Assembly: GCA_949288485.1 (NCBI GenBank)
Contig: CASEKC010000001.1
Coordinates: 166,241 to 230,240 of the forward strand
Reading direction: 5' to 3'
DNA length: 64,000 nt
From: an uncultured bacterium
Lineage (GTDB): Bacteria > Bacillota_I > Bacilli_A > RFN20 > CAG-826
In this document: positions 1-64,000 of the stretch, piece by piece
Layout of the letters: each line of letters starts with the position of its first letter
How positions within the stretch are numbered: the first letter of the stretch is position 1
Made by a program: the position numbers and the translations under genes
The notes under the pieces: model-generated
What the model was told of the DNA's origin: nothing
Seen by the model: the letters and a program-made list of their open reading frames with translations, nothing else
Database searches by the model: none

Positions 1-271
1 CTAAAGATTGTAAATCTCGACTATTTACTAAATCTTCTTCAATTAAACTATCTATATCAATTAATAAAGGATTAAATCCAAATGCAGTTATAACTTGGAA
101 AGGGGAATTTGAAAAACCAACATCTTCTAAAGGTAAAATTTCCCAATAAGAAAAACCACATTCTTTAATATAATCTATAAATTTATATGCTTCTTTTCCC
201 ATTCCTCCAATACCATATTTAGATGGTAAAGAAGTAATATGCATAATAACACCGCTTTCTTTTTGTTTCAT
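1..271 (-). CDS. malQ: 4-alpha-glucanotransferase (amylomaltase), N-terminal part; gene runs off the window
   Basis: The reverse-strand translation from the ATG at 271 is MKQKESGVIMHITSLPSKYGIGGMGKEAYKFIDYIKECGFSYWEILPLEDVGFSNSPFQ... This matches the conserved MalQ N-terminus (GVLLHxTSLPS..GIGD...A..F). It is not in the ORF track because it is truncated by the window edge. Confidence 0.6.
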   Translation of the reverse strand, partial: MKQKESGVIMHITSLPSKYGIGGMGKEAYKFIDYIKECGFSYWEILPLEDVGFSNSPFQVITAFGFNPLLIDIDSLIEEDLVNSRDLQSL

Positions 272-389
272 ATTCAATAATTTTATATTAATAAGTTTAT
301 CTTTTCAAAATAATATACTTCTATATTTATAATTAAATAGTGTCAAAAAGTTATTGTTTTTTTATTCTTAAATAATAAAATATTAAGGT

Positions 390-1700
390 ATGAAAAACGA
401 ATTAAAAAATAAGATTATATATCAAGTTTTCGTAAGAAACTTTACAAAAGAAGGCACATTTAATGCCTTAAAAGAAAAATTAGATTACATTAAAAATTTA
501 GGAACTGACATCCTTTATCTTTTACCTATTTCTCCAATTGGAAAAGTTAACCGTAAAGGAAGTTTAGGTTCGCCATATTCAATAAGTGATTATATGGCAA
601 TTAACGAAGAATTAGGAAGTGAAGAAGATTTTGTTTCATTAATTAATAAAACTCATGAAATGGGTATGAAAATCATGATTGATATCGTCTTTAACCATAC
701 TTCAAGAGATTCATTTATTTATAAAAATCATAATGAATGGATGTATAAAAATGAAAAAGGAGAATGTGCAAATAAAGTTGGAGATTGGAGCGATGTTTAT
801 GATCTTGATACAGAAAACGATGAATTAATTGCATATTTAGTTAATGTTATTCGTCACTATTCTTCTTTAGGTGTTGATGGATATCGTTTTGATGTTGCAT
901 CTTTAATAAGTAAGAAATTTTATGAAGCATTAAAAGAAATGCTTCATAAAGAATATCCAGAAACTATTTTACTTGCTGAATCAATTCATACTTCTTTTAA
1001 TAATTATGTCCGTAGCATTGGTTTTAATGCTTTAAGTGATAGTGAACTTTATTCTCTTGGTTTTGATTTATGTTATATGTATAACACTATCGAAGCATTT
1101 GATAATTATATAAAAGAAAAAAATGAACGTTATTTAGATATTTATAAAGTTTTATTAAATAATGAAGAAGCTTATAATCCTTCCTCTGCTTTAAGAATTA
1201 GAGGATTAGAAAATCATGATCAACCTCGTTTAATTGAATTAAGTAAAAATAAAAGAGTAATGAAAAATTTAGCTGCTTTCCCTACTTTTATGAAAGGTCC
1301 TATGTTTATTTATAATGGACTTGAAAGTAAAGCTGATCATCAACCTACTTTATTTGATAAAGATTTAATTGATATGAGTATTGATAAAGAATGGTATGAT
1401 TTTATTATTTCATTAGTTAATTATAAAAAAGAAAAAATGAATTTAGACATTTTAACTAGCGAAGTTTTATTTACCAAAGGTGATAATCTCGCTATTAAAA
1501 ATAATTATAAAGATGGTTCTTATTCTTATGGACTTTTCTCTTTTACTTCTTCTCCTAATGGTTCATTAATTAAATATGAAAAATTAATTAATGGAGCTTA
1601 TGTTGATTATTTCACTTCTAAAGTAGTTGTTATTGAAAATAACTCAATTCGAGTTAAAGAACCTCTTTTCCTTTTTAAAAGTGAAAATATCGATAAATAA
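390..1700 (+). CDS. GH13 alpha-amylase-family glycosidase, cytoplasmic, no signal peptide
   Basis: GH13 conserved regions are present: DIVFNH (region I), GYRFDVA (region II), LLAES (region III) and LENHD (region IV). It lies divergent from malQ. Confidence 0.8.
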   Translation: MKNELKNKIIYQVFVRNFTKEGTFNALKEKLDYIKNLGTDILYLLPISPIGKVNRKGSLGSPYSISDYMAINEELGSEEDFVSLINKTHEMGMKIMIDIVFNHTSRDSFIYKNHNEWMYKNEKGECANKVGDWSDVYDLDTENDELIAYLVNVIRHYSSLGVDGYRFDVASLISKKFYEALKEMLHKEYPETILLAESIHTSFNNYVRSIGFNALSDSELYSLGFDLCYMYNTIEAFDNYIKEKNERYLDIYKVLLNNEEAYNPSSALRIRGLENHDQPRLIELSKNKRVMKNLAAFPTFMKGPMFIYNGLESKADHQPTLFDKDLIDMSIDKEWYDFIISLVNYKKEKMNLDILTSEVLFTKGDNLAIKNNYKDGSYSYGLFSFTSSPNGSLIKYEKLINGAYVDYFTSKVVVIENNSIRVKEPLFLFKSENIDK

Positions 1701-1731
1701 TATTTTATGAAAATAAGGAAATTAGATAATT

Positions 1732-2166
1732 ATGTCTTTAAGAGCTTATCGAGTTATTTGTTTAATTTTATCGATTATTCAAATACCTCTTCATTCATTA
1801 TTACTTTATTTAAATTTAACAAATCCAGAAACTGACTCATTAATTGTTTTAGCTTCGACACTCGTTTGTTTACTTCTTTCAATTATTGAAACAATTGTTT
1901 CAATAAAAACTATTAAAAATGATAATAGTGCTTTATTTAATTTAGCTTTTGAAAGAGATGGAAGCATCAATAAATTTGCCCTTATTGTTTCAATAATTTT
2001 AGGATTTGGTGGATTAGCTTTAATAATTTCTGGAATGTATTTTTTACTTGTTTCTAATTATTTATTAGGAGTTTGCTTTACTTCTATTGGTATATTTGTT
2101 CTTATTAACATAATTATTTATCTTACATATATTATTGTTGTTATTAGGAATAGATATATTAGATAA
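1732..2166 (+). CDS. small polytopic membrane protein, unknown function
   Basis: 144 aa that are almost entirely hydrophobic, with 4 predicted TM segments. A bidirectional terminator follows. Confidence 0.4.
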   Translation: MSLRAYRVICLILSIIQIPLHSLLLYLNLTNPETDSLIVLASTLVCLLLSIIETIVSIKTIKNDNSALFNLAFERDGSINKFALIVSIILGFGGLALIISGMYFLLVSNYLLGVCFTSIGIFVLINIIIYLTYIIVVIRNRYIR

Positions 2167-2184
2167 ATTTATAATTAATCAATC

Positions 2185-2217
2185 AAAAAAGAACCTCGTT
2201 GTTGAGGTTCTTTTTTT
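2185..2217. terminator. bidirectional rho-independent terminator
   Basis: aaaaaaGAACCTCgttgttGAGGTTCttttttt. The stem is flanked by an A-run and a T-run, between convergent genes. Confidence 0.6.
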
Positions 2218-2236
2218 AATAATTAATTAAATTTAA

Positions 2237-3400
2237 TTAAAAATCAGTATCATTTAGGAATTCAGGAATAATTGAATCCTCTTCTTCTTTTTCTTTATTG
2301 GCGGCTTCTTCTTTATTTCTTTCATCGGCTTTAAGTTTAGATTGTTCGACACTCTTTTCAAAAAGCATTTGTTGTTGTCTTTCTTTTTCTTCTTTTAATG
2401 CTGATAAATCAAGTTTAGTACCTGGATTAACTGAGAAATCAAATTCAGTATTGAAATCACCAGCAATAATTGAAACCATAATTTGATCATCGAGTTGATC
2501 ATTAACACTAATTCCAAATTTTAAATCAAGATTACCACCACAACTATAAACCATATGATCAACACATGTTTGGCAATCTAAAAGTGAAACACGAGGTCCA
2601 CAAGTAATATGACATAAAGCTTTTTGAGCTCCATCAATTGATTGTTCAATTAAAGGACAAGATAAAGCATTTTCTGCAGCTTCAATTGCATTATTAGCAC
2701 CTTGACCACTACCAAAACCAATTAAAGCAACACCACTATCTTTTAAAGTGGCTTTAACATCAGCAAAATCAAGATTAATAAATGAAGGCATTAAAATTAA
2801 ATCAGTAACTGTTTTAACAGATTTTGCTAAAACATCATCAGCAAGTGAAAAAGCTTCGCCAACTGGAAGATTTCCACTACTCATTAATAATTTATCGTTA
2901 GAAACAACAATTAATGAATCACAATTTTCTCTTAATTCATTTAATCCTTGAACACTAGCTTCAACCTTTTTTCTTCCTTCAAAAGTAAATGGACGAGTGA
3001 CAATTGCAACAGTTAAAGCACCTTCTTCTTTAGCTATTCTAGAAATTACAGGTGCAGCTCCAGTTCCAGTTCCTCCACCCATTCCAGCAGCAATAAAAAC
3101 CATGTTGGCTCCTCTAACTATTTCGCGAATATCTTCGCTAGAAGCTTCAGCAGCTTCTCTTCCTGCCATTGGATCTCCTCCAACACCAAGTCCACCAGTG
3201 ACATTTTCACCTAAAATAATTCTATTAGGAGCTTTTGATAAAGATAAAGCTTGTTTATCGGTATTTGCGACATAAAACTCAACATTTCTAATGTCTTCAT
3301 CAATCATTCTATTAACAGAGTTATTTCCAGCTCCGCCAACCCCAATAACAATAATTCTTGCTACTGGTTCAAAACCATCTAATTCATGTGTATCCATCAT
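2237..3400 (-). CDS. ftsZ: cell division GTPase FtsZ
   Basis: Tubulin signature GGGTGTG and N-terminal IVIGVGGAGNN are present. A disordered C-terminal linker is followed by a conserved C-terminal peptide. Confidence 0.95.
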   Translation of the reverse strand: MMDTHELDGFEPVARIIVIGVGGAGNNSVNRMIDEDIRNVEFYVANTDKQALSLSKAPNRIILGENVTGGLGVGGDPMAGREAAEASSEDIREIVRGANMVFIAAGMGGGTGTGAAPVISRIAKEEGALTVAIVTRPFTFEGRKKVEASVQGLNELRENCDSLIVVSNDKLLMSSGNLPVGEAFSLADDVLAKSVKTVTDLILMPSFINLDFADVKATLKDSGVALIGFGSGQGANNAIEAAENALSCPLIEQSIDGAQKALCHITCGPRVSLLDCQTCVDHMVYSCGGNLDLKFGISVNDQLDDQIMVSIIAGDFNTEFDFSVNPGTKLDLSALKEEKERQQQMLFEKSVEQSKLKADERNKEEAANKEKEEEDSIIPEFLNDTDF

Positions 3401-3443
3401 AGTTTTATCCTCGCTTTATCTTTATTTTTTTATCAAAATATTT

Positions 3444-4676
3444 TTATAAATCATCTTCATCTTCTCGATATTCTTCAACCTTTCTTTCAATAGGTTTTAT
3501 ATCGATTTTGGTTTCATCTTCTAAAGAACCTTTATAAACAGAAGTAAAGGCAATTGCTCCAAGAAGATTAATATCACCTGGTTCAAGAGCACCAATTGAA
3601 TCATTAGTAAAGAATTTTATTGGATTTGAAGAATGCAAACGATTAACAAATTCTTTAAATCCATTAAGTAAAGTTCCATTGCCAATAAAAACTAAAGGAA
3701 TATCTTCTTTTAAATTTCCATAGTCTTTAAGTAAATAATTAATTGAATTGGTAAATAATTTATCCCAATTATTTAAACATTCATCAACAACTTGAACAAG
3801 TTCATTTTTGTTATATTTTCTTTTAATTCCATCATCACCTAAAACTGATAAAATTGGAGCATTAAATTTAGTTTCTCTTAAATCATGCCCATAAATTATC
3901 TTTAATTCTTCAGCTTTATCCATCGAAATTTCAAAAGAATTAGCAATAGCGTTAGTTATATCATTTCCACCATTAGGGAAAGATGTCGAATCATAAAGTC
4001 TTCCATTACCAAAGAATGATACAGTTGTATTATCTTTGTTATAATCAACAAGTAAATATTTATCAAATGAAGATTTATTAATTTCTAAAAGAGAATTAAC
4101 TCCTAAAGGAGCAACGACGACTCTTTTAATTAAAATTCCGGCATCAGTGATTGCTTTTTTAAAATTTTCAACCATTACTTTAGGAAGTGTAAAAATATGA
4201 GCACTTACTAAAAGAGAATTTGAAAAATATCCTAAAGGTGGATCTTTATAAACTCGATTTCCTTCTAAAGAAAAAACATAAGGAATAATATCAACGATTT
4301 CATCATTTGGTTCATTAGTTCTTGCTTTTTTAATCATACTTAAAGCATTAGCAATATCGATTTTAGCAATTCTTCCATCACTAGAAATTGTATTAGTTGT
4401 TTTTTCATTAGAAAAAACTTTAAGACCAAAAGGAGGAAGAATTAATACTACTTCATTAATATCAACTCTTAATCTCTTTTTAGGATCTGAAATAACTTTT
4501 ATTTGTTTTAAATCTTCACTTAAAGAAGTTAAATCAAAAATGTCTCCATCTTTATTAGAGACTCTTAAAGGATATGTTCTTTTATAAAGAACATTAATTT
4601 TATTATCATATAAATAACCGATTAATAATTTAAAAGACGTATTTTTAATTTCTACGGCTGCAACTGTTATATCCAT
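3444..4676 (-). CDS. ftsA: cell division protein FtsA (start moved to MDITVAAVEI)
   Basis: Actin/Hsp70-fold FtsA sequence lies immediately upstream of ftsZ. The ORF-track start at 4715 adds 13 residues, and the internal ATG at 4676 aligns with the usual FtsA N-terminus. Confidence 0.85.
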   Translation of the reverse strand: MDITVAAVEIKNTSFKLLIGYLYDNKINVLYKRTYPLRVSNKDGDIFDLTSLSEDLKQIKVISDPKKRLRVDINEVVLILPPFGLKVFSNEKTTNTISSDGRIAKIDIANALSMIKKARTNEPNDEIVDIIPYVFSLEGNRVYKDPPLGYFSNSLLVSAHIFTLPKVMVENFKKAITDAGILIKRVVVAPLGVNSLLEINKSSFDKYLLVDYNKDNTTVSFFGNGRLYDSTSFPNGGNDITNAIANSFEISMDKAEELKIIYGHDLRETKFNAPILSVLGDDGIKRKYNKNELVQVVDECLNNWDKLFTNSINYLLKDYGNLKEDIPLVFIGNGTLLNGFKEFVNRLHSSNPIKFFTNDSIGALEPGDINLLGAIAFTSVYKGSLEDETKIDIKPIERKVEEYREDEDDL

Positions 4677-4771
4677 ACTATTAATAATTTTAATATGAAA
4701 ATATATAAAATACAATTAATAATATATATATTATTAATCAAAAATCACCTTAATTTTTACTTAAAAATAAA

Positions 4772-4810
4772 AAGCCAGATACTAATGAGAAATAAGTAGC
4801 TGGCTTTTTA
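4772..4810. terminator. hairpin terminator between the ftsL-like gene and ftsA
   Basis: aaaaAGCCAGatactaatgagaaataagtagCTGGCTttttt. Confidence 0.5.
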
Positions 4811-4862
4811 AAAAGGAAGAAATTATATGTGCAATAAGAATTATTTCGTCTTTAAAAGAGAA

Positions 4863-5090
4863 TTAAAATCTTTCTAAAGAATCTACTTCTTGATTATAAG
4901 ATTCTAAAGCGACTTCTCTTGATTCATTTCTTTCAATTTGTGGAAGAGAAACGATTGCTCTAACAATTGAAACTGGGATAGCAAAAAGAACAAATGCTCC
5001 TACAAAAGCACCACTGAAAATGCCAATCTTTTTTAAATAATAATAAATTTTTGAATGATTATTTCTATAAATTTTGTCTTTCATTTGCAT
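4863..5090 (-). CDS. ftsL: FtsL-like small bitopic division protein
   Basis: 75 aa with a single TM (FSGAFVGAFVLFAIPVSIV). It occupies the ftsL position directly after rsmH. Confidence 0.4.
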   Translation of the reverse strand: MQMKDKIYRNNHSKIYYYLKKIGIFSGAFVGAFVLFAIPVSIVRAIVSLPQIERNESREVALESYNQEVDSLERF

Positions 5091-5117
5091 AAATTGCTAT
5101 CTCCTTTTAAATAAAAC

Positions 5118-6056
5118 TTATAATTTTTTTAATATCCTTAATTTAGCGCTTTTACTTCTTCTATTTTCATTTATCTCTTCATTAGAAGGAGTAATTACTT
5201 TTTTATTAACTAATTCAAATTGAGCTTTTTTTATTTCATTAGGTAATAAATAATCATTTTTTCGATCGCCTTTAATAAATGAAACTTCTTTAAATTCATT
5301 TTTAACAATTCGATCTTCTAAAGAATGAAATGTAATAACGACAATTCGTCCATCTTTGTTTAATAAATTTAATGAATCATTTAAAGCAATTTTTAATACT
5401 CCAAGTTCATCATTTACTTCAATTCTTAATGCTTGAAATATTTTTTTAGCCGGATGCTTATCTTTAAACAATTCTTTTTTTGGTAAAGATTTTTTAATTA
5501 AATCAACTAATTCAAATGTTGTTTCAATTTCTTTTTCTTCTCTTGCTTTAATAATATTTTTAGCAATTGAATAAGAATATTTTTCTTCACCGTATTCTTT
5601 AAAAACTTTAACTAATTTTTCTAAAGGATAGGTATTAACAATTTTTTTAGCTGTCAAATTATTTTCTTGATTCATCCTCATATCAAGTGGAGCGTCATAT
5701 CGATATGAGAAACCACGATAATCTTCATCAAACTGTGGAGAGGAAACACCTAAATCGAATAAAATTCCATCTACTTTTGTAACTCCTCTTTTATTTAATT
5801 CTTCTTTTATATTTTTAAAATTAGAATAAATAATTTCGAAGTTATTTGAGATTGAAGCTAATTTTTCTTTGGAATATTCAATTGCTTCCTGATCTTGATC
5901 GAAACAATATAATTTACCATTTTTTAATTTTTTTAAGATTTCAGAACTATGTCCAGCTCTTCCTAGTGTCGCATCAACATAAATTCCATCTTCTCTAATA
6001 TTTAATCCTTCAATGGCTTCTTTTAGAAGGACACTCTTATGTTCGTTACTCTTCAT
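5118..6056 (-). CDS. rsmH: 16S rRNA (cytosine1402-N4)-methyltransferase RsmH/MraW
   Basis: Conserved YVDATLGRAGHS, FDLGVSS and VITFHSLEDRIVK motifs are present. It sits at the mraZ-rsmH position of the dcw cluster. Confidence 0.9.
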   Translation of the reverse strand: MKSNEHKSVLLKEAIEGLNIREDGIYVDATLGRAGHSSEILKKLKNGKLYCFDQDQEAIEYSKEKLASISNNFEIIYSNFKNIKEELNKRGVTKVDGILFDLGVSSPQFDEDYRGFSYRYDAPLDMRMNQENNLTAKKIVNTYPLEKLVKVFKEYGEEKYSYSIAKNIIKAREEKEIETTFELVDLIKKSLPKKELFKDKHPAKKIFQALRIEVNDELGVLKIALNDSLNLLNKDGRIVVITFHSLEDRIVKNEFKEVSFIKGDRKNDYLLPNEIKKAQFELVNKKVITPSNEEINENRRSKSAKLRILKKL

Positions 6057-6501
6057 TGCTAAATATCTTTTCAGCGTTTATTTCAAATTCATCATCGTTT
6101 GAAGATTCTTGATCATTCCATTTATTGAAATCCCAAATTTCGAAATGATCAATTGCTCCAAGGATATGAACTTTGCTTTCGATTCCAAATTTTTCTAATA
6201 CTTTAGAAGGAATAAGAATTCTTCCTTGATTATCTAAAGTAAGTTGAACAACTGAATCGAGGAAACTTCTAAGAGCTTTACGAACTTCGCTTTTTTCGTA
6301 GGATTTAGCTTGGTATTTAAGAACAACTTTTTGAAAGTCTTCTTCTTTGTAAATAGATAAGCAGCCATCAAAACCACGAGTAAGATAAACGTTTAAATCG
6401 TTTCCAATTTCTCCTCTGAATTTTGAAGGAATTACTAATCTCCCTTTGCTATCGAGATTGTAATCATAGCTTCCTATAAACATTCTCCCAAATTCCTCCA
6501 C
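6046..6501 (-). CDS. mraZ: division/cell wall cluster transcriptional regulator MraZ
   Basis: The duplicated MraZ fold is present: DxxxR motifs (LDSKGRLVIPSKFR and LDNQGRILIPSKVL). It is the first gene of the cluster. Confidence 0.9.
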   Translation of the reverse strand: MEEFGRMFIGSYDYNLDSKGRLVIPSKFRGEIGNDLNVYLTRGFDGCLSIYKEEDFQKVVLKYQAKSYEKSEVRKALRSFLDSVVQLTLDNQGRILIPSKVLEKFGIESKVHILGAIDHFEIWDFNKWNDQESSNDDEFEINAEKIFSNEE

Positions 6502-6766
6502 TTTCTACCACATGTCATTATTTTATACCACAATATTATTTTATACAAGAAAAATATGCAAATTTTTTTAATAATTTTTTTAACTGATTTTTAAAAGTTT
6601 AATTTTTAATTTATATTATAAATTAAAAATTAATTTTTTAAAAAAATATATAAAAATAATCTTTTTTTATTTAATGTGGGAGACTGTCCCTAAATATAAT
6701 TTGTAATATTTTTTAAAAAAATTGTTATTATATAAATAACAAATTTTATGTATAGGAGGAAAAATT

Positions 6767-7201
6767 GTGGTTTGTAAAAAATGTGGGCAAGAATATGACG
6801 ATAATATGAATTTTTGTCCAAATTGTGGATTTAAAAAGGATGGCGAATTAAAAGAAAAGAAAAATATCGATTATAAAAAGTTAGTAAATTTATTAAATAT
6901 CGTATTTTTTGGATTTGCTATGTTATTTACTTTTGTATGGTTGATGGTTTATTCAAATCAATCATCTATAACTACTTTTTTAGCACTTACTTCACTTGGT
7001 GGTATATTTTCAACATTCTATTTAGTAACACAAAGCTTATCTTTTCTTTTCGCTTTCACTAATAAGGAGAAAAAACTAGAATTAAAAGATTTAATAATCT
7101 TTATAATGTTATTAGTTGTTGCATTAGTATTATTTATTACTAACTGGGTATATTTATCTATCTTTGCAAAATATAATTCTATATTTGGTAGTTTCTATTA
7201 A
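6767..7201 (+). CDS. zinc-ribbon domain membrane protein
   Basis: The N-terminus has a CxxC...CxxC motif (MVCKKCGQEYDDNMNFCPNCG) followed by 3 TM helices. Confidence 0.5.
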   Translation: MVCKKCGQEYDDNMNFCPNCGFKKDGELKEKKNIDYKKLVNLLNIVFFGFAMLFTFVWLMVYSNQSSITTFLALTSLGGIFSTFYLVTQSLSFLFAFTNKEKKLELKDLIIFIMLLVVALVLFITNWVYLSIFAKYNSIFGSFY

Positions 7202-7212
7202 AATTTAAACAT

Positions 7213-7255
7213 AAAAAAATCGGAATCTAGATAATTGAGATTCCGATTTTTATTT
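7213..7255. terminator. bidirectional terminator
   Basis: aaaaaaATCGGAATCTagataattgAGATTCCGATtttt, between convergent genes. Confidence 0.6.
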
Positions 7256-7747
7256 TTATAAATCAATATCTTTTAATACATCAAATGGTGATTCTTTTTC
7301 TTTATTTAATTCATCATTAAGTTCATCTTCACTATAAACTTTAAAATCATCTCCACTAGGAAGAGTTTCATCATCTCCATGAATATTTAAAGGAATTGAT
7401 GTTAATAATAATGAATATACGATTTCATCTAATGAAATAATTTCTTTAGTATAAAAAACTTCTTCTGATTCATTATTTTGATCGTTAGTAAAATATAAAG
7501 TATCGACTACATCGATATTTTTATTAATATTTTTTAAAGAATAAGCACTAATCGCATCAACATTAAAGATTAAATCAAAATCAATGATTAATATATCATT
7601 AACTTTTGAAAAAGTAATTTCACCACTTACATTATTAATTTTCGAAATAATTGAAGAATGATTTAATTCATTAAGTGTTTCAATTAAAGGGGAATAAGAG
7701 ATAGTTTCTTTACTCCCTTCTTTAAAAGAAGAAAAATTAATATTCAT
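7256..7747 (-). CDS. acidic small protein, possibly YceD/DUF177-like
   Basis: 163 aa, highly acidic, downstream of pheT. The size and composition resemble DUF177 proteins, but no diagnostic Cys motif was seen, so the call is weak. Confidence 0.3.
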   Translation of the reverse strand: MNINFSSFKEGSKETISYSPLIETLNELNHSSIISKINNVSGEITFSKVNDILIIDFDLIFNVDAISAYSLKNINKNIDVVDTLYFTNDQNNESEEVFYTKEIISLDEIVYSLLLTSIPLNIHGDDETLPSGDDFKVYSEDELNDELNKEKESPFDVLKDIDL

Positions 7748-7755
7748 AAATAGTT

Positions 7756-10152
7756 TTAACCTCTAAATTCAGCTTTAAATTTTGTAATTAAAATTTCTTT
7801 TATTTTATTATCTAAAGCGTTTATTTCATCTTCTTTTAATGTTGAATCCATTTTTTCTAAAGTAATACTTAATGCGAGTGAAACATGATTTTCTTTAATA
7901 TTTTCACCCTTATAAATATCAAATAAAGCAATGTCTTTAATTAAAGAAGATGCTTTTTTAATTTCATTTTTAATTGATAAATATGAATAATCTTCACTAA
8001 CTATAAAAGCATAATCTCTTTTTACTTTAGGAAATTTAGAAATTTCAAAGAATTTATTATTAGCACTACGTGTATTAAATAATAAAGATAAATTCATTTC
8101 TAAAATTTCACAAGCTTCTTTTTTAAGTGAGAATTCATTACGTTTTAAAGAATGAATATCACCTAAAACAGCTAAAACTTTACCATCTAAAATAACTTCT
8201 GCACTTCTGTTTGGATGGAATTCATCATTGTTATTTTTAATAATATTCCGTTTTATACGATTATTATCGATATTAAATAAAGCTAAAATTCCTTCTAAAT
8301 AACCTTTTAAATCATAAAAAGAATAGGAAGAAGAAATTATTCCATCTTGAACATGTTTATTTCCAAGAAGACCCATTGAAAGATGAATTTCTTCTTTGTC
8401 ACCTTTTGAATAAACATTAGAAATTTCAAAAACTTTAAAATCAGTTTCTTTATGATTGATGTTATATTCAATAGTTCTTAAAAGTGAAGTTAAAATATTT
8501 TTTCTAATAAATTTATGGTCTTCAGTTAATGGATTAGAAATAACAATTCCTTCATTTTTATTGATGAAATTAAACATATTATTGTCTTTTTCATTAATTA
8601 ATGTATAAGTTAAAATTTCATTAAATCCATTATTTAAAAGATAAGATTCAATATTTCTCTCTTTTTCTCTTAAAGTTGAAACACTTCCAACTGTAGTTTC
8701 CATAACAGGAAGTTCATTTGAAATATAATCAAATCCTTTATATCTAATAATTTCTTCACTTAAATCAGCTTTTCCTTCAACATCAATTCGATAAGAAGGG
8801 ACGGTTGCTTTAAAGTTATCATTATCAATATTTTCTATTTCAAAATTTAAAAGAGTTAAAACTTCTTTTACTTCTTCAAAATTGAAATTAGAACCTAAAC
8901 GTTTATTAATGTAAGTTAAAGAACAATCGATAACCTTTTTATCGTGAGATAAAGTATCATATCTAATTACATTTGAAACTTCTTCAAAATTAGAAACTTC
9001 TTTTAATAAATGGATGAATAAATTTAAAACTTCTTCACTTTGATCTTTATTAATACCTTTAGAGAATCTTAAAGAAGAATCACTTGATAATCCTAATCTA
9101 TTTGATGTTTTTCTAATTGAAGCAAAATTAAAATTTGCTACTTCGATAACAATATTTTTACTAGTAGAAGAAATTTCACTATTTTCTCCACCCATAATTC
9201 CACCTAAACACATAGTTTTATTATCACTAGTTACACATAAATCTTTTTCTTCGATTTTATATGTTTTTTCATCTAAAGCGGTGAAATCTTCACTAATATT
9301 ATCTTTAACAATTAACTCTTTTTTAGGTAATTTATCTAAATCATAACAATGAATTGGTTGACCAGTTAAAAGCATGACATAATTACCTAAATCAACGACG
9401 TTATCAATACTTCTAATTCCTTCACTTTGTAAAACTTCTTTTAACCATTTTGGAGATTCTTTAATTTCGATTCCTTTAACAATCTTTGCATAAAAAGATT
9501 TACATGCTTCTGTTTCAGAAGAAATTTTAAAATTATTTTCTTCATAGGTATGAAATTCTTCAAAAGTAGGAATTGTAACTTTTCTATTAAATAATGCTCC
9601 TATTTCTCTTGCGACATTATAAAGAGCATAACAATCACTTCTATTAGCTAAAAGTGATAAATCTAAAATAGTATCATCAAGTTCTAAATATGATAAAACG
9701 TCTTTATTTCCAATTGGTGCATCAAGAGGAAGTTCTTCAATACCTTCAAGTTGTTCTTTCTTTAAATATTTAGGATCAACACCTAATTCGTTTAAAGCAC
9801 AAAGCATACCATTAGATTCACAACCTCTAATCATACCTTTATTGATAGTTTTTCCAGCTAAGATAGCTCCAGGAAGAGCGACAATAACTTTTAAACCTTT
9901 TCTTACATTTGGAGCACCGCAAACAATATCTAAAATATCGCTTCCAACATCAACTTTACAAACGTGTAAATGGTCGCTATCTGGATGATTTTTGCAATCA
10001 ATTACTTCACCAATAACTAAATTTGTAGCATCAGCACTTTTTTTAATTTCTTCAACTTCAATTCCAGAAAAAGTTAATCTTGAGGCAATTTCTTCAGGAG
10101 TTAAGGAAGAAATATCAACATATTTAGAAATTTCTTTTAAACTTACTAACAT
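7756..10152 (-). CDS. pheT: phenylalanine--tRNA ligase beta subunit
   Basis: 798 aa with a tRNA-binding domain at the N-terminus and B3/4 and B5 domains. It is adjacent to pheS. Confidence 0.95.
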   Translation of the reverse strand: MLVSLKEISKYVDISSLTPEEIASRLTFSGIEVEEIKKSADATNLVIGEVIDCKNHPDSDHLHVCKVDVGSDILDIVCGAPNVRKGLKVIVALPGAILAGKTINKGMIRGCESNGMLCALNELGVDPKYLKKEQLEGIEELPLDAPIGNKDVLSYLELDDTILDLSLLANRSDCYALYNVAREIGALFNRKVTIPTFEEFHTYEENNFKISSETEACKSFYAKIVKGIEIKESPKWLKEVLQSEGIRSIDNVVDLGNYVMLLTGQPIHCYDLDKLPKKELIVKDNISEDFTALDEKTYKIEEKDLCVTSDNKTMCLGGIMGGENSEISSTSKNIVIEVANFNFASIRKTSNRLGLSSDSSLRFSKGINKDQSEEVLNLFIHLLKEVSNFEEVSNVIRYDTLSHDKKVIDCSLTYINKRLGSNFNFEEVKEVLTLLNFEIENIDNDNFKATVPSYRIDVEGKADLSEEIIRYKGFDYISNELPVMETTVGSVSTLREKERNIESYLLNNGFNEILTYTLINEKDNNMFNFINKNEGIVISNPLTEDHKFIRKNILTSLLRTIEYNINHKETDFKVFEISNVYSKGDKEEIHLSMGLLGNKHVQDGIISSSYSFYDLKGYLEGILALFNIDNNRIKRNIIKNNNDEFHPNRSAEVILDGKVLAVLGDIHSLKRNEFSLKKEACEILEMNLSLLFNTRSANNKFFEISKFPKVKRDYAFIVSEDYSYLSIKNEIKKASSLIKDIALFDIYKGENIKENHVSLALSITLEKMDSTLKEDEINALDNKIKEILITKFKAEFRG

Positions 10153-10158
10153 AAATAA

Positions 10159-11199
10159 TTAATCCTCCTTAACCTTTTTGAATTCTTTAATAAATCTTAA
10201 ATCGTTTTGATAGAATCTTCTAATATCATCAATTCCATATTTAAGCATTGCGACTCTTTCAATACCGATTCCAAAAGCAAATCCACTATAAACTTCAGGA
10301 TCATAACCAGACATTTTTAAAACATTTGGGTGAACCATTCCAGCACCTAAAATTTCAATCCAGCCACTTCCTTTACATAATGGACATCCTTTTCCTTTGC
10401 AGTTAAAACAAGAAATATCAACTTCAACTGAAGGTTCTGTAAATGGGAAAAAGGAAGAACGGAATCTAACTTTTGTATCTTTGCTAAACATTTTTTTAGC
10501 AAATAATTCTAAAGTTGCTTTTAAGTTACCTAAATTAATATTTTTATCGATAACTAAACCTTCAACTTGAGCAAATTGATGAGAATGTGTCATATCATCA
10601 TCATCTCTACGATAAGTTTTTCCAGGACAAATGATTTTGATTGGTTGTCCTTTTGCTTTTTCCATGACATGAGCTTGAACTGATGAAGTATGGCTTCTTA
10701 AAAGAAGATTATTATCGATATATAAAGTATCTTGCATATCTCTAGCAGGATGATCATGAGGAATATTTAAAAGTTCAAAAACATACTTATCATAATCAAC
10801 TTCTGGACCAGTTTCGACACTATATCCCATTCCTACGAAAATATCTTCTATTTCATTAATAATTTTATAAAAAGGATTAGCACTTCCTCTTTGATAACTA
10901 TTTCCAGGTAATGTTATATCGATTTTTTCTTTTTTTAAATCTTCAATAAGTTTTTTATTTTCTTCTTCTTTTATTTTTATATCTAAAGCTTCTTCAACAC
11001 TTTTTCTACAAGCATTATACATTTCACCAAAAGCTTTTTTATCTTCAACTTCCCTAATATGATTCATCATTAAAGAGATTTCACCTTTTTTAGCCAAATA
11101 TTTATTTTTTAATTCGGTTAAATCTTTTAAAGATGATGCTTTACTAATCTCTTCTAAACATTTTGTTTTAAGATTTTCAAAATCTAAAGCATAATCCAT
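10159..11199 (-). CDS. pheS: phenylalanine--tRNA ligase alpha subunit
   Basis: Class II aaRS motifs are present (FRxxxFPFTEPS, GxGxGxERVAM). Confidence 0.95.
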   Translation of the reverse strand: MDYALDFENLKTKCLEEISKASSLKDLTELKNKYLAKKGEISLMMNHIREVEDKKAFGEMYNACRKSVEEALDIKIKEEENKKLIEDLKKEKIDITLPGNSYQRGSANPFYKIINEIEDIFVGMGYSVETGPEVDYDKYVFELLNIPHDHPARDMQDTLYIDNNLLLRSHTSSVQAHVMEKAKGQPIKIICPGKTYRRDDDDMTHSHQFAQVEGLVIDKNINLGNLKATLELFAKKMFSKDTKVRFRSSFFPFTEPSVEVDISCFNCKGKGCPLCKGSGWIEILGAGMVHPNVLKMSGYDPEVYSGFAFGIGIERVAMLKYGIDDIRRFYQNDLRFIKEFKKVKED

Positions 11200-11204
11200 G
11201 TTAT

Positions 11205-11460
11205 TTTCCTCCTAAAAATAAAAAGAGAATTAGTTATAGGAGTGTTAAATTTTAACACGGTACCATCCTAATTCTTAAAAAATCTTAATTTACTTTATTA
11301 CGTCAAAGCTAACGGGTTCATCAAACCAGCTCCAAGGCGAATTCATAATCCCATTTTATAGAGTTTTTCACTATCACTCCTCACTAATATAAAATTAAAG
11401 AAAAATTACTACTCCTTTTCAACGCAAAAATATTATACATAAAATTAATTATTTTATAAA
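11205..11460 (-). promoter_or_regulatory. T-box riboswitch leader of pheST
   Basis: The reverse complement of 11255-11273 reads AATTAGGATGGTACCGTGT, which matches the T-box consensus AAUUAGGGUGGUACCGCG. An overlapping terminator/antiterminator hairpin (gtgttaaa/tttaacac) lies upstream of pheS. Confidence 0.55.
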
Positions 11461-11476
11461 TAATTAACATTAGAAA

Positions 11477-12682
11477 CTATATTTTTAACTCTTTATTCTT
11501 TTTTCCAAGCAAATTTATACCTTCATTACCTAAAACTAAAATGATAAAGAAGAATAAAACACAATAAGGAAGAATTAAAAATGTTGTATATTTTGCAACG
11601 ACTCCAAATAAAGGAGCAATTAAAAAGTTAGAAATATAAGCAAAAGACATTTGAATTCCCATGACATTTTGAGAATATTTTTTTGTAAATCTATTAGGTG
11701 TATCTTTAATGATTGCAGGATAAACAGGAGCACATCCCAAACCAATTAAAACTACTGCAAAAGGCATAATTTTTGGTTCAAAAATCATACATAAAAGAAT
11801 AATTCCAATAAAAATTATACTTTCTCCGATTCTTATCATATTTTTTTCTTTTACCTTTAAAGAAATAATACCGGAAATAAATCTTCCAATTGTTATTCCT
11901 AAATAAAAGAATGAAGCCCACAATGTAGCATCTTGTTCACTTACATTTAATCCAAAATGGACCATTGAAGAAAACCACATACCAGTTAAAGATTCAACAG
12001 CTGTATAAGCTAAAAAACCAAAAAGAGCAAACCAAACACCTTTTAAAGCAAAAGTTTTTTTATAACCAAGTTCAACAACTTCAGTATCTTCAACTGTAGT
12101 TTCACTATTTTTCTCTCTTAAAGCAAAAATATTTTCGCATTTTTTCCATAAAGGAATACAAACTAATGAAATAATACAAATTGCTGCTTGAATAATTGCT
12201 AAAATAATCGCACCTTTTCTCCATCCATCATTATCAGTTAAAAATGAAGAAATAATTAAAGGTGAAATTGTTGTTCCAACACCCCAAAACGAATGAAGCC
12301 AGTTCATATGAATAGCTTTATAGTGTAAGGCAACGTAGTTATTTAAAGTTGCATCAATTGCTCCTCCTCCAAGTCCTAAAGGAATAGCAGCTAAAAGCAT
12401 AAACCAAAAAGAAGGTACAAACGATAGAGCAATAAGACCAATTACTGTTAAAACAATTGAAATTGCAACTGTTCCACTTGGCTTTAATTTCTTAATTAAA
12501 TATGGTGAGAAAAATGAAGAAATAATTGTACAAAGACTAATTACACAAGTTAATATTCCTTGATAATCCTCAGGAACTCCTAAAGATTGAGAAATCGAAG
12601 GCCAAGTTGTGCCAACTAATGAATCAGGTAAGCCAAGAGAAATAAAAATTAAATAAATAATTAAAAGTAAAATAGTAGTCAT
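11477..12682 (-). CDS. MFS transporter (start moved to MTTILLL)
   Basis: 12 TM segments. The internal ATG at 12682 removes the overlap with the upstream methyltransferase stop codon. Confidence 0.8.
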   Translation of the reverse strand: MTTILLLIIYLIFISLGLPDSLVGTTWPSISQSLGVPEDYQGILTCVISLCTIISSFFSPYLIKKLKPSGTVAISIVLTVIGLIALSFVPSFWFMLLAAIPLGLGGGAIDATLNNYVALHYKAIHMNWLHSFWGVGTTISPLIISSFLTDNDGWRKGAIILAIIQAAICIISLVCIPLWKKCENIFALREKNSETTVEDTEVVELGYKKTFALKGVWFALFGFLAYTAVESLTGMWFSSMVHFGLNVSEQDATLWASFFYLGITIGRFISGIISLKVKEKNMIRIGESIIFIGIILLCMIFEPKIMPFAVVLIGLGCAPVYPAIIKDTPNRFTKKYSQNVMGIQMSFAYISNFLIAPLFGVVAKYTTFLILPYCVLFFFIILVLGNEGINLLGKKNKELKI

Positions 12683-12689
12683 ATAGTAG

Positions 12690-13421
12690 TTATTTAGTAG
12701 AAATATAGTTATATAATAAAATTCCAGTAGCAATTCCAACATTTAAAGAATCAATATTTTCAATTGGTATTTTGATTGTTTTATCGACAATATCTAATAC
12801 TTCTTTACTAACACCATTTCCTTCATTTCCAACAATTAAAATTGCTTTTTTTGGCCATTTAAAATTTCTTAAATCAATAGTATCTTCTTTTAAAGAAGTT
12901 CCTATCAATTCATACTCATTTTTTAAACCAAGCAAAATGCTAGCACTTCCTTTTAATAGATTCAATGAGAAGATGGAGCCTTGGGAAGCTTGAATACATT
13001 TTTGATTATAAAAAGAAGAAATTGATGTAGAAATAACTGTTTTTATATTAAAAGCTAAGGCAGTTCTTAAAATTGTTCCGATATTTCCAGGATCTTGTAA
13101 AGAATCTAAATAAAGAATTAAATCTCCTTTTAAAGACTGATTTTCTTTTATTTTACAAACCGCTATTACTTTAGAAAAAGATTTATTAACACTTAATTTT
13201 TTCATTATTTTTTTATTAACAATATATTGAGTAATACTTTCATCTAAATCATCTATTTTTTCTAAAGTTAAAATAAAATCGAGTTCTTCTTTTTTAGCCA
13301 TTTCTAAAAGATGAAAACCTTCAATAATAAATCTTTTTTCTTCTTTAATATATTTAGGATTTTTAAGTTTATTTACATATTTGACAATTTTATTTTCTTC
13401 ACTTTCAATTTTTTTTATCAT
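12690..13421 (-). CDS. RlmB/TrmH-family (SpoU) rRNA 2'-O-ribose methyltransferase, housekeeping copy
   Basis: An N-terminal L30e-like domain is followed by SpoU motifs (DPGNIGTILRTALAF, VGNEGNGVS, IPIENIDSLNVGIA). Confidence 0.8.
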   Translation of the reverse strand: MIKKIESEENKIVKYVNKLKNPKYIKEEKRFIIEGFHLLEMAKKEELDFILTLEKIDDLDESITQYIVNKKIMKKLSVNKSFSKVIAVCKIKENQSLKGDLILYLDSLQDPGNIGTILRTALAFNIKTVISTSISSFYNQKCIQASQGSIFSLNLLKGSASILLGLKNEYELIGTSLKEDTIDLRNFKWPKKAILIVGNEGNGVSKEVLDIVDKTIKIPIENIDSLNVGIATGILLYNYISTK

Positions 13422-14083
13422 TTATAAATTCTCCTCTTTATATTTTTTGTTAACTCATCATAATTCGGTAAATATCGATAAATTTCATTATAAAAATTTT
13501 TAGAATGATCAAAATAATAATAATGGGCTAATTCATGAACTATAACTGAAGAAATATTAGCTAATGAATAACTAAGTAAATCATAAGATAAAGTAATTTT
13601 ATTAGTTTTTCTTGAATTTGTTCCTAATCTTGTTTTCATTTTTCTAAAAGATAATTTATAAATTGGTGGGACATTCATCATTTTACGGTAATATTCAAAT
13701 AAAGAAAAAATATCATCATAAAGGATTTTAATTAAATTTTTATAATAATTATTATCTATTTTTATCTTTTTATCTTTATAAAAAACACTATTATCAACTT
13801 TATTTATATAATATTTATCTCCTAAAATATAAAGATATTCATTATTTAATTTTTCGCTTATTATATCTTCATTTATAATTCCTTTTTTAACTAGTTTTAA
13901 AGCGAATTCATTTATTTTATTAACTACTTCTTTTTTATTAATTTTATAAAAAGATGTTACTAAAAAATGATCATCTTTAAAGCGATAATAAGTATATCTT
14001 TGATATCTTTTTTTATGAATATAAATTATTGGAAATTCTTTATTTCCAATAATAATATTTCCAATAATTTCCTCATTTTTCAT
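13418..14083 (-). CDS. YgjP-like metal-dependent hydrolase (DUF45/M48-related)
   Basis: A C-terminal HELAH zinc-binding motif sits in the characteristic YgjP context (VIVHELAHYYYFDHSKNFY). Confidence 0.6.
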   Translation of the reverse strand: MKNEEIIGNIIIGNKEFPIIYIHKKRYQRYTYYRFKDDHFLVTSFYKINKKEVVNKINEFALKLVKKGIINEDIISEKLNNEYLYILGDKYYINKVDNSVFYKDKKIKIDNNYYKNLIKILYDDIFSLFEYYRKMMNVPPIYKLSFRKMKTRLGTNSRKTNKITLSYDLLSYSLANISSVIVHELAHYYYFDHSKNFYNEIYRYLPNYDELTKNIKRRIYK

Positions 14084-14153
14084 AATGGAAATATTATATT
14101 TAAATCTTTATAATATTAAAAGTTTATTTAAAAAAGGGGATAAAAGATATTAT

Positions 14154-14624
14154 ATGGAAACAGTAATGATTAGTGCATGTTTAGTTGGTGATAAAGTTAG
14201 ATATGATGGAAAAGGAAAATATAATCCTCTTGTTAAAGAAATATTGGCTAAATACGAACTTTTACCTCTTTGTCCAGAAGTTTTAGGAGGATTATCAATT
14301 CCTCGTGATAAAGCGGAAATTATAAATGATAAAGTTATGACTTATAAAAATAAAGACGTCACTAATCAATATAATAAAGGTGCACATCTTTGTATTAATC
14401 CAATTGAATATAAACATGTTAAAAAAGCAATTTTACAAGATCGTTCTCCAGCTTGTGGAGTTCATAAAATTCATAATGGTAAATTTAATGATGAATTAAT
14501 TGATGGAAATGGTATTTTAACTCGCCTTTTAATAAGTAGAGGAATTGAAGTTTATACTATTGAAGAATTTTATGAAAAATTCATTAAAAAAGATGATCAA
14601 AATAATAATGATGATAATAAATAA
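14154..14624 (+). CDS. DUF523 (YbbK-like) protein; start at METVMISAC
   Basis: MISACLVGDKVRYDGKG...CPEVLGGL is typical of DUF523. An AAGGGGA RBS lies upstream of the ATG at 14154. The track start at 14085 would abut the divergent gene's start. Confidence 0.55.
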   Translation: METVMISACLVGDKVRYDGKGKYNPLVKEILAKYELLPLCPEVLGGLSIPRDKAEIINDKVMTYKNKDVTNQYNKGAHLCINPIEYKHVKKAILQDRSPACGVHKIHNGKFNDELIDGNGILTRLLISRGIEVYTIEEFYEKFIKKDDQNNNDDNK

Positions 14625-14662
14625 TATTTAAGTCATTTTTTTAAATATCTAAAAATGAAAAT

Positions 14663-15193
14663 ATGAATAAAAAATTAGAAATTTTATATAAAGCTTCTTA
14701 TATTGCTTTTTTAAGTGCATTAATCTTTATTGCAACTTATTTTATAAAAGTACCTTATTTTAATAATAGTGGTTATTTTAATCTTTCGGATGGATTAATT
14801 ATTTTTACTTCAATTTATTTTGGACCAGTAGTTGGATTTTTTTCTTCAATAATTGCTACTTCTTTAGCTGATTTTTTAAGTGGATTTATAATGTGTATTC
14901 CTTTTACAATCTTTGCAAAAGGAATAGAAAGTATTCTTTCATTTTTAATTTTTAAACTTTTATTTAAAAGAAAATTAGTTAAATATATCGCTTTATATTT
15001 ATCTTTTGTTCCAATGGTTTTAACCTATTTTATTTTTTATTTAACTTTATATAATTTTGATTTTCTTATTTCTTATATCTACTCACTTTTTGATATAATA
15101 CAAGGAGTAATTGGAGTTAGTTTTTCAATTGTAATTTATTTAACATTTGATCATATAAATGTTAAATATCGTTATAAATATCTTTTAAATTAA
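14663..15193 (+). CDS. ECF-transporter S-component-like membrane protein
   Basis: A 176-aa membrane protein with an S-component-like core (GYFNLSDGLIIFTSIYFGPVVGFFSSIIATSLADFLSG). Confidence 0.4.
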   Translation: MNKKLEILYKASYIAFLSALIFIATYFIKVPYFNNSGYFNLSDGLIIFTSIYFGPVVGFFSSIIATSLADFLSGFIMCIPFTIFAKGIESILSFLIFKLLFKRKLVKYIALYLSFVPMVLTYFIFYLTLYNFDFLISYIYSLFDIIQGVIGVSFSIVIYLTFDHINVKYRYKYLLN

Positions 15194-15231
15194 AATATTT
15201 ATTTTTTCTTAAAGGAGTATATAAATTAATT

Positions 15232-15642
15232 ATGAATATTTTATTTTTCTTAACACCTAAATCTCATATAAAAGTCATAGAATCGAGTATGTCGATACGT
15301 CAAGTATTAGAAATATTTGAACATTATCGTTATTCTACTTTGGCGATTATTGATGAAAAAGGTAAATATTTATCAACAATTAGTGAAGGTGATTTACTTT
15401 ATTATTTAAAAAATAATCTTAGATTTGATTTAAGAAGCTATGAAAATATTAATATTTTAGTAGTTCCAACCTATCGTCCTTATAAAGCAATTTCAGTTTT
15501 AGAAGAAATGGATGCTTTAATTATTAAAGCAATGGATCAAAATTTTGTTCCAGTAGTTGATGATAATGGTTCGTTTATTGGAATTATTACAAGAAAATCA
15601 ATTATTAAATATTTAATGGATAAAAAAATAGGATTTAATTAA
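15232..15642 (+). CDS. CBS-domain pair protein
   Basis: 136 aa with two CBS-like repeats (…STLAIIDEKGKYLSTISEGDLL… and …VPVVDDNGSFIGIITRKSII…). Confidence 0.55.
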   Translation: MNILFFLTPKSHIKVIESSMSIRQVLEIFEHYRYSTLAIIDEKGKYLSTISEGDLLYYLKNNLRFDLRSYENINILVVPTYRPYKAISVLEEMDALIIKAMDQNFVPVVDDNGSFIGIITRKSIIKYLMDKKIGFN

Positions 15643-15656
15643 AAATCCTATTTTTT

Positions 15657-16931
15657 TTAATATTTTTCAATTATTTCTTTAGCTAGAAAAACTAAATTAT
15701 AACGAGAATCATTATTTCCTTTTTGCCATTTTCTCCACTTATGATTATTATTACTTAAATCATCTCCAAAATAAATAATAGCACCATAATTAACTTTAAA
15801 ATATTTAGTTAAAGCAATTAAACCAGCTTGTTCCATTTCTACAACTATCGCTCCTTCTTCTTTTCTTCTATTAACTCGACTTTTTGTTTCGCGATACATC
15901 GAATCAATACTCCACGATAATCCTTTTTTATATGGAATATTTTTTCTTCTTAATTCATTTTCAATTTTTATAACAATATCTTTATTTGAATAAATAATTC
16001 TTGAAGGCGGTTCATAAAAGAAAGAAAATCCTTCATCACGAATTGCTCCATCTATTAAAACTAAATCACCAACATTTGAAGGAATTAAACTGCCTCCTCC
16101 ACCAATAAATAATATATTTTTTAAGCCGTTTGTAATTAAAAGATGAATAAATCCACCAATTAAAGGTTCACCAACTAATCCTTTTATAATAAAAATATCT
16201 TTATTATCGTTAAATTGATATATAAATAATGAATTTTCACCTCTTATTTCACTATAAAAAGTAATTATATTTTCTTTTTCTAATCTATCGATTACTTCAT
16301 GAAAATAACAAATAATTGCTTTATCTTCTTTTTTAAATCTTAAAAATATATTTTCACTTTCTAAAAATTGTTCTTCTTTTCCATCAAATTCAGTTAATGG
16401 AATAGAATTATATTTTTTATCATTATTTAAAGGAATTCTTAAATAAACACAGCCATTATCATAATGATGAATATAACCATCATTCGATAAAATTGTATTT
16501 ATTGAAGCTTTATTATATTCATAACATTCAAAATAAAGCTCATCTTCTTTATATAATTTATTTAATTTTAAATATTCAATTAATAATTTTAATCCTTCCT
16601 TGGCATATCTTTTGTTTCTAAAAGAAGGAAGAATAAAATAACCAATGTGTCCACTATGATCTTTTAAAAAATCATTTAAATAATGACGGAATTTAAATAA
16701 ACCAATGATTTCTTCATTCTTATAAAGAAAAAAATAAGTATCAGGAACATGACCTTCTTTTAAATTTATACCTTTTTCACTTTCTTTTCTTTCTTTTAAA
16801 ACTTTATTTTTAAATTCATCTAATGAAATATTAGAATATGGATTTTCAAATCCATTTTCACTCTCAAACTTTTGAAAAAATTCATACTCTTTTAAATAAT
16901 CTTCATTATTAAACTTTTTTAAATAAATCAT
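15657..16931 (-). CDS. fusion protein: N-terminal GNAT acetyltransferase-like domain plus C-terminal family-1 nucleoside phosphorylase (PNP/UDP/MTAN-like) domain
   Basis: The N-terminal ~170 aa carry a GNAT motif-A-like segment (GHIGYFILPSFRNKRYAKEG). The C-terminal ~240 aa carry PNP_UDP_1 signatures (IGGGGSL…GDLVLIDGAIRDEG…EGAIVVEMEQAGL…FGDDLS). Confidence 0.5.
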   Translation of the reverse strand: MIYLKKFNNEDYLKEYEFFQKFESENGFENPYSNISLDEFKNKVLKERKESEKGINLKEGHVPDTYFFLYKNEEIIGLFKFRHYLNDFLKDHSGHIGYFILPSFRNKRYAKEGLKLLIEYLKLNKLYKEDELYFECYEYNKASINTILSNDGYIHHYDNGCVYLRIPLNNDKKYNSIPLTEFDGKEEQFLESENIFLRFKKEDKAIICYFHEVIDRLEKENIITFYSEIRGENSLFIYQFNDNKDIFIIKGLVGEPLIGGFIHLLITNGLKNILFIGGGGSLIPSNVGDLVLIDGAIRDEGFSFFYEPPSRIIYSNKDIVIKIENELRRKNIPYKKGLSWSIDSMYRETKSRVNRRKEEGAIVVEMEQAGLIALTKYFKVNYGAIIYFGDDLSNNNHKWRKWQKGNNDSRYNLVFLAKEIIEKY

Positions 16932-16939
16932 AAAAAATA

Positions 16940-17623
16940 TTATTCCTTTTTCTTTTTATTTATTAGTTTAACAATAAAATAATAAATATAACAAAGTAAT
17001 ATAACAAAAATTAATAAAATAATGATGTAATAAAATACTCCAATTCCTTTTTCAGTTATATTAAACCAAGTTAAAGTTTCATAATCTAAGAAAAAATAAG
17101 GAACTAATTGTCCATTAAAACGAATATTTAATGAAACACAAATAAAAACAAAAGCTAAATATAAAAGCGGAAAAATAGTTCCTATTAAAGGTGACCATTT
17201 TTTTAATTTTATTTTATGATCAAAAACAAAAAAATCGATTATTGCAAATAAAGGAACAAGTAAATGAACAGTTAAATTTGTCATCGATATTAAATAAGAA
17301 GCATCCATTGTTGGAGCTAAAAGAATAAAAAATACTAAAAAAGTGATTGTAACACCCAAAGTAAAAATAAATTTAATGTGATATAAAATATTATTTATTA
17401 AATCTTTTTTTAAAAATAAATTAACTATTTTTAGTATAAAAAATAATAAGGTTACAAGAATAATGGCGATATTTGATTGAATTGTAAAATATAAAAATGC
17501 TGAGCCATTTCCCATAAATCCACTTGTAAAACAGTTAATTATTATTCCATATATTCCAAATATTAGTAATAATAATTCATTTAAAAGATTAAAACTTATT
17601 TTAATAACTTCTTTTTTATCCAT
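16940..17623 (-). CDS. polytopic membrane protein, unknown function
   Basis: 227 aa with 5-6 TM helices, co-oriented and tightly spaced with the GNAT-PNP fusion gene. Confidence 0.45.
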   Translation of the reverse strand: MDKKEVIKISFNLLNELLLLIFGIYGIIINCFTSGFMGNGSAFLYFTIQSNIAIILVTLLFFILKIVNLFLKKDLINNILYHIKFIFTLGVTITFLVFFILLAPTMDASYLISMTNLTVHLLVPLFAIIDFFVFDHKIKLKKWSPLIGTIFPLLYLAFVFICVSLNIRFNGQLVPYFFLDYETLTWFNITEKGIGVFYYIIILLIFVILLCYIYYFIVKLINKKKKE

Positions 17624-17640
17624 TTTTAAATACCCTCTAA

Positions 17641-17685
17641 TTTTAAAAAGGCTAGTAAATTAATTTACTAGCCATCTTTTTATTT
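17641..17685. terminator. terminator after glgP (bidirectional form)
   Basis: ttttaaaaaGGCTAGTAAAttaaTTTACTAGCCatcttttt, a 10-bp stem. Confidence 0.6.
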
Positions 17686-20103
17686 TAAAACATCTAAATT
17701 AATTTTAGTTAAATGCCAAATATCTTGGTTATATTCTTCAATAGTGCGATCACTTGAGAAATAACCACTCATTGCAATATTAATTAAGCAAGATTTAAAC
17801 CATTGTTCTTTTTTAAGATAATATTGTTCAATTTTATGACATTCTTTAATATATGAATCAAAATCAAGAAGAATGAAATATTCATCATTATGATTCATAA
17901 TTTCATCAAAAATCCCTCTAAATCTATCTGGAATATTTTCGCACCAAGGGCCTCTAAAGAGAGAATCTAAAACTCTTCTTATATATTCATTGCTGTTATA
18001 TAAATCCCATGGATTATAGCTTCCGCTCTTTTTAATATCTTCGATATCTTTAACTTTTAAACCGAAGATAAATGAATTTTCATCACCAACTTTATCATTA
18101 ATTTCAACATTAGCCCCATCTAATGTACCTAAAGTAAGTGCTCCATTCATCATAAATTTCATATTTGAAGTACCACTTGCTTCTTTTCCAGCAGTAGAAA
18201 TTTGTTCACTAATATCAGCAGCAGGAATAATAAGTTCAGCTAAAGAAACACCATAGTTTTCAATAAATACTACTTTCATGTATTTAGAAACTTGTGGATC
18301 ATTATTAACAACGTTAGCAACTGCATTAATTAAATTAATAATTTCTTTTGCAAATACATAACTTGGAGCGGCTTTAGCACCAAAAATATAGGTATGAGGA
18401 ACCATGCTAAATGATGGATTATTTTTGATTTCATAATAATAATGCATAATTTTAAAGACATTCATAAGTTGTCTTTTATAAGCATGTAATCTTTTAATTT
18501 GAACATCAAAAATTGAATTTACATCAAGGTCAATTCCATTATGTTCTTTAACATATTTTGCTAAAGCAATTTTGTTATTAGTTTTAATTTGTCTTAATCT
18601 TAAAAATGTATCGCTATCATCTTTAAATTTAAGTAAATTTTCTAATTCTTCAGGATTCTTTTCCCAAGAATTACCAATTCTTTCACTAATTAATGAAGAT
18701 AATTCACGGTTTGCATACATAAGCCATCTACGGTGAGTAACACCATTTGTCTTATTATTGAATTTTTCAGGGAAATATTTAAAGAATTCTTTAAATGTTT
18801 CTTTCTTTAAAATATCAGTATGTAAAGCAGCAACACCATTAACTGAGAAAGCAACAAAAATTGCAAGATTTGTCATATGAATCATACCATCTTTGATAAT
18901 CATCATATTGTATTTTTCTCCATCAGTAGCTCCGATTTTATTTGACCAAATAAGGAAACGACGGTTAATTTCTTCAATAATCATGAAGCAACGTGGGCAA
19001 AGATCTTGAACATATCTAACTGGCCATTTTTCTAATGCTTCAGCCATAATTGTGTGGTTAGTATATGCAAAACATTTGGAAACAATTTTATATGCATCAT
19101 CCCATCCATAGCCATGTTCATCCATTAAAAGTCTCATAAGTTCAGGAATAGCTAAAATTGGATGAGTATCATTAAGTTGGAAAACATATTTTTCAGCTAA
19201 ATTATCTAAAGTTCCATAAATTCTCATATGGCTTCTAATAACTGATTGTAAACCTGCTGAAACAAAGAAATATTGTTGTCTTAATCTTAAAAGTTTACCG
19301 TGTTCTGTTGAATCATCTGGATAAAGTCCATGACATAATTCATAAATTGTTGATAAATAATCTTCAAAAGATTGATTCTTTGGAATATTTTCTTCACTTG
19401 GTTGAGCACTCCAAAGTCTTAAAGAGTTAGCAACACCATTTTTATATCCAACAACATATACATCATATGGACAAGCTCTAACTTTAATAGCATTAGCTGT
19501 TTTAATAGCGTAACTTCCATCTGATTTAATATATGTTTCAGCATTTCCATAGAAACTAACTTCACAAGAGTGTTTAGGTTTTCTAACCTCCCAAACAAAA
19601 CCATTTGAAAGCCATTGATCTGGAAGTTCTACTTGTTTTTCATTAATAATTTTTTGTTTAAAAAATCCATATTCATAACGGATACAGTTTCCACTTCCAG
19701 GATATCCTAAAGAAGCAATTGAATCTAAAAAACATGCAGCAAGTCTTCCTAAACCACCATTTCCTAATCCTGCATCAGCTTCTTCATCTTCTAAACGTCC
19801 AATATCAATACCTAATTCTTTTAATCCATCTTTAGCAACATCAAAGATGCCAAGATTCATCATATTATTAGTTAATAATCTTCCAATTAAAAATTCCATT
19901 GAAAAATATACTAATTGCTTGCCTTCTTGTTTTATACAAGCTTGGCGGGTATTTCTCCAGTTAACACCTGCATAATCTCTAACTAATTCACCTAAAATAT
20001 CGAATTGTTCAGAGATATGAGCTTCTTGAGGATTTTTACCATATTTAGCAATGATTCTTTCAGTATATTCTTTTTTAAAATCTTCTTTACTATCAAAATA
20101 CAT
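17680..20103 (-). CDS. glgP: alpha-glucan (glycogen/maltodextrin) phosphorylase, GT35
   Basis: 807 aa. The PLP-site region EASGTSNMKFMMNGALTLGTLDGANVE is diagnostic for GT35 phosphorylases. Confidence 0.95.
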   Translation of the reverse strand: MYFDSKEDFKKEYTERIIAKYGKNPQEAHISEQFDILGELVRDYAGVNWRNTRQACIKQEGKQLVYFSMEFLIGRLLTNNMMNLGIFDVAKDGLKELGIDIGRLEDEEADAGLGNGGLGRLAACFLDSIASLGYPGSGNCIRYEYGFFKQKIINEKQVELPDQWLSNGFVWEVRKPKHSCEVSFYGNAETYIKSDGSYAIKTANAIKVRACPYDVYVVGYKNGVANSLRLWSAQPSEENIPKNQSFEDYLSTIYELCHGLYPDDSTEHGKLLRLRQQYFFVSAGLQSVIRSHMRIYGTLDNLAEKYVFQLNDTHPILAIPELMRLLMDEHGYGWDDAYKIVSKCFAYTNHTIMAEALEKWPVRYVQDLCPRCFMIIEEINRRFLIWSNKIGATDGEKYNMMIIKDGMIHMTNLAIFVAFSVNGVAALHTDILKKETFKEFFKYFPEKFNNKTNGVTHRRWLMYANRELSSLISERIGNSWEKNPEELENLLKFKDDSDTFLRLRQIKTNNKIALAKYVKEHNGIDLDVNSIFDVQIKRLHAYKRQLMNVFKIMHYYYEIKNNPSFSMVPHTYIFGAKAAPSYVFAKEIINLINAVANVVNNDPQVSKYMKVVFIENYGVSLAELIIPAADISEQISTAGKEASGTSNMKFMMNGALTLGTLDGANVEINDKVGDENSFIFGLKVKDIEDIKKSGSYNPWDLYNSNEYIRRVLDSLFRGPWCENIPDRFRGIFDEIMNHNDEYFILLDFDSYIKECHKIEQYYLKKEQWFKSCLINIAMSGYFSSDRTIEEYNQDIWHLTKINLDVLK

Positions 20104-20186
20104 ATGTAATATCCTTTCTCTTTATAAAAAATAGCAAATTATGCTATTTTTTATTATTATTTTTACAAATAACGATTAATTATACA

Positions 20187-22094
20187 CTATTTAAGTGGCT
20201 CTTTGTACTTAAAAATCATTGCCGCAAAAGGTGCGATTTTAATCGTAAATTTATGTGGTCGATATTCAGGACCATATTCAGTTGAACTAATAGGAAGGCC
20301 ATTATAAGCATTACTTCCTCCATAGACATCTTTATCAGAATTAAAAATTTCTTCATATGTTCCTGGTCTAGTTAATCCAATTTCATAATATTCATAATAA
20401 TTAGGTGTCATATTATAGAGAAATACTAAATGAGAATCTTTTACTCTTCTTTCAAAAGCAAAAACACTATCATTAGCATTATCAACCATTAACCAATTAA
20501 AATGAACTGGATTATATTCTTCAAAATACATTGCTTCTTCATTACGATAAATAAGATTTAAATCTCTTACTAAACGAGAAACACTATCGTGTTTTGGGAA
20601 ACGTTTTAAATCCCAAGGAAGTGATTTATTTTCATTCCATTCATCCCATGAAGCAAGTTCATTTCCCATAAAATTAAGTTTTTTACCTGGGTGACCGAAT
20701 TGATATGTATATAAATTTCTAACTAAAGCAAATTTTTGATCATAATCTCCCCACATTTTATTAATGATTGTTCCTTTTCCATGAACAACTTCATCGTGAG
20801 ATAAAGGTAAAAGGAAATTTTCACTAAAGAAATATGCCATCGAGAAAGTTAATTTATTATGATCATATTTTTTATAAACTGGATCTAAATGATAATATTT
20901 TAAAGTATCATTCATCCATCCTAAATCCCATTTATAATCAAAACCTAAACCATTCCAATCAGTAGGTTTTGTAACACCAGTAAAATCGGTAGAATCTTCA
21001 GCAATCATCATAACATCGTTATGAGCGATATGAATTTTACCATTTAATCTTTTAATAAATTCAGTAGCACCAAAGTTTTCACCATTATTTTTATTACCAT
21101 CCCAATAAACAATATTAGAAACAGCATCGCATCTAATACCATCAAAATGGAAATAATCTAAGAAATAACTCATTGCTGACATTAAGAAAGAGCGAACAGG
21201 ATCTTTTCCCAAATCAAATTGTTTACTACCCCATGGAGAATACATATGGTTATCACCATATTCATACATTGGTGTTCCATCAAACATTGATAATGACCAA
21301 GTATCGGTTGCAAAATGAACTGGAGCAAAATCTAAAATAACTCCAATACCAGCTTGATGCATTCTATCAACAAAACTCATGAGTTGGAAAGGATTTCCAT
21401 ATCTAGAATCTACGCTATAAAAACCAGTTGCTTGATATCCCCAACTTCCATCGAAAGGATATTGAACAATTGGCATAATTTCAATATGTGTATATCCTAA
21501 TTCTTTTAAATAAGGAATTAAATAATCAGCAATTTCTTCATAGGAAAGATTTCTTCCATCAACCTTTCCTTTCCAAGAACCAAGATGCATTTCATAAATT
21601 GACATTGGAAGATCGAAATTTCTATTTCTTGTATTTAAGAATGGGCGATCATGCCAAATAAATCCTTCTATGTTAAATAATCTTGAACATGTTCCTGGAC
21701 GATATTCACTAAAAAATGCATATGGATCAGCTTTATCAACATAATTTCCATTAGCATCTTTAAAATGGAATTTATAAGAAGAATAATTATGTAAATTTGG
21801 AATAAATAATTCCCAAACACCACAATCATCTACTTTATACATTTTATGAGCACCGACATTCCAGTCATTAAAATCACCAATAACTGAAACATCACTAGCC
21901 ATAGGAGCGTAAAGTCTAAAGACTACGCCATCAATTAGTCTCTTATGTTTTTGTTTTTTAAATAAATTAGGGTCTTTTTTTGAAGGAACATCAATTTCTT
22001 CTTCAATTTCCCACTTTGTAAAATGTGCACCGAAGTATTTATAAGCTTCAATTGTTTGACCATTTAGAAAGTCATAGAGTAGACCATAAGCCAT
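20187..22094 (-). CDS. glgB: 1,4-alpha-glucan branching enzyme
   Basis: 635 aa with a GH13_9 catalytic core (DGIRCDAVSNIVY, HDEVVHGKG), an N-terminal CBM48-like region and a conserved C-terminus. Confidence 0.9.
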   Translation of the reverse strand: MAYGLLYDFLNGQTIEAYKYFGAHFTKWEIEEEIDVPSKKDPNLFKKQKHKRLIDGVVFRLYAPMASDVSVIGDFNDWNVGAHKMYKVDDCGVWELFIPNLHNYSSYKFHFKDANGNYVDKADPYAFFSEYRPGTCSRLFNIEGFIWHDRPFLNTRNRNFDLPMSIYEMHLGSWKGKVDGRNLSYEEIADYLIPYLKELGYTHIEIMPIVQYPFDGSWGYQATGFYSVDSRYGNPFQLMSFVDRMHQAGIGVILDFAPVHFATDTWSLSMFDGTPMYEYGDNHMYSPWGSKQFDLGKDPVRSFLMSAMSYFLDYFHFDGIRCDAVSNIVYWDGNKNNGENFGATEFIKRLNGKIHIAHNDVMMIAEDSTDFTGVTKPTDWNGLGFDYKWDLGWMNDTLKYYHLDPVYKKYDHNKLTFSMAYFFSENFLLPLSHDEVVHGKGTIINKMWGDYDQKFALVRNLYTYQFGHPGKKLNFMGNELASWDEWNENKSLPWDLKRFPKHDSVSRLVRDLNLIYRNEEAMYFEEYNPVHFNWLMVDNANDSVFAFERRVKDSHLVFLYNMTPNYYEYYEIGLTRPGTYEEIFNSDKDVYGGSNAYNGLPISSTEYGPEYRPHKFTIKIAPFAAMIFKYKEPLK

Positions 22095-22243
22095 AATTTA
22101 TAATTTCTCCCAGAAATATTTTTTAAACTAGGTTTATTATAAAACAAACTCTCTTTAGATTCATCTAAAAATGTGTGGATATTTTGATTATCAAATAACC
22201 TTAATTTAATATATAATAAATATGTTTTTTGGAGGAAATTATA

Positions 22244-23437
22244 ATGGCTAAAGTTATGGCTGTAAACTGTGGCTCAAGCAGTTTAAAATTCAAACTTTAT
22301 GAAATGCCTGAAGAAAAAGTTATTACATCAGGTATCGTTGAAAGAATTGGTCATGAAGACGCAATTTTTCAAATTAAAGTTGGTGATAATAAATTAAAAG
22401 AAATATTGAGTGTTAAAGATCATGGGGAAGCTGTCCAAATTGTTATGGATGCTATGATTAAAAATCATATTATTAATGATATTCATGAAATTAAAGCTAC
22501 CGGACATAGAGTTGTCCAAGGTGGTCCATATTTTAAAGATTCAACTCCATTCAATGAAGATACCTATAAAAAAATCGAATCATTAATTCCACTTGCACCT
22601 TTACATAATCAAGCACATTTAGTTGGATATAATGCATTTAAAAAAGTATTACCAAATACTCCTGCTGTTGCAGTTTTTGATACTGCTTTCCATCAAACAA
22701 TGGCTCCAGAAGATTATGCTTATCCTATCAAAAAAGAATATGCTGAAAAATATATGATTAGAAGATATGGAGCACATGGAACATCTCATAAATATTTAAG
22801 CGAAGTTGGCGATAAACTTTTAGGAGATAAAGAAAATAAAAGATTAATTATTTGCCATTTAGGAAGTGGAGCTTCTATTACCGCTACTAAAAATGGAAAA
22901 TGTGTTGCAACTTCAATGGGATTAACTCCACTTGGTGGAATTATGATGAATACTAGAACCGGTGATATGGATCCATCAGTTTATTATCAAATTCAAAAGA
23001 TGAGTGGAAAATCATATGAAGAAATTTTCCAAGAATTTAATAAACAAAGTGGTTTATTTGGTGTTAGTGGCGTCTCAAACGATTCTAGAGATGTATCTAA
23101 TGAAGCAAATAAAGGAAATGAAGATGCAAAATTAGCATTAGAATTATGGTCAAGAAGAATTGCCGATTTCTTCGGTCAATATTATGTTAGATTAGGCGGA
23201 TGCGATATGATTATTTTCTCAGCTGGTATAGGAGAAAATGCACCTGAATTAAGAACTATAGTCTTAAATAAGATTAAAGAAGCATTAAATGTTGATATCG
23301 ATTGGAATAAAAATGATGAAGCAAGAGGTGTTTTAGAAGAAATTTCAACACCTGCAAGTAAAATTAAAGTTTATGTTATTCCTACAGATGAAGAAGTAAT
23401 GATTGCTCGTGATGCCTACAAACTTATAAAGGAGTAG
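22244..23437 (+). CDS. ackA: acetate kinase (start at MAKVMAVNCGSSS)
   Basis: The N-terminal VNCGSSSLKF and other ASKHA motifs are present, with a GGAGG RBS 8 nt upstream of the ATG at 22244. The track ORF begins at an upstream TTG. Confidence 0.95.
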   Translation: MAKVMAVNCGSSSLKFKLYEMPEEKVITSGIVERIGHEDAIFQIKVGDNKLKEILSVKDHGEAVQIVMDAMIKNHIINDIHEIKATGHRVVQGGPYFKDSTPFNEDTYKKIESLIPLAPLHNQAHLVGYNAFKKVLPNTPAVAVFDTAFHQTMAPEDYAYPIKKEYAEKYMIRRYGAHGTSHKYLSEVGDKLLGDKENKRLIICHLGSGASITATKNGKCVATSMGLTPLGGIMMNTRTGDMDPSVYYQIQKMSGKSYEEIFQEFNKQSGLFGVSGVSNDSRDVSNEANKGNEDAKLALELWSRRIADFFGQYYVRLGGCDMIIFSAGIGENAPELRTIVLNKIKEALNVDIDWNKNDEARGVLEEISTPASKIKVYVIPTDEEVMIARDAYKLIKE

Positions 23438-23444
23438 ACAAAAA

Positions 23445-24449
23445 GTGAACGAAATTATATTAAAACAAGCTCAAAAATTTGAAAAAGAATATAAAGAAAT
23501 TCTTGAAAATATTAAAAAATTCGATAAAATCGCCGTTTTCAGACATATAATGCCTGATTTCGATGCATTAGGAACTCAATTTGGTTTAGCAACATGGCTT
23601 AAAGATAACTTTAAAGATAAAGATATTAAAATTTTAGGTGATAACCATGTTACTTTTACCCCAAAAGGATTATATCCAGAAACTGATAAAGTTAACGATT
23701 CATGGTTTAATGATGATTTTTTAGCAATTATTGTTGATGTTGGTGATGAAAAAAGAATTGCAGACCCAAGATTTAAACGTACTAAATTTACAATCAAATT
23801 AGATCATCATCCAGAAACAGATAAAATATTTAATATTTCGGTTGTTGATACATCTTTATGTGCAGCTAGTGAATTAGTAACAAATATGTTATTAAGTTTT
23901 GGTGAAGAATATACTTTAACTAAAGAAGCTGCATCATATTTTTATAGTGCAATTGTTGGAGATAGTGGAAGATTCTTATTCGGCTCTACTTCTCGTCATA
24001 CTTTTGAAATTTCTAGTGAATTATTAGCTAGAAATATCCAAATTGTTCCTTTATATGAAAAAATGTATGAAAAAGGAATTGACGATTTAAAATTCATGCA
24101 ATTCGTTTTAAACAATTTCAAAATCACACCTGAAGGAACAGCATATTATGTATTAACTCAAAAAGATTTAGATGAATTACATTTATCTAGTGAACAAGGA
24201 AAAGAACACGTCAATCTTTTCTCTTCAATTAAAGGTGTAAATATTTGGTGTTCTATCACCGAAGATGTTACTGAACCTTGCTTTAGAATTTCTTTAAGAA
24301 GTAGATATTATAATGTCAATGAAATCGCCACTAATTTTAAAGGTGGCGGACATAAACAAGCAAGTGGAGCTCAAATCGCTTCATTAAAAGAATTAGATAA
24401 ATTTATCGAAGCTTGCGACAATAAAATTAAAGAAGGTCAAAAATTATAG
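23445..24449 (+). CDS. nrnA: DHH/DHHA1 phosphoesterase (NrnA-like nanoRNase/pAp phosphatase)
   Basis: DHH motifs (AVFRHIMPDFDALG and DHH in KLDHHPE) and a C-terminal DHHA1 GGGH motif (FKGGGHKQASGA) are present. Confidence 0.8.
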   Translation: MNEIILKQAQKFEKEYKEILENIKKFDKIAVFRHIMPDFDALGTQFGLATWLKDNFKDKDIKILGDNHVTFTPKGLYPETDKVNDSWFNDDFLAIIVDVGDEKRIADPRFKRTKFTIKLDHHPETDKIFNISVVDTSLCAASELVTNMLLSFGEEYTLTKEAASYFYSAIVGDSGRFLFGSTSRHTFEISSELLARNIQIVPLYEKMYEKGIDDLKFMQFVLNNFKITPEGTAYYVLTQKDLDELHLSSEQGKEHVNLFSSIKGVNIWCSITEDVTEPCFRISLRSRYYNVNEIATNFKGGGHKQASGAQIASLKELDKFIEACDNKIKEGQKL

Positions 24450-24455
24450 AAATTA

Positions 24456-27400
24456 ATGTTTAATAAATTTATTCCCTTACATATTTATAGTGGATATTCG
24501 TTTTTTAAATCTTCCATTAAACTTGAAGAATATATTTTAGAATGCAAAAAAAGAAACTATAAATATGTGGGAATAAGTGATTTAAATAATCTTTATGCTT
24601 TTCCTTTATTTAATGATTTAGCTTTAAAACATAATCTTATACCTCTTTTTGGTTTAGAAATTACTATTAATGAGCAAAATTTTGTATTTTATGCTAAAAA
24701 TGAAGATGGCTATTGTACTTTAATTCATCTTTCAAATTTAATTAATAAAGATTTAAATAAAAAAAATACTTTTGAAGATATCAATTCATTTAAAGGAGTT
24801 ATTGCAATTTTGTCAACTTCTTCTCCTTTGTTTGATACTGTTGAAGAAAATAAAATTTTAAATTTTTGTCTTCCTTTAAATAATATTTTTGAAAATTTTT
24901 ATATAGGAATAGATAATCATGAATTTATCAATCAATCTCATATAAACTTAATTCGAGAATTTCTATATAAAAATAATTTTAAAACAATTCCTTTCCCATT
25001 AATTAGGCATTTAAAAAAAGATTCCTCATCCACTTTAAAAATATTAGAAGCTATCGAAAATAACTTTACAATTGAAAAGGAAGCTTTAAATGAAGCTCCC
25101 CCTTTTCATTTTTTAAGTGATGAAGAATTAAATATATTGTTTAACGAAAATGAATTTCATAATTTAAATGAATTGATTTCGTTATTTAGCTTTTCTTTTA
25201 TCAAAAAAAGAGCTGAATTAATTAATTATTCTAAAGAAACTTCTTCTACTTTTAATAGCGATGATTTATTGAAAGAAAAGATTTTGGAAGGATTAAAACT
25301 TCGAAATATTAATTTAAAATCTTCTCCAAAATATCGAGCAAGACTTAATTATGAATATCTCACAATAACTAAAATGGGTTATTCAAACTATTTTTTAATT
25401 GTCCAAGATTATGTTAATTATGCTAGAAAAGAAAATATTTTAGTTGGTCCAGGAAGAGGAAGCGCGGCTGGTTCTTTAGTTTCTTATTTACTTAATATCA
25501 CAGATGTTGATCCTATTAAATATGATCTTCTTTTTGAAAGATTTTTAAATCCTTCAAGAAAGACAATGCCTGATATTGATATAGACTTTCAAGATGTTAG
25601 AAGAGATGAAATTATCTCATATTTAGAAAATAAATATGGCTATGAACGAGTTTCTAGAGTAATTGCTTTTCAAATGATAAAAGCTAAAAACGCCATCAGA
25701 GATGTAACAAGAGCTTTTGGTTATCCTGTAAGTGTAGCTGACAATTTATCAAAAAAAATACCTTTAAATTATAAAAAAGCTGATGGTTCAATGGATTATA
25801 CTTTGGAAGATGTTTATAAAGATATCCAAATATTTAAAGATACAGTCAATTCTTCTTTAGATAATAAATTAATTTTTGAAAATGCAAAATTAATTGAAGG
25901 TTTACCTAGACAAAGAGGACTTCATGCGGCTGGCGTAGTTTTGAGTCAAAATTCTTTATTAGATTTAATTCCTATTAATTATTTAAATGAAAGAGAGCTT
26001 GTTACTCAATTTGAAAAAGATTATTTAGAAAACCAAGGCTTCTTAAAATTTGATATTTTAGGTCTTTCAAATTTAACAATTATTGCCAATTGTTTATATT
26101 TAGTCAATAAAGCTCATAATTTAAATATAAAATTCGAAGATATACCTATTGATGATCCAAAAATTTATAAATTATTAAAAGATGGTTTTTTAATGGGACT
26201 TTTCCAAATTGATGCAAATGAAGGTCGTTTAGCCGTTTTAGATATTAAACCAGATAATTTCAAAGAAATTGTTGATGCTATTTCTTTAGCTAGACCAGGG
26301 CCAAAACAATATATTCCAAGTTACGTAGCAAGAAAAAATAAAAAAGAAAAAGTTATTTATCCATCAAAAGATTTAGAAGAAATTTTAAAACCAACCTATG
26401 GAATTATAATTTATCAAGAACAAATTATGAGAATAGCTCAAAAATATTCTTCTTTCACATTTGCTGAGGCTGATAATTTTAGAAGAGCTATCTCAAAAAA
26501 ACATGCTGATGAAATATTAAAAATGAAACAAAATTTCATTTTAGGAGCTAAAAAGAATAATCATAATGAAAAAGAAGCTAATTCAATATTTGAAATGATT
26601 TTAAAATTTGCTGAATACGGTTTTAATCAATCTCATGCCGTATCTTATGCTATGATTACTGCAAAAATGGCTTATTTAAAAGCAAATTATCCTAATGAAT
26701 TCTATTCAGCAATTTTATCAAATAATAATGATTCAAAATTTAATAATTATTTATATGAAATAAGAAAGAGAAATATAAAAATAGATTTACCAAATATAAA
26801 TTATTCCGGTTTATTTTTTATACCATTTAAAAATTCTTTGATATTTCCTTTAAACAAAATTAAAGATGTAAATTCTTCTTTAGCAATTAGCATAATTGAA
26901 GAAAGAAAAAGAAACGGAAAATATAAATCTTTCCAAAACTTTTTAATTCGTTCAATAAATTTTGAAAACAAAATTAATGATAAACAACTTTCCGCTTTAA
27001 TTGATGCAGGATGTTTTGATTGTTTTGTTCAAAACCGTAAGCAATTAAAAATGCAAATTCCAGATGCTATGGATATGATTAAAGCCGGTGGTGGAGGAGC
27101 ATTGGCCTTAATTAGAGGAAATAAAGACGAAGATGAATTGCTTTTAGATGAATCAATAGTTGATGATCCTTTAGAGCGTATGAATAACGAATTTAAAGTT
27201 CTCGGATTAGTTATATCCGACTCTTTATTAAATCATGTATCTTTAACTCAAAATGAGAAAAATAGAATAACTTCTATTTCTAATTTAATAAACGGTAAAA
27301 ATTCGATAATTATCGGAATAATTCAATCAATTAAGACTGTTACAGTTAAAAATGGTAAAGATAAAGGTAATTTAATGGCTTTTTTAAACCTAGCAAATAA

Positions 27401-27563
27401 TAACGAAGATATTGATGTAACAATTTTTTCATCTTTATATAATAAATATCATTCGATCATAAAAGAGAATAATGTTGTTTTAATTGAAGGAAGAAAAGAA
27501 ATAAAAGATAATAAAGTGTCTTTTGTTTTAACAAGCATGAAAGAGGTTAGTATTAATGAATAA
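24456..27563 (+). CDS. dnaE: DNA polymerase III alpha subunit (DnaE-type)
   Basis: 1035 aa with an N-terminal PHP domain (LHIYSGYSF…), a polymerase core (GPGRGSAAGSLVSYLL; PDIDIDF) and an OB fold. Confidence 0.9.
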   Translation: MFNKFIPLHIYSGYSFFKSSIKLEEYILECKKRNYKYVGISDLNNLYAFPLFNDLALKHNLIPLFGLEITINEQNFVFYAKNEDGYCTLIHLSNLINKDLNKKNTFEDINSFKGVIAILSTSSPLFDTVEENKILNFCLPLNNIFENFYIGIDNHEFINQSHINLIREFLYKNNFKTIPFPLIRHLKKDSSSTLKILEAIENNFTIEKEALNEAPPFHFLSDEELNILFNENEFHNLNELISLFSFSFIKKRAELINYSKETSSTFNSDDLLKEKILEGLKLRNINLKSSPKYRARLNYEYLTITKMGYSNYFLIVQDYVNYARKENILVGPGRGSAAGSLVSYLLNITDVDPIKYDLLFERFLNPSRKTMPDIDIDFQDVRRDEIISYLENKYGYERVSRVIAFQMIKAKNAIRDVTRAFGYPVSVADNLSKKIPLNYKKADGSMDYTLEDVYKDIQIFKDTVNSSLDNKLIFENAKLIEGLPRQRGLHAAGVVLSQNSLLDLIPINYLNERELVTQFEKDYLENQGFLKFDILGLSNLTIIANCLYLVNKAHNLNIKFEDIPIDDPKIYKLLKDGFLMGLFQIDANEGRLAVLDIKPDNFKEIVDAISLARPGPKQYIPSYVARKNKKEKVIYPSKDLEEILKPTYGIIIYQEQIMRIAQKYSSFTFAEADNFRRAISKKHADEILKMKQNFILGAKKNNHNEKEANSIFEMILKFAEYGFNQSHAVSYAMITAKMAYLKANYPNEFYSAILSNNNDSKFNNYLYEIRKRNIKIDLPNINYSGLFFIPFKNSLIFPLNKIKDVNSSLAISIIEERKRNGKYKSFQNFLIRSINFENKINDKQLSALIDAGCFDCFVQNRKQLKMQIPDAMDMIKAGGGGALALIRGNKDEDELLLDESIVDDPLERMNNEFKVLGLVISDSLLNHVSLTQNEKNRITSISNLINGKNSIIIGIIQSIKTVTVKNGKDKGNLMAFLNLANNNEDIDVTIFSSLYNKYHSIIKENNVVLIEGRKEIKDNKVSFVLTSMKEVSINE

Positions 27564-30159
27564 AATAGTAATTATTGATGGATATTCTTTACTTTTTAGA
27601 GCATATTTTGCAACTTTTAGTTTAGATAGAACTAAAATCATGAAAAACCATGATGGTATTCCAACAAATGCAATTTATGGTTTTTTTAATATGTTTATTC
27701 CAATTTTAAAAAATTTAAAAGAAAATGATGCACTTTTTGTTGCGTTAGATTCATCTAAAAAAACATTTAGACATTTAGAATATAAAGAATATAAAGCTAA
27801 TAGAAAACCTCTTGATGAAGAGTTAAAAATACAATTTCCAATTTTTAGAGAACTTCTTCAATCATTAAATATTACTTTTTATGAAAACGAAAATCTTGAA
27901 GCTGATGATATTGCTGGAAATATCGCTAAAAAGATGGAAAAAGAAAATTATAAAGTTGAAATTTATACTTCTGATAGAGATTATCTTCAATTAATCGATG
28001 ATAACATAACTATCGAATTAATAAAAAAAGGCTTAAAAGATATAAAAGAAATGAATGAAGCCACTTTTGTAGAAGAGTGGGGTTTTAAACCAATTCAAAT
28101 TATAGATTACAAAGCTTTACGTGGAGATGATAGCGATAATTTAAAAGGAATTCCTGGGATTGGAGATAAAACTGCAAAAGAATTAATAAAAAACTTTGGA
28201 AGTTATGAAGAAATTATTAAAAATGCTGATACTTCCAAAAAAATTGGTCAAAATATTATAAAATTCCAAGAAAATGGACGTCTTTGCTTAAAATTAGCAA
28301 CTATTAAAACAGATGATGAAATCCCTTTAAATAAAGATGATTTAATTTATAAAGGTTATGATTTTAATAAATTAAATAATTTCATGCAAAAATACGATTT
28401 TAAAACTTTAATCAATAAAATTCCTTCATCTTTAAGAAAGAAAAGTGAAGAAAATGAAAAAGTCTCATTTAAAAACGTTACTTCTTCGATTGAATTTTTA
28501 GAAGAAATTAATGATTATATGGGAATTGCTATAGATATTAGTAATGAAAACTATCACTATGCCACTCTTTTAGGAGTTTCAATTTATGTTAATAATAAAA
28601 ACCTCTACATTTCTAAAGAAAATTTATTAAAGGATGATAAACTTTTAGGAAAAATCAAAGATAGCAATATTAAAAAATATGCTTTTGATTTTAAAAAAAT
28701 ATATGTAGTTTTCAAAAATAATGGAATCGAAATAAATGGATTATTTTTCGATTTACTACTTGCATCTTATTTAATCGAACCATCAATGTCGAATGAACTT
28801 CAAAATGTTCTTTCATATTTTGGAATAGATATTTCCTATGCCTTAAATAATGAATCGTTATTTAATGATGAATCATTACTATCTTGTATATCTGCTAATT
28901 ATTCCTATAAATTAGAAGAAAAAGTAATTAATATTTTAAAGGAAAATAAACAACTTGATCTTTTATATGAAATTGAACAACCTTTAACAATTGTTTTAGC
29001 TGACATGGAAATAGAAGGTTTTCCATTAAATAAAGATAAATTATTAGAATTTAAGGATAATTTTCAAAATAAAATTGATGAACTAAAAAAAGCAATAATT
29101 ACTCTTAGTGGTGTTGAATTTAATTTAAACTCTCCTAAACAACTTGGAGAAATTCTTTATGATAAATTAAACTTAACGCCTACATCAAAGTCTCGTTCTA
29201 CTAGTGCTGAAAATTTATTAAAAATGATTGACAAACATCCAATCATACCATTGATTTTAGAATACAGAAAATATAGTAAATTACTTTCAACTTATGTTGA
29301 TGGATTAATGCCATTTATTGATGAAAACGGACTAATCCACGCAACTTTTAATCAAGCTTTAACTACTACTGGCAGATTATCTTCTTCTGAACCTAATTTA
29401 CAAAATATATCAGTTCGTGATGAAGAAGGTAAAATGATAAGAAAGGCTTTCTTTTATAATGACTCCAAATTAAATATTTTATCTTTAGATTATTCCCAAA
29501 TTGAATTAAGAATTTTGGCACATTTATCAAATTCTAAAACAATGATAAATGTCTTTAATAGTAATGAAGATATCCATTCCGAAACTGCTAAAAAGATATT
29601 TCATCTAGATAGAGAACCAACTTCTTTAGAAAGAAGACATGCTAAAGCAGTCAATTTTGGAATTGTTTATGGAATTAGTGATTGGGGTTTAGCTGACCAA
29701 CTTAAAATAAGCGTTACCGAATCAAAAGAAATAATTGCATCTTTTTATAAAGAATTCCCAGAAATTAAAGCATTTTTAAATAGTTTGATCGCCCAAGCAG
29801 AAATTAAAGGCTATACAACTACTATGTTTAATAGACATCGTTATTTGAAAAACATAAATTCTCAAAATTATACGGAAAGAGAATTTGAAAAAAGAGCCGC
29901 AATGAATGCTCCTATTCAAGGTAGTGCGGCTGATTTAATAAAAATAGCGATGATTCAAGTTTATAATGCTTTAAAAGAAGGAAATTATAAAGCTAAAATA
30001 GTAAGTCAAATTCATGATGAAATTATTTTAAAAGTTGATGACGACGAAAAAGATGAAGTTTTAAATTTAGTTAAGAACATCATGGAAAACTGCGTTAAAT
30101 TAAATGTTAAATTAAAAGTAGAAGGAGGAAGTGCCAAAACTTGGTACGATGCTAAATAA
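27556..30159 (+). CDS. polA: DNA polymerase I
   Basis: 867 aa with a 5'-3' exonuclease N-terminal domain and Klenow-like polymerase motifs (RRHAKAVNFGIVYGIS, QIHDEII). Confidence 0.95.
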   Translation: MNKIVIIDGYSLLFRAYFATFSLDRTKIMKNHDGIPTNAIYGFFNMFIPILKNLKENDALFVALDSSKKTFRHLEYKEYKANRKPLDEELKIQFPIFRELLQSLNITFYENENLEADDIAGNIAKKMEKENYKVEIYTSDRDYLQLIDDNITIELIKKGLKDIKEMNEATFVEEWGFKPIQIIDYKALRGDDSDNLKGIPGIGDKTAKELIKNFGSYEEIIKNADTSKKIGQNIIKFQENGRLCLKLATIKTDDEIPLNKDDLIYKGYDFNKLNNFMQKYDFKTLINKIPSSLRKKSEENEKVSFKNVTSSIEFLEEINDYMGIAIDISNENYHYATLLGVSIYVNNKNLYISKENLLKDDKLLGKIKDSNIKKYAFDFKKIYVVFKNNGIEINGLFFDLLLASYLIEPSMSNELQNVLSYFGIDISYALNNESLFNDESLLSCISANYSYKLEEKVINILKENKQLDLLYEIEQPLTIVLADMEIEGFPLNKDKLLEFKDNFQNKIDELKKAIITLSGVEFNLNSPKQLGEILYDKLNLTPTSKSRSTSAENLLKMIDKHPIIPLILEYRKYSKLLSTYVDGLMPFIDENGLIHATFNQALTTTGRLSSSEPNLQNISVRDEEGKMIRKAFFYNDSKLNILSLDYSQIELRILAHLSNSKTMINVFNSNEDIHSETAKKIFHLDREPTSLERRHAKAVNFGIVYGISDWGLADQLKISVTESKEIIASFYKEFPEIKAFLNSLIAQAEIKGYTTTMFNRHRYLKNINSQNYTEREFEKRAAMNAPIQGSAADLIKIAMIQVYNALKEGNYKAKIVSQIHDEIILKVDDDEKDEVLNLVKNIMENCVKLNVKLKVEGGSAKTWYDAK

Positions 30160-30161
30160 TT

Positions 30162-31550
30162 ATGCCTGAATTACCTGAAGTTGAAACGGTAAAAAATACG
30201 ATTTTACCACTTATACAAAATAAAACTATTGAAAAAGTCGATATTTTTTATGACCGACTAATTCAATCAAATATTGAAATATTTAAAAAAGATATCATTA
30301 ATAAAAAAATTTTAAATGTTCATAGATATGGAAAATATCTATTTTTTGAATTAAACGATGATTATATTTTAATAATTCATCTCAGAATGGAAGGTAAATT
30401 TTCTTATAACAAAAATGATGAAAACCCAAGAATATCTTCAACAACTTTAATATTCTATTTTAATGATTCAACTTCTCTTTCTTTTAATGATACAAGAAAA
30501 TTCGGATTAATGTATTTAACAACAAAAAATGAAATTCATTCTTTACCAATGATGAAAAAATTAGGAATTGAAGCTAATAAAATTGAAGAAAAAGATTATG
30601 AAATTTTAATTAAAAAATTAAAAAGGAGAAAACCGATTAAAGAATTATTACTCGATCAATCTATTTTATGCGGAATTGGAAATATTTATGCTGATGAAAC
30701 TCTATTTCGTTCTAAAATTAATCCATTAACTAAAGGAAATGAATTAAATAATGAACAATTTTATGAAATTTTTAAGAATGCAAAAATTGTTTTAGATAAA
30801 GCTATAAAACTAGGTGGTTCAACAGTTCACTCATTTTCAAGTAATGGGATTGATGGTAAATTTCAAAACGAATTACTTTGTTATGGAAAAGTTAATCAAG
30901 AATGTCCAAATTGTGGAACTAAATTTCATAAAATATTTTTAGGTGGTCGTGGCACTACTTTTTGTCCAAATTGCCAAATAAATTATTCTTTACAAAAAGC
31001 TATAGGAATAACTGGTCCTATTGGAAGTGGGAAATCAAGTGTATTAAATTATTTAAAAACTAAAGATTATTTTATAGCTTCTTCTGATGAAATTGTTCAT
31101 TCTTTATATGAAGAACCTTATATTAGAAGTAAGGTTTCAAAAATATTAGGTTTTAATTTTGATATTTTAAATGTTGAATCAAGAAAAAAAGCAAAAGAAA
31201 TAATGATTTCGAATCCACTTTTAAAAAAGAAAGTGGAAGATTATATCTATCCTTTATTAGAAGAAAAACTAATTAAATTTATAAATGATAATGACAAAAT
31301 TGCAATTGAAGTTCCACTTCTTTTTAAAGCACACTTTGAATATATGTTTAAAAAAATTATTGTTATTACTATTTCAAAAGAAAAACAATTAGAAAATTTA
31401 AATATTCGTGGAGATAAAAATATTAATTCGTCAATAAAATTAAATAACGATTTTAATTATAAAAAGAATGAAAACGTATATCTGATTGAAAATAACTCTT
31501 CAAAGGAAGAGCTATTTAAGAAAATTGATCAAATTATTGATGAAAATTAA
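30162..31550 (+). CDS. mutM: in-frame fusion: formamidopyrimidine-DNA glycosylase (Fpg/MutM) plus dephospho-CoA kinase (CoaE)
   Basis: Residues 1-270 form the Fpg part (MPELPEVE…, a C-terminal zinc finger CPNCGT…CPNCQ). Without an intervening stop they continue into a CoaE domain with Walker A GITGPIGSGKSS. Confidence 0.85.
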   Translation: MPELPEVETVKNTILPLIQNKTIEKVDIFYDRLIQSNIEIFKKDIINKKILNVHRYGKYLFFELNDDYILIIHLRMEGKFSYNKNDENPRISSTTLIFYFNDSTSLSFNDTRKFGLMYLTTKNEIHSLPMMKKLGIEANKIEEKDYEILIKKLKRRKPIKELLLDQSILCGIGNIYADETLFRSKINPLTKGNELNNEQFYEIFKNAKIVLDKAIKLGGSTVHSFSSNGIDGKFQNELLCYGKVNQECPNCGTKFHKIFLGGRGTTFCPNCQINYSLQKAIGITGPIGSGKSSVLNYLKTKDYFIASSDEIVHSLYEEPYIRSKVSKILGFNFDILNVESRKKAKEIMISNPLLKKKVEDYIYPLLEEKLIKFINDNDKIAIEVPLLFKAHFEYMFKKIIVITISKEKQLENLNIRGDKNINSSIKLNNDFNYKKNENVYLIENNSSKEELFKKIDQIIDEN

Positions 31551-32446
31551 AGTTCTAATTTTCCACTTAAGATATTTTTAAATTTTATTAAAGCAATAAA
31601 TTCAACAATTTGATTTGCAGATAAAGAATTATTATCTTTTAAAGTATAAACTTTTCTTAAGTCAGTTATATCGTAAGGACTTGTGATAATTGTATAAAGT
31701 TCTTTATTTTTTGCTCTATTTCTTAATATTGGTAATAAAATTAAGTCTCTAGTTATTTCATTACGATATTCTTCACCTAATGAATCTAAAACTAAATACT
31801 TTACAGATGAAAACATATAAATATTTTTTTGAAAGATATCTTTGTCATTACTAAAAAATAAATCTTTTAATTCATTAAATCTTTTTGGAACATTAACAAA
31901 AGCAATTCTATCAACATCATTTTTAATTCTTCTTACAAAGAAATTACTTAAAGTAATCGCGCTCATTGTTTTGAAAGTCGAATGAGAACCATGGATATAA
32001 AAATTATGTATACCTTCTAAAGATGATTTTTTTAATTCTTTAGACAAAGTTTCACGAGGAATATCACCAAATTTAAGATTATAGAGATTATTAATATCAA
32101 AATCAGAATAAATAAATCTTTTAGCATATTCCATATAACGATGAAAGGCATCGAATTCACGATTTAATTCGATCATAAAACCATCTTCATCTTTTTTTAA
32201 AAAATACATAAAATACTGATTTTGTTTTTTACAATCTTCATATTTTTTTAATTCTAAATTTTTTAAATAAGATTTATGATATCTATCAAATTTCCCGACA
32301 TTATCTTTAATCTCTTCAATTGTAAAACCATCATCTTTAACCAAGTTTAAGAAATTAACGTCATTTAAAATAGAAGCTAGAGCTTCTTCTCGATATTTAC
32401 TCATTTCGCTTGTTTCTTCTTCTATTTTAAATTTTAATTTTTCCAT
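31547..32446 (-). CDS. dnaI: DnaI-like helicase-loader homolog with degenerate P-loop
   Basis: 299 aa downstream of a DnaB(DnaD-like) gene. An AAA+ region has Walker A HGSHSTFKT in place of GxxGxGKT and Walker B LVLDSLGEE in place of LDDLG. The position matches the B. subtilis dnaB-dnaI arrangement. Confidence 0.45.
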   Translation of the reverse strand: MEKLKFKIEEETSEMSKYREEALASILNDVNFLNLVKDDGFTIEEIKDNVGKFDRYHKSYLKNLELKKYEDCKKQNQYFMYFLKKDEDGFMIELNREFDAFHRYMEYAKRFIYSDFDINNLYNLKFGDIPRETLSKELKKSSLEGIHNFYIHGSHSTFKTMSAITLSNFFVRRIKNDVDRIAFVNVPKRFNELKDLFFSNDKDIFQKNIYMFSSVKYLVLDSLGEEYRNEITRDLILLPILRNRAKNKELYTIITSPYDITDLRKVYTLKDNNSLSANQIVEFIALIKFKNILSGKLEL

Positions 32447-32448
32447 AT

Positions 32449-33684
32449 TTAAATATCAAAATCCTCTTCATCTGAAGGAATTACAACGTTAATATTGTTA
32501 TCATTATAATCAAATAAATTTAATTGTTCTTCCTTTTTCTCTTTTTCTTTTATTGAATCGTTCTTTTCTTTATAAACTTCTTTTATCGTTTTTTCATTAT
32601 ATAAATTTTCTAATAAAGTATAAATATCATTAACACCATTTCTAATTAATGCATCAGAATAAGATTCAATATTATTTTTAAATAATCTATTTTTATCCTT
32701 TTTTAATGCATAATCTAAAATTGCGACAATCATATCACTACTAAAATGATATGTATTAGATAACATCATGATGATATTTTTTTCAAAATTCGATGGTTCT
32801 TTTCCATTTAAAGTTTCTCTTAAAAAATTTAAAGGTGATATTGATTGATAATATTTAATTAATTCATTGTTTGATTTAATCTTTTTTGTTTTATTATTAT
32901 CGATATTATTAAATTTTATTTGAGAAACAGTTGAATTTTTAATTATTTCTTGTTCTAAATCATTATAATTAATAGGATGTTCTTTTTCTAAAAGATTATA
33001 AAAAAATGTAATATAACGAGCCATTTCAAGTTCATTAACTCCATATAAATTAGCTAAATATTCAATTTTTTCTTGATCAGAATCTTTAAGCATTTTTGGA
33101 GTAATTTGAGAATTCTTTTTTAATTCTTTCAAGAAAATTGAAAAAGAAAAATTATTTTCAGAATTATCAGATTTTAAACTAATTCGATAATTATTATTGT
33201 CTTCTTTTTTCATTTCGATATTATAAATATCTAAAAATGAAGCAGATACATTTTCATAATTACTAAGTTCGTATTTAACTTTATATTTTTCAACAATTTT
33301 ATCATACTCTTTTTGATTGTTATCTAGACTTGTTAAAAGTGCACTACATAAATGTTTTTTATTAAAAAATACAGATGGAGGTAATACTGGATTTAATAAA
33401 ATTAAAAAATTGTTATTGTTTTTAAAAGTAGAAATCAATCCAATTCCTTCTAAAATTTGTCGTGCATATAAAAAATCAGTTTTAGAAAGCGATAATAAAC
33501 TTATAAGATTATTTTCGCTAATTTTTTGATTTAACATATTTTTAAAACTAATGTATAGCAAAAAAGCTTTTCCACCAACAATTGGTAAATAATAATCTTT
33601 AAAATATGTTAAATAATCTTCTGGATTACTATCTTCTTTTTCAATGTAATAAATATTATCTTCCATAGTTTCTAAATTATACAT
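32449..33684 (-). CDS. dnaB: replication initiation/membrane attachment protein, DnaB(DnaD-like) family
   Basis: 411 aa, assigned by position upstream of dnaI and a DnaD-like C-terminal region. Sequence similarity is weak. Confidence 0.35.
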   Translation of the reverse strand: MYNLETMEDNIYYIEKEDSNPEDYLTYFKDYYLPIVGGKAFLLYISFKNMLNQKISENNLISLLSLSKTDFLYARQILEGIGLISTFKNNNNFLILLNPVLPPSVFFNKKHLCSALLTSLDNNQKEYDKIVEKYKVKYELSNYENVSASFLDIYNIEMKKEDNNNYRISLKSDNSENNFSFSIFLKELKKNSQITPKMLKDSDQEKIEYLANLYGVNELEMARYITFFYNLLEKEHPINYNDLEQEIIKNSTVSQIKFNNIDNNKTKKIKSNNELIKYYQSISPLNFLRETLNGKEPSNFEKNIIMMLSNTYHFSSDMIVAILDYALKKDKNRLFKNNIESYSDALIRNGVNDIYTLLENLYNEKTIKEVYKEKNDSIKEKEKKEEQLNLFDYNDNNINVVIPSDEEDFDI

Positions 33685-33796
33685 TCATTAACATATTAAT
33701 TTAAGTCAAAAATTAATTAAAAAAATAAAGGTAATTTTTAGTATTTTTTAAGTAAATAATTAGTAAAAATCACTACTTTATTTAAAAAATAAAATA

Positions 33797-33828
33797 TTGA
33801 CTTTTAGCGATTTTTTTGATGTATAAAT
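33797..33828 (+). promoter_or_regulatory. sigma-A-type promoter of pfkA-pyk
   Basis: TTGACT at 33797-33802 followed after 17-19 nt by TGTATAAAT (-10 with a TG extension), about 65 bp upstream of pfkA. Confidence 0.3.
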
Positions 33829-33893
33829 AAATATATTTATTTAAAAATCTTAAAATATTATAATATTGTTGTTTAATTTTAGGAGATTTAAAT

Positions 33894-34856
33894 ATGGTTA
33901 AAAAAATCGGAATCCTAACAAGTGGTGGCGATGCTCCAGGAATGAATGCAACAGTCATTGGAGCAGTTAGAGCAGGTGTATCTTTAAATAAAGATATGTA
34001 TGTTGTCTATGATGGCTACAAGGGTTTAATTAATAATAATTTTAAAAAAGTTGATAAGAATTTCATCCAAGATAAGATGAACACTGGTGGAACTGCTATA
34101 AAAACTGCACGTTTACCAGAATTTAAAGAAGAAAGTGTTAGACAAAAAGCTGTTGAAGCACTTAAAAAAGAAAGTATCGAAGCTTTAATTGTAATCGGTG
34201 GAGATGGTTCTTATATGGGAGCTAAAAAATTAACCGAAATGGGTATTAATTGTGTTGGTCTTCCTGGAACAATTGATAACGATATTGCTTCAAGCGATTA
34301 TACAATTGGTTTTGATACAGCATTAAATACTGTCGTAGATGCAATTGACAACGTAAGAGACACAATGACTTCACATAATAGATGTGGAATTATCGAAATT
34401 ATGGGAAATCATTGTCCAGATTTAACTATTTTTGCTGGTTTAGCAACAAATGCAGAAGAAATTTTTACTTGTGATCATCCATTAACTGATAAAGAAGCTT
34501 TATATAAAAGAATGAACGAGGCTCTTGAAGAAGGAAAAGAATCATTTATTATTCTAGTTGCTGAAAAATTACTTGATGTTAAAGAATTAGAAAAAGATAT
34601 TAATGAAAATACTAATTGGGAAGCAAGAGCTACTGTTTTAGGACATATTCAAAGAGGCGGAAAACCAACCGCTATGGAAAGATTTAATGCCTTTAGAATG
34701 GGAGCTTATGCTGTCGAATTATTAGACCAAGGAATTGGTGGTGTCTGTGTTGGTATTCATGAAAATAAATTAATTTATACAGATATTTATGATGCTTTAA
34801 AACTCGAAAGAGATAAACACATTGATCTTTATAAATTACATGATTTAGTTAAGTAA
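33894..34856 (+). CDS. pfkA: ATP-dependent 6-phosphofructokinase
   Basis: GILTSGGDAPGMNA, IGGDGS and PGTIDND motifs are present. Confidence 0.95.
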   Translation: MVKKIGILTSGGDAPGMNATVIGAVRAGVSLNKDMYVVYDGYKGLINNNFKKVDKNFIQDKMNTGGTAIKTARLPEFKEESVRQKAVEALKKESIEALIVIGGDGSYMGAKKLTEMGINCVGLPGTIDNDIASSDYTIGFDTALNTVVDAIDNVRDTMTSHNRCGIIEIMGNHCPDLTIFAGLATNAEEIFTCDHPLTDKEALYKRMNEALEEGKESFIILVAEKLLDVKELEKDINENTNWEARATVLGHIQRGGKPTAMERFNAFRMGAYAVELLDQGIGGVCVGIHENKLIYTDIYDALKLERDKHIDLYKLHDLVK

Positions 34857-34868
34857 AGGGAGAAATAT

Positions 34869-36329
34869 ATGTTAAAAGAAAACATCACAAAGAAAACAAA
34901 AATTGTTTGTACAATTGGTCCTTCTTCACAAGACATGCCAATGTTAAGAAAATTAATCGAAAATGGAATGAATGTCATGAGACTTAACTTCTCTCATGGC
35001 GCTTATGAAGAACATTTAGGAAAACTTTTAAAAGCTAGAGAATTAGAAAAAGAAGGAATTTATATTCCTGTAATGCTTGATACAAAAGGTCCTGAAATTA
35101 GATGCCATGATATGGAAAATGGCAAAATTGATATTAAAAAAGGTCAAATTACACGTATATCTATGAAGGAAGTTTTAGGAACTCCTGAAAAAATTAGTGT
35201 TAATTTCCCTGGCTTATATGATGATATTAAAATTGGTGCTCATATTAAAATTGATGATGGCAAACTTGATTATTTAGTTACCGGCAAAGATGAAAAAGCT
35301 CACGAAATTATTTGTGAAGCTCTTAATGATCATCCTATTTCTAACCATAAAGGCGTTAATTGTACCGGCGTTAGATTATCAATGAAATTTATTTCAGATA
35401 AAGATGAACAAGATCTTATTTGGGGATGTGAAAACGGCGTTGATTTTATTTCTGCTTCTTTTGTTAGAAATGCAAATGACGTTTTAGCTATTAGAAGTTT
35501 ATTAGCAGCACATAACCATCCAGAAATTAAAATTATTTCTAAAATCGAAAACTGTGAAGCAATGACTTGCTTAGATGAAATTGTTGATGCTTCAGATGCT
35601 ATCATGGTTGCTAGAGGTGATTTAGGTCTTGAAATTCCTGAAGAGGAAGTCCCTATTGTTCAAAGAAATTTAATTAAAAAATGTAGAGAAAGAGGAAAAC
35701 CAGTTATTACTGCAACTCAAATGCTAGATTCTATGTGCCATTCTCCAATTCCTACTAGAGCTGAAGTTGGTGATGTTTCTACAGCTATCTTCGAATCAAC
35801 AGACTGCGTTATGCTTTCAGGAGAATCTGCTAATGGTGAATATCCAGCAGAATCAGTTGCAATGCAAACAAAAATAGCTCGTGTTACTGAAAAAGAATTA
35901 GATTATGAATCTTTAGCAAGACAAGCATATGAAACTTCTAATAAAGATAATAACGATGCTATCGCTAATGCTATTGCTAATACAGCAAAACTTATTGATG
36001 CAAAATTAATTGTTTCATTTACTGAAACCGGAAGATCTTCAAGAAGAATTTCAAAAGCTAGACCTTGTTGTCCAATTCTTTCTATTTCTAATAAACTTAC
36101 TACAGTTAGACAAAATGCATTATATTGGGGTATTTATTCAACATATATCAAATCCAAAAAAATGCCTGACTTTATTGAAGAAATGGAAGTTATTGCTATT
36201 GTTAAAGCTAAGGCTCTCGGTCTTAAACCAGGTGATTATATCTTAATTGGAGGAGGTACTCCTACTGGTGCAGGAAGGACAAACTTTATGAGAATTGTTC
36301 AACTTCCTGAAGATAGAGATATTTTATAA
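34869..36329 (+). CDS. pyk: pyruvate kinase
   Basis: KIVCTIGP, MVARGDLG and other PK motifs are present. It is co-oriented immediately after pfkA, the classic pfkA-pyk operon. Confidence 0.95.
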   Translation: MLKENITKKTKIVCTIGPSSQDMPMLRKLIENGMNVMRLNFSHGAYEEHLGKLLKARELEKEGIYIPVMLDTKGPEIRCHDMENGKIDIKKGQITRISMKEVLGTPEKISVNFPGLYDDIKIGAHIKIDDGKLDYLVTGKDEKAHEIICEALNDHPISNHKGVNCTGVRLSMKFISDKDEQDLIWGCENGVDFISASFVRNANDVLAIRSLLAAHNHPEIKIISKIENCEAMTCLDEIVDASDAIMVARGDLGLEIPEEEVPIVQRNLIKKCRERGKPVITATQMLDSMCHSPIPTRAEVGDVSTAIFESTDCVMLSGESANGEYPAESVAMQTKIARVTEKELDYESLARQAYETSNKDNNDAIANAIANTAKLIDAKLIVSFTETGRSSRRISKARPCCPILSISNKLTTVRQNALYWGIYSTYIKSKKMPDFIEEMEVIAIVKAKALGLKPGDYILIGGGTPTGAGRTNFMRIVQLPEDRDIL

Positions 36330-36359
36330 ACAAATATATTGCAAAAATATATAAAAATA

Positions 36360-36633
36360 CTAAAATATTCTTGCGTTGAAAAAGACATGTTTATTATTAA
36401 CCTTTTAAAAGAGATTAAAAACATTTGCTGAAAGTTTTTATTAAAAGAGATAATAAATACCACTTTGGAGCAATTAGGGTAACCTAACGTTTAATTCTTT
36501 AATCGAAAAAAAGAAACTATGAGTGATAAATATTTTAAATAAATTAATATTTATAACTAAGGTGGTACCGCGAAATAAGTCATTCGTCCTTAGAAAAACA
36601 ATTTTATATTGTGTTTCTAAGGACTTTTATTTT
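36360..36633 (+). promoter_or_regulatory. T-box riboswitch leader of thrS
   Basis: The T-box sequence AACTAAGGTGGTACCGCG is at 36553-36572. A terminator hairpin GTCCTTAGAAA…TTTCTAAGGAC plus TTTTATTTT follows at 36585-36633. Confidence 0.65.
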
Positions 36634-36646
36634 AAAGGAGAAAAAT

Positions 36647-38569
36647 ATGTTATTAAAATTATTGGATGGATCAACTATTGAAGTTGAAAATGGTTCAAAT
36701 GGACATGATGTTGCTTCAAAAATTTCAACTTCGTTAGCTAAAAACGCTCTCGCTTATAAACTTAATAGTAAACTTTTTGATTTATATCAAGTTATACCTT
36801 CTGAAGGTGATTTTGAAATTATCACTTCTAAATCAAAAGAAGCATTTGAAATTTTAAACCATTCTACTGCTCATCTTTTAGCTCAAGCAGTTCTTTCATT
36901 ATTTAAAGATGCTAAACTTGGTATTGGTCCAGCTATTGAAGATGGTTTTTATTACGATATTGATTTTGGAAGTTACGTTTTAAAAGAAGAAGATTTAGCA
37001 AAAATTGAAGCTAAAATGAAAGAATTATCAAAAGAAAATTCTTATATTGTTCGTAAAGAAGTTTCTAAAGAAGAAGCTTTAGAAATGTTTAAAGATAACC
37101 CATATAAAGTAGAATTAATTAATGAATTAGAAGGAACAATTTCTACATATACTCAAAAGGATTTTGTTGATCTTTGTATGGGACCACACCTTCCTTCAAC
37201 AGGTTTTATTAAACATTTCAAACTTGAAACTATTGCCGGAGCTTATTGGAGAGGAGATTCTAAAAATAAACAATTAACAAGAATTTATGGAATTTCTTGC
37301 TTCTCAAAAGAAGAGTTAGAACATATTGAACACGTTAAAGAAGAAGCAAAAAAGAGAGACCATAGAAAACTTGGAAAAGAATTAGGATTATTTATGATTT
37401 CAGAATATGGTCCAGGTTTCCCATTCTTTTTACCAAACGGATTAATTTTAAGAAGAGAAATTGAAAACTGGTGGTATGAAATCCATCATAAACATGGTTA
37501 TAAATTGATCACTACTCCTGTCATTCTTTCTAAAGAATTATGGTTAACTTCAGGTCACTGGGATCATTATAAACAAAATATGTATACTACTAAAGTTGAT
37601 GAAAGAGATTTTGCAATTAAACCAATGAATTGTCCTGGTGCTTTAGTTGTTTATAATAGTGAACTTCATTCTTATAAAGATTTACCACTTCGTTTAGGTG
37701 AACTTGGTCTTGTTCATAGACATGAAGCAAGCGGTGCTTTAAATGGATTATTTAGAGTTAGATGTTTCACTCAAGATGATGCTCATATTTTCTGTACAAG
37801 AGATCAACTTCAAGGTGAAATTGAAAACTTATTAAAATTATATGATGAAATTTATTCAACATTTGGATTAGATTATTCAATTGTTTTATCAACAAAACCT
37901 GAAAGCGATTATATTGGTGATGATGCAATTTGGGAACAAAGTGAAAAAATCTTACATGATGCATGTGTAGCAACTAATAAAGAATTAACAATCAATCCAG
38001 GCGATGGTGCATTCTATGGACCAAAACTTGATTTCAAATTAAAAGATTGTATGGGTAGAATTTGGCAATGTGGAACTATTCAACTTGATATGAATTTACC
38101 TGAAAGATTTGATTGCAATTATATTAATGCTAATGGCGAAAAAGAAAGACCAGTTATGCTTCATAGAGCTATTTTAGGTTCATTTGAAAGATTTATTGGT
38201 ATTATAACAGAACATTTCGGTGGTGCTTTCCCACTTTGGATTTCACCAAATCAAATCAACATCCTTCCAGTTAACAACAATTTCCATTTAGATTATGCTA
38301 AAAAATTAAAAGAAAGATTAGAAAACGAAGGATTTAGAGTTACATTAGATGCATGTGAAGAAAAACTTGGTTATAGAATGAGAAATTCTATTATTAAGAA
38401 AACTCCTTACACATTAGTTATTGGTGATAAAGAAAAAGAAAATAATTCCGTTACATATCGTAAATTTGGTGATGAAAAACAAATTCCAATTTCTATTGAT
38501 GAATTTATAGCTAAAATTCATAAAGAAATTGACAATAAAGAATTCTTAGTTGATCCTAAATCAATATAA
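36647..38569 (+). CDS. thrS: threonine--tRNA ligase (start moved to MLLKLLDG)
   Basis: A TGS domain and a class II core (RVRCFTQDDAHIF, the HRAILGS motif) are present. The track start is a GTG at 36611 inside the T-box terminator. The ATG at 36647 is preceded by an AAAGGAG RBS. Confidence 0.95.
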   Translation: MLLKLLDGSTIEVENGSNGHDVASKISTSLAKNALAYKLNSKLFDLYQVIPSEGDFEIITSKSKEAFEILNHSTAHLLAQAVLSLFKDAKLGIGPAIEDGFYYDIDFGSYVLKEEDLAKIEAKMKELSKENSYIVRKEVSKEEALEMFKDNPYKVELINELEGTISTYTQKDFVDLCMGPHLPSTGFIKHFKLETIAGAYWRGDSKNKQLTRIYGISCFSKEELEHIEHVKEEAKKRDHRKLGKELGLFMISEYGPGFPFFLPNGLILRREIENWWYEIHHKHGYKLITTPVILSKELWLTSGHWDHYKQNMYTTKVDERDFAIKPMNCPGALVVYNSELHSYKDLPLRLGELGLVHRHEASGALNGLFRVRCFTQDDAHIFCTRDQLQGEIENLLKLYDEIYSTFGLDYSIVLSTKPESDYIGDDAIWEQSEKILHDACVATNKELTINPGDGAFYGPKLDFKLKDCMGRIWQCGTIQLDMNLPERFDCNYINANGEKERPVMLHRAILGSFERFIGIITEHFGGAFPLWISPNQINILPVNNNFHLDYAKKLKERLENEGFRVTLDACEEKLGYRMRNSIIKKTPYTLVIGDKEKENNSVTYRKFGDEKQIPISIDEFIAKIHKEIDNKEFLVDPKSI

Positions 38570-38576
38570 TTAATAT

Positions 38577-38611
38577 TAAAGATTCACCATATTACCGGTG
38601 AATCTTTTTTA
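38577..38611 (+). terminator. thrS terminator
   Basis: aaaGATTCACCatattaccGGTGAATCtttttt. Confidence 0.6.
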
Positions 38612-38615
38612 AAAA

Positions 38616-39110
38616 ATGAAAAAAAATATGAAAAAATTAACTACTAATGTTACTAAAATACTTGATCATCATAAAATTAATTATGAAATTTTTGAATACG
38701 ATTCAAAAACAAGATTAAGTGGACATGAAATTGCTTCGATATTAAACGAAGATCCTTTAACTTGTTATAAAACTTTACTTGTAAGAACTTCTAAATCTCC
38801 TTTTAAATATTACATTTTTGTTATTGAAGTCAATAAAGAATTAGATTTAAAGAAATGTGCTAAACTTAAAAAAGAAAAGGCTTTAGAGATGGCTCATGAA
38901 AAAGAAATGAAACCAATTACAGGTTATGTTCATGGAGGTTGCTCGATGGTAGGGTTATTAAAACCAAATCTAAATATAACTGTAAATAATACTTTTTTTG
39001 AACATGATTTTATTTATATGAGCGCAGGTGAAGTTGGTAAACAAGTTAAATTAAATCCAAAAGATTTAAATAGTTTTTTAAAAATAGATGTTGGAGATAT
39101 AGAACGCTAA
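38616..39110 (+). CDS. ybaK: Cys-tRNA(Pro)/Cys-tRNA(Cys) deacylase YbaK
   Basis: 164 aa with a YbaK/ProX editing-domain pattern (HxxxY…KTLLV…GxxxGxxxP-like core). Confidence 0.7.
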   Translation: MKKNMKKLTTNVTKILDHHKINYEIFEYDSKTRLSGHEIASILNEDPLTCYKTLLVRTSKSPFKYYIFVIEVNKELDLKKCAKLKKEKALEMAHEKEMKPITGYVHGGCSMVGLLKPNLNITVNNTFFEHDFIYMSAGEVGKQVKLNPKDLNSFLKIDVGDIER

Positions 39111-39280
39111 TTTTTTATCCTATATATAATATAAGAAAGGGATCACCCCCCTTCTTCCCTTTTCGCAAAGCAAGAATGTATTTAGAACAAAAAAATATCT
39201 CATTTTTTTGAAATATTATTGAAAAAATAAGATTTAAACGCACCCGTCTGACACTATTTAATTGTTAATTTAATCATAAT

Positions 39281-39312
39281 AAAAAAACGGATTTACGAAA
39301 TCCGTTTTTTAT
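39281..39312. terminator. bidirectional terminator
   Basis: aaaaaaACGGATTTacgAAATCCGTtttttatt, between convergent ybaK and cvpA. Confidence 0.6.
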
Positions 39313-39315
39313 TAT

Positions 39316-39873
39316 TTATAAAGCTTCTTGAATTTTTCCAACACTTCCAAGGGCAAAATCTAAGATCATTCTTGAAAGAGTCATTTTATTTTCACTATAA
39401 CCAAATGAAGTATAAATAAATTCTCCAAGAGCATTATTATCACCTAAATTTCCTAATGCATTTAAAATCAATAAATAAATTGAAGAAATTAAAAAACCAA
39501 TAAATAATCCTAATATCGCACCTAAAGCATGATTAATTGTGTTTCTAATTGGACCACCTTTTAAGAAGAAATTAGAAATCGGAGTTACAAACGCAAGAAT
39601 TAATGCTAATGAAATTACAAATAAAAGAACGTATGTAGAAACTAAAATAATTATTCCTCCAGCTTCAAATTCATTTATCCATTCTTTAACTGCATCAATA
39701 CCACAAATCGCATTAGCAATAGCTGCACTAAAAAAGTAAGTAATTGCTAAAGCTCCAATAACTGATAAAAATTTAATGAAACGATTAGCAAATCCAACTA
39801 TTGCTCCACCAATTAAAAAAAGACCTAAAATAACTAAAATAATAATATCATGGTTAGAAAATACAAATTCCAT
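39316..39873 (-). CDS. cvpA: CvpA-family membrane protein
   Basis: 185 aa with 4 TM segments and the CvpA-like N-terminal pattern (IILVILGLFLIGGAIVGFANRFIKFLS). Confidence 0.6.
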   Translation of the reverse strand: MEFVFSNHDIIILVILGLFLIGGAIVGFANRFIKFLSVIGALAITYFFSAAIANAICGIDAVKEWINEFEAGGIIILVSTYVLLFVISLALILAFVTPISNFFLKGGPIRNTINHALGAILGLFIGFLISSIYLLILNALGNLGDNNALGEFIYTSFGYSENKMTLSRMILDFALGSVGKIQEAL

Positions 39874-39954
39874 CTTTTACTCCTTTCACTTTCAATTAAT
39901 ATTATAAATATAAAAACGAATAATGTTATAAAATTATTGGAAATTTTTCTAATA

Positions 39955-39982
39955 AAAAGAGGCTTTTATAAGCCTCTCTTTG
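39955..39982 (-). terminator. gpmA terminator
   Basis: aaaagaGGCTTttatAAGCCtctcttt, directly after the gpmA stop. Confidence 0.5.
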
Positions 39983-40004
39983 TAGTTCTAAAAATTAAAT
40001 TTTA

Positions 40005-40760
40005 TTATTTTGCTTTACCTTGATTTTTAACAGCATCCATAGCTGCTTTAATTTTTTCTTGGTCGCCTAAATATCTTTTATTTAAAACATTGAAATGTTC
40101 GTCAAATTCATAAACAAGTGGGACACCTGTAGGAATATTTAATCCAACGATTTCATCATCACTAATATTTTCAAGATATTTAACTAAAGCTCTTAAAGAA
40201 TTACCATGAGCAGCAATAATTACTTTTTTACCACTAACAATTGCTGGTTTGATTTCACATTCCCAATAAGGTAAAACTCTAGTGACAGTGTCTTTTAAAC
40301 ATTCTGTTAATGGGCAATCTTGAACACCGACATCAGCATATTGTTTTTGATTAGCTGGATTACGGTCATCATCAAGAGTTAATGCTGGAGGTTGAACATC
40401 ATAACTTCTTCTCCAAATTTTAACTTGTTCTTCGCCATATTTTTCAGCTGTTTCACTTTTATTTAAACCTTGTAAAGCACCATAATGTCTTTCATTTAAT
40501 CTCCAAGATTTATAAACAGGAATATATTCTTCACCCATTTCTTCTAAAACATGGTTTAAGGTATGAATTGCTCTTTTTAAATATGAAGTATAAGCACAAT
40601 CGAAATGGAATCCTTCTTCTTTTAATAATCTTCCACCATTTTTAGCTTCTTCAACACCTTTTTCAGATAATTCGACATCAGTCCATCCAGTGAAAAGATT
40701 TAATTTATTCCATTCACTTTCACCATGTCTAATTAATACTAATTGATAAGTTTTTGCCAT
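40005..40760 (-). CDS. gpmA: 2,3-bisphosphoglycerate-dependent phosphoglycerate mutase
   Basis: An N-terminal [10 protein letters not shown] catalytic His motif is present, at 251 aa. Confidence 0.95.
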
Positions 40761-40890
40761 TTTAATTTCTCCTTATTAATATTAAAAATTAACAAAAATA
40801 TTTTACTATTTTTAATCTCTATTTTAAATAAATAAGTAAAGTATTTTTTAAATATTTATAAAAGAAAAATCGATATCTTACGATATCAAT

Positions 40891-41787
40891 TTATCTATTT
40901 TTTTTATTTTTCTTATCTAAAGTATGAATAATTTCATAAACAGTTTTAAGTGCTAACCAAGAAGTAATATTATTTACATCTAAAGGTGGAGCTACTTCAA
41001 CTATTTCTAAACTAGTGACATTGCTTGTTGAAATAAGTCCAGTTATTAAATTTAAAATATCGATTGATTGAAGTCCAAATGCTTCTGGAGTTCCCGTTCC
41101 TGGAGCAAAGGATGGATCATTAGCGTCAATGTCATAAGAAATATGAATTTCATATTTTGGATCTTTATATTTAGAAGTTAAAAGTAATAATAAAGGTTCA
41201 ATGCCTAATTTATTAACATCAACTGCTTTATAAACATCTAAAAGTGGGTGTTTTTTAAATATTTCAATTTCTTGAGCTTCAAACCCACGAACTCCAATTA
41301 AAGTAACGTTATAATCTTTATATCCTAAATCAAGAGCTCTTTTAATTGGGCAAGCATGAGAATAAATAGAACCATGATAACTATCGCAAATATCAGGATG
41401 AGCATCAATATGAATAATAACAGGTTCTTTTCCTCTTTTTAAACAATCGTTATAAAAAGCTTTTTCACTAGCTATAGCAATTGAATGATCACCACCAAAA
41501 ATAAGGTGGAATTTATCATTATATGAATAAAATTCTTCTTCCATTTTTTTAGCTAAAGAGGTAAAAGTTTCATCAGCTTCATAATCTCCTAAATCAAAAA
41601 TTTTTGATTTTAAAAGATTACCTTTCATATCTAAAGCAGGTAAATCATAAGATAATTCTCTTAATACTTGAGGAGCTAAAGATGCTCCTTTACCCACACT
41701 AGCATTTTTATCAAAAGGTACACCAACTAATAAAATATCACTGGATTCGATATTTTCGGCTAATAAATCTCTAAATTCTTCTTTCAT
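40891..41787 (-). CDS. arginase/agmatinase/formiminoglutamase-family ureohydrolase
   Basis: Mn-binding motifs GGDHS, DAHPD and SYDIDANDP are present. Confidence 0.7.
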   Translation of the reverse strand: MKEEFRDLLAENIESSDILLVGVPFDKNASVGKGASLAPQVLRELSYDLPALDMKGNLLKSKIFDLGDYEADETFTSLAKKMEEEFYSYNDKFHLIFGGDHSIAIASEKAFYNDCLKRGKEPVIIHIDAHPDICDSYHGSIYSHACPIKRALDLGYKDYNVTLIGVRGFEAQEIEIFKKHPLLDVYKAVDVNKLGIEPLLLLLTSKYKDPKYEIHISYDIDANDPSFAPGTGTPEAFGLQSIDILNLITGLISTSNVTSLEIVEVAPPLDVNNITSWLALKTVYEIIHTLDKKNKKNR

Positions 41788-41790
41788 AAA

Positions 41791-43230
41791 TTAAATTTTA
41801 CCTTCTCTATCAATATTTTCTTTAATTTCAGAATCACCTAAATTTGAGAATTTATCAATCATCATCTTGCTTTTAACATTATGTTGTAAGTTACATGGAC
41901 CACCAATACATCCACCTTCACAAGCCATACCTTCAATAAAATTAAATAAGTTTTTATTATTTTTAAGCTCTAAAAGTGCTTTACGGATATTATCCATTCC
42001 ATCAACATTTATACCTTTAACTTCAAAATCAGTATTTGTTTCTTTTAATGCTTGTTCAACAGCTTTTGATAATCCACCACATTTAGCAAATCCTCTACCG
42101 AATTTAGAACCTTTTTTAAATTCTTCTTCTGGAAGAGAAGCTAAATCTATTTCATATGCATCAAATAAAGCTTGAAGTTCTTCAAAAGTCATTACACTAT
42201 CAACATATGGACTAACTCTTGGATTTTTAATTTCGCTCTTTTTAGCTGTACAAGGACCAATAAAAACAATTTTTGCAAGAGGATCTTTCTCTTTAATATA
42301 TTTTGAAATCATTGCCATTGGTGAAAGTGATGAAGAAATATATTTAGAAAGTTCTGGGAAGAATTTTCTAATATATAATGCGAATGCTGGACAGCATGAA
42401 GACGTTAAAACTTCTCTTTCAGCAAGTTCATGACTTTCTTCTAAAGCAACCATATCAGCTCCTAAAGCAGCTTCAAAAATACTTCCAAAACCAAGTTGTT
42501 TAATACCAGCAACAATTTGTCCTGTTTTATAATCTAAGAAATTTCCACCAATTGAAGGTGCTACTACTGCATAAATATGATTTTTAGCGTTAGTTCTAAG
42601 AATATTTAAAATTTCTTTAATATAGGATACATCAACAATTGCACCAAATGGGCAAGTATAAACACATGCACCACAATGGATACATTTTTCATCATTAATA
42701 ACTGCTGAATTATCATCTTCTAGCATATTAGGCGAAATTGCTTTTTGTTTACAAGCTCTTTCACATGGTCTAACTCTATTTTCAATAGCGCTATATGGAC
42801 ATGCTTTTGCACATAAACCACAATTTATACAATTGCTCTTATCAATTTTAGCTCTTAAACCATCTGTAAAAGATATACATTTTTTTGGACATGCTTCATA
42901 ACATCTATGAGCAATACAACCTCTACATTGATCGCTTGAAACAGTATATCCACCTAAAGGACATTCATCACAAGCAATAGAAATAACTTTAATAACATTT
43001 GAATCATCTTTACTTGAAGCATTCAAAATCAATTTAACTCTTTCTTCGACAATTGCTCTTTCTTTATAAACGCAACATCTAAATGAAGGTTTTTTTCCAG
43101 GAATAACATTATGAACAATGTTAGATAAATCATTATAGTCTAATTGAGTTTTCCCTTCTTTTAAATATTTAACAGTTTCTACTAAAACTTTATGTTTAAG
43201 TTCTTGGACTCTCGTTTCAAATTTAATCAT
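41791..43230 (-). CDS. [FeFe]-hydrogenase, M2-type (two ferredoxin-like [4Fe-4S] clusters plus H-cluster domain)
   Basis: Two CxxCxxCxxxCP ferredoxin motifs are followed by the H-cluster signatures TSSCCPAF (L1), IGPCTAKKSE (L2) and EGMACEGGCIGGP (L3). Confidence 0.8.
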   Translation of the reverse strand: MIKFETRVQELKHKVLVETVKYLKEGKTQLDYNDLSNIVHNVIPGKKPSFRCCVYKERAIVEERVKLILNASSKDDSNVIKVISIACDECPLGGYTVSSDQCRGCIAHRCYEACPKKCISFTDGLRAKIDKSNCINCGLCAKACPYSAIENRVRPCERACKQKAISPNMLEDDNSAVINDEKCIHCGACVYTCPFGAIVDVSYIKEILNILRTNAKNHIYAVVAPSIGGNFLDYKTGQIVAGIKQLGFGSIFEAALGADMVALEESHELAEREVLTSSCCPAFALYIRKFFPELSKYISSSLSPMAMISKYIKEKDPLAKIVFIGPCTAKKSEIKNPRVSPYVDSVMTFEELQALFDAYEIDLASLPEEEFKKGSKFGRGFAKCGGLSKAVEQALKETNTDFEVKGINVDGMDNIRKALLELKNNKNLFNFIEGMACEGGCIGGPCNLQHNVKSKMMIDKFSNLGDSEIKENIDREGKI

Positions 43231-43358
43231 ATATCTTCCTTTCCTAAAATTTACCTTAATATTTTATCAAAAATGACTGTTTAAATATATGAAAAAATTA
43301 CCAATTTTAAAGTATTTTTCTACTAATTTATAAAAGAAAGTTATATAATCAAAAACCG

Positions 43359-44168
43359 ATGGAAAAACTTTATTCAAATTATCACACACATACCTTTAGA
43401 TGCGGTCACGCATTAGAAAATAAAGACGAAGAATATGTTTTAAAAGCAATCGAATTAGGTTATAAAAATTTAGGTTTTTCAGACCATGGTCCTTTTAAAA
43501 ATATTATCGATCCAAGAATGAGAATGGATTTTGAAAACGGTTTTAAAGACTATCTAAATTCGATTTTAACATTAAAAGAAAAATATAAAGATAAAATTAA
43601 TATACATTTAGGTTTAGAAATTGAATATATAAAAGAAAAGGATTCTTTTTATAAAGAATTATTTAACAATTACAAAATTGAATATTTAATCATCGGACAA
43701 CATATGAAATATGATGAAGATGGTAAAAAACTATTATATTTTAAAAAAGATGATCGAATTAATGATTTTATAAACTATAAAAACGATTTAATCGATGGGA
43801 TTAACAGTGGATACTTTACTTATGTTGCTCATCCCGATTTATTTTTTAATCATATAAGTAAAATTACTCCTGAAATCGATAAAATTATCGAAGAAATTTG
43901 TCTTGCTACATTAAAAAAAGATATTCCTTTAGAAATTAATATAAATGGTGAAAAAAATAATAAATTTAACGCTATAAAAAAGGGAAATCTTCATTATCCT
44001 TCTAGTTATTTTTTTAAAAAAGCAAATCAAATTGGTAATAAATTTATTTTTGGTGTTGATGCCCATGCTCCTTCTGATTTTGATAAAATTGATTATGATT
44101 ATTTTACTCATTTTTTAAAAGAAACTGGGATTGATGAAAATAAAATTATCAAAGAATTAAAATTTTAA
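43359..44168 (+). CDS. PHP-domain phosphoesterase (HisJ/YcdX-like histidinol-phosphatase family)
   Basis: An N-terminal YHTHTFRCGHA motif with downstream His/Asp metal ligands typical of the PHP fold. Confidence 0.65.
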   Translation: MEKLYSNYHTHTFRCGHALENKDEEYVLKAIELGYKNLGFSDHGPFKNIIDPRMRMDFENGFKDYLNSILTLKEKYKDKINIHLGLEIEYIKEKDSFYKELFNNYKIEYLIIGQHMKYDEDGKKLLYFKKDDRINDFINYKNDLIDGINSGYFTYVAHPDLFFNHISKITPEIDKIIEEICLATLKKDIPLEININGEKNNKFNAIKKGNLHYPSSYFFKKANQIGNKFIFGVDAHAPSDFDKIDYDYFTHFLKETGIDENKIIKELKF

Positions 44169-44185
44169 ACTTATTTTTCATAAAT

Positions 44186-44218
44186 AAAAGGCGTTATCTC
44201 GAGATAACGCCTTTTTTT
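44186..44218. terminator. bidirectional terminator
   Basis: aaaaGGCGTTATCTCgaGATAACGCCttttttt, between the PHP gene and adhE. Confidence 0.65.
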
Positions 44219-44234
44219 ATATTTTTTTATTTAA

Positions 44235-46850
44235 TTAGTCTTCAACTTTGTAACCGTTATATGCATCTTTTAAGATTTGAACCATATCTTGGATCATTGG
44301 AATACGTGGGTTACATGGAGTACATTGATCTTCGAAAGCAAGATAAGCTAATTCTTCAGCTTTATCATTCCAGACCTTTTCATCGATATTTTCAGCTTTG
44401 AAACACATTGGTTCGCCACATTCAATACCTAATTTATAAATAGCATCTGCTAATGATTTAACACCTTCAGCATCAGTTTTTGCTTTTAAACCAAGTAATC
44501 TAGCAATTTTTGCATAACGTTTATCAGCATCGTAAACATTATATTTTGGCCATGTACCTAATTTTTGTGGGACTTGACCATTATATCTAACGACAAATGG
44601 TAAAAGAATTGCATTAGCTCTACCATGGACAACATGGAATTGACCGCCAATTTTGTGAGCCATTGAGTGACACATACCTAAGAAAGCATTAGCGAATGCC
44701 ATACCTGCCATTGTTGAAGCATTATGCATTTTTTCTCTAGCTTCAAGGTCGTTTTTACCATTTTTAACAGCACGTGGTAAATATTCAAAGACCATTTGAA
44801 TAGCTTGGATTGCTAAAGCATCTGTATAATCACTTGCAAGCATAGAAACATAAGCTTCTAAAGCGTGAGTTAAAACGTCTAAACCAGTATCAGCTGTAAC
44901 TCTTGGAGGTAAATTTGTAGTGAATTCAGGGTCAACAATAGCGATTGTTGGAGTTAATGTATAGTCTGTTAATGGATATTTTTTAGAATTTGCTCTATCG
45001 GAAATAACAGCGAATGGTGTAACTTCACTACCTGTACCTGATGTAGTTGGGATACAAATTAATTTAGATTTTTTACCTAATTCTGGATAACGGAAAGCTC
45101 TCTTTCTAATATCCATGAATTTTTGTTTTAAATCGTCGAAATTGACTTCTGGGTTTTCATAATATAACCACATACCTTTAGCAGCGTCCATTGCGGAACC
45201 ACCACCAAGAGCAATAATTGTATCTGGTTGGAAATCGTGCATTAATGTAGCACCTTTCTTAACAGTTGTAATATCTGGATCTGGTTCAACACTTGTGAAT
45301 AATTGAATTTCAACTTTATTTCTTCTTAATTGTAATTGATCTAATACTTTTTGTAAGAAGCCTAATTCAACCATTGAGTTATCAGTAACGACAAAAGCTT
45401 TGTTGAGGTTTTTAGCATCTTTTAAGTATTGAATACTATTTCTTTCAAAATAAATTTTGCTTGGAATCTTAAACCATTGCATATTATTTCTCCTCTTACC
45501 AATTCTCTTAATATTAATTAAGTTAATAGCACTAACGTTACCACTAACTGAGTTGTGTCCATAAGAACCACAACCTAAAGTCATTGATGGGAGGAATGAG
45601 TTATAAATATTACCAATACCACCAAATGATGTTGGGGAATTCCAAATAATTCTACATGCTTTTAATCTAACACCGAATTTATCAGCTAAATCTTTATCAG
45701 ATGTATGGATACAAGCACTGTGTCCTAAACCGCCGAGTTCAACCATAGCTTCTGCTAAATCGAAGCCATTTTTGGTATCTTTTGATTTAATAAGAGCTAA
45801 AACTGGTGATAATTTTTCTCTTGTTAATGGTTCATCCATTCCAACTTTTGAACATTCAACAATTAAAATTGGTGTATTTTTTGGAACTTCGAAACCAGCT
45901 TCATGAGCAATTTCCCAAGCTGGGTGACCGACTAATCCAGCATAAAGAGCTGTTGATTTTCCATCTTTTGTTGGTCTAAACATATATTTTTCAAGTAATT
46001 CTTTTTCTTGTTTATTACAAACATATGCTCCATATCTCTTAATATCTTTAAGGAATTCATCATAAATTTCTTTATCGACAATAGCAGCTTGTTCAGAAGC
46101 ACAAACCATACCATTATCAAATGCTTTTGACATTAAGATATCATTGGCTGCTTGAGCAACATTACAAGTTTTTTCAACATAAGCAGGAACGTTACCGGCA
46201 CCAACACCTAAAGCAGGTTTTCCACAACTATAAGCAGCAGTAACCATTGCGTTACCACCAGTAGCTAAAATACAAGCAACTCCTGGATGTTTCATTAATG
46301 CCGTAGTTGCATCTAAAGATGGATGCTCAATCCATTGAACACAATTTTCAGGTGCTCCAGCTTCAACAGCAGCCTTTAAAATAATTTTTGCAGTTTCAAC
46401 TGAACAATTTTGTGCATTTGGATGGAAACCGAAAATGATTGGGTTTCTTGTTTTTAAAGCAATTAAACATTTGAAAATTGTTGTTGATGTTGGGTTTGTA
46501 ACTGGTGTAACACCAGCAATAACTCCAAGAGGATCAGCAACTTCTGTAACTCCAGTAACTGGGTCATCAGAAATAATTCCACATGTTTTTAAATGTCTCA
46601 TTGCATTAACAACATATTCACATGCGAATAAGTTCTTAGTACATTTATCTTCGAAGACACCTCTTTTTGTTTCTTCAACAGCTAAACGTGCTAAATATTC
46701 GTGATGGTCTAAAACTTTTGTAGAAACTTTAGCGACGATGTAATCGACTTGTTCTTGATTTAGTTCACGAAATTTTTCTAAAGCGACTAAGCCTTTTTTT
46801 ACTAAGCCATCAACTTCAGCAACAGCTTTTGGATCTAATTCTTTTTCCAT
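44235..46850 (-). CDS. adhE: bifunctional acetaldehyde-CoA/alcohol dehydrogenase
   Basis: 871 aa with an N-terminal ALDH domain and a C-terminal Fe-ADH domain (GGGSAMDAAK, GxHxxAHxxG region). Confidence 0.95.
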   Translation of the reverse strand: MEKELDPKAVAEVDGLVKKGLVALEKFRELNQEQVDYIVAKVSTKVLDHHEYLARLAVEETKRGVFEDKCTKNLFACEYVVNAMRHLKTCGIISDDPVTGVTEVADPLGVIAGVTPVTNPTSTTIFKCLIALKTRNPIIFGFHPNAQNCSVETAKIILKAAVEAGAPENCVQWIEHPSLDATTALMKHPGVACILATGGNAMVTAAYSCGKPALGVGAGNVPAYVEKTCNVAQAANDILMSKAFDNGMVCASEQAAIVDKEIYDEFLKDIKRYGAYVCNKQEKELLEKYMFRPTKDGKSTALYAGLVGHPAWEIAHEAGFEVPKNTPILIVECSKVGMDEPLTREKLSPVLALIKSKDTKNGFDLAEAMVELGGLGHSACIHTSDKDLADKFGVRLKACRIIWNSPTSFGGIGNIYNSFLPSMTLGCGSYGHNSVSGNVSAINLINIKRIGKRRNNMQWFKIPSKIYFERNSIQYLKDAKNLNKAFVVTDNSMVELGFLQKVLDQLQLRRNKVEIQLFTSVEPDPDITTVKKGATLMHDFQPDTIIALGGGSAMDAAKGMWLYYENPEVNFDDLKQKFMDIRKRAFRYPELGKKSKLICIPTTSGTGSEVTPFAVISDRANSKKYPLTDYTLTPTIAIVDPEFTTNLPPRVTADTGLDVLTHALEAYVSMLASDYTDALAIQAIQMVFEYLPRAVKNGKNDLEAREKMHNASTMAGMAFANAFLGMCHSMAHKIGGQFHVVHGRANAILLPFVVRYNGQVPQKLGTWPKYNVYDADKRYAKIARLLGLKAKTDAEGVKSLADAIYKLGIECGEPMCFKAENIDEKVWNDKAEELAYLAFEDQCTPCNPRIPMIQDMVQILKDAYNGYKVED

Positions 46851-46857
46851 GTAACTT

Positions 46858-47502
46858 CTACTCCTTTATGTTATTTTTTTTAATATACAAACGATGTGCT
46901 AAACTGGCTAATGATTGAGCCATATTCATATTTGAAACGATAACATCATCGTTGACATCCAAATTTATAGGTGCAAAATTCCAAATTGCCTCAATTCCAC
47001 TTGCTACTAATCTAATAGCAACACCTTGAGCTTGAGCAGCTGGAACGCAAATTATTCCTATTGAAGCATCATAGCTTCTTCTTTTTTCTTTTAAGTCATC
47101 AATATTATAAACAGGAATATTATTTATAGTATTTCCAATCAAGTCTTTATTGTTGTCAAATGCAGCTACAATTTCAAGATTATAATCTTTAAAACCATTA
47201 TGATTTAATAAAGCCTTCCCTAAAGAACCACATCCAACTAAAATCGCTTTATGATTTTCATTATAACCTAATATATTCTGAATATCTTTGATTATTTTTT
47301 TAACTTCTCTTCCTTTATTAGGAATTCCAGAGGAAGTTGAAATAGCTTGCATATCTTTCTTAACTTGTTCACTATTTAAAGATAAATCGTTAGCGATTTG
47401 TAAAGTAGAAATAAACTCTACTTTCTCATCTTCTTTTTTTAGAAGATAAGTAAGATAATCAGGAAGTCTCCTTATTTGGTTTTTCGATAATTGAGCTTTC
47501 AT
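46858..47502 (-). CDS. rex: redox-sensing transcriptional repressor Rex
   Basis: An N-terminal winged helix (RLPDYLTYL) and a Rossmann GxGxxG motif (ILVGCGSLG) are present. It sits 7 bp upstream of adhE. Confidence 0.9.
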   Translation of the reverse strand: MKAQLSKNQIRRLPDYLTYLLKKEDEKVEFISTLQIANDLSLNSEQVKKDMQAISTSSGIPNKGREVKKIIKDIQNILGYNENHKAILVGCGSLGKALLNHNGFKDYNLEIVAAFDNNKDLIGNTINNIPVYNIDDLKEKRRSYDASIGIICVPAAQAQGVAIRLVASGIEAIWNFAPINLDVNDDVIVSNMNMAQSLASLAHRLYIKKNNIKE

Positions 47503-47603
47503 TTTATAATCGGTATTTTTTTACCGACTCTTATTTTATAATAATTTTTAATTTTTTACAATAATTATTTAAATAAAAAAGCCCCTTTTTTAAAGGAACT
47601 AAT

Positions 47604-48023
47604 TTAAATTCTTTTTTTGAAATTTAATATAAAGCCACATAGTTGAATAAAATAAAAAACAAAAGTTAATATAACTATTATATTAAATATTTCTTTATGA
47701 GGAAAAGATGGAAAATTTAAATATATAAAAATAGTTTTTACGATTTCTACTACGATAAATGGTAATGAAATAAATAAGCTTTTTTTACTACTTCTACCTA
47801 AAGAAATAACTCTTAAAGAATAAATTGAATAAATAAAACTATATATATGAGAAAATACAGTAAAAATTAGTGCGGCCCATCCTAATGGAAAGGAAGTTTC
47901 AGTTAAAACACCTAATTGATGATTAAAAAGAGCATAAACTATTGTTCCTCCACCAACTAGAGCAACAATAATTAAGGCAATTGATCCGATTAATACTAAT
48001 ATTTCACCAAAAAATTTATTCAT
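47604..48023 (-). CDS. small polytopic membrane protein
   Basis: 139 aa with 4 TM segments. Confidence 0.4.
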   Translation of the reverse strand: MNKFFGEILVLIGSIALIIVALVGGGTIVYALFNHQLGVLTETSFPLGWAALIFTVFSHIYSFIYSIYSLRVISLGRSSKKSLFISLPFIVVEIVKTIFIYLNFPSFPHKEIFNIIVILTFVFYFIQLCGFILNFKKRI

Positions 48024-48028
48024 AAAGT

Positions 48029-49279
48029 TTATTTATTATCTTTTGTTTCGTCATTTTTATTTTCATCAGTTTTATTTAAACCTTTATCTTGATTATTTTT
48101 TTGAGATTGATCATTTTTTAAATCATTAAATTCACTTTCTTTATCTAAATCAACTTTGCCTTCTTTTAGCATATCGTGTACTTTTTTATTAAATTCTTCA
48201 AATTCTTTTGTAAATTTTTCCTCTTCTTCTTTAGAAGCAAACTTATGATGAGCAACTTCTTCACCAACAAATTTAGTTAAATCTTCACTGCTAACTTTTA
48301 AATAAAAATATCTAAATTTTTCAGCCATAAGCATATTAAAATCTAAAATAACAGGTATAAATGGTAAAAGAAGAAATACTGTAACAATCATTGCGGTTAA
48401 TGAATTTAAAATTGCTGAAGTATTTAAGAAGAAAAACATCAATAAATATGTAGCTGAAAAAATAACAAAACATGCTAAATAATATGGCCACATTATTAAA
48501 TGGAATTTTTTATTATAATTAAATTCTTTTATAGATAAAGCTCTTTTAATAGATTTGTTTAAGAAAAATGGAGCAATTGGAAAACTTCCATCGCCTTGCA
48601 TTGCATAATAATTTATAAAAGATCTAGCAAATTTATATAAAAAGAAATAAAAAGCAACACTTACAGCTATAAAATTAGAAATTCCTGAAATAAAATTAAT
48701 TAAATCCTGATATTTAAATAAAATCTGAGAAATTTGTTCATAATATAATTCATTCCCAAGCATTGTATTTACACTATTAAATTCTTTTAAGAAAAGTTGA
48801 ATTGGACTGTTTTCAATACTTTGTCCAATCCCAACAATTAAAGCAACTATAATAAATTCTAAAACTAAATAAATAAGATAAGAATATAAAAGCCATTTAA
48901 ACAATTGTTGTATATTCTTTATACCTCTTCTTTTTCCAATTCTTCTAGTACCAATAAAAGACATAATATTAACTTGCGAAGAATCTTTTGTTTCTAACGC
49001 CATATTATTTGCAAAAAATGAATAAAAAAATGGAGAAAGAAAATTTACTAAAAAATATAGGATTAATAAAAGTAAAACAAGGCCTAAAAAATCGCTAAAA
49101 ATAGTAGGCATATAAGTTAAAATTAATGCCATAAATAAATAAATGACAATTAAAATTAATGAAAGTAATGCGCTAAATTTTATAGTAAAATTGAAATTTT
49201 TAAGAAATTTTTGATAGACCTTTTTAATCATTTCCCTCGCTACCTTTACCATATAAACGATAAATTTCTTGAACAGCAA
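48029..49279 (-). CDS. polytopic membrane protein with a charged Lys/Glu/Asp-rich C-terminal tail; start may be the internal ATG at 49231
   Basis: About 8 TM helices followed by a roughly 90-aa low-complexity acidic/basic tail. The 5' end as given in the track overlaps the NERD gene by 56 nt. MIKKVYQ at 49231 removes the overlap. Confidence 0.45.
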   Translation of the reverse strand: MLFKKFIVYMVKVAREMIKKVYQKFLKNFNFTIKFSALLSLILIVIYLFMALILTYMPTIFSDFLGLVLLLLILYFLVNFLSPFFYSFFANNMALETKDSSQVNIMSFIGTRRIGKRRGIKNIQQLFKWLLYSYLIYLVLEFIIVALIVGIGQSIENSPIQLFLKEFNSVNTMLGNELYYEQISQILFKYQDLINFISGISNFIAVSVAFYFFLYKFARSFINYYAMQGDGSFPIAPFFLNKSIKRALSIKEFNYNKKFHLIMWPYYLACFVIFSATYLLMFFFLNTSAILNSLTAMIVTVFLLLPFIPVILDFNMLMAEKFRYFYLKVSSEDLTKFVGEEVAHHKFASKEEEEKFTKEFEEFNKKVHDMLKEGKVDLDKESEFNDLKNDQSQKNNQDKGLNKTDENKNDETKDNK

Positions 49280-49895
49280 CTTCTAAATTTTCTTGGTTTA
49301 TATCTTTAACTCTTTTATCTTTTTCTAACTCTTTAATAAGTTTTGGAAGTTTGTTTACAGAAATAATATAACTTCTTCTTGAATTTAAATCTTTAGGATT
49401 TTGAATAACACAATCATCATTAACTAAAATAATTGAAATAAATAAATCTTTATTTATTCCGGTTAAAGAAATTAATTTTTCAATTCTTGTTTTATTAATA
49501 ATCATTGGATTATGAATTTCAGTTCTACCGTTTTGTTTATTAAAAAATAACCAAACACTATCGCTTTTATTACCGCTAATAGCACCTTTATAAAAACGAT
49601 CTTTAATAACATAAATGTATTTACGTGCAAAAAGAATATGATCGATAGTTGCAACATTAACTTCTTTATTTCTTAAATGTACATTATTTAATAATAAATA
49701 ATCGTTTTTTTCTGCAATTGAATATATTTTTTTATGATATACATATCTAAAATTACGATACATATATTTTTTTCTAAAAATAGGATAAAGAATTGCTATT
49801 AAAAGAAGAGCAATTAATAAAATTGCTCCTATAACAGCTATAATAGTAATCGCAATCGTGCTATTTTCAGTTAAAACTACAAGATTTAAATTCAT
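49224..49895 (-). CDS. membrane-anchored NERD (nuclease-related domain) protein
   Basis: An N-terminal TM (IAITIIAVIGAILLIALLLIAIL) is followed by a NERD-like core (IDHILFARKYIYVIKDRFYKGAISG…WLFF…G…NP). Confidence 0.5.
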   Translation of the reverse strand: MNLNLVVLTENSTIAITIIAVIGAILLIALLLIAILYPIFRKKYMYRNFRYVYHKKIYSIAEKNDYLLLNNVHLRNKEVNVATIDHILFARKYIYVIKDRFYKGAISGNKSDSVWLFFNKQNGRTEIHNPMIINKTRIEKLISLTGINKDLFISIILVNDDCVIQNPKDLNSRRSYIISVNKLPKLIKELEKDKRVKDINQENLEVAVQEIYRLYGKGSEGND

Positions 49896-49917
49896 ATAAT
49901 AGATAATATTTTACTGT

Positions 49918-50625
49918 CTAATCAGCCATTGATAAAGCGAGTTTAAACATTTCGTTAAGTTTTGTTTGTCTTTCTTCTTGTGTTAAATCTTTTTCTTTAC
50001 CAACAAATGTATCAGATACTGTTAAAATACATAACGCTTTTTTATGTAATCTCATAGCATTTAAAAATAAACCATAAGATTCCATTTCAACACCTAAAAC
50101 ACCTAATGCTTGGAATTTTTTATAATAATCTTTATCAGCATCATAGAAAATATCACTAGAGAAAATAGGACCGACATGTACAGGAATATTCATCTCTTTT
50201 GCGTGATTATATGCTTTTAAAAGAAGTGAAAAATCTGAACAAGGTGAAATAACTCCACCTTTAAGATCAAATTGTGAAGCATAATTAGAATTTGATGAAG
50301 CACTTGTTGCTAAAATAACATCACCAACACGGCATTCTTCTTGGTAAGAACCACATGTTCCAATACGAATAATATTTTCAACACCATAGCAAGTATAAAG
50401 TTCATAAGAATAAATACCAATTGATGGAATTCCCATTCCACTTGCCATAACACTAATTTCTTTTCCCTCTTTTGTTTTACCTGTGTAACCATAAATTCCA
50501 CGTACAGAAGTAACTTCTTTATAATCAGTGAGGAAATTTTCAGCAATATATTTTGCTCTTAATGGATCTCCTGGCATTAAAACTGTTTTTGCAAAATAAG
50601 CATTGTCTTTAATATGTGTTGACAT
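49918..50625 (-). CDS. deoD: purine nucleoside phosphorylase, DeoD type
   Basis: VLMPGDPLRAKYIAENFL and SVMASGMGIPS motifs are present. Confidence 0.9.
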   Translation of the reverse strand: MSTHIKDNAYFAKTVLMPGDPLRAKYIAENFLTDYKEVTSVRGIYGYTGKTKEGKEISVMASGMGIPSIGIYSYELYTCYGVENIIRIGTCGSYQEECRVGDVILATSASSNSNYASQFDLKGGVISPCSDFSLLLKAYNHAKEMNIPVHVGPIFSSDIFYDADKDYYKKFQALGVLGVEMESYGLFLNAMRLHKKALCILTVSDTFVGKEKDLTQEERQTKLNEMFKLALSMAD

Positions 50626-50637
50626 AATTTTCTCCTT

Positions 50638-51273
50638 TTAATCAATAATTATTTTGTTTTTATCATCAATACTTTTAATTATTTCAATTAAATCTAAAGT
50701 ATTAATTTCTCCTTTAAATGTTGATTTATCAAGATTCAAGATTTCTTCTTTTTTTAATTCTTTAAATCTTTCGTTTTTTATTTTATCAATTTTACTTTCA
50801 AAAATTAATAGATATTCCGGTAATGAATAAAATGTATTCCCATTAGTTAAACATTTACGGTGCTTCATCATAATAAGTTTTGGCTTTTTTAATAAATGTA
50901 TATCTTTTTCTTTCAAAATTTCATTAATTTTGTCATTGATTTTATGATTAATATCAATTAAAGAATTTATTATTTCAAATTCATTTTTATCATTTTTAAA
51001 TAATAAATAATTTTCTTCATCATCTTTAAATAGCAATACAATTCTTAAAACTGGTGAAGGATAGTAATCTTTATAAAAGAAATTTATTCTAGAAAAATTA
51101 ACATTTTCAAAATAATTTAACTCATTCATTAATTCTTCTTCAAGCTTTATGATTAAGTTTTCTTTTTTTGAAACATCTTCTTCTAGTTTATAAAGTTGAA
51201 TCAATGATAATTCTTTGAGTAAAAAATTATATAATTCAAGATTCTTTTTTTCGTTCATAATTAATTTAATCAC
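50638..51273 (-). CDS. hypothetical Lys/Glu-rich protein, co-transcribed after cdaA
   Basis: 211 aa with no recognisable motif. Its start overlaps the cdaA stop region. Confidence 0.35.
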   Translation of the reverse strand: MIKLIMNEKKNLELYNFLLKELSLIQLYKLEEDVSKKENLIIKLEEELMNELNYFENVNFSRINFFYKDYYPSPVLRIVLLFKDDEENYLLFKNDKNEFEIINSLIDINHKINDKINEILKEKDIHLLKKPKLIMMKHRKCLTNGNTFYSLPEYLLIFESKIDKIKNERFKELKKEEILNLDKSTFKGEINTLDLIEIIKSIDDKNKIIID

Positions 51274-52078
51274 TACTATCGCTAGTTAATGACATAATAT
51301 TTTCAAATGCAGTAAAGAAGTTATCAGCACTATAACTTTCAAGTTCGCCATTATAAGCAATTGAAATTCTTCCAGTTTCTTCACTAACAACTACTGTTAC
51401 AGCATCGCATATTTCGCTAATTCCAATAGCTGCTCTATGTCTAGAACCATATTTACCAACAAGAGGTTTTGTTGTAGGGGTATAATAAACGCTTGCTGCC
51501 ATTATTTTGTTGTCTTTAATAACTACTGCTCCATCATGAAGTCTTGTTCCTGGATAAAAGATAGTAATTAATACTTCAAAAGAAACAGGACAATTAATAA
51601 TTGTTCCATTTTTTACGATATCTGATAATTTATCTTTTCTTTCAAAAGTAATTAAGGCACCAATTTTATGTTTAGATAAATATAAAACAGTTTCATTGAT
51701 TGTTTTATAAAGTTCATCATGATCAAAAATACGTTCAACTTCACCTTTTTTCTTAGCAATAATCTTATCATTCTTTTTTTGAGAAGATTTATTTGCAATA
51801 AATGTTCGAAGTTCAGCAAGATTTATAAAAAGACCAACGAAAGCAACTAAAAATATAACTAAAAGTGAAAATAATTGTAATCCATCAAAGCATAAAATAT
51901 GAGAAATAAAGAAAATTCCTGATGATATACCTAATGAAATTTGAATTAACTTTCTTTTAACAAAATAATCGACAATGAAATTAATCAATCCTAAAGTTAA
52001 AGCAACAAAAACACAATCTAAAATAGCATTGACTGTCAATTCATCAAAAACTGTTTTAAATTGTAATAAGTTAATCAT
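51266..52078 (-). CDS. cdaA: diadenylate cyclase CdaA (c-di-AMP synthase)
   Basis: N-terminal TM helices are followed by a DAC domain (GALITFE…RLHDGAVVI…GSRHRAAIGISE…TVVVSEETG). Confidence 0.85.
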   Translation of the reverse strand: MINLLQFKTVFDELTVNAILDCVFVALTLGLINFIVDYFVKRKLIQISLGISSGIFFISHILCFDGLQLFSLLVIFLVAFVGLFINLAELRTFIANKSSQKKNDKIIAKKKGEVERIFDHDELYKTINETVLYLSKHKIGALITFERKDKLSDIVKNGTIINCPVSFEVLITIFYPGTRLHDGAVVIKDNKIMAASVYYTPTTKPLVGKYGSRHRAAIGISEICDAVTVVVSEETGRISIAYNGELESYSADNFFTAFENIMSLTSDSSD

Positions 52079-53501
52079 GTTTATTCCCTTCTTTCTTTAA
52101 AATTTCTCTTGCAATATAAACACCATTTGCACCAGCTTGAGCTAAGCCTCTTGTAATTCCCGCTCCATCTCCACCAACATATAATCCATGAATAGCGGTT
52201 TCAAAATTATTATCACATTCTATTCGATCACTATAGAATTTAGCTTCAACACCATAAAGCAATGTGCTTCCTCCGGCAATACCGGGAGTAACATGATCTA
52301 ATGCTTCAAGCATTTCAATAATTGATTGCATAGTTTTATAAGGTAAGACAAGAGCTAAATCACCAGGAACTGCTTCTTTTAATGTCGGAATAACGAAATT
52401 ATCATTAATTCTTTTATATGTTGAACGTCTTCCTTTAATAATATCGCTATATCTTTGCACAATAACGGAACCATTTGATAGTTTATTAGCTAAAGAGGCA
52501 ACCTCATAAGCATATCCATTCGCATCTTTAAATGGCTCAGTAAATTTATGCGAAACTAAAATAGCAAAGTTAGTATTTTCGCTTTTTAATGATGGGTCAC
52601 TATAAGCATGACCATTAGCAACCATAATTCCATTATTATTTTCAATAACAACATGTCCCGAAGGATTTGAGCAGAATGTTCTACACGTTGTTCCTACAGT
52701 TGTTTTGAAAATAAATTTTCCTTCATATAAATATTTATTGATATCCGTCATAATAACATCATTAGTTTCAACTCTAACTCCAATATCAACTCTATTAGAA
52801 GAAACTTTTAATCCATGTTTACTTAAAACACTACTTAGCCAACTTGAGCCAGGCCTTCCAACTCCAAAAACAACATATTTAGAGAAATATTCATTTCCTT
52901 TAGAGTCGATAATACCTTTAATTTCGTTATTTTCGCCTACGATAATATCAGTAACATCGCAAACAAACTTCATATCAATATTCTTTTTAAGTTCTTCAAA
53001 AATAGAAGCCAAAAGTTTTAAATTAACTTCTGTGCCTAAATGTCTAACTTGACTTCTTAAAAGTTTTAAACCAACAGCAATACCTTTTCTCTCGATATCT
53101 AAAACTTCTTTTGTTGAAGGATCAGTAATAAATGTAGGCGCGCCATGATCTAAATTTATCTTATCAACATATTGAATTAAATCTAAAATTTGTTCTTTAG
53201 ATAAATATTCATTAAGCCATCCGCCAAATTCACTTGTAATATTAAATTTACCATCACTATATGCACCACAACCTCCAAATCCATGGGTCATTGAACAAGC
53301 TGGGTAACACCCACTATTCCCGTAAATATCAGAAGGACATTGTTTGACTTTCCCATTTAATATTGGACAAGTGCGGTGATAAATGTCATTACCTTTATCA
53401 ACTAATAATATTTTCAAAGAAGGATTATTCTTAACAAGTTCATATGAAGCATAAATTCCACATGGACCTGCTCCAACTAAAATTACATCATATTTATTCA
53501 T
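52071..53501 (-). CDS. FAD-dependent oxidoreductase (COG2509/HI0933-like family)
   Basis: An N-terminal FAD dinucleotide-binding motif DVILVGAGPCG and a C-terminal GLYVGGDGAG motif are present. Confidence 0.7.
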   Translation of the reverse strand: MNKYDVILVGAGPCGIYASYELVKNNPSLKILLVDKGNDIYHRTCPILNGKVKQCPSDIYGNSGCYPACSMTHGFGGCGAYSDGKFNITSEFGGWLNEYLSKEQILDLIQYVDKINLDHGAPTFITDPSTKEVLDIERKGIAVGLKLLRSQVRHLGTEVNLKLLASIFEELKKNIDMKFVCDVTDIIVGENNEIKGIIDSKGNEYFSKYVVFGVGRPGSSWLSSVLSKHGLKVSSNRVDIGVRVETNDVIMTDINKYLYEGKFIFKTTVGTTCRTFCSNPSGHVVIENNNGIMVANGHAYSDPSLKSENTNFAILVSHKFTEPFKDANGYAYEVASLANKLSNGSVIVQRYSDIIKGRRSTYKRINDNFVIPTLKEAVPGDLALVLPYKTMQSIIEMLEALDHVTPGIAGGSTLLYGVEAKFYSDRIECDNNFETAIHGLYVGGDGAGITRGLAQAGANGVYIAREILKKEGNKHD

Positions 53502-53550
53502 ACAAATAAATTATAGGTTAAAAGGGCTATTTTTTTAAGTTTTTTTTACT

Positions 53551-53582
53551 ATTTTTTCACTTCAGCATTTTTTCACTTCAGC
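53551..53582. repeat. tandem direct repeat of 2 x 16 bp (ATTTTTTCACTTCAGC)
   Basis: Two perfect contiguous copies lie 50-80 bp upstream of the FAD-oxidoreductase start and just downstream of the lipoprotein gene stop. Confidence 0.7.
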
Positions 53583-53637
53583 CTATTTATGAAACTAAAG
53601 AATTCTCAATAATATTGATACATTTTAAAAAAATATT

Positions 53638-54708
53638 TTATAAACTATAAGAAGTATTATATACAAAACTAGTAACAGGGTTATTTCCAATTACTGAACC
53701 ACTTGCTTCCATTATTTCAATAGTTGAAGTCATATCCACAATAAAAGGCGCTGCTTCTTCTTCGATTGGTTGTTCTATAAAATTAAATAATTTAAAACAA
53801 TTAAAAGGTTCAGAATTTTGGCTAACATATGGTTCATTATTACTATATGGATTTAAAAAAGTAACTTCGTTATATCCATAAGTAAGAAAATCGCTCCAAT
53901 ATTTAAACTCTACACAACCTGGATACATATAATGGCTACCTTCGATATAACAAGAATTATTATGAGTTAATCCACAATCTAAATAAAAATTAAATTGTTC
54001 TTCTGGATCTTCTCCATCATCATTCCCATAAGGAAGAACATCCCGTAAATTAAGGTTTTCTTTTGAAAAAAATACTTCGTTTTTAAAATGTTTATATCTT
54101 AACTTTTTATTATTTTGATTTAAAAAAATTTTATAAATATCTCCTAAAGCATAATCTTTAGTATCTTCGTATGTTTTTACAATATTTCCAAAACAATTAC
54201 TTATTATTCTCCCAAAATTATTATTATTTTTATCTAATGATATTAAGTTCCTTTTTGAAAAAACTTTTTCCCGGTTTCCAATAAAATTCATTGTAACAGG
54301 ACCATTTAATAAATAAGGATCATGCGGATTCGTAATTTCTTCAATTAATTCATCTAAAGAAGTTGCAGACATTTCATCACTTCCAAAAAAGGATCCGTTT
54401 TTAATCACACCATTTTCAATATATTTAAAGGTTCCTAGTTCTTCTAAATATATATAATTTTCATTATTTTTACTAAAACTATTCTCCTTTTTATCATTAA
54501 ATAGAAAACAATCATCATTAAAAAAAATTTCATATCCTTCTTTATCAAGCGAACCAAAAGTTTTTGATTCATATAAATTATATTTTTTTATTAATTCATC
54601 AAACGTGAATTCATTTGTTTCTAAATTTGGGGTTGAACTACAACCTGTTAGATATAAAGAAATGAGTAAAAATAAAAATTTATTTAATATTTTTCTTTTC
54701 ATAAACAA
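53638..54708 (-). CDS. lipoprotein, unknown function
   Basis: A signal peptide with lipobox LTGC (MFMKRKILNKFLFLLISLYLTGCSS) is present. Its start overlaps the upstream XRE gene by 29 nt. Confidence 0.6.
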   Translation of the reverse strand: MFMKRKILNKFLFLLISLYLTGCSSTPNLETNEFTFDELIKKYNLYESKTFGSLDKEGYEIFFNDDCFLFNDKKENSFSKNNENYIYLEELGTFKYIENGVIKNGSFFGSDEMSATSLDELIEEITNPHDPYLLNGPVTMNFIGNREKVFSKRNLISLDKNNNNFGRIISNCFGNIVKTYEDTKDYALGDIYKIFLNQNNKKLRYKHFKNEVFFSKENLNLRDVLPYGNDDGEDPEEQFNFYLDCGLTHNNSCYIEGSHYMYPGCVEFKYWSDFLTYGYNEVTFLNPYSNNEPYVSQNSEPFNCFKLFNFIEQPIEEEAAPFIVDMTSTIEIMEASGSVIGNNPVTSFVYNTSYSL

Positions 54709-55186
54709 CCGTCCTTATTAAAAGTCCTAAAAATACAAAAAAAGCTATAAAAAAAAGAATAAAGAAAACTTTAAAAATAATTAATTCTAGAGTTTTCCAG
54801 CTAATATACCACCATAAAACTTCTAAAGATTGATATTCTTTCACATAAATAGGATTATAAATTGAATATATTATTTCGAATATTAATACTGCAAAACTTA
54901 AAAGACATCCGCTCAAAAATGAATATGAAATTATTTTAATTCGAACTAACTCTTTATCCTTATTAAAATTAGATTTTAAGGCTTCCCCAATAAATTCTTC
55001 ATATGAAACATTAAACGTTGTTAATATTCTATTTAAAATATAAATATCGATTGTTCTACTACCTTTTTCATATCGGCATAAAGAGCTTCTTGATATGCCA
55101 AGTTTATCAGCCAAAGCTTCTTGAGAAAGATTATTTTTTATTCGTAATTCTGTGATTTTATGACCGATAATTTCATTTGTTAGCAT
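54680..55186 (-). CDS. XRE-family HTH regulator with C-terminal transmembrane segments
   Basis: An N-terminal Cro/C1-type HTH (LRIKNNLSQEALADKLGISRSSLCRYEKG) is followed by 2-3 TM helices. Confidence 0.65.
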   Translation of the reverse strand: MLTNEIIGHKITELRIKNNLSQEALADKLGISRSSLCRYEKGSRTIDIYILNRILTTFNVSYEEFIGEALKSNFNKDKELVRIKIISYSFLSGCLLSFAVLIFEIIYSIYNPIYVKEYQSLEVLWWYISWKTLELIIFKVFFILFFIAFFVFLGLLIRTVVYEKKNIK

Positions 55187-55352
55187 ATTTCTATTTTAAT
55201 GAAGAAATACATTTTTTCAATGATCTTTATCTAACTAATTTGAATTTCCATTTGGACACAAATAAAATCAAAAAAAGTGACAAATAGGTACATCACAAAA
55301 TTAAAAAATAATGATAATTTGAAAATGTAATATATTTCAAGGGGGACATAAT

Positions 55353-56132
55353 ATGTTTACAAAAATCGGCATTATTGCTTCCGCTGTTTTGAGCATTTCT
55401 ACTTTAAGTCAAAATGTTATCAACAAAAAATTAGAGGCAACTTCAAACGAGATTAATAAAGCCGAAAACGAAATTATTTCACAAAACTATTCTGGCTTTG
55501 ATACTGATGATTATGAAGATGAAATTAAAACAAACTTAATTAGTTATTATGAAAATCATACTTCATATGTTTCTCCAGTCGTTTTAAAACAACTAAAAAA
55601 TTATTTATATGATAATGATTATAGTTTTATCAAATATGATTCAATCTCGCCAAATTCTATAGGTAATCGTTTAGATTTAATGTTTGATAAATTTGACGGA
55701 GGCGGAGGCGGTTCTTCTTCACAAACTTTAAAGCCAATTTCAGGTTATACCACATCAAATATTTCGGCAAATTAAACTTCAAGTATTAATGGCAAGGTTT
55801 TTGTCGGATTTACTTTAACTAAAGAAAGTGCAGTTGCTTTTTATAATTCAGTCTATTCAATATTTAATACCGTAACCGATATCTATTCTAATATAAGCGA
55901 ATCATTACCATATTTTCTTGAGGTTGCTGTTACATCAATAGCATCTAAACTTAACTTGTTAATTGCAGCGTTACCTACCGCTTTAAAGGTCATCGTTGCT
56001 GTGGTTGCAGTTGGTTTAGCATTAATTGTTGCTATAATTGCATGGTTTGGATATCATGAAAAAGGATTCTATATTGGTTTATTAAGAAACGGCTTCTTAA
56101 ATTGGACTTTTGAATGTGGCACAATAGAATAA
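55353..56132 (+). pseudogene. secreted/membrane-anchored protein gene interrupted by one in-frame TAA (55773-55775)
   Basis: ORF 55353-55775 has an N-terminal signal-like segment and a GGGGGSSS linker. In the same reading frame it continues after the TAA for 118 more codons to a TAA at 56130. The continuation has no ATG and ends in a C-terminal TM anchor (ALKVIVAVVAVGLALIVAIIAWFGY). Confidence 0.45.
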
Positions 56133-56144
56133 AGGTGATTATTT

Positions 56145-57074
56145 ATGAAACTTAAAAATTATCATCTAAGAAATATTGTTTTTATAATTATATTATTAGA
56201 TTTATTTACATTATTTAATTCAATTGTTCCTTTTTATTATCTTGACGCGGCAAGATTATTAATTTATTTATTTCAATTTTTAATAATATTAACATTAGCA
56301 AGACATTTTTATTTCTATATTAAAATAAATAATAAGATGCATTTATTAAAAGATAATTATTTTAAATTATTTTTAATATTATCTATTATACTTTTTAGCT
56401 ATGTAATAATTATAAATACTATTCTTTCTTTTATCTTAAAAGGAGGATTTAATCTTTTAGCGGTTTTAATTAATTTATTACTTCTTTTAATACATAATAT
56501 CTTTTTCTTATATTTCTATAAGAATAAGATATATAATGTAAATACTGAAGAATTTAATTTTCTAATTTTAAGAAATTCCTTTAAAAATGATAATGATGAA
56601 TATAATTTAAATCATCTTAAAGAAATAAGATTAATTAGGTTAATCTCTTCTTTATTCCCATTTATATTTTCTTTTGTTATAACTTTTATTATTTTAGCAG
56701 TTGAAATAAATACTTCAATTTTAAGTTTAACTATTATTGGTTCAATTTCTTTTTTATTTCTTATTGGATTATTTATTTTTAATTTTATTTATAATGAAAA
56801 ACATCAAATATTTAAAAGATCTAAATTAATTATATCTTATATTGTTAAAGCTCTTCTTTTAGCTCTTTTAATCTTAATAACTTTTTACTATAAAGAAAAT
56901 TACTTATCTGAAGCACTTGTTTCAATAGAAAATAATAATGAATTTTATCTATTTACATCTTTATTTGCATTAGCTTTTGCTCTTGTTTATCAATTATTTA
57001 ATTATGTATTATCTTCAATGAATTATTATGATGAATCATATATAAGGTATTTAATTAGAAACAACAAAAAATAA
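56145..57074 (+). CDS. polytopic membrane protein, very AT-rich and Ile/Leu/Phe/Asn-rich
   Basis: 309 aa with 7 or more TM helices. It starts 12 bp after the interrupted gene and has no recognisable family motif. Confidence 0.45.
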   Translation: MKLKNYHLRNIVFIIILLDLFTLFNSIVPFYYLDAARLLIYLFQFLIILTLARHFYFYIKINNKMHLLKDNYFKLFLILSIILFSYVIIINTILSFILKGGFNLLAVLINLLLLLIHNIFFLYFYKNKIYNVNTEEFNFLILRNSFKNDNDEYNLNHLKEIRLIRLISSLFPFIFSFVITFIILAVEINTSILSLTIIGSISFLFLIGLFIFNFIYNEKHQIFKRSKLIISYIVKALLLALLILITFYYKENYLSEALVSIENNNEFYLFTSLFALAFALVYQLFNYVLSSMNYYDESYIRYLIRNNKK

Positions 57075-57305
57075 TCTTCTTTATAAATAAATAAAATTTT
57101 AATGAATATAAATTCGATGATTATTTATCTTTTTTTAACAAAGTTATATGACAAATATTTAAATAAGTAATAAATTAACTAGCTATATCTTTTATAAAAA
57201 AAGCATCAGCTTCTTTTAAAAATAAAAAAATAAGTTTACTTTATTTATTATTTCTTTTTTATCATCGATTTATTTATTAATTATTAATTTTTACTAATTT
57301 TAATT

Positions 57306-57554
57306 ATGGAAGTTAGTTACTTAACAATTAATAATTCTTTAGATTTTACTATTTTGAAAGATTTTAATTATTATTCTTTAATTTTCGTTATTTTAATTAT
57401 ATTTATTTATATTATTAAATGTTTATTAATAATAAACTTATTATTAGTTAAAAAGAACGAATTATTTAATAAAAAATTTTGGGTGATTTTTAAAGAAACT
57501 TTGACTAAGATGTGGTATATTAATTTAGTGATTTATGGAATTTTCAAAATATAA
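57306..57554 (+). CDS. possible small single-TM protein
   Basis: 82 aa with one TM helix. It overlaps the start of the SpoU gene by 20 nt and could be a spurious AT-rich ORF. Confidence 0.2.
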   Translation: MEVSYLTINNSLDFTILKDFNYYSLIFVILIIFIYIIKCLLIINLLLVKKNELFNKKFWVIFKETLTKMWYINLVIYGIFKI

Positions 57555-58275
57555 AAAAATATACGATTACTCATATACTTTAGGAGCCTTCCCAACAATA
57601 GAACTTATCAACAATAAACCCGAAAATGTTTTAAAAATTTTAATTCATTCTTCTTTTAAAAACGAAGAAGTATTAAACAATATTTTTATAAAATTACCTA
57701 AAGAAAAAGTTGAAATCACTTCTTCTAATAAAATTTTTAATATTTTAAGCGATAAAGAAAATGTTTTTATCATAGGTTTTTTTAAAAAATATCATACAAA
57801 TTTAGATAATAATGATGACCATATATTATTAGATAATCCTTCAAATATGGGAAATCTAGGAACAATGATACGTTCATCTCTTGGTTTTAACATTAAAAAT
57901 ATTGCAATTATTACACCAGGTGTTGATTATTTTGATCCAAAAGTTATCCGTTCATCAATGGGATCTATTTTTAGTGTAAATATAGAATATTTTAATTCAT
58001 TAAAAGAATATAAAGAAAAATATAAAAATCACATTATTTATTCTTTTATGTTACAAACTGATAAATATTTGGATAACTATAAATTTAATTTTAAAAAAGA
58101 CTTATATTCAACACTTGCTTTTGGAAACGAAGCAACAGGTTTAAATTATGATTTATATAAAAATGAAAATCCTATAAAAATTAACATTTCTTCAAAAATA
58201 GATTCTTTAAATATTACTAACGCATTAACAATCGCAACTTATGAGTTCGATAAACAAAAAAGGAATAATAAATAA
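57535..58275 (+). CDS. SpoU/TrmH-family RNA 2'-O-methyltransferase with N-terminal L30e-like domain (RlmB/Tsr-type architecture), accessory copy
   Basis: SpoU motifs 1-3 are present (NMGNLGTMIRSSLGF; LAFGNEATGLN; INISSKIDSLNITNALTIATYEF) with an N-terminal ~70-aa substrate-binding-like domain. Confidence 0.7.
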   Translation: MEFSKYKKIYDYSYTLGAFPTIELINNKPENVLKILIHSSFKNEEVLNNIFIKLPKEKVEITSSNKIFNILSDKENVFIIGFFKKYHTNLDNNDDHILLDNPSNMGNLGTMIRSSLGFNIKNIAIITPGVDYFDPKVIRSSMGSIFSVNIEYFNSLKEYKEKYKNHIIYSFMLQTDKYLDNYKFNFKKDLYSTLAFGNEATGLNYDLYKNENPIKINISSKIDSLNITNALTIATYEFDKQKRNNK

Positions 58276-58278
58276 ATT

Positions 58279-59082
58279 ATGAAGTTTGTTAACGAAAAAA
58301 AGGTTTATTCAATGTTTGAAGTTACAAAAGCTTCATCTTTTTCTAGAAATTTTCTTTTAGAATTAGAAGAAAATAATTTAATCGAGCCTTATTTTAAAGA
58401 CAAAAATACATCGTATCGATATTATGATGAAACAATTTTTATTAAATTAAATGAAATTAAAACTTTATTAAATGCTGGATTAAGTAAAAACGAAATAAAA
58501 GAATACTATATAAATAACGATTTAGATGATGAGTCATTATTAAAAAAAGAAAATAAAGAAAAAATTATCCGATCATTAAAAAATAAAAAAGATGATATTG
58601 ATACATCTTTGCTCTTTTTATCATCCTTAGTTAATAAAACTTATAAAAAGAAAATGGATGAAATTGTTTATTATTATGAAGAAAGAAACATTAATAATGT
58701 TAATCTTATTTCTCCATTATTAAAAGAAATCTATATACATGCTTTAGCAAAAAATTATTGTTTCTCTTCTTTTCCACCATTCGTTTTATTCCCTAAAACA
58801 TTATTAAACGATGAAAACAATGATATTTTTTCAAACGGAACTAACTATATAAAGGTAAAAATTTGTATACCTTTAATTAGAAAATATGATGAAAAAAATA
58901 TTGAATCTCTACAAAAAAATATCTCTTTAATTTATGAAATTAACAAAACTTCTTTTTTAAATGCGTTTAAAAATTTTCAAAATATTGTTAAAAATAATCC
59001 TTCAAACGATTTTTTATATCTTTTCTTTTTAAATAATGAAAAATTAAAAATTCATAAATTTATCATGCCTATAAATATCTAA
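58279..59082 (+). CDS. MerR-family HTH regulator with a ~190-aa C-terminal putative ligand-binding domain
   Basis: An N-terminal MerR HTH (YSMFEVTKASSFSRNFLLELEENNLIEPYFKDKNTSYRYYDETIFIKLNEIKTLLNAGLSKNEIKEY) is present. The start is 4 nt after the SpoU stop. Confidence 0.6.
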   Translation: MKFVNEKKVYSMFEVTKASSFSRNFLLELEENNLIEPYFKDKNTSYRYYDETIFIKLNEIKTLLNAGLSKNEIKEYYINNDLDDESLLKKENKEKIIRSLKNKKDDIDTSLLFLSSLVNKTYKKKMDEIVYYYEERNINNVNLISPLLKEIYIHALAKNYCFSSFPPFVLFPKTLLNDENNDIFSNGTNYIKVKICIPLIRKYDEKNIESLQKNISLIYEINKTSFLNAFKNFQNIVKNNPSNDFLYLFFLNNEKLKIHKFIMPINI

Positions 59083-59161
59083 ATAATAAATTTAATTTGA
59101 TTTTCTTTTTTTATTTCTTCTATGATTATTAAACTTAATTTTAATATCAGGAGGAAAAAAG

Positions 59162-60325
59162 ATGAACGATATCGCAAATATTTCATTATTAGAGAACTTG
59201 GTCTTAGATAAACTTATACCAGTTACTGATGAAGAAGGGAATATCCTTTTCTTTACTTTAAAAAGAAAAAAAGAAAATAGAGAGAATATTTCTTTTACCT
59301 CAAATTCTTTTACTAATCAAAGTCAAACAAATAACTTTAACATTTTTATATCTTCTAATAGTTTTACTCCAAATAAAATAGAAAAGAAAATTGATGAATC
59401 TATTAAAAATATTTCTTCATTTAAAATTCGCTATTTAAATTATAAACGCACAGATTATTCAGAAACTTATTTATATACTATTGATAATAAAATTGATATT
59501 TATATTATTCCTTCATTTAATAATTTAACTGAAAATTTATTTTCTTTAAATTTTGTTGAAAGATTTAGAAAACTTGTTCAGCTTAAAGATTATGAGACTA
59601 AATATAAAAATTCAGTTCTTTATATATTAAAAGATATGATTAATTATGCTCGAAAAATTAATATTATTAATAGTGAAGAAAGAGATAACTTAATTGAATT
59701 TGTTAAACCATTTAAAGAAGTAAAAATTAATTATTATAAGCCAATAAGAAATCGCTATACTTCATATAAAGATTTTTTAAAACTTATAACAAATATCGAT
59801 GATTATAACGATAAAGTTTTATTTCGTTTATTATATTTTTCAGGGTTAAGAATCGGAGAATTTTTAGGAGTTCAAATAAAAGATATTCGTTTTAAGAAAA
59901 ATATTGCATATGTTCATATTTATAAACAAAAATTATCAATGAATGGAACCATTACAAAAAGATTAAAAAACCTTTCTTCTTATAAAGTAATCATATATAC
60001 ACATGAAAATTGTGAAATTTTAAAAGAATATATTTCTAGAAACATTTTAAAAGGTGAAGATTTTTTATTTGATACATATCGAGTAAAAATACAACGAAAA
60101 CTTGATAGATATCTAAAAAAAGCAAAACTAAAACACAATTCATTACATGGTTTTGGAAGAAAATCAATCAATACAGAACTTTATAAAATTGGTGCTGATA
60201 GTAAAGTTAGAACTACTCTTCTTGGACAAACTTCTACTCAAATCAATGAACAAAATTATATTGATAAAGAGGTTGCTTTAAAAAAAGCGATTAGATTTTT
60301 AGATGATATTCCTAATCAAATATAA
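59162..60325 (+). CDS. int: tyrosine recombinase / phage-type integrase
   Basis: The C-terminal catalytic domain carries box I Arg (LLYFSGLRIGEFLGVQIKDIRF), an HxxR box (HSLHGFGRKS) and a C-terminal Tyr region (LLGQTSTQINEQNYID). The N-terminal SAM-like domain is AT-rich. Confidence 0.8.
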   Translation: MNDIANISLLENLVLDKLIPVTDEEGNILFFTLKRKKENRENISFTSNSFTNQSQTNNFNIFISSNSFTPNKIEKKIDESIKNISSFKIRYLNYKRTDYSETYLYTIDNKIDIYIIPSFNNLTENLFSLNFVERFRKLVQLKDYETKYKNSVLYILKDMINYARKINIINSEERDNLIEFVKPFKEVKINYYKPIRNRYTSYKDFLKLITNIDDYNDKVLFRLLYFSGLRIGEFLGVQIKDIRFKKNIAYVHIYKQKLSMNGTITKRLKNLSSYKVIIYTHENCEILKEYISRNILKGEDFLFDTYRVKIQRKLDRYLKKAKLKHNSLHGFGRKSINTELYKIGADSKVRTTLLGQTSTQINEQNYIDKEVALKKAIRFLDDIPNQI

Positions 60326-60371
60326 ATAAAATAAAAAAATTATATCAAATTTATGATATAATTTTTTATGT

Positions 60372-60445
60372 GCCTCATTAGTTCAGTGGCAGAACACCAG
60401 CTTCCCAAGCTGGCTACACGGGTTCGATTCCCGCATGGGGCTCCA
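60372..60445 (+). tRNA. tRNA-Gly (anticodon CCC)
   Basis: The cloverleaf was folded by hand: acceptor GCCTCAT/ATGGGGC with one G-U pair, D-arm GTTC/GAAC, anticodon stem CCAGC/GCTGG with loop TTCCCAA, T-loop TTCGATT, discriminator U and an encoded CCA. It closely resembles Firmicutes tRNA-Gly. Confidence 0.85.
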
Positions 60446-60463
60446 TTAATCGTGAAAAATATC

Positions 60464-60497
60464 TAAACACACCTTTATTAGGTGTTTAAGTTTTTTT
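60464..60497 (+). terminator. terminator after tRNA-Gly
   Basis: aaACACCtttattaGGTGTttaagttttttt. Confidence 0.45.
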
Positions 60498-60651
60498 AAA
60501 AAAAATTAGATAAAAGTTAACAATTATATCGAAAAGTAAACATCTTAAGTCTTTATTGAACTCAACAAAGATTAACCGATTTTTTTATCAAGTTCCAATG
60601 TTATATTTGAATTGATGTAACATATCAAAAATTATGTAGTCATTAAAAATT

Positions 60652-61251
60652 TTGTTACTAATAAAAATCAAATTAAAAAATATGGATATTAAAATTTTAA
60701 AAAATAAAAACATAGAAATATTAATAAATAGATCGTTAAATCACACAATTAAATATATTTTATTTGATGAAAATAAAGAAGATGCATTTGAAACATCAAT
60801 TTTAGGTTCTTTTAAAATTAACGAATTTAAAAATTGTAAACATTTATTTAATACATTAGCGATATCCAAAAATGAAGAAATATTTTTTTCGTACAATGAA
60901 TTTTTAAAAATTCTTACCTTATCTAACTATGATTTTTTATATCTTGAAAAAGATTTAAAAATATTTAATAAGATTAAAGAAAATATTAACAAAGAATTTA
61001 TAGATGAAGAAATATTTGTATTTTTTAAAAATTTAGTTAATAAAACATTTAAATACTTTTTAAAAAATAAACACCAAATAAATTTAATCAAAACTCAGCA
61101 AAATAAAGATTTTAATAATTTGATTAATTTTTATTACTTAAATGATGAAACAAAAATATTAAATGTAAATTTATTTAATGATTTAAATATAAAGGGACTA
61201 ACTTCTTCTTTATTAATTAATCAAATTATCACTTTTAATCCATTAGATTAA
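60652..61251 (+). CDS. hypothetical protein
   Basis: 199 aa with no motif recognised. It lies between tRNA-Gly and the pst operon. Confidence 0.35.
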   Translation: MLLIKIKLKNMDIKILKNKNIEILINRSLNHTIKYILFDENKEDAFETSILGSFKINEFKNCKHLFNTLAISKNEEIFFSYNEFLKILTLSNYDFLYLEKDLKIFNKIKENINKEFIDEEIFVFFKNLVNKTFKYFLKNKHQINLIKTQQNKDFNNLINFYYLNDETKILNVNLFNDLNIKGLTSSLLINQIITFNPLD

Positions 61252-61817
61252 GCAGAAAATGATTTTGTTCTATTTTTTAAATATGAATTATTAATTTTTA
61301 TTTCATAAAGTAGATTTATATTATCACTTTTTATCTTTTTCCAACTTGAAATAGTATTTAAAGCTAATAAACTTACTTCTATTTCATAACTTCTTAAACA
61401 CGCAATTACAAACGTTTCTTCATCTAAATTAATTTCTTTATATTCTTTATTTCCTAAAAATAACAAAAATAACATTCTAGTCGCTTTATCTTCTTTATCA
61501 TTACTTAATAATTTTAATATTCCGCCATAAAAGAAACTTTTTTCAATTCTTTCTAATAAATCATATGGCAAAATTGTTTTTTCTAATGTAGGAAGCTTGT
61601 TATTTAAATATGAATGAACATTCCTTTTTAAAATTTCATATAAAGTTAATAATGAATTTTCACTTTTTTCATATCTAGCACCGTTATTAAAATCAATAAA
61701 TTCTTTATAGATATCCTTAAATTTTTTATATTGTTCTTCGTCTTTTTTAATGTTTAATTCTAAAGATGAAAATGATGGAAAATTATACGATGGTGCATAT
61801 ATTTTTAAACTATTCAA
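61248..61817 (-). CDS. hypothetical protein
   Basis: 189 aa with no motif recognised. It converges on the previous ORF with a 4-nt stop overlap. Confidence 0.35.
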   Translation of the reverse strand: MNSLKIYAPSYNFPSFSSLELNIKKDEEQYKKFKDIYKEFIDFNNGARYEKSENSLLTLYEILKRNVHSYLNNKLPTLEKTILPYDLLERIEKSFFYGGILKLLSNDKEDKATRMLFLLFLGNKEYKEINLDEETFVIACLRSYEIEVSLLALNTISSWKKIKSDNINLLYEIKINNSYLKNRTKSFSA

Positions 61818-61995
61818 TTTTTTGACCTCCTTTCAAACTTTTATAATAAAAATTAGTCCCTTATATATACAAGAAGGCTAAAAAATTAAATTTTATGTCG
61901 AAAAAATTAGATTTTTTTAATAATTTCAGAAATATTAAATAAATAGTAAATAATTAGTATTTTTTTAATAAATCCTCAATTTAAATCTATGAATC

Positions 61996-62023
61996 TTTAC
62001 AATTCCTTAACAATTCTTTACAT
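61996..62023 (+). promoter_or_regulatory. putative Pho box (three TT[AT]ACA direct repeats at 11-bp spacing) upstream of pstS
   Basis: TTTACAattccTTAACAattctTTACAT, ending about 80 bp before the pstS start. It matches the Firmicutes PhoP TT(A/T/C)ACA-N5 repeat architecture. Confidence 0.4.
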
Positions 62024-62101
62024 TCCTATGATTTATTGAACAAATTTTCGTACATATTATATAGGCGTGTTAAATAACACGGGGGAAAAATTTAAAAATA
62101 T

Positions 62102-63094
62102 ATGAAAAAAGTTTTATTAGCATGTGCATTATTAGCAAGTTGTTCATTATTAGCTACTTCTTGTGGCAATACTCCAAATCAACCAGACGTTAATCCAGGA
62201 GATGATACATTTGATACATCAAGAAATATTAATCTTTATTCAAGAGAAGCTGGTTCAGGAACAAGAGAATGTTTCTTTGAAGGAATTGGTTATGGAGATG
62301 TTGCAAAAGATGATAAATGGGAAAGTGGAGTAAGCGTTTCTAATTCAACATCAAATGGCGATATTATGAGTGCTGTCGGTTCTGATCCTTATGGAATTGG
62401 TTACTGTTCATTAGATGGAATTGGAGATAATACATCAATTAAAGCACTTTCATATAATGGAGTTACTCCTACAGAAGCAACAGTTATTGATGGTTCATAT
62501 GCATTACAAAGAAATTTCAATTATGTAATTAGAGATTATACTTCAACAACAGTTGATAATGGTGAAGCAAGAAGCCAAGTTGCTCACGCATTCATTGAAT
62601 TCTTCTCAACAGTTGAAGGTCAAAACCAAATTAAGAGTGCTGGAGGAATTGTTACTGAAAGTGCTACATCAACTTTTGAAGAATTAGTTGCCAAATATCC
62701 TATTTTAAGTGGCAATGAAACTGTTCAACTTTATACTTGCGGTTCTACTTCCGTTGAAAAAGTTTTAAATGCATCTATTTCTTATTTTACAGGTAATATT
62801 CCTAATAAAAATATCACAATTTCTTCAAGCCAAACAGGTAGTGGTGCAGCTGTTACAGGTATTACCGAAGGAAATAGTGGAACATTAGCTGATATTGGTT
62901 TCTTATCAAGAGAAATTAATGCTGAAGAATTAGTAAAATTAACAGAAGAAAACATTCATGATGCAATGTGTGTTGATGCTGTTGTTGCAATTGTTAATAG
63001 TAAAAATACGTCAGTTAATGATGCAAATGGAGAAACATTAACTTCTATTTATAAAGGTGAATTAAAAACCTGGGCTGAAGTCGCAGCTCTTTAA
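62102..63094 (+). CDS. pstS: phosphate ABC transporter substrate-binding lipoprotein
   Basis: A lipoprotein signal (MKKVLLACALLASCSLLATSCG) and a PBP-superfamily PstS core (YSREAGSGTRE…; SSSQTGSGAA) are present. Confidence 0.85.
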   Translation: MKKVLLACALLASCSLLATSCGNTPNQPDVNPGDDTFDTSRNINLYSREAGSGTRECFFEGIGYGDVAKDDKWESGVSVSNSTSNGDIMSAVGSDPYGIGYCSLDGIGDNTSIKALSYNGVTPTEATVIDGSYALQRNFNYVIRDYTSTTVDNGEARSQVAHAFIEFFSTVEGQNQIKSAGGIVTESATSTFEELVAKYPILSGNETVQLYTCGSTSVEKVLNASISYFTGNIPNKNITISSSQTGSGAAVTGITEGNSGTLADIGFLSREINAEELVKLTEENIHDAMCVDAVVAIVNSKNTSVNDANGETLTSIYKGELKTWAEVAAL

Positions 63095-63113
63095 TAAATT
63101 GTTTTGATTATTT

Positions 63114-64000
63114 ATGGAGAATTTAATTAAAGTAAAAACCAAAAATAGTCGAAGCAAAAGAAAAATAATAGTAGATAAAATAATACATCTACTATTATTT
63201 TTTCTTGTTGTAATATGTGCTAGTATCATTATTGTTTCGATAATTTTCATTTTGATAAAAGGAATTCAACCATTTGTTGATAATTATGGAACAGATGGTG
63301 AATTTATTAATCAAGATTTAGCCTCTTTTTTTACTAATTCCACTCGGACTTATAACGGGCAAGGCGGAGCAATGTTTTTAGTATTAACTACTATTTATGT
63401 TGTTGCTTTATCATTAATTATTAGTGTTCCTACATCAATTTTTACTGCTTTATTTATCGCAAAAATTTCGCCAAGAGGAATAAAAGATGTTATTCGAGTT
63501 GCAATTGATTTATTAGCAGCTATTCCATCGGTTATTTTTGGTCTTTTTGGTAAAGGGATTATCAATCCTTTTGTCTATACAATTGCCGAAAGTTTAGGTA
63601 TTCAAACCTTTGCCGGATCTTCAATTTTAAGTGGAGCTTTAATTATTGCAGTTATGTCAATTCCAACAATGACCACTTTATCAATAAGTGCAATTAATGC
63701 AGTTGATCAATCTTTAATTAACGGTTCACTTGCTTTAGGCGCTTCAAATGCTCAAACAAATATGAAAATTATTGTTCGTAGTGCTAAATCAGGTATTTTT
63801 GCTGGAATTATTCTTGGAATTGGTAGAGCTTTAGGAGAAGCAACTGCAATTCAAATGGTTATAGGAAATAGTACAAACGGACTTTATTTCTATAATATTT
63901 TTCAACCAGGTTCTACTATTGCTTCGGCAATGTTATCAGGAATTAATGAAGCAAGTGGATTTGGATACGATATTCGTTTTTCTCTTGGTATCGTTTTAAT
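63114..64000 (+). CDS. pstC: phosphate ABC transporter permease PstC (3' end beyond window)
   Basis: The ATG at 63114 opens MENLIKVKTK…, followed by TM helices and the ABC permease EAA-like region (IGRALGEATAIQMVIGN). It is truncated by the window end. Confidence 0.8.
   Translation, partial: MENLIKVKTKNSRSKRKIIVDKIIHLLLFFLVVICASIIIVSIIFILIKGIQPFVDNYGTDGEFINQDLASFFTNSTRTYNGQGGAMFLVLTTIYVVALSLIISVPTSIFTALFIAKISPRGIKDVIRVAIDLLAAIPSVIFGLFGKGIINPFVYTIAESLGIQTFAGSSILSGALIIAVMSIPTMTTLSISAINAVDQSLINGSLALGASNAQTNMKIIVRSAKSGIFAGIILGIGRALGEATAIQMVIGNSTNGLYFYNIFQPGSTIASAMLSGINEASGFGYDIRFSLGIVL

Follow-up and report, generated by a model that had tools for sequence, protein, structure and literature searches.

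A single uninterrupted gene of 424 codons, found in the 64,000-nucleotide stretch of bacterial DNA analysed here (the window), joins an N-terminal GNAT acetyltransferase domain to a C-terminal domain of the NP-I nucleoside phosphorylase fold. Both folds are known; judged by its sequence, the protein is an uncharacterised variant, on account of its architecture and the loss of phosphate ligands from the C-terminal domain. Because relatives lie behind RNA switches that sense methionine or SAM, the fusion is probably tied to the handling of methionine/SAM by-products. We tentatively propose that it is a bifunctional cytoplasmic enzyme in which a nucleosidase for SAM-derived adenosyl compounds is coupled to an N-acetyltransferase, serving to recycle or clear these by-products. 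The gene and its parts are as follows:

15657..16931, minus strand: GNAT::PNP_UDP_1-like fusion ORF, 424 aa plus stop codon (identical to database protein P0153)
16431..16931, minus strand: N-terminal GNAT domain, aa 1–167
16323..16430, minus strand: inter-domain linker, aa 168–203 (less confident in the model)
15660..16322, minus strand: C-terminal domain of NP-I (PNP_UDP_1) fold, aa 204–424, of an uncharacterised subfamily

An earlier note on this DNA had read the region as one ORF with these two domains, without giving the strand, and both Pfam and AlphaFold2 agree. Acetyltransf_1/Acetyltransf_3 matches aa 56–146 (E about 1e-7, above the gathering cutoff), PNP_UDP_1 (PF01048) matches aa 206–390 (74.9 bits against a cutoff of 25.1, E 8e-21), and the AlphaFold2 model of the fusion (mean pLDDT 91.8) consists of two domains and a lower-confidence linker. 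The N-terminal domain belongs to the GNAT superfamily by both its fold and its Pfam match. The linker carries IPLTEFD, the local form of a family-conserved “P-(I/L)-x-E-F-D” that is the N-terminal motif of the PNP-like domain.

With hundreds of homologues, the ORF is not a chance product of DNA with 21–24% GC. Nor is it a frameshift or assembly artefact, a point that the earlier note had wanted checked: the same architecture, 416–424 aa long, is kept in ~20 protein clusters (31–100% identity) from many independent assemblies. Among orthologues, the N-terminal domain (31–78% identity) and the C-terminal domain (36–81%) have diverged at similar rates. NCBI names the fusion members only as “GNAT family N-acetyltransferase”, and literature searches found no characterised enzyme with a GNAT-PNP_UDP_1 architecture; the earlier note knew of none either.

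The C-terminal domain belongs to a PNP-like family that is very widespread, with at least 589 confirmed matches among species-representative genomes and a range covering Clostridia, Treponema, Mollicutes-like Bacilli, Actinomycetota and Chloroflexota. It carries generic annotation only, and the defining residues of its parent enzymes are missing from it. The sites that bear on its chemistry are:

16107..16109, minus strand: codon of Phe275, which HMMER and hhalign alignments place where E. coli PNP has its phosphate-binding Arg87
15831..15839, minus strand: Glu365-Met366-Glu367, the ribose-binding E-M-E motif (VEMEQAG)
15759..15764, minus strand: Asp390-Asp391 (G-D-D), the first of which corresponds in alignments to the catalytic residues Asp204 (PNP) and Asp197 (MTAN)

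V364-E365-M366-E367 is invariant or nearly so in the family, and the domain thus has both the NP-I ribose motif and the catalytic Asp. The position equivalent to Phe159 of PNP is also kept, and the glycine-rich strand is present (“LFIGGGGS”). The earlier note had listed EMEQA, the glycine-rich strand and the phosphate-binding segment as conserved; the first two are, but the third is not. Where the hexameric NP-I phosphorylases (DeoD, Thermus thermophilus PNP 1odi, Sulfolobus solfataricus MTAP 1jds and the uridine phosphorylases; 15–21% identity) have Gly20/Arg24, Arg87 and Ser90/Thr, the family has Phe, Ile, Phe and Gly. In the window protein these are Phe210/Ile214, Phe275 and Gly278, the last lying three residues past Phe275 (reference residues in E. 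coli PNP numbering). The N-terminal “GxPxR” motif has become “YFHEVI” in the window protein and “FFxE” in the family, with Phe210 invariant, and Arg is absent from the phosphate-ligand positions in all 39+30 aligned family members. These replacements make a canonical phosphorylase unlikely, and because of them the domain is probably a hydrolase instead.

Comparison with models of characterised enzymes places the window protein far below every cutoff: 30.4 against 232 bits (TIGR00107) and 36.4 against 230 bits (PRK05819) for DeoD, 18.1 against 280 (TIGR01718) and 17.7 against 262 bits (PRK11178) for uridine phosphorylase, and 38.9 against 264 bits for the short form of AMP nucleosidase (PRK07115/TIGR01721), for which relatives reach at most 71.6. 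The MtnN models (PRK05584/TIGR01704) do not match the window protein at E≤1, and stand-alone relatives score 29–37 bits, below the cutoff of 169. Of the MTAN catalytic residues, Glu174 and Asp197 have equivalents. Arg193 falls opposite Ile386 and the stretch around Glu12 is unaligned; no counterpart was found for either, which counts against our proposal.

Together with the lost phosphate ligands, the DeoD, Udp and MtnN scores argue against ordinary nucleoside salvage, in which a purine/uridine phosphorylase or hydrolase would be joined to an unrelated housekeeping GNAT (e.g., one that acetylates ribosomal proteins or polyamines), with the two activities uncoupled. We consider this unlikely, although it draws on source annotations that name relatives “uridine phosphorylase” (the JGI name) or “nucleoside phosphorylase”, on genomic contexts that are variable and mostly solitary, and on a uridine kinase and a nuclease near one relative (L111). 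The same annotations, with the best profile match of the C-terminal domain (4lnh, a “uridine phosphorylase” of Vibrio fischeri from structural genomics), also put the base specificity in doubt and count against our own proposal.

The family has invariant residues of its own: P178, D183, R298, W340, R347, E348, R400, W402 and R410. A bolder reading, to which we give little credence, is that it forms a new NP-I catalytic class, with the phosphate pocket rebuilt from Phe210/Phe275, Arg298-Asp-Glu, Arg347-Glu and Arg400. With the GNAT, it would then constitute a starvation-induced two-step pathway, controlled by a T-box or a SAM riboswitch, that N-acetylates and de-purinates amino-acid-adenosine conjugates (SAH-like metabolites, or aminoacyl-adenylate mimics that block MetRS/IleRS). 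We know of no described pathway that acetylates and depurinates such conjugates. N-terminal extensions of high-GC homologues (L055, L075, L078 and others) are ORF-calling artefacts that add no domain, except in L069, where HEAT repeats form the N-terminus and a paralogue lies in tandem.

The link to methionine and SAM comes from regulatory RNAs. An Rfam scan took in ~170 family loci and found riboregulators of the PNP-like gene itself in two lineages only. In a sister clade, T-box leaders (99–110 bits) lie immediately 5′ of the orthologous fusions P0004 and P0015. Here, the fusion is the first gene of an operon, followed by metN and then a metI-metQ fusion, with genes overlapping or 8 nt apart; the T-box specifier is AUG (Met), in the same register as in the metG T-box of L014. 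In three Chloroflexota loci, a SAM-I aptamer is followed by a terminator and then by the ATG of a stand-alone PNP-like gene. This ATG opens straight into the conserved PILEFD, with the protein starting M[M][I]YPILEFD or MLNNDYPILEFD. No riboregulator of the PNP-like gene was detected at the ~150 other loci, the window included, and the statistics are modest when riboregulators are counted as evolutionary events; both points weigh against our proposal. Searches for T-box and SAM leaders with nhmmer profiles and fuzzy regexes, which are insensitive methods, gave nothing new; a stem-I covariance model outperformed them in the T-box search. Literature searches on PNP_UDP_1 genes regulated by T-boxes or riboswitches returned nothing relevant. 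Specific control by Met or SAM in two lineages is a further point against uncoupled salvage. The earlier note had suggested nucleoside or MTA cleavage: the Met T-box, metNIQ and SAM-I elements of relatives lend indirect support to MTA-type cleavage. A phosphorylase with an intact phosphate site is unlikely, given the lost ligands.

From the architecture, the folds, the kept and lost residues and these RNAs we infer the following scheme for the proposed SAM-linked enzyme. The genes of relatives are turned on when tRNA-Met is uncharged (T-box) or SAM runs low (SAM-I riboswitch). The C-terminal domain, a hexameric-type NP-I fold without a canonical phosphate site, would act by hydrolysis on a purine (adenine) ribonucleoside, breaking its N-glycosidic bond in the manner of MTA/SAH nucleosidase and AMP nucleosidase. 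The most likely substrates, because of the T-box-Met and SAM-I control of relatives, would be SAM-derived adenosyl compounds, i.e., MTA, SAH, 5′-deoxyadenosine or a related amino-acid-adenosine conjugate. Using acetyl-CoA, the GNAT domain may N-acetylate an amine that belongs to that substrate, to its product or to a companion metabolite, and in this way the two activities would be coupled. If the family is indeed a nucleosidase regulated by Met/SAM, it could be the missing or alternative enzyme that clears MTA, SAH and 5′-deoxyadenosine in many gut and environmental anaerobes, and reconstructions of the methyl cycle, of the formation of SRH (a quorum-sensing precursor) and of adenine salvage would change.

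T-boxes can also be read differently. In a “cap and cleave” detoxification, the targets would be conjugates of amino acid and nucleoside that act as inhibitors of aminoacyl-tRNA synthetases, for example non-hydrolysable mimics of aminoacyl-adenylates. The GNAT would cap their alpha-amine with an acetyl group, like MccE and RimL, and the nucleosidase would remove the base. Uncharged tRNA accumulates when a synthetase is inhibited, which would make the T-box the sensor. T-boxes of two specifiers, Met and Ile, do precede GNAT(-PNP) units. In Christensenella, the T-box in front of an adjacent GNAT has an Ile specifier instead of a Met one, and a hairpin lies between the GNAT and the PNP-like gene, which counts against our proposal; the Anaerorhabdus fusion lies downstream of a T-box-metG unit, with no predicted terminator between them. 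NCBIfam also includes a model of an IleRS with a GNAT domain. Nevertheless, we regard this detoxification as improbable: the SAM riboswitch on stand-alone members is ill-suited to synthetase inhibition, the GNAT partner is missing from most family members, genes for resistance or biosynthesis are absent from the vicinity, and the likeness to MccE is at the level of the fold only (E 0.02 in the sequence profile). We know of no natural mimics of Met- or Ile-adenylate from gut habitats.

The pairing of GNAT and PNP-like domains has arisen more than once. The Anaerorhabdus fusions (P0070/P0079) carry a different, RimJ/L-like GNAT (18–20% identity) on the same C-terminal domain (43–45%). In several lineages, GNAT and PNP-like genes are separate and adjacent, 1–63 nt apart. 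In Treponema (L028) and in contigs from the human gut (L135–L164), an ENGF-type GNAT follows the PNP-like gene; the human-gut cases are gene pairs that full-length tblastn matches had made look like fusions. The order is reversed in L166, L169, L172 and L184, further pairs occur in L030 and L070, and L022 has a homologous GNAT three genes downstream. Such recurrent pairing with an N-acetyltransferase points to an acetylation-coupled step without a described counterpart, and the two independent fusions and tight operonic pairs speak against uncoupled salvage. However, GNAT adjacency is enriched only modestly over background, and GNAT detection is biased; both points count against our reading, and the modest enrichment favours salvage. 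All-against-all clustering of neighbours at 80 GTDB loci yielded no conserved neighbour beyond GNATs. Most members of the PNP-like family have no GNAT partner.

The GNAT domain of the fusion forms a distinct subfamily, recognisable by “ENGF / RH...GH-IGY / R-x-K-G-Y-A” and by the further motifs GYVP and RH-x-LN, with stand-alone members of ~168 aa. Its nearest folds (RimJ, RimL, MccE, SpeG, YncA and PAT) are amino-group acetylators, acting on alpha-amino groups or polyamines. The best PDB sequence matches of its profile are SpeG spermidine acetyltransferases, which suits a housekeeping GNAT in ordinary salvage. The domain falls outside the RimL/RimJ equivalog (aminoacyl-nucleotide acetyltransferase), and no NCBIfam equivalog fits it, with weak matches to ArsN1a only. 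Besides the motifs of its subfamily, a further difference of the window allele from RimJ, RimL, the C-terminal domain of MccE and SpeG is this site:

16608..16610, minus strand: codon 108, which encodes Arg within the acetyl-CoA pyrophosphate loop R-x-x-G-x-A, at a position where Gly is at least 90% conserved

The family loop reads R105-x-K-G108-Y-A110, and the window allele is G108R. The position is polymorphic among strains, with R in P0153, P0154 and P0157 and G in 10 others. Separately, the T-box clade (P0006–P0015) has lost the GNAT-family invariants ENGF, R82, H83 and H95 and keeps its C-terminal domain intact. Because of G108R and these losses, GNAT activity may be dispensable or degenerate in some lineages, which counts against our proposal. 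Both observations, and a stand-alone C-terminal family far wider than the pairing, would fit a GNAT that is an acetyl-CoA-sensing regulatory or degenerate module, controlling or scaffolding the nucleosidase instead of acting as a second catalyst. We think this improbable: the GNAT is as conserved as the C-terminal domain across orthologues, and nearly all fusions retain R-x-x-G-x-A, N140 and S143; stand-alone GNAT homologues, too, look like normal enzymes.

The earlier note had also raised an effector role, and domains of the PNP_UDP_1 superfamily placed C-terminal to another module are indeed known from defence, as in the ATP-nucleosidase type of CBASS Cap17 and Detocs DtcC, whose base release is presumably phosphate-independent. 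An anti-phage or toxin effector of this kind, in which the GNAT would serve as a sensor or add a second toxic activity, is nonetheless highly improbable here. PADLOC matched 0 families with the fusion, the relatives P0113 and P0079 (stand-alone members included) or the neighbouring membrane protein, no partner sensor genes are present, contexts are of a housekeeping kind (glycogen genes, pheST, metNIQ) and not a defence neighbourhood, and relatives are under riboswitch or T-box control.

The immediate surroundings of the gene in the window are as follows:

16940..17623, minus strand: six-pass membrane protein, 227 aa (Pr6Pr/MAGa3780-like), upstream of the fusion
17650..17673, minus strand: terminator-like hairpin between the glgP stop codon and the membrane protein gene, splitting the glycogen genes from the pair
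15621..15656, no strand assigned: AT-rich inverted repeat with flanking A/T runs, between the convergent fusion and CBS-domain genes

The repeat is likely a bidirectional terminator, to go by its sequence; the terminator scanner missed it, as it has too few G-C pairs. A functional link to the upstream glgB-glgP genes is ruled out by the hairpin after glgP and by the lack of such synteny in orthologues. The membrane protein had been called an orphan, which it probably is not, given its score just below the cutoff for NF038065 (Pr6Pr; 28.3 bits against 30) and a match to the MAGa3780 family (28.4 against 80). Its co-transcription with the fusion, also claimed before, is probable: 8 nt separate the two genes, the stop codon of the upstream one overlaps an SD-like AAGGA, and the hairpin lies upstream of both. 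The association does not extend beyond this locus, as the membrane protein gene is absent beside every orthologue of the fusion examined. In a 99.84%-identical strain, it has a premature stop codon, and the fusion is intact, differing at E52K and R108G. These orthologue contexts and the nonsense mutation of the sister strain rule out a conserved partnership of the two genes.

The fusion gene is a single uninterrupted ORF of 424 aa (15657–16931, minus strand; G+C ~21–24%) in housekeeping chromosomal DNA of an uncultured low-GC member of the Bacillota. The window also carries ftsAZ, mraW, pheST, polC, glycogen genes, pfk, pyk, thrS, an Fe-hydrogenase gene and adhE. An earlier note read the ORF as a GNAT domain joined to a nucleoside-phosphorylase-type domain, and this architecture is real: Pfam matches both domains, and AlphaFold2 predicts two domains with confidence (mean pLDDT 91.8, from an alignment of 39 relatives; 91.1 for the N-domain alone). 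The features of the protein are as follows.

Residues 56–146: GNAT (Acetyltransf_1/Acetyltransf_3), Pfam
Residues 206–390: PNP_UDP_1, Pfam (E = 8e-21)
Residues 1–167: GNAT domain, AlphaFold2 model
Residues 168–203: linker of lower confidence, AlphaFold2 model
Residues 204–424: alpha/beta domain, AlphaFold2 model

A frameshift or assembly artefact can be rejected, since the initial database search found the same architecture in ~20 clusters (416–424 aa, 31–100% identity) from many independent assemblies. One database protein, P0153, is identical to the window protein; a named orthologue from Candidatus Enterosoma merdigallinarum (40% identity) is called "GNAT family N-acetyltransferase" at NCBI. 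Orthologue identity is 31–78% in the N-domain and 36–81% in the C-domain, i.e., the two halves diverge in parallel, the pattern expected if both are under selection.

Stand-alone proteins (~254 aa, 41–48% identity to the C-half of the fusion) make up the large family into which the C-domain falls; their sources name them only as "nucleoside phosphorylase" or "uridine phosphorylase". Scanning a single genome for each GTDB species gave at least 589 confirmed matches to this PNP-like family, and the matches listed span Treponema, Clostridia, Lachnospiraceae, Acholeplasma, Actinomycetota, Chloroflexota and others. None of the NCBIfam equivalog cutoffs is reached by the C-domain: the fusion scores 38.9 bits with the AMP nucleosidase model (cutoff 264), 30–36 bits with the DeoD models (cutoff ~230) and 18 bits with the Udp model (cutoff 280), and does not match the MtnN models. 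The top match of the family profile is 4lnh, a structural-genomics "uridine phosphorylase" (E = 3e-28), followed by SsMTAP (7e-24), PNPs, AMP nucleosidase (1e-16) and MTANs (1e-8).

Residues were mapped onto PDB sequences and onto those of E. coli PNP and MTAN. The ribose-binding segment is conserved, as the earlier note had it (V-E-M-E, 364–367). The Phe159 position is also retained (Phe in most family members, Met345 in the fusion), and Asp390 aligns with PNP Asp204/MTAN Asp197. The claim of a conserved phosphate-binding segment is wrong, since those residues are lost: "Y-F210-H-E-V-I" stands in place of "GxPxR", Phe275 in place of Arg87 and Gly278 in place of Ser/Thr90. None of the aligned family members has an Arg at the lost positions. 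The family has new invariants (P178, D183, R298-D-E-G, W340, R347-E348, R400, W402 and R410). Judged by the residues kept and lost, the C-domain is more likely a phosphate-independent nucleosidase.

Our working hypothesis, a tentative one, is a bifunctional enzyme acting on SAM-derived adenosyl compounds. The NP-I domain would hydrolytically release the purine base from MTA, SAH, 5'-dAdo or a related amino-acid–adenosine conjugate, the GNAT domain would N-acetylate an amine in the same pathway, and in some lineages the enzyme would be expressed under Met or SAM scarcity. Two kinds of RNA leader bear on expression. First, in P0004 and P0015 (46–52% identity to the window protein), the fusion gene heads an operon in which metN (ABC_tran+NIL) and then a metI-metQ fusion come next, overlapping or 8 nt apart. 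Directly upstream are T-box leaders (Rfam, 110 and 99 bits), whose specifier loop, GAA-C-AUG-G, is in the same register as GAA-G-AUG-G of the metG T-box in L014 and is read as Met. An M20-family peptidase gene is divergent from these operons (L004, 6445–7581, minus strand; L011, 5487–6608, minus strand). M20 genes also accompany Met ABC transporter genes in streptococci, and the association would point to import of N-acyl-methionine and its deacylation. Second, a SAM-I aptamer (70–77 bits) precedes three stand-alone members from Chloroflexota; a terminator hairpin follows it, and the start codon after that leads straight into the conserved N-terminal "PILEFD" motif (with Y or NNDY preceding it). 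That two unrelated sensors of the Met/SAM pool precede one protein family by coincidence is unlikely; each is confined to a single clade, so we count riboregulation as moderate evidence. No leader was found before the fusion or PNP-like gene in the window or at ~150 other loci scanned.

From the three Met T-boxes we built a covariance model of stem I, which found one further leader, in Christensenella (L029; 39 bits, E = 2e-5), with specifier AUC (Ile). It stands before a third type of GNAT gene, itself upstream of a PNP-like gene. The two genes are separated by a GC-rich spacer of ~350 nt with a strong hairpin and T-run (2627–2980), making co-regulation uncertain; this stretch may represent a terminator, or else a leader of the PNP-like gene that went unrecognised. 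Downstream of that gene (3940–5700) lie ~1.7 kb of degenerate, GC-rich direct repeats (period ~280 nt) with many internal sub-repeats. In the window, the same kind of search gave a T-box stem I in the gap between an MFS gene and pheS (11329–11431, minus strand; own model, 23.7 bits, E = 0.08), with specifier loop GAA-UUC-G (Phe) and a T-box-core-like 12-mer further downstream (L001, 13665); Rfam does not report it at the gathering threshold.

GNAT and PNP-like genes also pair outside the window lineage. P0070 and P0079 (Anaerorhabdus) carry a different GNAT, RimJ/L-like and with 18–20% identity to the window N-domain, and a C-domain with 43–45% identity: an independent GNAT fusion to the same type of C-domain. 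Separate genes lie together at the following loci.

Treponema L028, same strand: PNP-like then ENGF-type GNAT, 2-nt gap
Set of human-gut contigs, same strand: PNP-like then ENGF-type GNAT, 38-nt gap
L166, L169, L172 and L184, same strand: GNAT then PNP-like, 26–27 nt gap
L030 and L070, same strand: PNP-like then GNAT
L053, same strand: GNAT then PNP-like, 433-nt gap

At L022, a homologous GNAT gene lies three genes downstream of the PNP-like gene. An ordinary salvage enzyme accidentally fused to an unrelated GNAT is a rather unlikely account. GNATs are common, most PNP-like loci have none nearby, and adjacency with redundancy removed is only modestly over measurable background, in a search whose seeds were those very neighbours. 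A meaningful pairing is argued for more strongly by the two fusions, which are independent and long-lived. Among the GTDB loci clustered, PNP-like genes have no other conserved neighbour. The stand-alone P0113 of L022 lies within a same-strand run (4532–11088) of ~10 short genes, mostly without Pfam match, including two GNAT-like genes and AAA_33/AAA_18 kinase-like genes. L069 has tandem PNP-like paralogues (2689–3501 and 3444–4601), the second with an N-terminal HEAT-repeat region, another fusion of the family.

The N-domain falls in a compact GNAT subfamily, also found as stand-alone proteins (~168 aa, 39–59% identity, e.g., in Blautia producta), with motifs ENGF, GYVP, RH-x-LN, GH-IGY and R-x-K-G-Y-A. 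Profile and fold searches gave generic relatives only (SpeG, RimJ/L, N-terminal acetyltransferases, YncA, PAT and MccE), and in NCBIfam the relatives have at most weak ArsN1a matches. Detoxification in the manner of MccE ("cap and cleave"), directed at aminoacyl-adenylate mimics and with the T-box serving as the sensor, seems improbable to us. The RimJ-like GNAT beside the PNP-like gene of L070 weakly matches NF040702, a curated model of isoleucine-tRNA ligase with an N-acetyltransferase domain, which may bear on this idea. Similarly doubtful is a regulatory or degenerate GNAT. Residue 108 of the acetyl-CoA loop (16608–16610, minus strand) is Arg in the window allele and Gly in at least 90% of the family; among 14 cluster members, three have R and ten G (P0001 and its relatives have G), with one unread, and G108R is a within-species polymorphism. 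A defence effector is very improbable, with no PADLOC matches. The remaining probability falls to explanations outside those considered. The window also encodes an arginase/agmatinase-family protein (40891–41787, minus strand), an Fe-only hydrogenase (41791–43230, minus strand) and a bifunctional AdhE (44235–46850, minus strand); the first hints at polyamine synthesis, relevant if the GNAT were polyamine-directed.

The domains are of known kinds, and the proteins are already in NCBI and JGI under generic names. In the literature, we found no characterised enzyme with GNAT plus PNP_UDP_1 architecture and no study of a PNP-like subfamily lacking the phosphate site. The PNP-like proteins form a widespread enzyme family that lacks annotation, and the hypothesis put forward for them is clear and can be tested; any new mechanism would be putative.

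Upstream of the fusion gene, at a distance of 8 nt, is a gene for a 227-aa six-pass membrane protein (16940–17623, minus strand), whose stop codon overlaps a Shine–Dalgarno-like AAGGA. A terminator-like hairpin separates glgP from this pair, and an AT-rich inverted repeat lies 3' of the fusion stop codon. The membrane protein, earlier taken for an orphan, resembles the Pr6Pr and MAGa3780 families, with a score just short of the cutoff for the first; its gene is absent beside every fusion orthologue examined. The window copy of this gene is intact. A metagenome strain with 99.84% identity (L001, 7309–7992) has a TCA-to-TAA nonsense mutation that converts Ser41 to stop; there, gene callers split the gene into 40-aa and 148-aa pieces, and the fusion gene is intact. 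Elsewhere in the window, 56000–62000 has very low G+C (18–20%) and several ORFs without Pfam match; a phage-integrase-family gene (59162–60325, plus strand) adjoins a tRNA gene (60372–60442, plus strand), and an HTH regulator lies at 54680–55186. The stretch looks like an integrated mobile element.

Follow-up and report, generated by a model that had tools for sequence, protein, structure and literature searches.

A short membrane-anchored protein of the NERD family and a polytopic membrane protein encoded directly downstream of it, here termed MID, constitute a conserved chromosomal gene pair of uncultured gut Bacilli. With moderate confidence we regard the pair as a constitutive complex in the membrane whose NERD module is non-canonical and probably non-catalytic, and not as an anti-phage or anti-plasmid system. 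In the window, which denotes the entire 64-kb stretch of DNA analysed here, a third gene, SMALL, follows the pair. NERD domains are widespread, yet functional data are available only for a few proteins (SmdA, TbLrRP2 and ZwsA).

Organisation of the locus

Three open reading frames occupy the minus strand: a 223-aa frame at 49224-49895, a middle one that at its longest spans 48029-49279, and a 139-aa frame at 47604-48023. For the middle gene, gene callers and alignments with homologs point to the ATG at 49231 as the real start, with a product of 400 aa. The features of the locus are as follows.

52071-53501, minus strand: gene for an FAD-dependent protein
51266-52078, minus strand: cdaA, diadenylate cyclase
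50638-51258, minus strand: 'x206', a degenerate Nudix-like gene
49918-50625, minus strand: deoD, purine nucleoside phosphorylase
49224-49895, minus strand: 223-aa protein of the NERD family with a membrane anchor (TM helix, about residues 14-37), then a PD-(D/E)xK-fold domain
48029-49231, minus strand: MID, 400 aa; six TM segments, N-in/C-in; cytoplasmic loops basic, C-terminal tail (about 100 aa) E/K-rich and coiled-coil-like
47604-48023, minus strand: SMALL, 139 aa; about four TM segments, start 5 nt past the MID stop
47580-47600, minus strand: terminator-like hairpin and T-run directly 3' of the SMALL stop
47533-47593: promoter-like hexamers for rex

The hairpin and the hexamers were identified by consensus scan and sequence reading only; the former is the probable end of the transcription unit. 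The genes between 49918 and 53501 are tightly packed upstream of the trio and on the same strand, and the FAD gene, cdaA, x206 and deoD are probably co-transcribed with it from a promoter-like site at 53510-53538. NERD, MID and SMALL are real genes under purifying selection, with dN/dS values of 0.07, 0.19 and 0.15, respectively, against the closest species (L013), the sole comparison used because dS is saturated in the distant pairs, which were left out. An earlier note on this DNA had described three co-oriented genes encoding a protein with an N-terminal TM helix and a NERD core, a polytopic protein of roughly 400 aa with a charged tail and a 139-aa protein with four TM segments. All of this is borne out: the ORFs share an orientation and a probable transcription unit, MID has six hydrophobic segments ahead of its tail, three of the TM segments of SMALL are strong and the fourth is weaker, and the helix and core of the 223-aa protein are documented below.

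Distribution and inheritance

The NERD gene has relatives in 116 genomes at species level, all of them uncultured Bacilli or Mollicute-like MAGs, which their records list as Bacilli, Mollicutes, Ca. Onthovivens or Erysipelotrichaceae; the host lineage lives in the gut and has low GC and small genomes. The loci were analysed in the best 80 of the 116, to which the counts of 80 given throughout refer. Their usual gene order is cdaA, the Nudix-like gene, deoD, NERD, MID and gltX: deoD is immediately upstream of NERD in 62 of the 80 species loci, cdaA lies within 2.5 kb of it in 60 and gltX is found downstream in 57, while one clade (L053-L066) has deoD-NERD-MID-gltX without cdaA nearby. Across loci the protein identity of NERD and MID drops in parallel with that of the neighbouring genes, and the pair is vertically inherited. 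No second NERD copy was detected in the window or in any locus fetched. Where genomes are small, synteny can be conserved without a functional link to cdaA, deoD or gltX.

These results reverse the polarity of the earlier description, in which three genes had been inserted between rex-adhE and deoD and interrupted a metabolic neighbourhood; deoD-NERD-MID is the ancestral arrangement at this site, and it is the 139-aa gene and rex-adhE that are clade-specific. The expectation that the three genes would recur together holds lineage-wide for the NERD-MID pair but fails for the full trio, which is seen in no clade but that of the window. The NERD gene might equally have turned out to be a conserved gene with a familiar housekeeping function; it is indeed widely conserved and syntenic, but has no known housekeeping role.

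The location within the cdaA operon would find an explanation if the pair served second-messenger homeostasis, be it by binding c-di-AMP as an effector, by regulating CdaA or by acting as a membrane phosphodiesterase of a new kind. The genes share their strand and tight packing with cdaA and the Nudix-like gene in 60 of the 80 species loci, the usual partners cdaR and glmM were not seen in the operon, and NERD falls within a phosphodiesterase superfamily. We nevertheless consider such a role quite improbable: the clade L053-L066 retains the pair with no cdaA nearby, the window already encodes a DHH/DHHA1 candidate phosphodiesterase, and no known c-di-AMP receptor or phosphodiesterase is similar in sequence or fold.

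The NERD protein and its degenerate active site

The Pfam NERD profile (PF08378) matches residues 61-153 at 34.2 bits, above its gathering score of 22.1 (E=4e-8; profile positions 14-105 of 111), and the precomputed annotation of all close homologs carries the same family. The protein has the restriction-endonuclease-like alpha/beta fold, its PD-(D/E)xK fold is intact, and its fold matches to Can2 and Card1 run via their nuclease domains, not their CARF domains; a sequence search of solved structures returned RecU alone (E=0.2). The TM helix has a family-wide mean hydropathy of 3.3, and 82 of 83 family members carry more lysine and arginine residues on the C-terminal side of the helix than on its N-terminal side (mean 4.0 vs 0.7). 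Hydropathy and the positive-inside rule thereby predict an N-out/C-in helix and a cytoplasmic domain. Mollicutes are known for surface or membrane nucleases of the MnuA type, which serve nucleotide scavenging with the nuclease domain outside the cell; an extracellular scavenging nuclease of this kind was considered and rejected, since the predicted topology puts the NERD domain in the cytoplasm.

An alignment of the catalytic residues, proposed in the earlier note as a check, does not support a canonical nuclease. With ZwsA and four canonical plasmid NERD proteins as the reference for catalytic residues, the canonical E / D-H / E-x-K positions are occupied in the window protein by H54 / D85-H86 / K98-D99-R100. 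Position 54, the first glutamate, is Y, G or H across the family; position 98, the second, is K, L, I or T and in 0/83 members D or E; and the lysine at position 100 is usually replaced by arginine (R in 56/83, K in 19/83). The signature E...D...(D/E)-x-K is consequently absent from all 83 family members. D85-H86 is retained, and K92, D112 and E191 are invariant and specific to the family. D99 is near-conserved, with C, S or T in 15/83; a residue at the x of E-x-K is expected to face away from the site.

Judged from conservation, the invariant D85, H86, K92, D112 and E191 could represent a remodelled active site, and because PD-(D/E)xK enzymes can relocate catalytic residues, inactivity is what we infer rather than show. 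An active membrane-tethered nuclease, most plausibly engaged in RNA processing or decay with MID as its scaffold or regulator, would have a membrane-anchored counterpart in RNase Y. The intact fold and the retained and invariant residues are compatible with such an enzyme; RNA is indicated for two functionally studied NERD domains (ZwsA and TbLrRP2), the latter being a comparable TM-anchored NERD ribonuclease, and the deoD and Nudix-like neighbours handle nucleoside and nucleotide breakdown. The loss of both metal-binding glutamates in 83/83 members, together with the position and the substitutions of D99, leaves this alternative doubtful.

MID and its pairing with NERD

MID lies directly downstream of NERD in 69 of the 80 species loci, or 62 of the 72 with enough sequence, and a further locus (L051) has a positional analogue of MID in this place. 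In the reciprocal test, NERD was directly upstream in all 10 of the 10 loci ascertained through MID. The two genes are translationally coupled: in the window the MID ATG and the NERD stop overlap by 8 nt (ATGATTAA), with a GAGGG Shine-Dalgarno-like motif inside the NERD coding sequence, the NERD stop and the MID start are separated by -20 to +15 nt in each of the 80 loci, and this overlapping or near-abutting arrangement persists at MID identities as low as 23%. MID evolves much faster than its partner, with identities across loci of 23-42% compared to 36-65% for NERD.

The MID family comprises just 52 clusters among 1.84e9 representatives and has no relative in Pfam, NCBIfam or PDB; by sequence, its matches to solved structures were confined to keratin coiled coils (E >=0.25), and no Pfam family was shared among 39 MID homologs. 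A borderline match to MG280 (27.8 vs 27.4 bits) in the charged tail of one homolog (P0054) was set aside as probably compositional, as it was seen in 1/39 members.

Alternatively, MID and SMALL, as a transporter or a structural membrane protein for instance, might have no functional tie to NERD beyond a common operon. MID is not obligatory, given that about 9 of the 72 species loci have NERD without it, and its faster divergence and the clade-restricted occurrence of SMALL fit such a view. MID was, however, never encountered away from NERD in the loci ascertained through it, the overlap or close spacing of stop and start is kept down to the lowest MID identities, and MID resembles no transporter family, all of which makes this alternative quite improbable.

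SMALL is a young addition of the window's clade. Its profile matches 18 of 91 loci, corresponding to 7 of the 80 species loci, every one of them in that clade, and a relaxed search found no SMALL outside it. A 148-aa ORF with four TM segments that follows MID in L027 was examined as a possible relative and proved unrelated (E=1).

The defence-system reading

The earlier note had placed the trio in a defence or stress context. A novel membrane-associated system of anti-phage or anti-plasmid defence, or of stress response, built from a NERD nuclease and two membrane partners, could draw on the NERD domains of PglW, MAD6 and ZwsA and on a strain-variable integrase island located about 4 kb upstream. 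The distribution of the genes largely refutes it. The site among housekeeping genes is constant in 80 species and the pattern is vertical; strain comparison shows that the variable island stops before the operon; and no relatives of the NERD family were found in IMG/VR viral contigs. Phage records contain one weak match to the family, and plasmids harbour solely canonical NERD proteins, with 25-28% identity to it. PglW (BREX/Pgl) and MAD6 (MADS) match the 223-aa protein weakly and locally in the NERD core, but they are kinase fusions of 600-1400 aa residing in defence islands, whereas the window protein is a single domain. The scores remain far below the defence-model cut-offs (NCBIfam MAD6, 21.4 bits vs 460; PglW, 11.5 vs 990), and a PADLOC scan of the NERD protein returned PglW alone at 13.2 bits, a sub-threshold local NERD match. 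With both catalytic glutamates lost and SMALL confined to so few species, a defence function is exceedingly unlikely.

Proposed role and significance

In the complex that we favour, NERD and MID, joined by SMALL in the window's clade, would form a constitutive assembly of the inner membrane. The NERD fold would act as a non-catalytic or non-canonical module that binds nucleic acid or nucleotides, or that docks another protein; its own helix and MID would hold this module at the membrane, and the cytoplasmic loops and coiled-coil tail of MID would supply the remaining interaction surface. A bolder proposal, which we rate as rather unlikely, is that NERD-MID represents a so far unrecognised core machine in the membrane of gut Bacilli that are wall-less or reduced. 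In it, a NERD site rebuilt from D85/H86/K92/D112/E191 would act at the membrane on RNA or a nucleotide messenger, controlled by the six-TM partner. If true, this would tie the cdaA / Nudix-like / deoD operon functionally to membrane or division processes.

The family provides a natural case of a chromosomal, vertically inherited, membrane-anchored NERD protein in which the glutamates have been lost and purifying selection is retained, and MID is a dedicated, translationally coupled partner never found apart from it in the MID-ascertained loci. The pair thus offers a way into non-nuclease roles of NERD domains, which bears on SmdA as well. For annotation, the analysis marks two or three genes as part of the core gene set conserved in a little-known gut lineage, and pipelines are cautioned that a NERD match alone does not indicate a defence system.

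Comparison with known NERD proteins

SmdA (SAOUHSC_01908) of S. aureus would be the nearest functional analogy for NERD-MID. It is an important TM+NERD factor for morphogenesis and division that localises to the septum, is important for growth and interacts with EzrA and PBPs. Both SmdA and the window NERD are encoded by conserved chromosomal genes of Bacilli lineages and combine an N-terminal TM helix with a cytoplasmic NERD domain, the short N-terminus of SmdA lying outside. The functionally important histidine H145 of SmdA corresponds to H86 of the window protein, and the SmdA domain is itself partly degenerate in S. aureus ('ISH...IIDSQ'), while basal Staphylococcaceae retain 'GE...IDH...DSK'. 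The differences are equally clear. SmdA has 302 aa, a spacer of about 85 residues between TM helix and NERD domain, and a distinct conserved C-terminus with an FHGR motif; the window protein has no such spacer, its NERD domain beginning at about residue 60 after a helix that extends to about 37. [quoted passage not shown] Orthology was rejected as the family profile matches SmdA over only about 45 residues (profile positions 54-103) at 14-21 bits, in comparison with SmdA sequences that were taken from the machine-read text of Fig. S1 in the supplement of the SmdA paper and that miss residues 206-264. As the window family is not orthologous to SmdA, the analogy is weak; moreover, the dcw cluster of the lineage appears without mur or pbp genes, so that an SmdA-like coordination of peptidoglycan synthesis may not apply.

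ZwsA of Pseudomonas is a soluble multidomain defence effector that cleaves RNA in vitro and whose NERD residues are E535, D567, E580 and K582. TbLrRP2 of Trypanosoma brucei requires an intact NERD domain for rRNA processing, for which an endonuclease role has been inferred, and depends on five conserved charged NERD residues; a single TM domain, which is needed, anchors the protein, and its partner is membrane-anchored too. The charged residues needed by these two proteins are largely missing in the window family, and the TM domain of TbLrRP2 is C-terminal, in contrast to the N-terminal helix of the window NERD.

The earlier note held that a membrane-tethered short NERD with two membrane partners is not a described system. 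The searchable literature yielded no description of the exact NERD-MID-SMALL trio, but short membrane-tethered NERD proteins are known from pXO1, IncHI plasmids and SmdA. The archetypal pXO1-01 protein of B. anthracis (WP_000453399), with which the NERD family was founded, a B. cereus plasmid protein (WP_000453396) and the NERDs of IncHI1/IncHI2 plasmids share the layout of the window NERD, namely 212-243 aa with an N-terminal hydrophobic helix, the NERD domain and a short helical C-terminus. They provide the best full-length sequence match (50-59 bits with the family profile over positions 12-201; 29% identity over 196 aa in BLASTP with the window protein, E=2e-13) and have the IDH, Y-x-G, W, NP and C motifs in common with the family, which is, judged by these alignments, closer to them than to SmdA. 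The window NERD descends from classical short membrane-anchored NERDs of the pXO1-01 type. The pXO1, B. cereus and IncHI proteins keep the catalytic E...D...E-x-K residues ('GE', 'IDH', 'VIETK' or 'VIEQK') that the window family does not, and they are plasmid-borne without a MID-like neighbour, whereas the window family is chromosomal, syntenic and paired with MID.

Organisation of the probable NERD operon

The three minus-strand ORFs reported in the earlier note are present exactly where it placed them, and encode a membrane-anchored NERD-domain protein (NERD), a six-transmembrane protein (MID) and a small membrane protein (SMALL).

Features of the probable NERD operon
49224-49895, minus: NERD gene, 223 aa (ORF reading)
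48029-49231, minus: MID gene, 400 aa; ATG at 49231 backed by gene callers and homologues
47604-48023, minus: SMALL gene, 139 aa (ORF reading)
47600-47580, minus: hairpin and T-run directly past SMALL
53538-53510, minus: best promoter-like site of the operon (consensus match)

The longest MID ORF opens at a TTG (49279) as opposed to the supported ATG, which overlaps the NERD stop codon by 8 nt (ATGATTAA) with a GAGGG motif just 5' of the overlap; SMALL starts 5 nt past the MID stop, and promoter-like hexamers for rex lie beyond the hairpin. NERD is preceded on its strand by deoD, x206 (a 206-aa gene), cdaA and a gene for an FAD-dependent protein, all overlapping or no more than 22 nt apart. Given this tight packing and the promoter-like site at 53538-53510, the trio seems to form the last three genes of a seven-gene operon. 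In comparison with the nearest species dN/dS is 0.07 for NERD, 0.19 for MID and 0.15 for SMALL, alongside 0.01 for deoD and 0.05 for cdaA; all three are real genes.

A second promoter-like consensus match (TTATCA-16-TAAAAT, 49908-49935, minus strand) falls within the last part of deoD, some 13 nt 5' of the NERD ATG, before which no Shine–Dalgarno motif is visible; an internal promoter could possibly yield a near-leaderless NERD-MID-SMALL transcript.

Distribution and genomic neighbourhood

Many gut metagenome assemblies contain this very NERD protein in an unchanged gene order, and strain comparison places the variable DNA on the integrase side, 5' of the operon. Scanning one genome per species identified NERD relatives in 116 species; the best 80 of these, which were fetched, are all metagenome-assembled genomes labelled Bacilli, Mollicutes, Ca. 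Onthovivens or Erysipelotrichaceae. ORFs were called in all 91 loci and classed by iterated profiles, and neighbours were counted in the 80 species loci.

Neighbours of NERD in 80 species loci
deoD immediately upstream: 62
cdaA within 2.5 kb upstream: 60
MID immediately downstream: 69
Glu-tRNA synthetase gene (gltX) within 3 kb downstream: 57
SMALL downstream: 7
rex downstream: 7

The synthetase gene, identified by HIGH and KMSKS-type motifs and a PF00749 match, is absent from the window. These counts establish cdaA, x206, deoD, NERD, MID, gltX as the ancestral order, and mark SMALL plus rex-adhE as derived in the window's clade. The polarity of the insertion proposed previously, with the trio placed between rex-adhE and deoD, is thus reversed.

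Where enough downstream sequence is available MID follows NERD in 62 of 72 loci, with an additional positional analogue in L051, and in all 80 pairs MID starts -20 to +15 nt from the NERD stop codon. Reciprocally, NERD lies directly upstream in 10/10 loci found through MID (six metagenome loci from a MID alignment and four from divergent MID representatives); approximately nine species loci carry NERD without MID. Identities of NERD (96 to 36%) and MID (82 to 23%) drop in step with those of neighbouring genes (deoD, 99 to 56%), as expected for vertical descent.

x206 (50638-51258, minus strand) adjoins cdaA in 60/80 species loci. It has no Pfam match; a Nudix_N+NUDIX protein in the same slot of another locus (L102) is 25% identical to it (pairwise E=1e-9), and x206 appears to be a degenerate Nudix partner of cdaA, its Nudix box eroded, in place of the usual cdaR. 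The window also encodes a 334-aa DHH/DHHA1 protein of NrnA/Pde2 type (23445-24449, plus strand), a candidate pApA or c-di-AMP phosphodiesterase for cdaA (51266-52078). A tie of the trio to c-di-AMP or nucleotide homeostasis is improbable in our estimate, and equally so is the reading that MID and SMALL have no functional relation to NERD beyond a common operon.

Two variant neighbourhoods were observed. In one related species (L010/L011, 2925-9342) three or four large proteins (1068, 217, 735 and >398 aa) with faint collagen-repeat matches follow the trio, replacing rex-adhE. In one clade (L053, L054, L056, L059 and L066) a 149-aa transmembrane protein (for example at L054 6813-7259), RDD-like by eye only, directly precedes deoD-NERD-MID and cdaA lies elsewhere; L101 carries a separate Pfam-annotated RDD gene downstream of gltX.

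An ordinary chromosomal setting

The window is ordinary chromosome, with ftsZ, ftsA, rsmH, pheST, polA, dnaE, pfk, pyk, thrS and glycogen genes. A reduced division (dcw) cluster spans 2237-6501 on the minus strand:

6046-6501, minus: 151-aa ORF upstream of rsmH, probably mraZ
5118-6056, minus: rsmH
3444-4715, minus: ftsA
2237-3400, minus: ftsZ

The latter three are adjacent, Mollicutes-like, uninterrupted by mur, pbp or ftsW genes, which suggests that the lineage may be without a peptidoglycan wall. A strain-variable island (approximately 53638-60442) beside a tRNA gene (60372-60442) carries a tyrosine integrase (59162-60325), a SpoU-type methylase, an HTH regulator and a lipoprotein-like 356-aa ORF; its 53.6-57.1 kb part is absent from some strains (L004, L005), and it stops short of the trio's operon.

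The earlier note had entertained a defence system, in view of the NERD domain. Neither this nor a mobile character is borne out: the setting is chromosomal, IMG/VR yielded no relative and phage records a single weak match, and defence models match only locally and far under threshold; plasmids carry exclusively canonical NERD proteins at 25-28% identity. We regard a defence role as very improbable, and a vertically inherited core pair as highly likely.

Membrane topology and the NERD active site

MID has six hydrophobic segments and an E/K-rich tail of about 100 aa; its K/R-rich N-terminus and alternate loops indicate an N-in/C-in topology. One homologue (P0054, L102 4001-5248) has a borderline match to Pfam MG280 (PF23067; 27.8 vs 27.4 bits) in the charged C-terminal tail, found in 0/38 other homologues scanned; it is probably compositional, possibly a lead to a Mycoplasma protein family. 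SMALL has about four transmembrane segments and no relatives were found beyond the window's clade.

The NERD protein opens with a strongly hydrophobic 19-mer. Across 83 distinct family members K+R averages 0.7 in the 15 residues before it and 4.0 in the 15 after, and this excess, seen in 82/83, predicts a cytoplasmic NERD domain.

The canonical signature is E...D...E-x-K, corresponding to the four residues mutated in ZwsA (E535, D567, E580, K582), and the motif in four canonical plasmid NERD proteins, the founding one of pXO1 among them, is 'GE...IDH...VIETK' or 'VIEQK'. The window protein has H54 ... I-D85-H86 ... V-I-K98-D99-R100. In the 83 family members, Y, G or H occupies position 54, and a non-acidic residue (K, L, I, T or others; D/E in 0/83) position 98; at position 100, 56 members have R and 19 have K. 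Judged by the alignment the active site is degenerate, and the residues at 54 and 98 exclude the canonical two-glutamate metal chemistry. D85, H86, K92, D112 and E191 show little or no variation, and a nuclease or RNase working through a remodelled or relocated site is conceivable, if unlikely. Stronger, at roughly even chances, is the reading that the proteins would form a conserved, constitutive membrane complex whose central NERD module is non-canonical and probably non-catalytic.

Comparison with known NERD systems

The short membrane-tethered form, earlier taken as novel, is in fact the already known archetype: a helix followed by NERD is also the layout of the NERD proteins of pXO1, B. 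cereus and IncHI, which score 50-59 bits with the family profile over nearly the full length of that profile. SmdA of S. aureus, a studied TM+NERD protein important in division and morphology, was compared using sequences recovered from Fig. S1 of the SmdA paper. Orthology was rejected since the match is limited to about 45 core residues (14-21 bits) and SmdA has a spacer, some 85 residues long, without counterpart in the window family; by sequence, SmdA is an analogue. TbLrRP2, a membrane-anchored NERD protein, is able to process RNA with a partner; in contrast to the window family, it possesses the charged NERD residues on which it depends.

Follow-up and report, generated by a model that had tools for sequence, protein, structure and literature searches.

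Does a tyrosine integrase gene that ends 46 bp ahead of a tRNA-Gly(CCC) gene mark one integrated element, or has DNA of several origins come together around it? The original prediction read the 53.5-61.9 kb interval of a 64-kb stretch of bacterial DNA (the window), between a core FAD-oxidoreductase gene and the pst operon, as a single decaying integrative element or genomic island. We compared the locus across six integrase-bearing lineages of a clade of uncultured low-GC Bacilli and with three outgroup lineages (L031, L032 and L034), the comparators being metagenome contigs or MAGs throughout. The flagged 8 kb is a patchwork and not one decaying island, made of a recent strain-specific 3.9-kb insertion, two core genes and a long-settled single phage-type integrase gene (Table 1). 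Its truly variable parts are two, the insertion and the 3' flank of tRNA-Gly. A composite origin of this kind, including insertion of a prophage-family integrase in the clade ancestor, is the reading that we consider probable, with some reserve.

Table 1. Features of the locus, in window coordinates.
Feature	Position	Strand	Basis or remark
Divergent allele tract versus L006, ~10 kb	51950-62150	.	sliding nucleotide identity, per-gene dS
FAD-dependent oxidoreductase, core gene, left flank	52071-53501	-	Pfam Pyr_redox_2, FAD-depend_C
Tandem 16-bp duplication (TTTTTTCACTTCAGC twice), left junction of insertion	53552-53583	+	
Strain-specific 3.9-kb insertion	53558-57486	.	empty-site alignments
Orphan lipoprotein, signal peptide and LTGC lipobox, in insertion	53638-54708	-	translation
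XRE-family HTH protein, C-terminal membrane anchor, in insertion	54680-55186	-	HTH_3 E 1.9e-13
Secreted or membrane protein gene, broken, in insertion	55353-56132	+	sequence
Orphan polytopic membrane protein, in insertion	56145-57074	+	translation
SpoU/TrmH-family RNA 2'-O-methyltransferase, core gene	57535-58275	+	PF00588 E 3.5e-25
BmrR/EcmrR-type MerR regulator (HTH, coiled coil, GyrI-like ligand domain)	58279-59082	+	MerR_1
Integrase sigma-70-type promoter (TTGATT, 18 nt, TATGAT)	59097-59126	+	alignment, consensus scan
Solitary prophage-family tyrosine integrase, 387 aa	59162-60325	+	PF00589, phrog_1, synteny
Extended -10 promoter (TATGATATAAT) of tRNA-Gly	60352-60362	+	conserved in four aligned lineages
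tRNA-Gly(CCC), ancestral gene, hotspot anchor	60372-60445	+	ARAGORN; Rfam tRNA 61 bits
Cargo-free slot version, tRNA 3' side	60446-60595	+	alignment with relatives
Clade-restricted orphan gene	60652-61251	+	likely start ATG 60682, 189 aa
Clade-restricted orphan gene, all-helical	61248-61817	-	convergent with 60652-61251, 4-bp overlap
pstS, first gene of pst-phoU-phoPR block	62102-63094	+	PBP_like_2

An intact integrase among core genes

Clade lineages whose integrases are 53-97% identical share the order FAD-oxidoreductase, SpoU, MerR, integrase, tRNA-Gly, two orphan ORFs and pst. The FAD-oxidoreductase is 92-99.6% identical at the amino acid level within the clade and 75-79% in the outgroups (78-79% in the two with a MerR-tRNA-Gly-yhhN order), and the SpoU gene adjoins it in every relative, L031, L032 and L034 included. 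The integrase was not found in any of these three, which otherwise keep the SpoU/FAD-oxidoreductase neighbourhood, and SpoU-MerR stands directly ahead of tRNA-Gly in two of them, the tRNA gene following within 12-30 bp 3' of the MerR gene in L031 and L034 with no integrase between. Because integrase-less outgroups have both genes ahead of tRNA-Gly, SpoU and MerR are core genes and no island cargo. The methyltransferase beside the MerR regulator is indeed a second SpoU-type copy, as had been noted, its paralogue lying at ~12.7-13.1 kb of the window. The AlphaFold2 model of the regulator (mean pLDDT 83) matched EcmrR and BmrR in Foldseek searches (E 1e-10 to 1e-9); the gene is no excisionase.

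The integrase matched both Phage_integrase PF00589 (E 9.5e-15) and the phrog_1 integrase family (E 6e-25), and R230, K269, H329, R333 and Y366 are invariant across 24 homologues. It is full length in all six copies and holds the same position in six lineages, without presence/absence polymorphism among those examined. Its dN/dS ranged from 0.096 to 0.47 in 15 pairwise comparisons, while its dS was 0.62 versus L004 (neighbours 0.51-0.67), 0.135 versus L012 (0.11-0.13) and 0.97 versus L009 (0.69-0.95). Since the integrase dS equals that of its neighbours, the gene appears to have been inherited vertically together with them. Its promoter is followed by an AGGAGG ribosome-binding site, both being conserved in the window, L004, L006 and L009. 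The integrase gene is undamaged, under purifying selection and fixed throughout the clade in an unchanged gene order, and the predicted decay does not extend to it; it is probably expressed and catalytically competent. Given that long-term purifying selection is unexpected for a useless remnant, some present function is implied.

Homologues with 43% identity reside in lysogeny modules at the ends of intact prophages that also encode a cI-like repressor, YqaJ, RecT and SSB. With no other phage gene beside the integrase, it is this family membership that points to a prophage origin. The locus resembles cryptic or defective prophage remnants in that its integrase stands alone, has relatives in intact prophages and is accompanied neither by other parts of the element nor by recognisable att sites. 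Such remnants, however, are usually frameshifted and patchy in distribution, whereas this integrase gene has stayed intact in six lineages, keeps its promoter and shows dN/dS values down to 0.10.

Geometry of tRNA-Gly and variation on its 3' side

The tRNA-Gly gene, identified by ARAGORN and Rfam, follows the integrase in every member of the clade. A direct repeat of either tRNA end had been sought by eye in vain, and the searches agreed: no k-mer of at least 15 bases is shared with tRNA-Gly elsewhere in the 64-kb window, an Islander-style blastn of the window with word size 7 gave a best E of only 0.47, and no displaced tRNA fragments were found. The geometry was also suspected to be uncommon, and it is unusual for the integrase family. 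In a prophage homologue the 3' end of int faces the 3' end of tRNA-Arg, and 5'-side islands make up just 159 of 3919 (~4%) in the Islander survey (PMC4383910). A 5'-side position, opposite to the canonical geometry, fits poorly with a simple history of integration at the tRNA 3' end. Like tRNA-targeting islands and prophages (Islander class, PMC4383910), the locus has a prophage-family tyrosine integrase immediately beside a tRNA gene with a hotspot of lineage-specific cargo on its flank, and homologous integrases of related bacteria lie in complete prophages beside tRNA-Arg. Unlike them, it holds neither a displaced tRNA fragment nor an att repeat, has no cargo between integrase and tRNA, and carries an integrase that is clade-fixed under purifying selection rather than strain-variable, in DNA of native composition.

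The relatives' sequences part exactly at the tRNA-Gly 3' end. The slot that follows is cargo-free in the window, where it contains the tRNA terminator hairpin (60469-60485); in other lineages it is occupied by an AAA_14/DUF4143 ATPase, flavodoxin or isochorismatase gene. We consider it unlikely that the integrase is a domesticated resident that captures or excises small slot cargo, or supports integrase-less elements or phages targeting tRNA-Gly in trans. Such a role would suit the purifying selection, intact active site and promoter conserved over genus-level divergence, as well as a slot that lies at least 50 bp downstream of the integrase and differs between lineages even at 97% integrase identity; two MAG contigs, moreover, end ~110 bp past tRNA-Gly. 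However, no slot variant showed flanking direct repeats or a common core sequence, tRNA fragments were found nowhere, the variants resemble non-homologous replacements between conserved flanks that homologous recombination can explain, and the integrase-less outgroups also vary 3' of tRNA-Gly. An integron platform comprises intI, attI and cassettes, and the locus resembles one in placing a resident integrase beside a spot where small, promoter-less-looking cargo differs between strains. By contrast, no attC-like repeats are present here, the IntI-specific model scored 27 bits where its cut-off is 265, and single, mutually unrelated genes with no shared boundaries make up the cargo.

Versus L006, nucleotide identity falls to 70-90% between breakpoints at ~52.0 kb and ~62.1 kb, the flanks being 97-100% identical, and this tract takes in the core FAD-oxidoreductase gene (dS 0.88, against 0.05 for the adjoining DAC gene). 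On account of this ~10-kb divergent allele tract, the locus appears to be shuffled by homologous recombination and not by integrase action.

Beyond the slot lie the two convergent ORFs described as motif-less; they are unrelated to each other, and neither had a Pfam, NCBIfam or PADLOC match. The first (183-190 aa in the gene calls of relatives) is represented by just two further 50%-identity clusters in a set of 1.8 billion representative proteins and has a dN/dS of 0.26-0.46. For the second, just three homologues were found, with a dN/dS of 0.15-0.22 in two alignable comparisons and an AlphaFold2 model of low confidence (pLDDT 47). In the clade the pst-phoU-phoPR block fills the interval from tRNA-Gly to yhhN, whereas in the outgroups yhhN follows tRNA-Gly directly (L031) or after unrelated Fic and acyltransferase genes (L034), with no pst genes between. 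A check proposed with the prediction was whether FAD-oxidoreductase, tRNA-Gly and pstS are contiguous in related genomes. In L031 and L034, which lack the integrase, SpoU and MerR stand between the first two genes, and pst does not follow.

One ancient, ameliorated island of ~11 kb, comprising the integrase, the tRNA-Gly flank, the two orphan ORFs and pstSCAB-phoU-phoPR, would account for this difference; in that case it would extend from the integrase as far as yhhN and lie mostly beyond the flagged interval. In its favour, the orphan ORFs and pst-pho are present in every integrase-bearing lineage with data, and integrase and pst-pho block co-occur perfectly (five lineages versus two outgroups). 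We nevertheless regard this island as improbable. The ancestral tRNA-Gly separates the integrase from the supposed cargo, so that a single insertion must span or duplicate it; there is no repeat at the phoR/yhhN boundary, the GC3 of the pst genes is native, and the co-occurrence is phylogenetically one observation, a single clade versus outgroups, in which pst may just have moved elsewhere or disappeared.

The 3.9-kb insertion and the interval as a whole

The 3.9-kb insertion sits in a T-run of the divergent intergenic region between the FAD-oxidoreductase and SpoU genes, with TTTTT(T) at both junctions as defined against four empty sites (L004, L006, L009 and L012). The two tandem copies of TTTTTTCACTTCAGC at its left junction are the only ones in the window. 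Further samples of this strain (L030) carry the insertion too; it is absent from L012, which keeps an integrase of 97% identity. The insertion is independent of, and later than, that of the integrase. Its orphan lipoprotein and membrane protein genes are present as described, neither with a family match and the lipoprotein with no plasmid match. The interrupted secreted-protein gene is real: 55353-55775 and 55956-56132 share one frame, with a single in-frame TAA at 55773-55775 between. This gene has the least native-looking codon usage (GC3 0.193, synonymous log-likelihood -0.84), and in L030 a 140-aa gene is called at its position. The XRE protein has C-terminal transmembrane helices and RstR/PezA-like HTH matches under their cut-offs, and no mobility gene or recombinase was found within the insertion.

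As regards composition, the predicted difference from the core genome holds for total GC (~15-21% versus ~25% for the window), the low value being traced to codon positions 1 and 2. It fails for GC3 (0.098-0.139 versus a window mean of 0.117, sd 0.032) and for synonymous codon usage, which is typical; both are native, and foreign composition is not borne out.

A single decaying element from FAD-oxidoreductase to pst is contradicted by outgroup synteny and by the empty site of L012, and we judge it very unlikely. The integrase adjoining a tRNA gene, the orphan genes, one nonsense-interrupted gene, the low total GC and an allele tract of roughly the same extent as the interval all speak for it. 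Against it, SpoU and MerR are core genes found in integrase-less outgroups, the later 3.9-kb block is missing from a close relative that keeps the integrase, the integrase shows no decay, GC3 and codon usage are native, no att repeats exist, and the allele tract extends over the core FAD-oxidoreductase gene. Within the clade, the 57.5-61.9 kb part largely shows the same gene order, no integrase polymorphism and indistinguishable composition. What stands of the accessory segment is the strain-specific block, the variable tRNA 3' flank and an apparently phage-derived integrase, without SpoU and MerR.

Single-recombinase Xer systems (XerS/difSL, XerH/difH) rely on one conserved tyrosine recombinase gene, whose place on the chromosome is fixed, and on a palindromic site nearby. 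A housekeeping role of that kind, in dimer resolution at an adjacent dif-like site, or as an invertase switching its neighbours, is suggested by the conserved position, the purifying selection, Xer types as best-scoring NCBIfam models and a palindrome of the right architecture between gene and tRNA (60334-60367; 14-bp arms, 6-bp spacer), but is largely refuted and barely credible: L006 and L009 do not conserve the left arm, the right arm is the tRNA extended -10 (conserved in 4/4 aligned lineages), Xer and integron-integrase models scored far under their cut-offs (43 vs 220, 30 vs 330 and 27 vs 265 bits), the nearest relatives are prophage integrases, the gene is missing from closely syntenic outgroups, and a search of 53.4-62.2 kb gave no convincing inverted repeats.

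The composite origin that we favour would start from an ancestral SpoU methyltransferase, BmrR-like regulator and tRNA-Gly(CCC) beside the FAD-oxidoreductase gene. In the clade ancestor, a prophage-family integrative element would have inserted on the 5' side of tRNA-Gly, between regulator and tRNA, and would later have been lost except for the integrase gene and its promoter, leaving no att repeat; the lone integrase would thereafter have been passed down with its neighbours, kept intact and probably active. The stretch from the tRNA-Gly 3' end to yhhN varies on shallow and deep timescales; in this genome the slot there is free of cargo and is followed by the two orphan genes specific to the clade and by the pst-pho operon. 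The membrane/lipoprotein/regulator block, lacking a recombinase, entered the T-run separately, probably by illegitimate or microhomology-mediated recombination, and present diversity among relatives mainly reflects homologous recombination swapping whole ~6-10 kb alleles. The history of the interval is one of fairly ordinary bacterial genome evolution; as a tRNA-linked hotspot the locus is ordinary, and its orphan integrase is unusually well preserved.

An integrase fixed between core genes and tRNA-Gly(CCC)

The 64-kb window has a GC content of ~25% and reads cleanly with genetic code 11. The original prediction treated 53.5-61.9 kb as one decaying integrative element or island between the FAD-oxidoreductase gene and pst, and its list of features (SpoU, MerR, lipoprotein/membrane genes, an interrupted gene and motif-less convergent ORFs) was accurate. 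So was its placement of a tyrosine integrase ending 46 bp before tRNA-Gly(CCC), which ARAGORN, Rfam and PF00589 reproduced with the tRNA starting 46 bp past the integrase stop codon.

Features of the integrase locus (window coordinates; slot, the lineage-variable stretch on the 3' side of tRNA-Gly)
Feature	Position	Strand	Content or evidence
Allele tract	51950-62150		resembles L012
Insert	53558-57486		TTTTT(T) at both junctions
Interrupted secreted/membrane protein gene	55353-55775 and 55956-56132		two halves in one frame
SpoU-family methyltransferase	57535-58275		upstream of integrase
MerR-HTH protein	58279-59082		upstream of integrase; MerR_1 Pfam
Tyrosine integrase, 387 aa	59162-60325	+	Phage_integrase PF00589 E 9.5e-15; PHROG phrog_1 E 6e-25
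Palindrome	60334-60367		14-bp arms, 6-bp spacer; between integrase and tRNA
tRNA-Gly(CCC)	60372-60445	+	ARAGORN (sole tRNA found); Rfam agrees
Slot, window	60446-60595		150 bp with tRNA terminator
Slot, L004 and L013			GC-rich non-coding stretch, 63-aa ORF, AAA_14/DUF4143 ATPase
Slot, L006-L008			51-aa ORF and flavodoxin
Slot, L009 and L014			isochorismatase
First orphan ORF	60652-61251	+	weak PHROG match of unknown function, E 7e-4
Second orphan ORF	61248-61817	-

Integrase homologues at 97%, 80%, 73%, 58% and 53-54% identity, carried by metagenome contigs and MAGs labelled 'uncultured Bacilli bacterium', were retrieved with their flanks for comparison. Every lineage of this clade showed the order FAD-oxidoreductase (minus strand), SpoU, MerR, integrase and, 42-59 bp past the integrase, tRNA-Gly(CCC), followed by two orphan ORFs and pstSCAB-phoU-phoPR where contigs extend far enough. 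Given that this gene order is the same throughout, the integrase is not polymorphic inside the clade. MerR-like homologues at 39-50% identity led to three more distant lineages (outgroups) that share the backbone genes AdhE, Rex, NERD, PNP, DAC and FAD-oxidoreductase, the last being 75-79% identical. In two outgroup loci (L031 and L034), SpoU and MerR are followed by tRNA-Gly(CCC) within 12-30 bp and there is no integrase. This synteny indicates that SpoU, MerR and tRNA-Gly are ancestral core genes, and that an insertion in the ancestor of the clade placed the integrase, ~1.3 kb including its promoter, between MerR and the tRNA. Its presence in 6/6 clade lineages and absence from the outgroups point to an ancient gain that is now fixed. 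For the island prediction, synteny therefore cut both ways: the integrase order is fixed in the clade, whereas the integrase is missing from outgroups and a 3.9-kb insert upstream is polymorphic.

On the other side of the tRNA, L031 has yhhN directly past tRNA-Gly, while L034 has Fic, acyltransferase and two unknown genes before yhhN. The tRNA-to-yhhN interval of the window's clade holds the pair of orphan ORFs and the pst-pho operon, with phoR then yhhN; over deep timescales, everything between the tRNA 3' end and yhhN is thus variable. A joint arrival of integrase and pst-pho as one ancient island would fit the presence of both in the clade and of neither between MerR and yhhN in these two outgroup loci; we regard it as improbable.

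Synonymous divergence (dS), calculated by the Nei-Gojobori method, was the same for the integrase as for neighbouring genes: 0.135 against 0.11-0.13 between the window and L012, 0.62 against 0.51-0.67 with L004, and 0.97 against 0.69-0.95 with L009. Integrase dN/dS ranged from 0.096 (closest pair) up to 0.47, all six of the six copies were full length, and R230, K269, H329, R333 and Y366 were unchanged in 24 homologues. A promoter (TTGATT-18-TATGAT) and an AGGAGG ribosome-binding site upstream were both conserved. Judged from these alignments, the integrase gene is maintained, and the decay proposed in the original prediction is ruled out by its intact copies and dN/dS.

In the AlphaFold2 model of the MerR-like protein (mean pLDDT 83), positions 87-115 form a long helix and the C-terminal domain is of the alpha/beta type; Foldseek matched its full length to EcmrR (6xl5, E 1.7e-10) and BmrR (E 1e-9). 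It thus has the winged HTH of MerR, the coiled-coil dimerisation helix and the GyrI-like ligand domain of the BmrR/EcmrR subfamily, and is a drug-sensing regulator of that type. A role as excisionase was rejected on the basis of this fold and of outgroups carrying MerR without integrase. A scan of JGI metagenomes with the MerR profile returned nothing. The ancestral arrangement of SpoU, MerR and tRNA-Gly(CCC) is a tightly packed unit (interrupted in the window by the integrase; L031:8294-9851; L034:7245-8826). The unit may represent a ligand-induced, resistance-like RNA methyltransferase module; alternatively, the tRNA may be transcribed together with the gene for its modifying enzyme.

Allele exchange and a separate 3.9-kb insert

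By the terms of the original prediction, a composition indistinguishable from flanking core DNA would count against an island. Total GC at 57.5-61.9 kb was 15-21%, but GC3 was 0.098-0.139 (mean 0.117, sd 0.032 over 55 window ORFs) and synonymous-usage log-likelihood was normal, so that foreign composition at synonymous sites was rejected and codon usage there is native. The low GC reflects the amino-acid make-up of proteins under weak constraint and is no sign of foreign mutational bias. Mildly atypical codon usage was confined to 54.7-55.8 kb within the insert, whose central genes are the least native in the region.

Compared with L006, nucleotide identity was 97-100% up to ~51.9 kb and from ~62.2 kb, and 70-90% between; dS was 0.03-0.08 for flank genes and 0.7-0.9 for genes of the tract. 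The reverse was seen with L012, where FAD-oxidoreductase through integrase had dS of 0.11-0.135, and DAC and PNP 0.5-0.6. These patterns indicate that the window genome is a mosaic, in which an allele tract resembling L012 interrupts a backbone near-identical to L006; the breakpoints, at the DAC/FAD-oxidoreductase junction and the pstS start, fall within or close to core genes. Homologous recombination has thus swapped the segment from FAD-oxidoreductase to the orphan ORFs as an allele, which accounts for the distinct look of the interval with no need for site-specific recombination.

Junctions of the insert were defined by aligning the FAD-oxidoreductase/SpoU intergenic region with L004, L006, L009 and L012. 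The insert is polymorphic among relatives and carries no recombinase or integrase; L012 lacks it while having an integrase 97% and a FAD-oxidoreductase 99.6% identical to those of the window. The junctions were resolved to a single base (marked by a slash), the empty site being ...ACTATTTTTTT/AAAGAAA..., and the window reading ...ACTATTTTTT/CACTTCAGC... on the left and ...GGGTGATTTTT/AAAGAAAC... on the right, with insert ends CACTTCAGC... and ...TTTTGGGTGA. The left junction is spanned by 53552-53583, where a 15-nt motif, TTTTTTCACTTCAGC, is perfectly duplicated in tandem with a period of 16 bp; its two copies there are the only ones in the window, and the right end (reverse complement CACCCAAAATTTTTT) resembles it weakly. 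Insert genes encode a lipoprotein, an XRE-HTH protein with membrane anchor and a polytopic membrane protein. A lone in-frame TAA (55773-55775) splits a 259-codon secreted/membrane protein gene; a gene of 140 aa is called there in the same strain from another sample (L030), which suggests that the stop arose by a nonsense mutation now fixed, and not by an error in sequencing. In other samples the insert was seen only in the same context, and megablast of the whole region against phages and tblastn of the lipoprotein against plasmids found nothing on its origin.

Attachment sites and the tRNA 3' slot

Like an Islander-type tDNA island, the window has a tyrosine integrase adjoining a tRNA gene; by contrast, it lacks the displaced same-orientation tRNA fragment that marks the far end of such islands, as well as their atypical composition, a supporting and non-defining feature. 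The earlier search by eye for a repeat of the tRNA was confirmed as negative, with no shared k-mer of at least 15 bases in the 64-kb window, and with blastn at word size 7 giving a best E of 0.47 in the window and only chance internal matches in eight related loci. The integrase is not a member of the XerC/XerD/XerA/XerS/XerH family of dimer-resolution recombinases, its scores lying below the NCBIfam cut-offs (XerA 43 vs 220, XerD 30 vs 330, XerC 29 vs 335 bits), and the dif-like imperfect palindrome (arms ~11 bp, spacer 6-8 bp) that Xer systems conserve near the gene has no conserved counterpart here. Integrons combine an IntI-type integrase with attC-flanked cassettes; the window has neither, the integron integrase model scoring 27 bits (cut-off 265) and no repeats flanking slot cargo in five loci.

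The palindrome between integrase and tRNA was rejected as a dif-like or core site: only the window and L004 have both arms, L006 and L009 having lost the left one, and the right one being the extended -10 box of the tRNA. An inversion switch was likewise rejected, since 53.4-62.2 kb holds only AT-rich inverted matches of 70-88% complementarity, typical at ~20% GC. The two convergent orphan ORFs are mutually unrelated, and were thus rejected as inverted paralogues.

Sequences of all lineages split exactly at the last base of tRNA-Gly, and L012, despite its 97%-identical integrase, has yet another slot sequence (its contig ends 113 bp past the tRNA). Such turnover beside a full-length integrase would fit active servicing of the adjacent slot; no direct repeats flank the slot variants, and we consider this explanation unlikely.

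Slots of L004 and L013 open with the GC-rich (~40%) non-coding stretch of ~380 nt (L004:11281-11660; L013:9278-9660), but all that L012:9285-9397 has in common with them is a post-tRNA hairpin (ACATGTCTGATACA...GGGTGTGCAGAC with a T-run) showing apparent compensatory inner-stem changes. The stretch may be a structured RNA that has escaped annotation, or may mark where a small mobile element ends; the tRNA was the sole Rfam match in the window region and the L004 slot. Two independent MAG contigs (L012 and L015) end 105-113 bp past tRNA-Gly, suggesting that the slot in those populations contains repeated sequence or varies between strains.

The orphan ORF families are clade-restricted and under purifying selection, with no Pfam, NCBIfam or PADLOC match; the only AlphaFold2 model obtained (189 aa) had a pLDDT of 47 and was unusable. 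Both ORFs encode 189 aa if the first starts at ATG 60682 (60682-61817 for the pair), and they converge with a 4-bp overlap (61248-61251) that is also found in L004, not in L006. Further along, L006 has pstC split into ORFs of 198 and 67 aa (L006:15014-15834), while L007 of the same lineage has an intact 339-aa gene; the split copy is possibly a pseudogene or an assembly error.

Origin of the integrase and nature of the locus

Homologues at ~43% identity are terminal genes of complete prophage lysogeny modules, in which one strand bears a cI-like HTH gene and then the integrase, and the opposite strand Cro-like, YqaJ, RecT and SSB genes; two of them (P0011 and P0017, 43%) are found with cI-like HTH, YqaJ, RecT and SSB genes. 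The best tblastn matches in the phage database searched (GenBank/INPHARED) were Streptococcus prophage integrases at 25-31% identity, PDB sequence matches were generic, and an IMG/VR scan with the integrase profile returned nothing. The window integrase shares with defective prophage remnants a close homology to integrases of intact prophages. However, adjacent phage genes and signs of decay, expected of such a remnant, are both lacking: its neighbours are the core SpoU and BmrR-like genes and the tRNA, with no adjacent phage genes or pseudogenes, and PHROGs gave no phage family beside it except generic HTH matches. At the locus of a prophage homologue (L028), a tRNA-Arg(ACG) lies on the opposite strand 61 bp past the integrase, whose 3' end faces the tRNA 3' end in the canonical arrangement. 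The window integrase faces the 5' end of tRNA-Gly, a geometry rightly described as unusual in the original prediction. The Islander survey counted a 3' tDNA fragment in 3760 islands and a 5' fragment in 159 (PMC4383910), so that the 5'-side arrangement is uncommon but known.

Taken together, the locus is a tRNA-Gly-anchored hotspot that combines a fixed, well-preserved orphan integrase of a prophage family on the uncommon 5' side, an integrase-independent recent insert and core genes that had been taken for cargo. The single-island reading is thus borne out only in part: the fixed integrase and the separate 3.9-kb insert are accessory, but SpoU and MerR are core in the outgroups. The most likely history of the locus, which we hold to be probable, starts from an ancient integrative element that lost all but its integrase, a gene since retained. 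It is very unlikely that the integrase has been domesticated as a host gene in this uncultured gut Bacilli clade, either turning over small tRNA-Gly(CCC) cargo or providing a shared integration function for integrase-less elements, without tRNA-derived att repeats, as a minimal chromosomal capture platform distinct from integrons.

The locus cautions that an 'integrase next to tRNA' signal can mislead: the accessory share of the 8.4-kb call is only the integrase (1.3 kb) and the separate 3.9-kb insert, diversity is driven by homologous allele replacement, and the methyltransferase and regulator are core. A solitary phage integrase kept long-term under purifying selection on the uncommon 5' side of a tRNA is of modest interest. 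If the integrase were active, it would make integrase domestication amenable to study in an uncultured gut lineage; failing that, the locus represents routine genome plasticity.

Follow-up and report, generated by a model that had tools for sequence, protein, structure and literature searches.

The bmr and bmrR genes form a single operon in which the target gene comes first and its regulator second. In the thiostrepton system of Streptomyces, the MerR-family protein TipA is autoregulated and does not regulate the resistance gene tsr. MerR regulators carrying a GyrI-like domain (BmrR, EcmrR, BrlR, and AlbA-type proteins) are ligand-activated and usually encoded beside their targets (PMC8113463, PMC9909328), and GyrI-like proteins can confer resistance through binding alone (PMC9545259, PMC10414762). 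No paper retrieved in our literature searches connects rRNA methyltransferases to regulators of the MerR/GyrI-like type. Here, we analyzed a candidate for such a combination in a 64,000-nucleotide stretch of contig from an uncultured bacterium (hereafter the window, to which all positions refer). A gene for a two-domain RNA 2′-O-ribose methyltransferase of 246 amino acids (57535–58275, plus strand) is followed on the same strand by one for a MerR-family regulator of 267 amino acids (58279–59082), resembling the bmr-bmrR gene order. The ORF map confirmed both the predicted positions and the spacing of 4 nt, with the methyltransferase stop codon ending at 58275 and the regulator ATG beginning at 58279. 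The original prediction placed the pair on a mobile island as a drug-inducible resistance module; the data are instead best read as a bicistronic operon that is inherited vertically on the chromosome in a small, uncultured clade of gut-type low-GC Bacilli.

The regulator is most similar to BmrR of B. subtilis and EcmrR of E. coli. Pfam assigns MerR_1 to residues 10–76 at 23.3 bits, compared with a cut-off of 21.6, and this weak assignment is strengthened by a match of the family profile to BmrR (E 2e-10 over residues 7–125), in line with the predicted MerR affiliation. The N-terminal 120 residues are recognizably homologous to BmrR, including the TSYRYY wing motif. An AF2 model (pLDDT 85.9) predicts the three parts that also make up BmrR and EcmrR, namely a winged HTH (~7–76), a long coiled-coil helix (87–114, monomer model), and a GyrI-like effector domain (~119–265). 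It aligns full-length to EcmrR and BmrR chains and matches their whole-protein fold (Foldseek: EcmrR, 2e-10; BmrR, 2e-9). For the C-terminal domain, TMt values reached 0.68 with EcmrR (6wl5), 0.64–0.66 with BmrR (2bow/1bow), and 0.66 with CtaZ, at a probability of 1.00; further matches comprised SAV2435, SbmC/GyrI (probability 1.00), and the albicidin resistance protein STM3175. At sequence level no GyrI-like match was obtained in this domain, Pfam finding MerR_1 only. The C-terminal domain, whose fold the original prediction had proposed to check, is thus predicted from the model to be a GyrI-like (SHS2-duplication) small-molecule-binding domain of the BmrR/EcmrR class. Like TipAL, the regulator joins a MerR-family N-terminal domain to what is, by fold, a predicted antibiotic-binding C-terminal domain; unlike in TipAL, that fold is GyrI-like and not TipAS-like. 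The operon partner also differs from that of BmrR and EcmrR, being an RNA methyltransferase rather than an efflux pump.

The methyltransferase carries a SpoU_methylase domain (Pfam, 89.2 bits, residues 96–236) covering profile positions 3–142 of 142. The SpoU motifs N-x-G-N-x-G-T, G-N-E, and S-L-N are invariant in its family, with invariant columns at G106, N107, G109, T110, and R113, at G197, N198, and E199, and at S224, L225, and N226. Its AF2 model (pLDDT 94) aligns full-length to AviRb, YsgA/RlmP, RlmR, NHR, RlmB, and Tsr with TM values of 0.72–0.80 over ~240–250 columns. These alignments support an L30e/L7Ae-like N-terminal RNA-binding domain, for which Pfam gave no match, and bear out the predicted architecture of an N-terminal domain plus SpoU. 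All of these enzymes share the L30e-like domain followed by a SPOUT catalytic domain, and the methyltransferase is just 16–22% identical to them. AviRb, which confers avilamycin resistance, is both the best single-sequence PDB match and the best fold match, at 18–20% identity. No NCBIfam equivalog model reached its cut-off, with scores of 55.8 of 160 bits for RlmB, 46.9 of 190.6 for TrmL, 25.3 of 167 for TrmJ, and 16 of 227 for TrmH. The thiopeptide-resistance models NF000477 and NF000035 (NshR/TsnR) scored 35.5 bits against 425 and 26.5 against 500, which sets the enzyme outside NshR/TsnR and apart from the Streptomyces thiostrepton system. Profile searches against PDB returned 55 bits for TrmL, 53 for AviRb, 53 for RlmP, 51 for RlmR, 45 for NHR, and 41 for Tsr. 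By these scores the resistance enzymes AviRb, NHR, and Tsr are no nearer to the methyltransferase than the housekeeping enzymes RlmP, RlmR, and TrmL. Assigning a substrate by homology was rejected, as NCBIfam, PDB sequence and profile, and fold searches all place the enzyme at equal distance from the two groups; 23S rRNA is the most likely substrate, judged from architecture only. A further difference from producer self-resistance enzymes is that the gene lies outside any biosynthetic cluster or mobile element.

The window indeed contains another SpoU enzyme with an N-terminal domain, encoded on the minus strand at 12690–13421. It had been described as a housekeeping RlmB/TrmH-like protein. 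Its score with the RlmB model TIGR00186 is 107.8 against a cut-off of 160, and it matches PDB 7QIU, the B. subtilis YsgA/RlmP protein (PMC9380741), over its full length at 95.3 bits. The product is hence RlmP/YsgA-like (23S Gm2553-type) and not RlmB. PheS is encoded 1.5 kb downstream of this gene.

At an E-value of 1e-30 or below, the family of the paired methyltransferase comprises ~165 clusters at 50% identity, and the 150 listed are mostly near-full-length. Cluster look-ups for named or cultured relatives returned only metagenome-assembled entries termed ‘TrmH family RNA methyltransferase’, none of them characterized. The enzyme thus belongs to an old, conserved, uncharacterized TrmH-family subfamily. 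It is orthologous to standalone chromosomal genes of many other Bacilli, and a MerR-like gene lies downstream in none of the 64 standalone loci. In a phylogenetic tree, pair-associated methyltransferases form one clade of unremarkable branch lengths nested among the standalone genes, which speaks against the acquired extra paralogue implied by the original prediction. Solitary C34/U34 tRNAs repeatedly adjoin members of the family.

Conservation of the pair was assessed in eight GTDB reference species (L021–L028) and in four further metagenomic relatives (L017, L018, L019, and L109), counting adjacency wherever DNA upstream of the regulator was readable; L028 retains only the methyltransferase 3′ end. 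In seven of the eight reference species (L021–L027) and in all four further relatives, the regulator gene is immediately preceded, on its own strand, by the methyltransferase gene. In every readable locus the two genes are separated by ~5 nt or less, or overlap. This coupling is kept while identity across pair loci drops to 38% for the regulator and 62% for the methyltransferase, and despite extensive rearrangement of downstream DNA. The regulator evolves much faster than its partner (38–50% versus 62–71% identity); dN/dS values of 0.07–0.15 compared with two sister species (~0.10 for the methyltransferase) show purifying selection on both. Only ten regulator homologs were found, and none with readable upstream DNA lacked the methyltransferase gene. 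On the upstream side, a divergent FAD-protein/CdaA/PNP/NERD cluster is syntenic at all pair loci except the truncated L024 and L028. No terminator separates the two genes; the one intrinsic-terminator-like hairpin detected within 57000–60700 lies 3′ of the downstream tRNA gene (60469–60485, plus strand).

Downstream of the regulator, the window encodes a tyrosine recombinase of the phage integrase type (59162–60325, plus strand; Pfam Phage_integrase 55 bits, phrog_1 89.6 bits) and a tRNA-Gly(CCC) (60372–60445, plus strand), the latter detected by ARAGORN and Rfam. The integrase (dN/dS 0.096) is present in four of the eight reference species. In L017, L018, L019, L025, L026, and L109, the pair occupies the same chromosomal site without it, and in L018, L019, L025, and L026 the tRNA gene starts 12–40 nt after the regulator end. 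Because integrase-free relatives have the tRNA directly after the regulator, tRNA-Gly(CCC) is the ancestral downstream neighbor of the pair, and the integrase was inserted between them later, in one sub-clade. The integrase is thus no part of the two-gene module, and the notion that the pair is mobile-element cargo is refuted. A foreign origin, likewise implied by the original prediction, finds no backing either: GC3 (0.126–0.138) resembles that of core genes (0.09–0.15), a search of the window for tRNA-Gly-derived att repeats retrieved only the tRNA itself, direct repeats in the 53–62 kb region were limited to low-complexity AT matches, and plasmid and viral collections yielded no relatives beyond generic SpoU domains. 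Defense-system and phage libraries matched neither gene of the pair. The truly variable DNA at the locus is a strain-specific 3.9-kb insertion (53558–57486, no strand assigned) that separates the divergent FAD-protein/CdaA operon from the methyltransferase promoter. L021 and L022 lack it, and other assemblies of the same species differ at this point. In the window strain it replaces everything beyond the 48 nt upstream of the operon (57487–57534, plus strand), similarity to L021 and L022 resuming at 57487.

Within these native 48 nt lies an extended −10 box (TG at 57513–57514, TATATT at 57516–57521) located 13 nt before the ATG. The window, L021, and L022 share the conserved motif TGnTATATT, which can also be seen in L023; across ten species, the recognizable operon promoter consists of an extended −10 or −10 box situated 6–13 nt before the ATG. 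Target promoters of BmrR/EcmrR-class regulators have a 19–20 nt spacer with a dyad, whereas upstream of the operon in these ten species we found no consistent −35 element at 19–20 nt and no conserved dyad, in scans whose power is low at ~20% GC. A generic promoter scan gave fewer matches than shuffled sequence. A TTTAAAG block 20–21 nt upstream of the −10 box in the window, L021, and L022 is missing from the other genera and makes a weak candidate element at 20% GC. Co-transcription of the tRNA-Gly gene with the operon was rejected, since a separate −10 box precedes the tRNA gene in most loci, in the window TGATATAAT at 60353–60361.

We lean, on balance, towards a vertically inherited, non-mobile two-gene chromosomal operon whose regulator tunes its own operon upon ligand binding. 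The regulator gene would have been added once, in the clade ancestor, behind the methyltransferase gene and ahead of tRNA-Gly(CCC). A regulator dimer would bind the operon promoter, and a hydrophobic or aromatic small molecule filling the GyrI-like pocket would change operon transcription and, with it, the methyltransferase level. Since a MerR-type promoter was not found, we infer this mechanism by analogy to bmr-bmrR and to the autoregulated TipA and AlbA, which make ligand-dependent control of the operon by its own regulator probable; co-transcription by itself is insufficient as proof that it controls the operon promoter. That control might indeed lie elsewhere: the two genes may be co-transcribed yet functionally unrelated, with the regulator acting on distant genes such as an efflux pump, or sequestering a drug like TipA, AlbA, and CtaZ; its gene would then have come to lie between the methyltransferase gene and tRNA-Gly by chance. 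Such an arrangement, possible if somewhat doubtful, would be consistent with the failure to find a MerR-type operator at the operon promoter, with the faster evolution of the regulator, and with the binding-only resistance proteins CtaZ, STM3175, and SAV2435 among its fold matches; it is harder to reconcile with an adjacency that is invariant across all examined lineages despite downstream rearrangement, and with the regulator gene never having been found without the methyltransferase gene.

Two further alternatives assign the operon a protective role. A conserved methyltransferase that modifies a drug site in 23S rRNA may have come under a xenobiotic sensor in this clade, providing intrinsic, ligand-induced ribosome protection. 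The characterized two-domain enzymes among the fold matches all act on 23S rRNA and several do so at antibiotic-binding sites (PMC9380741), and both the conserved operon coupling and the BmrR-class sensor fold fit this scenario. We nevertheless regard it as quite unlikely, given a family that is mostly unregulated and standalone, as befits a constitutive housekeeping modification, and an operon upstream of which no MerR-type promoter was found in the ten species. Highly improbable is the mobile, integrase-linked cassette of the original prediction, in which a MerR sensor of a ribosome-targeting antibiotic switches on a protective 23S rRNA 2′-O-methyltransferase in the manner of Tsr and TipA. 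An integrase and a tRNA gene do adjoin the pair, the regulator fold is of the drug-sensor type, and AviRb heads the methyltransferase matches. However, AviRb is a distant relative by identity and the resistance enzymes as a group score no better than housekeeping ones, the NshR/TsnR models remain far below cut-off, the integrase separates the regulator from its ancestral tRNA while integrase-free relatives keep the pair in synteny, compositional, att-site, and plasmid or viral signatures of transfer are missing from the searches above, and the methyltransferase has standalone chromosomal orthologs. That prediction was to fall if the methyltransferase clustered tightly with housekeeping TrmH/TrmL/TrmJ orthologs of all relatives and the regulator had no ligand-binding fold; the outcome goes half against it, as the enzyme does group with a conserved family present in relatives, whereas the regulator has a predicted ligand-binding fold. 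A link between the methyltransferase and antibiotic resistance is not supported by anything we found.

The main present value of these results is corrective, in that the locus is no mobile resistance cassette and should not carry that annotation. If the regulator of this vertically inherited operon controls the methyltransferase, the pair would exemplify the coupling of an RNA 2′-O-methyltransferase to a MerR/GyrI-like factor that senses xenobiotics, and would draw attention to a well-conserved SpoU subfamily that is uncharacterized. A tentative and rather improbable extension is that a BmrR-class sensor was recruited to an RNA-modification enzyme instead of a pump, leading to ligand-switched ribose methylation of the ribosome in reduced-genome gut Bacilli; in a more speculative variant, the methyltransferase would act on the solitary C34/U34 tRNAs adjoining family members. 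If true, ligand-switched methylation of ribosome or tRNA would constitute an epitranscriptomic or intrinsic-resistance response, gated by a ligand, of a kind that has not been described.

The window reads cleanly with translation table 11 at an overall GC content of 25.7% and carries, on its forward strand, a gene for a SpoU/TrmH methyltransferase (57535–58275, 246 aa; Pfam SpoU_methylase, 89 bits, residues 96–236) followed by one for a MerR-like regulator (58279–59082, 267 aa; Pfam MerR_1, 23.3 bits against a cut-off of 21.6, residues 10–76). The regulator ATG lies 4 nt past the final base of the methyltransferase stop codon; ORF and Pfam analyses thus confirm the two genes and their spacing as originally predicted. 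An integrase gene (59162–60325, +, 387 aa; Pfam Phage_integrase, 55 bits) comes next, with tRNA-Gly(CCC) at 60372–60445 on its 3′ side, and the sole terminator-like hairpin within 57.0–60.7 kb is found beyond this tRNA, at 60469–60485. An 82-codon ORF (57306–57554, +, 15% GC), called as a gene in some assemblies, shares 20 nt with the start of the methyltransferase gene. It falls mostly within a strain-specific insertion, is missing from the related loci L021, L022 and L023, and is probably not a conserved gene.

The pair had been placed on a mobile island. Gene contexts of regulator homologues were read in the relatives' loci L007, L017, L018, L019, L021–L028 and L109, and in every locus with readable upstream DNA the methyltransferase gene lies directly upstream on the same strand, either overlapping the regulator gene or separated from it by about 5 nt or less (L028, a cut contig, retains only the last 40 methyltransferase codons). 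At all these loci but the truncated L024 and L028, the pair stands beside the same divergently transcribed cluster, encoding an FAD-dependent protein, a CdaA-type diadenylate cyclase, PNP_UDP and NERD. The integrase is confined to a sub-clade of L021, L022, L023/L007, L024 and the window; in the integrase-free L018, L019, L025 and L026, tRNA-Gly(CCC) starts 12–40 nt past the end of the regulator gene, which points to methyltransferase, regulator, tRNA-Gly as the ancestral order and to later insertion of the integrase between the last two. Integrase divergence is roughly in step with that of its neighbours (54–80% identity), under purifying selection (dN/dS 0.096). No tRNA-derived repeat was found in the window, and direct repeats at the locus amounted to AT-rich noise. 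A GC dip to 18–22% across 56000–62000 arises at codon positions 1 and 2, in genes for poorly constrained, Lys/Asn/Ile-rich proteins; since the genes of the window share a uniform GC3 (methyltransferase, 0.126; regulator, 0.138; PheS, CdaA, FAD protein and PstS, 0.09–0.15), the dip is no evidence of foreign origin. In plasmid collections the only SpoU matches were distant domains, sharing no more than 34% identity across the catalytic half, and the regulator had no match; viral contigs held no relative, and defence and phage libraries gave no match for either protein. On these results the pair is not on a mobile island: it occupies a conserved chromosomal site also where the integrase is missing.

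The variable DNA of the locus is not the pair: it comprises a 3,929-bp insertion (53558–57486), missing from L021 and L022, and the sequence 3′ of tRNA-Gly. The insertion holds genes for a lipoprotein, an XRE-HTH membrane protein, a 259-codon product and a 309-aa membrane protein, plus a small ORF; none of its genes was recognisable as a recombinase gene. It is set in a T-run, with the FAD-protein/CdaA operon on one side and the methyltransferase promoter on the other, and has a tandem CACTTCAGC repeat at its left end; same-species assemblies vary here. The 259-codon gene (55353–56132) contains an in-frame TAA at 55773–55775, read as TAT (Tyr) in the 99.5%-identical contig L001, which leaves two explanations: a nonsense mutation in the strain of the window, or a sequencing difference. 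On the other flank, the sequence immediately 3′ of tRNA-Gly differs between the window and L021/L022, with ~2.1 kb extra in L022. The integrase sits upstream of the 5′ side of the tRNA, not downstream, in the window and L021–L024, and its purifying selection accompanies retention in four species; it may be a resident enzyme serving a tRNA-Gly insertion hotspot.

An AF2 model of the methyltransferase built from 21 family members (pLDDT 94.2) aligns over its whole length, at TM 0.72–0.80, with the two-domain 23S rRNA 2′-O-methyltransferases AviRb, YsgA/RlmP, RlmR, SmMTase, NHR, RlmB and Tsr, and this shared full-length fold upholds the proposed architecture of an N-terminal domain plus SpoU. Identity to the full-length two-domain enzymes in the fold alignments is 15–22%. 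A specific kinship to resistance enzymes, also suspected, did not emerge. The top PDB match of the single sequence is AviRb, over the catalytic domain only (46.6 bits), and the family profile scored AviRb, NHR and Tsr at 53, 45 and 41 bits, against 74 for SmMTase, 55 for TrmL and 53 for RlmP (RlmR, 51; RlmB, 20), so that no resistance enzyme was singled out in single-sequence, family-profile or fold comparison. Scores for NCBIfam equivalogs were nowhere near cut-off (RlmB, 55.8 bits of 160; TrmL, 46.9 of 190.6; NshR/TsnR, 35.5 of 425; TrmJ, 25.3 of 167; TrmH, 16 of 227). A word-indexed search returned thousands of matches, the best 120 being 235–266 aa long with at least 53% identity (E<1e-70), mostly from Bacilli MAGs; an exhaustive HMMER scan yielded ~165 family clusters (50% identity, E≤1e-30), mostly near-full-length among the 150 listed. 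Distant members, when looked up, carried no name beyond 'TrmH family RNA methyltransferase' and came from uncultured genomes, and we know of no characterised member. The methyltransferase forms its own family.

Members of this family also occur without the regulator. In three unrelated genomes the gene is found by itself, surrounded by ordinary chromosomal genes. Of 80 metagenomic loci with family members (40–63% identity), 64 extend 800 bp or more downstream, and none of these had a regulator-profile match there. Neighbour joining put the eight pair-associated methyltransferases in a single clade nested in the standalone ones, with unremarkable branch lengths, and identity to distant pair-bearing genera (62–63%) equals that to standalone homologues (63–64%). 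Together, these observations indicate that the methyltransferase was inherited vertically within a conserved family and that the regulator gene was gained beside it once; the nested clade, ordinary branches and equal identities led us to reject an acquired extra paralogue. A solitary tRNA gene lies within 400 bp of family members in at least four separate lineages. Such neighbours are tRNA-Arg(UCG) in L010, L012, L029, L031, L034, L037, L039 and L040, tRNA-Lys(CUU) in L066, L073 and L101, and tRNA-Glu(CUC) in L098, besides tRNA-Gly(CCC) at 60372–60445 in the window; C34 is found in all but one of these four anticodons. This proximity could be chance or a common insertion-hotspot effect, and is also a lead toward a tRNA substrate for the family.

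The other SpoU gene of the window (12690–13421, −), described in the original prediction as housekeeping RlmB/TrmH-like, has an MFS gene and pheS downstream of it, a setting that resembles the ysgA–pheS neighbourhood of B. subtilis. Its best PDB match (95 bits, full length) is 7QIU, the B. subtilis Gm2553 enzyme YsgA/RlmP (PMC9380741). A second SpoU gene does exist, and its product is RlmP/YsgA-like rather than RlmB.

Regulator homologues number only 10 in a 5.8-billion-sequence collection, and only eight species among 185,579 GTDB representatives are carriers. An 11-sequence profile matches BmrR (E 2e-10) over the HTH and the coiled-coil start, including the wing motif TSYRYY. The AF2 model (pLDDT 85.9) displays a winged HTH, a long helix (87–114) and a C-terminal domain whose first half is beta-beta-alpha-beta and whose second half is similar but less regular. 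Foldseek matched the full-length chain to the MerR-type multidrug sensors EcmrR (E 2e-10) and BmrR (E 2e-9), along with BrlR and the albicidin resistance protein STM3175, and the C-terminal domain alone to the GyrI-like small-molecule binders EcmrR CTD (TMt 0.68), BmrR CTD (0.64–0.66), CtaZ (0.66), SAV2435, CTR107 and SbmC/GyrI. From these matches, the 190-aa domain previously left unassigned, with TipAS-like, GyrI-like or other folds in view, is predicted to fold as a GyrI-like effector domain; this and the BmrR profile match agree with the proposed MerR-family regulator bearing a sensor-type C-terminal domain. Invariant residues include Y131-Y132-Y133-E134, Y152, Y160, Y203 and E205, an aromatic and acidic set that would suit a BmrR-type pocket.

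Purifying selection acts on both genes, and the tight bicistronic unit was kept across genus-level divergence while all downstream DNA rearranged. By analogy with bmr–bmrR, and with the autoregulated TipA and AlbA systems (PMC7762955, PMC10189885, PMC8113463), the regulator would probably respond to a ligand by controlling the operon that encodes it. The promoter is where this reading is weakest. An extended −10 (TGnTATATT; 57513–57521) is common to the window, L021 and L022, 13 nt before the methyltransferase ATG, with the same motif in L023. Elsewhere, in 5–6 other genera (L018, L019, L025, L026, L027, L109), a −10 box lies 6–7 nt before the ATG, suggesting leaderless mRNA. Upstream of the operon, scans of little power at ~20% GC detected no −35 at 19–20 nt spacing and no conserved dyad. 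As the 3.9-kb insertion ends 48 nt upstream of the ATG, any operator in the window strain must lie within those 48 nt.

Of the drug-inducible rRNA-methylation resistance module, the predicted sensor fold and the operonic coupling stand, but neither the mobile island nor a specific kinship to resistance enzymes is upheld. Ligand-gated RNA ribose methylation by the pair seems unlikely on present evidence. The description that fits best is a BmrR-class regulator sharing its operon with an uncharacterised SpoU RNA methyltransferase. Both kinds of component were already known, and what is new is a SpoU RNA methyltransferase as the operon partner of a BmrR-class regulator.
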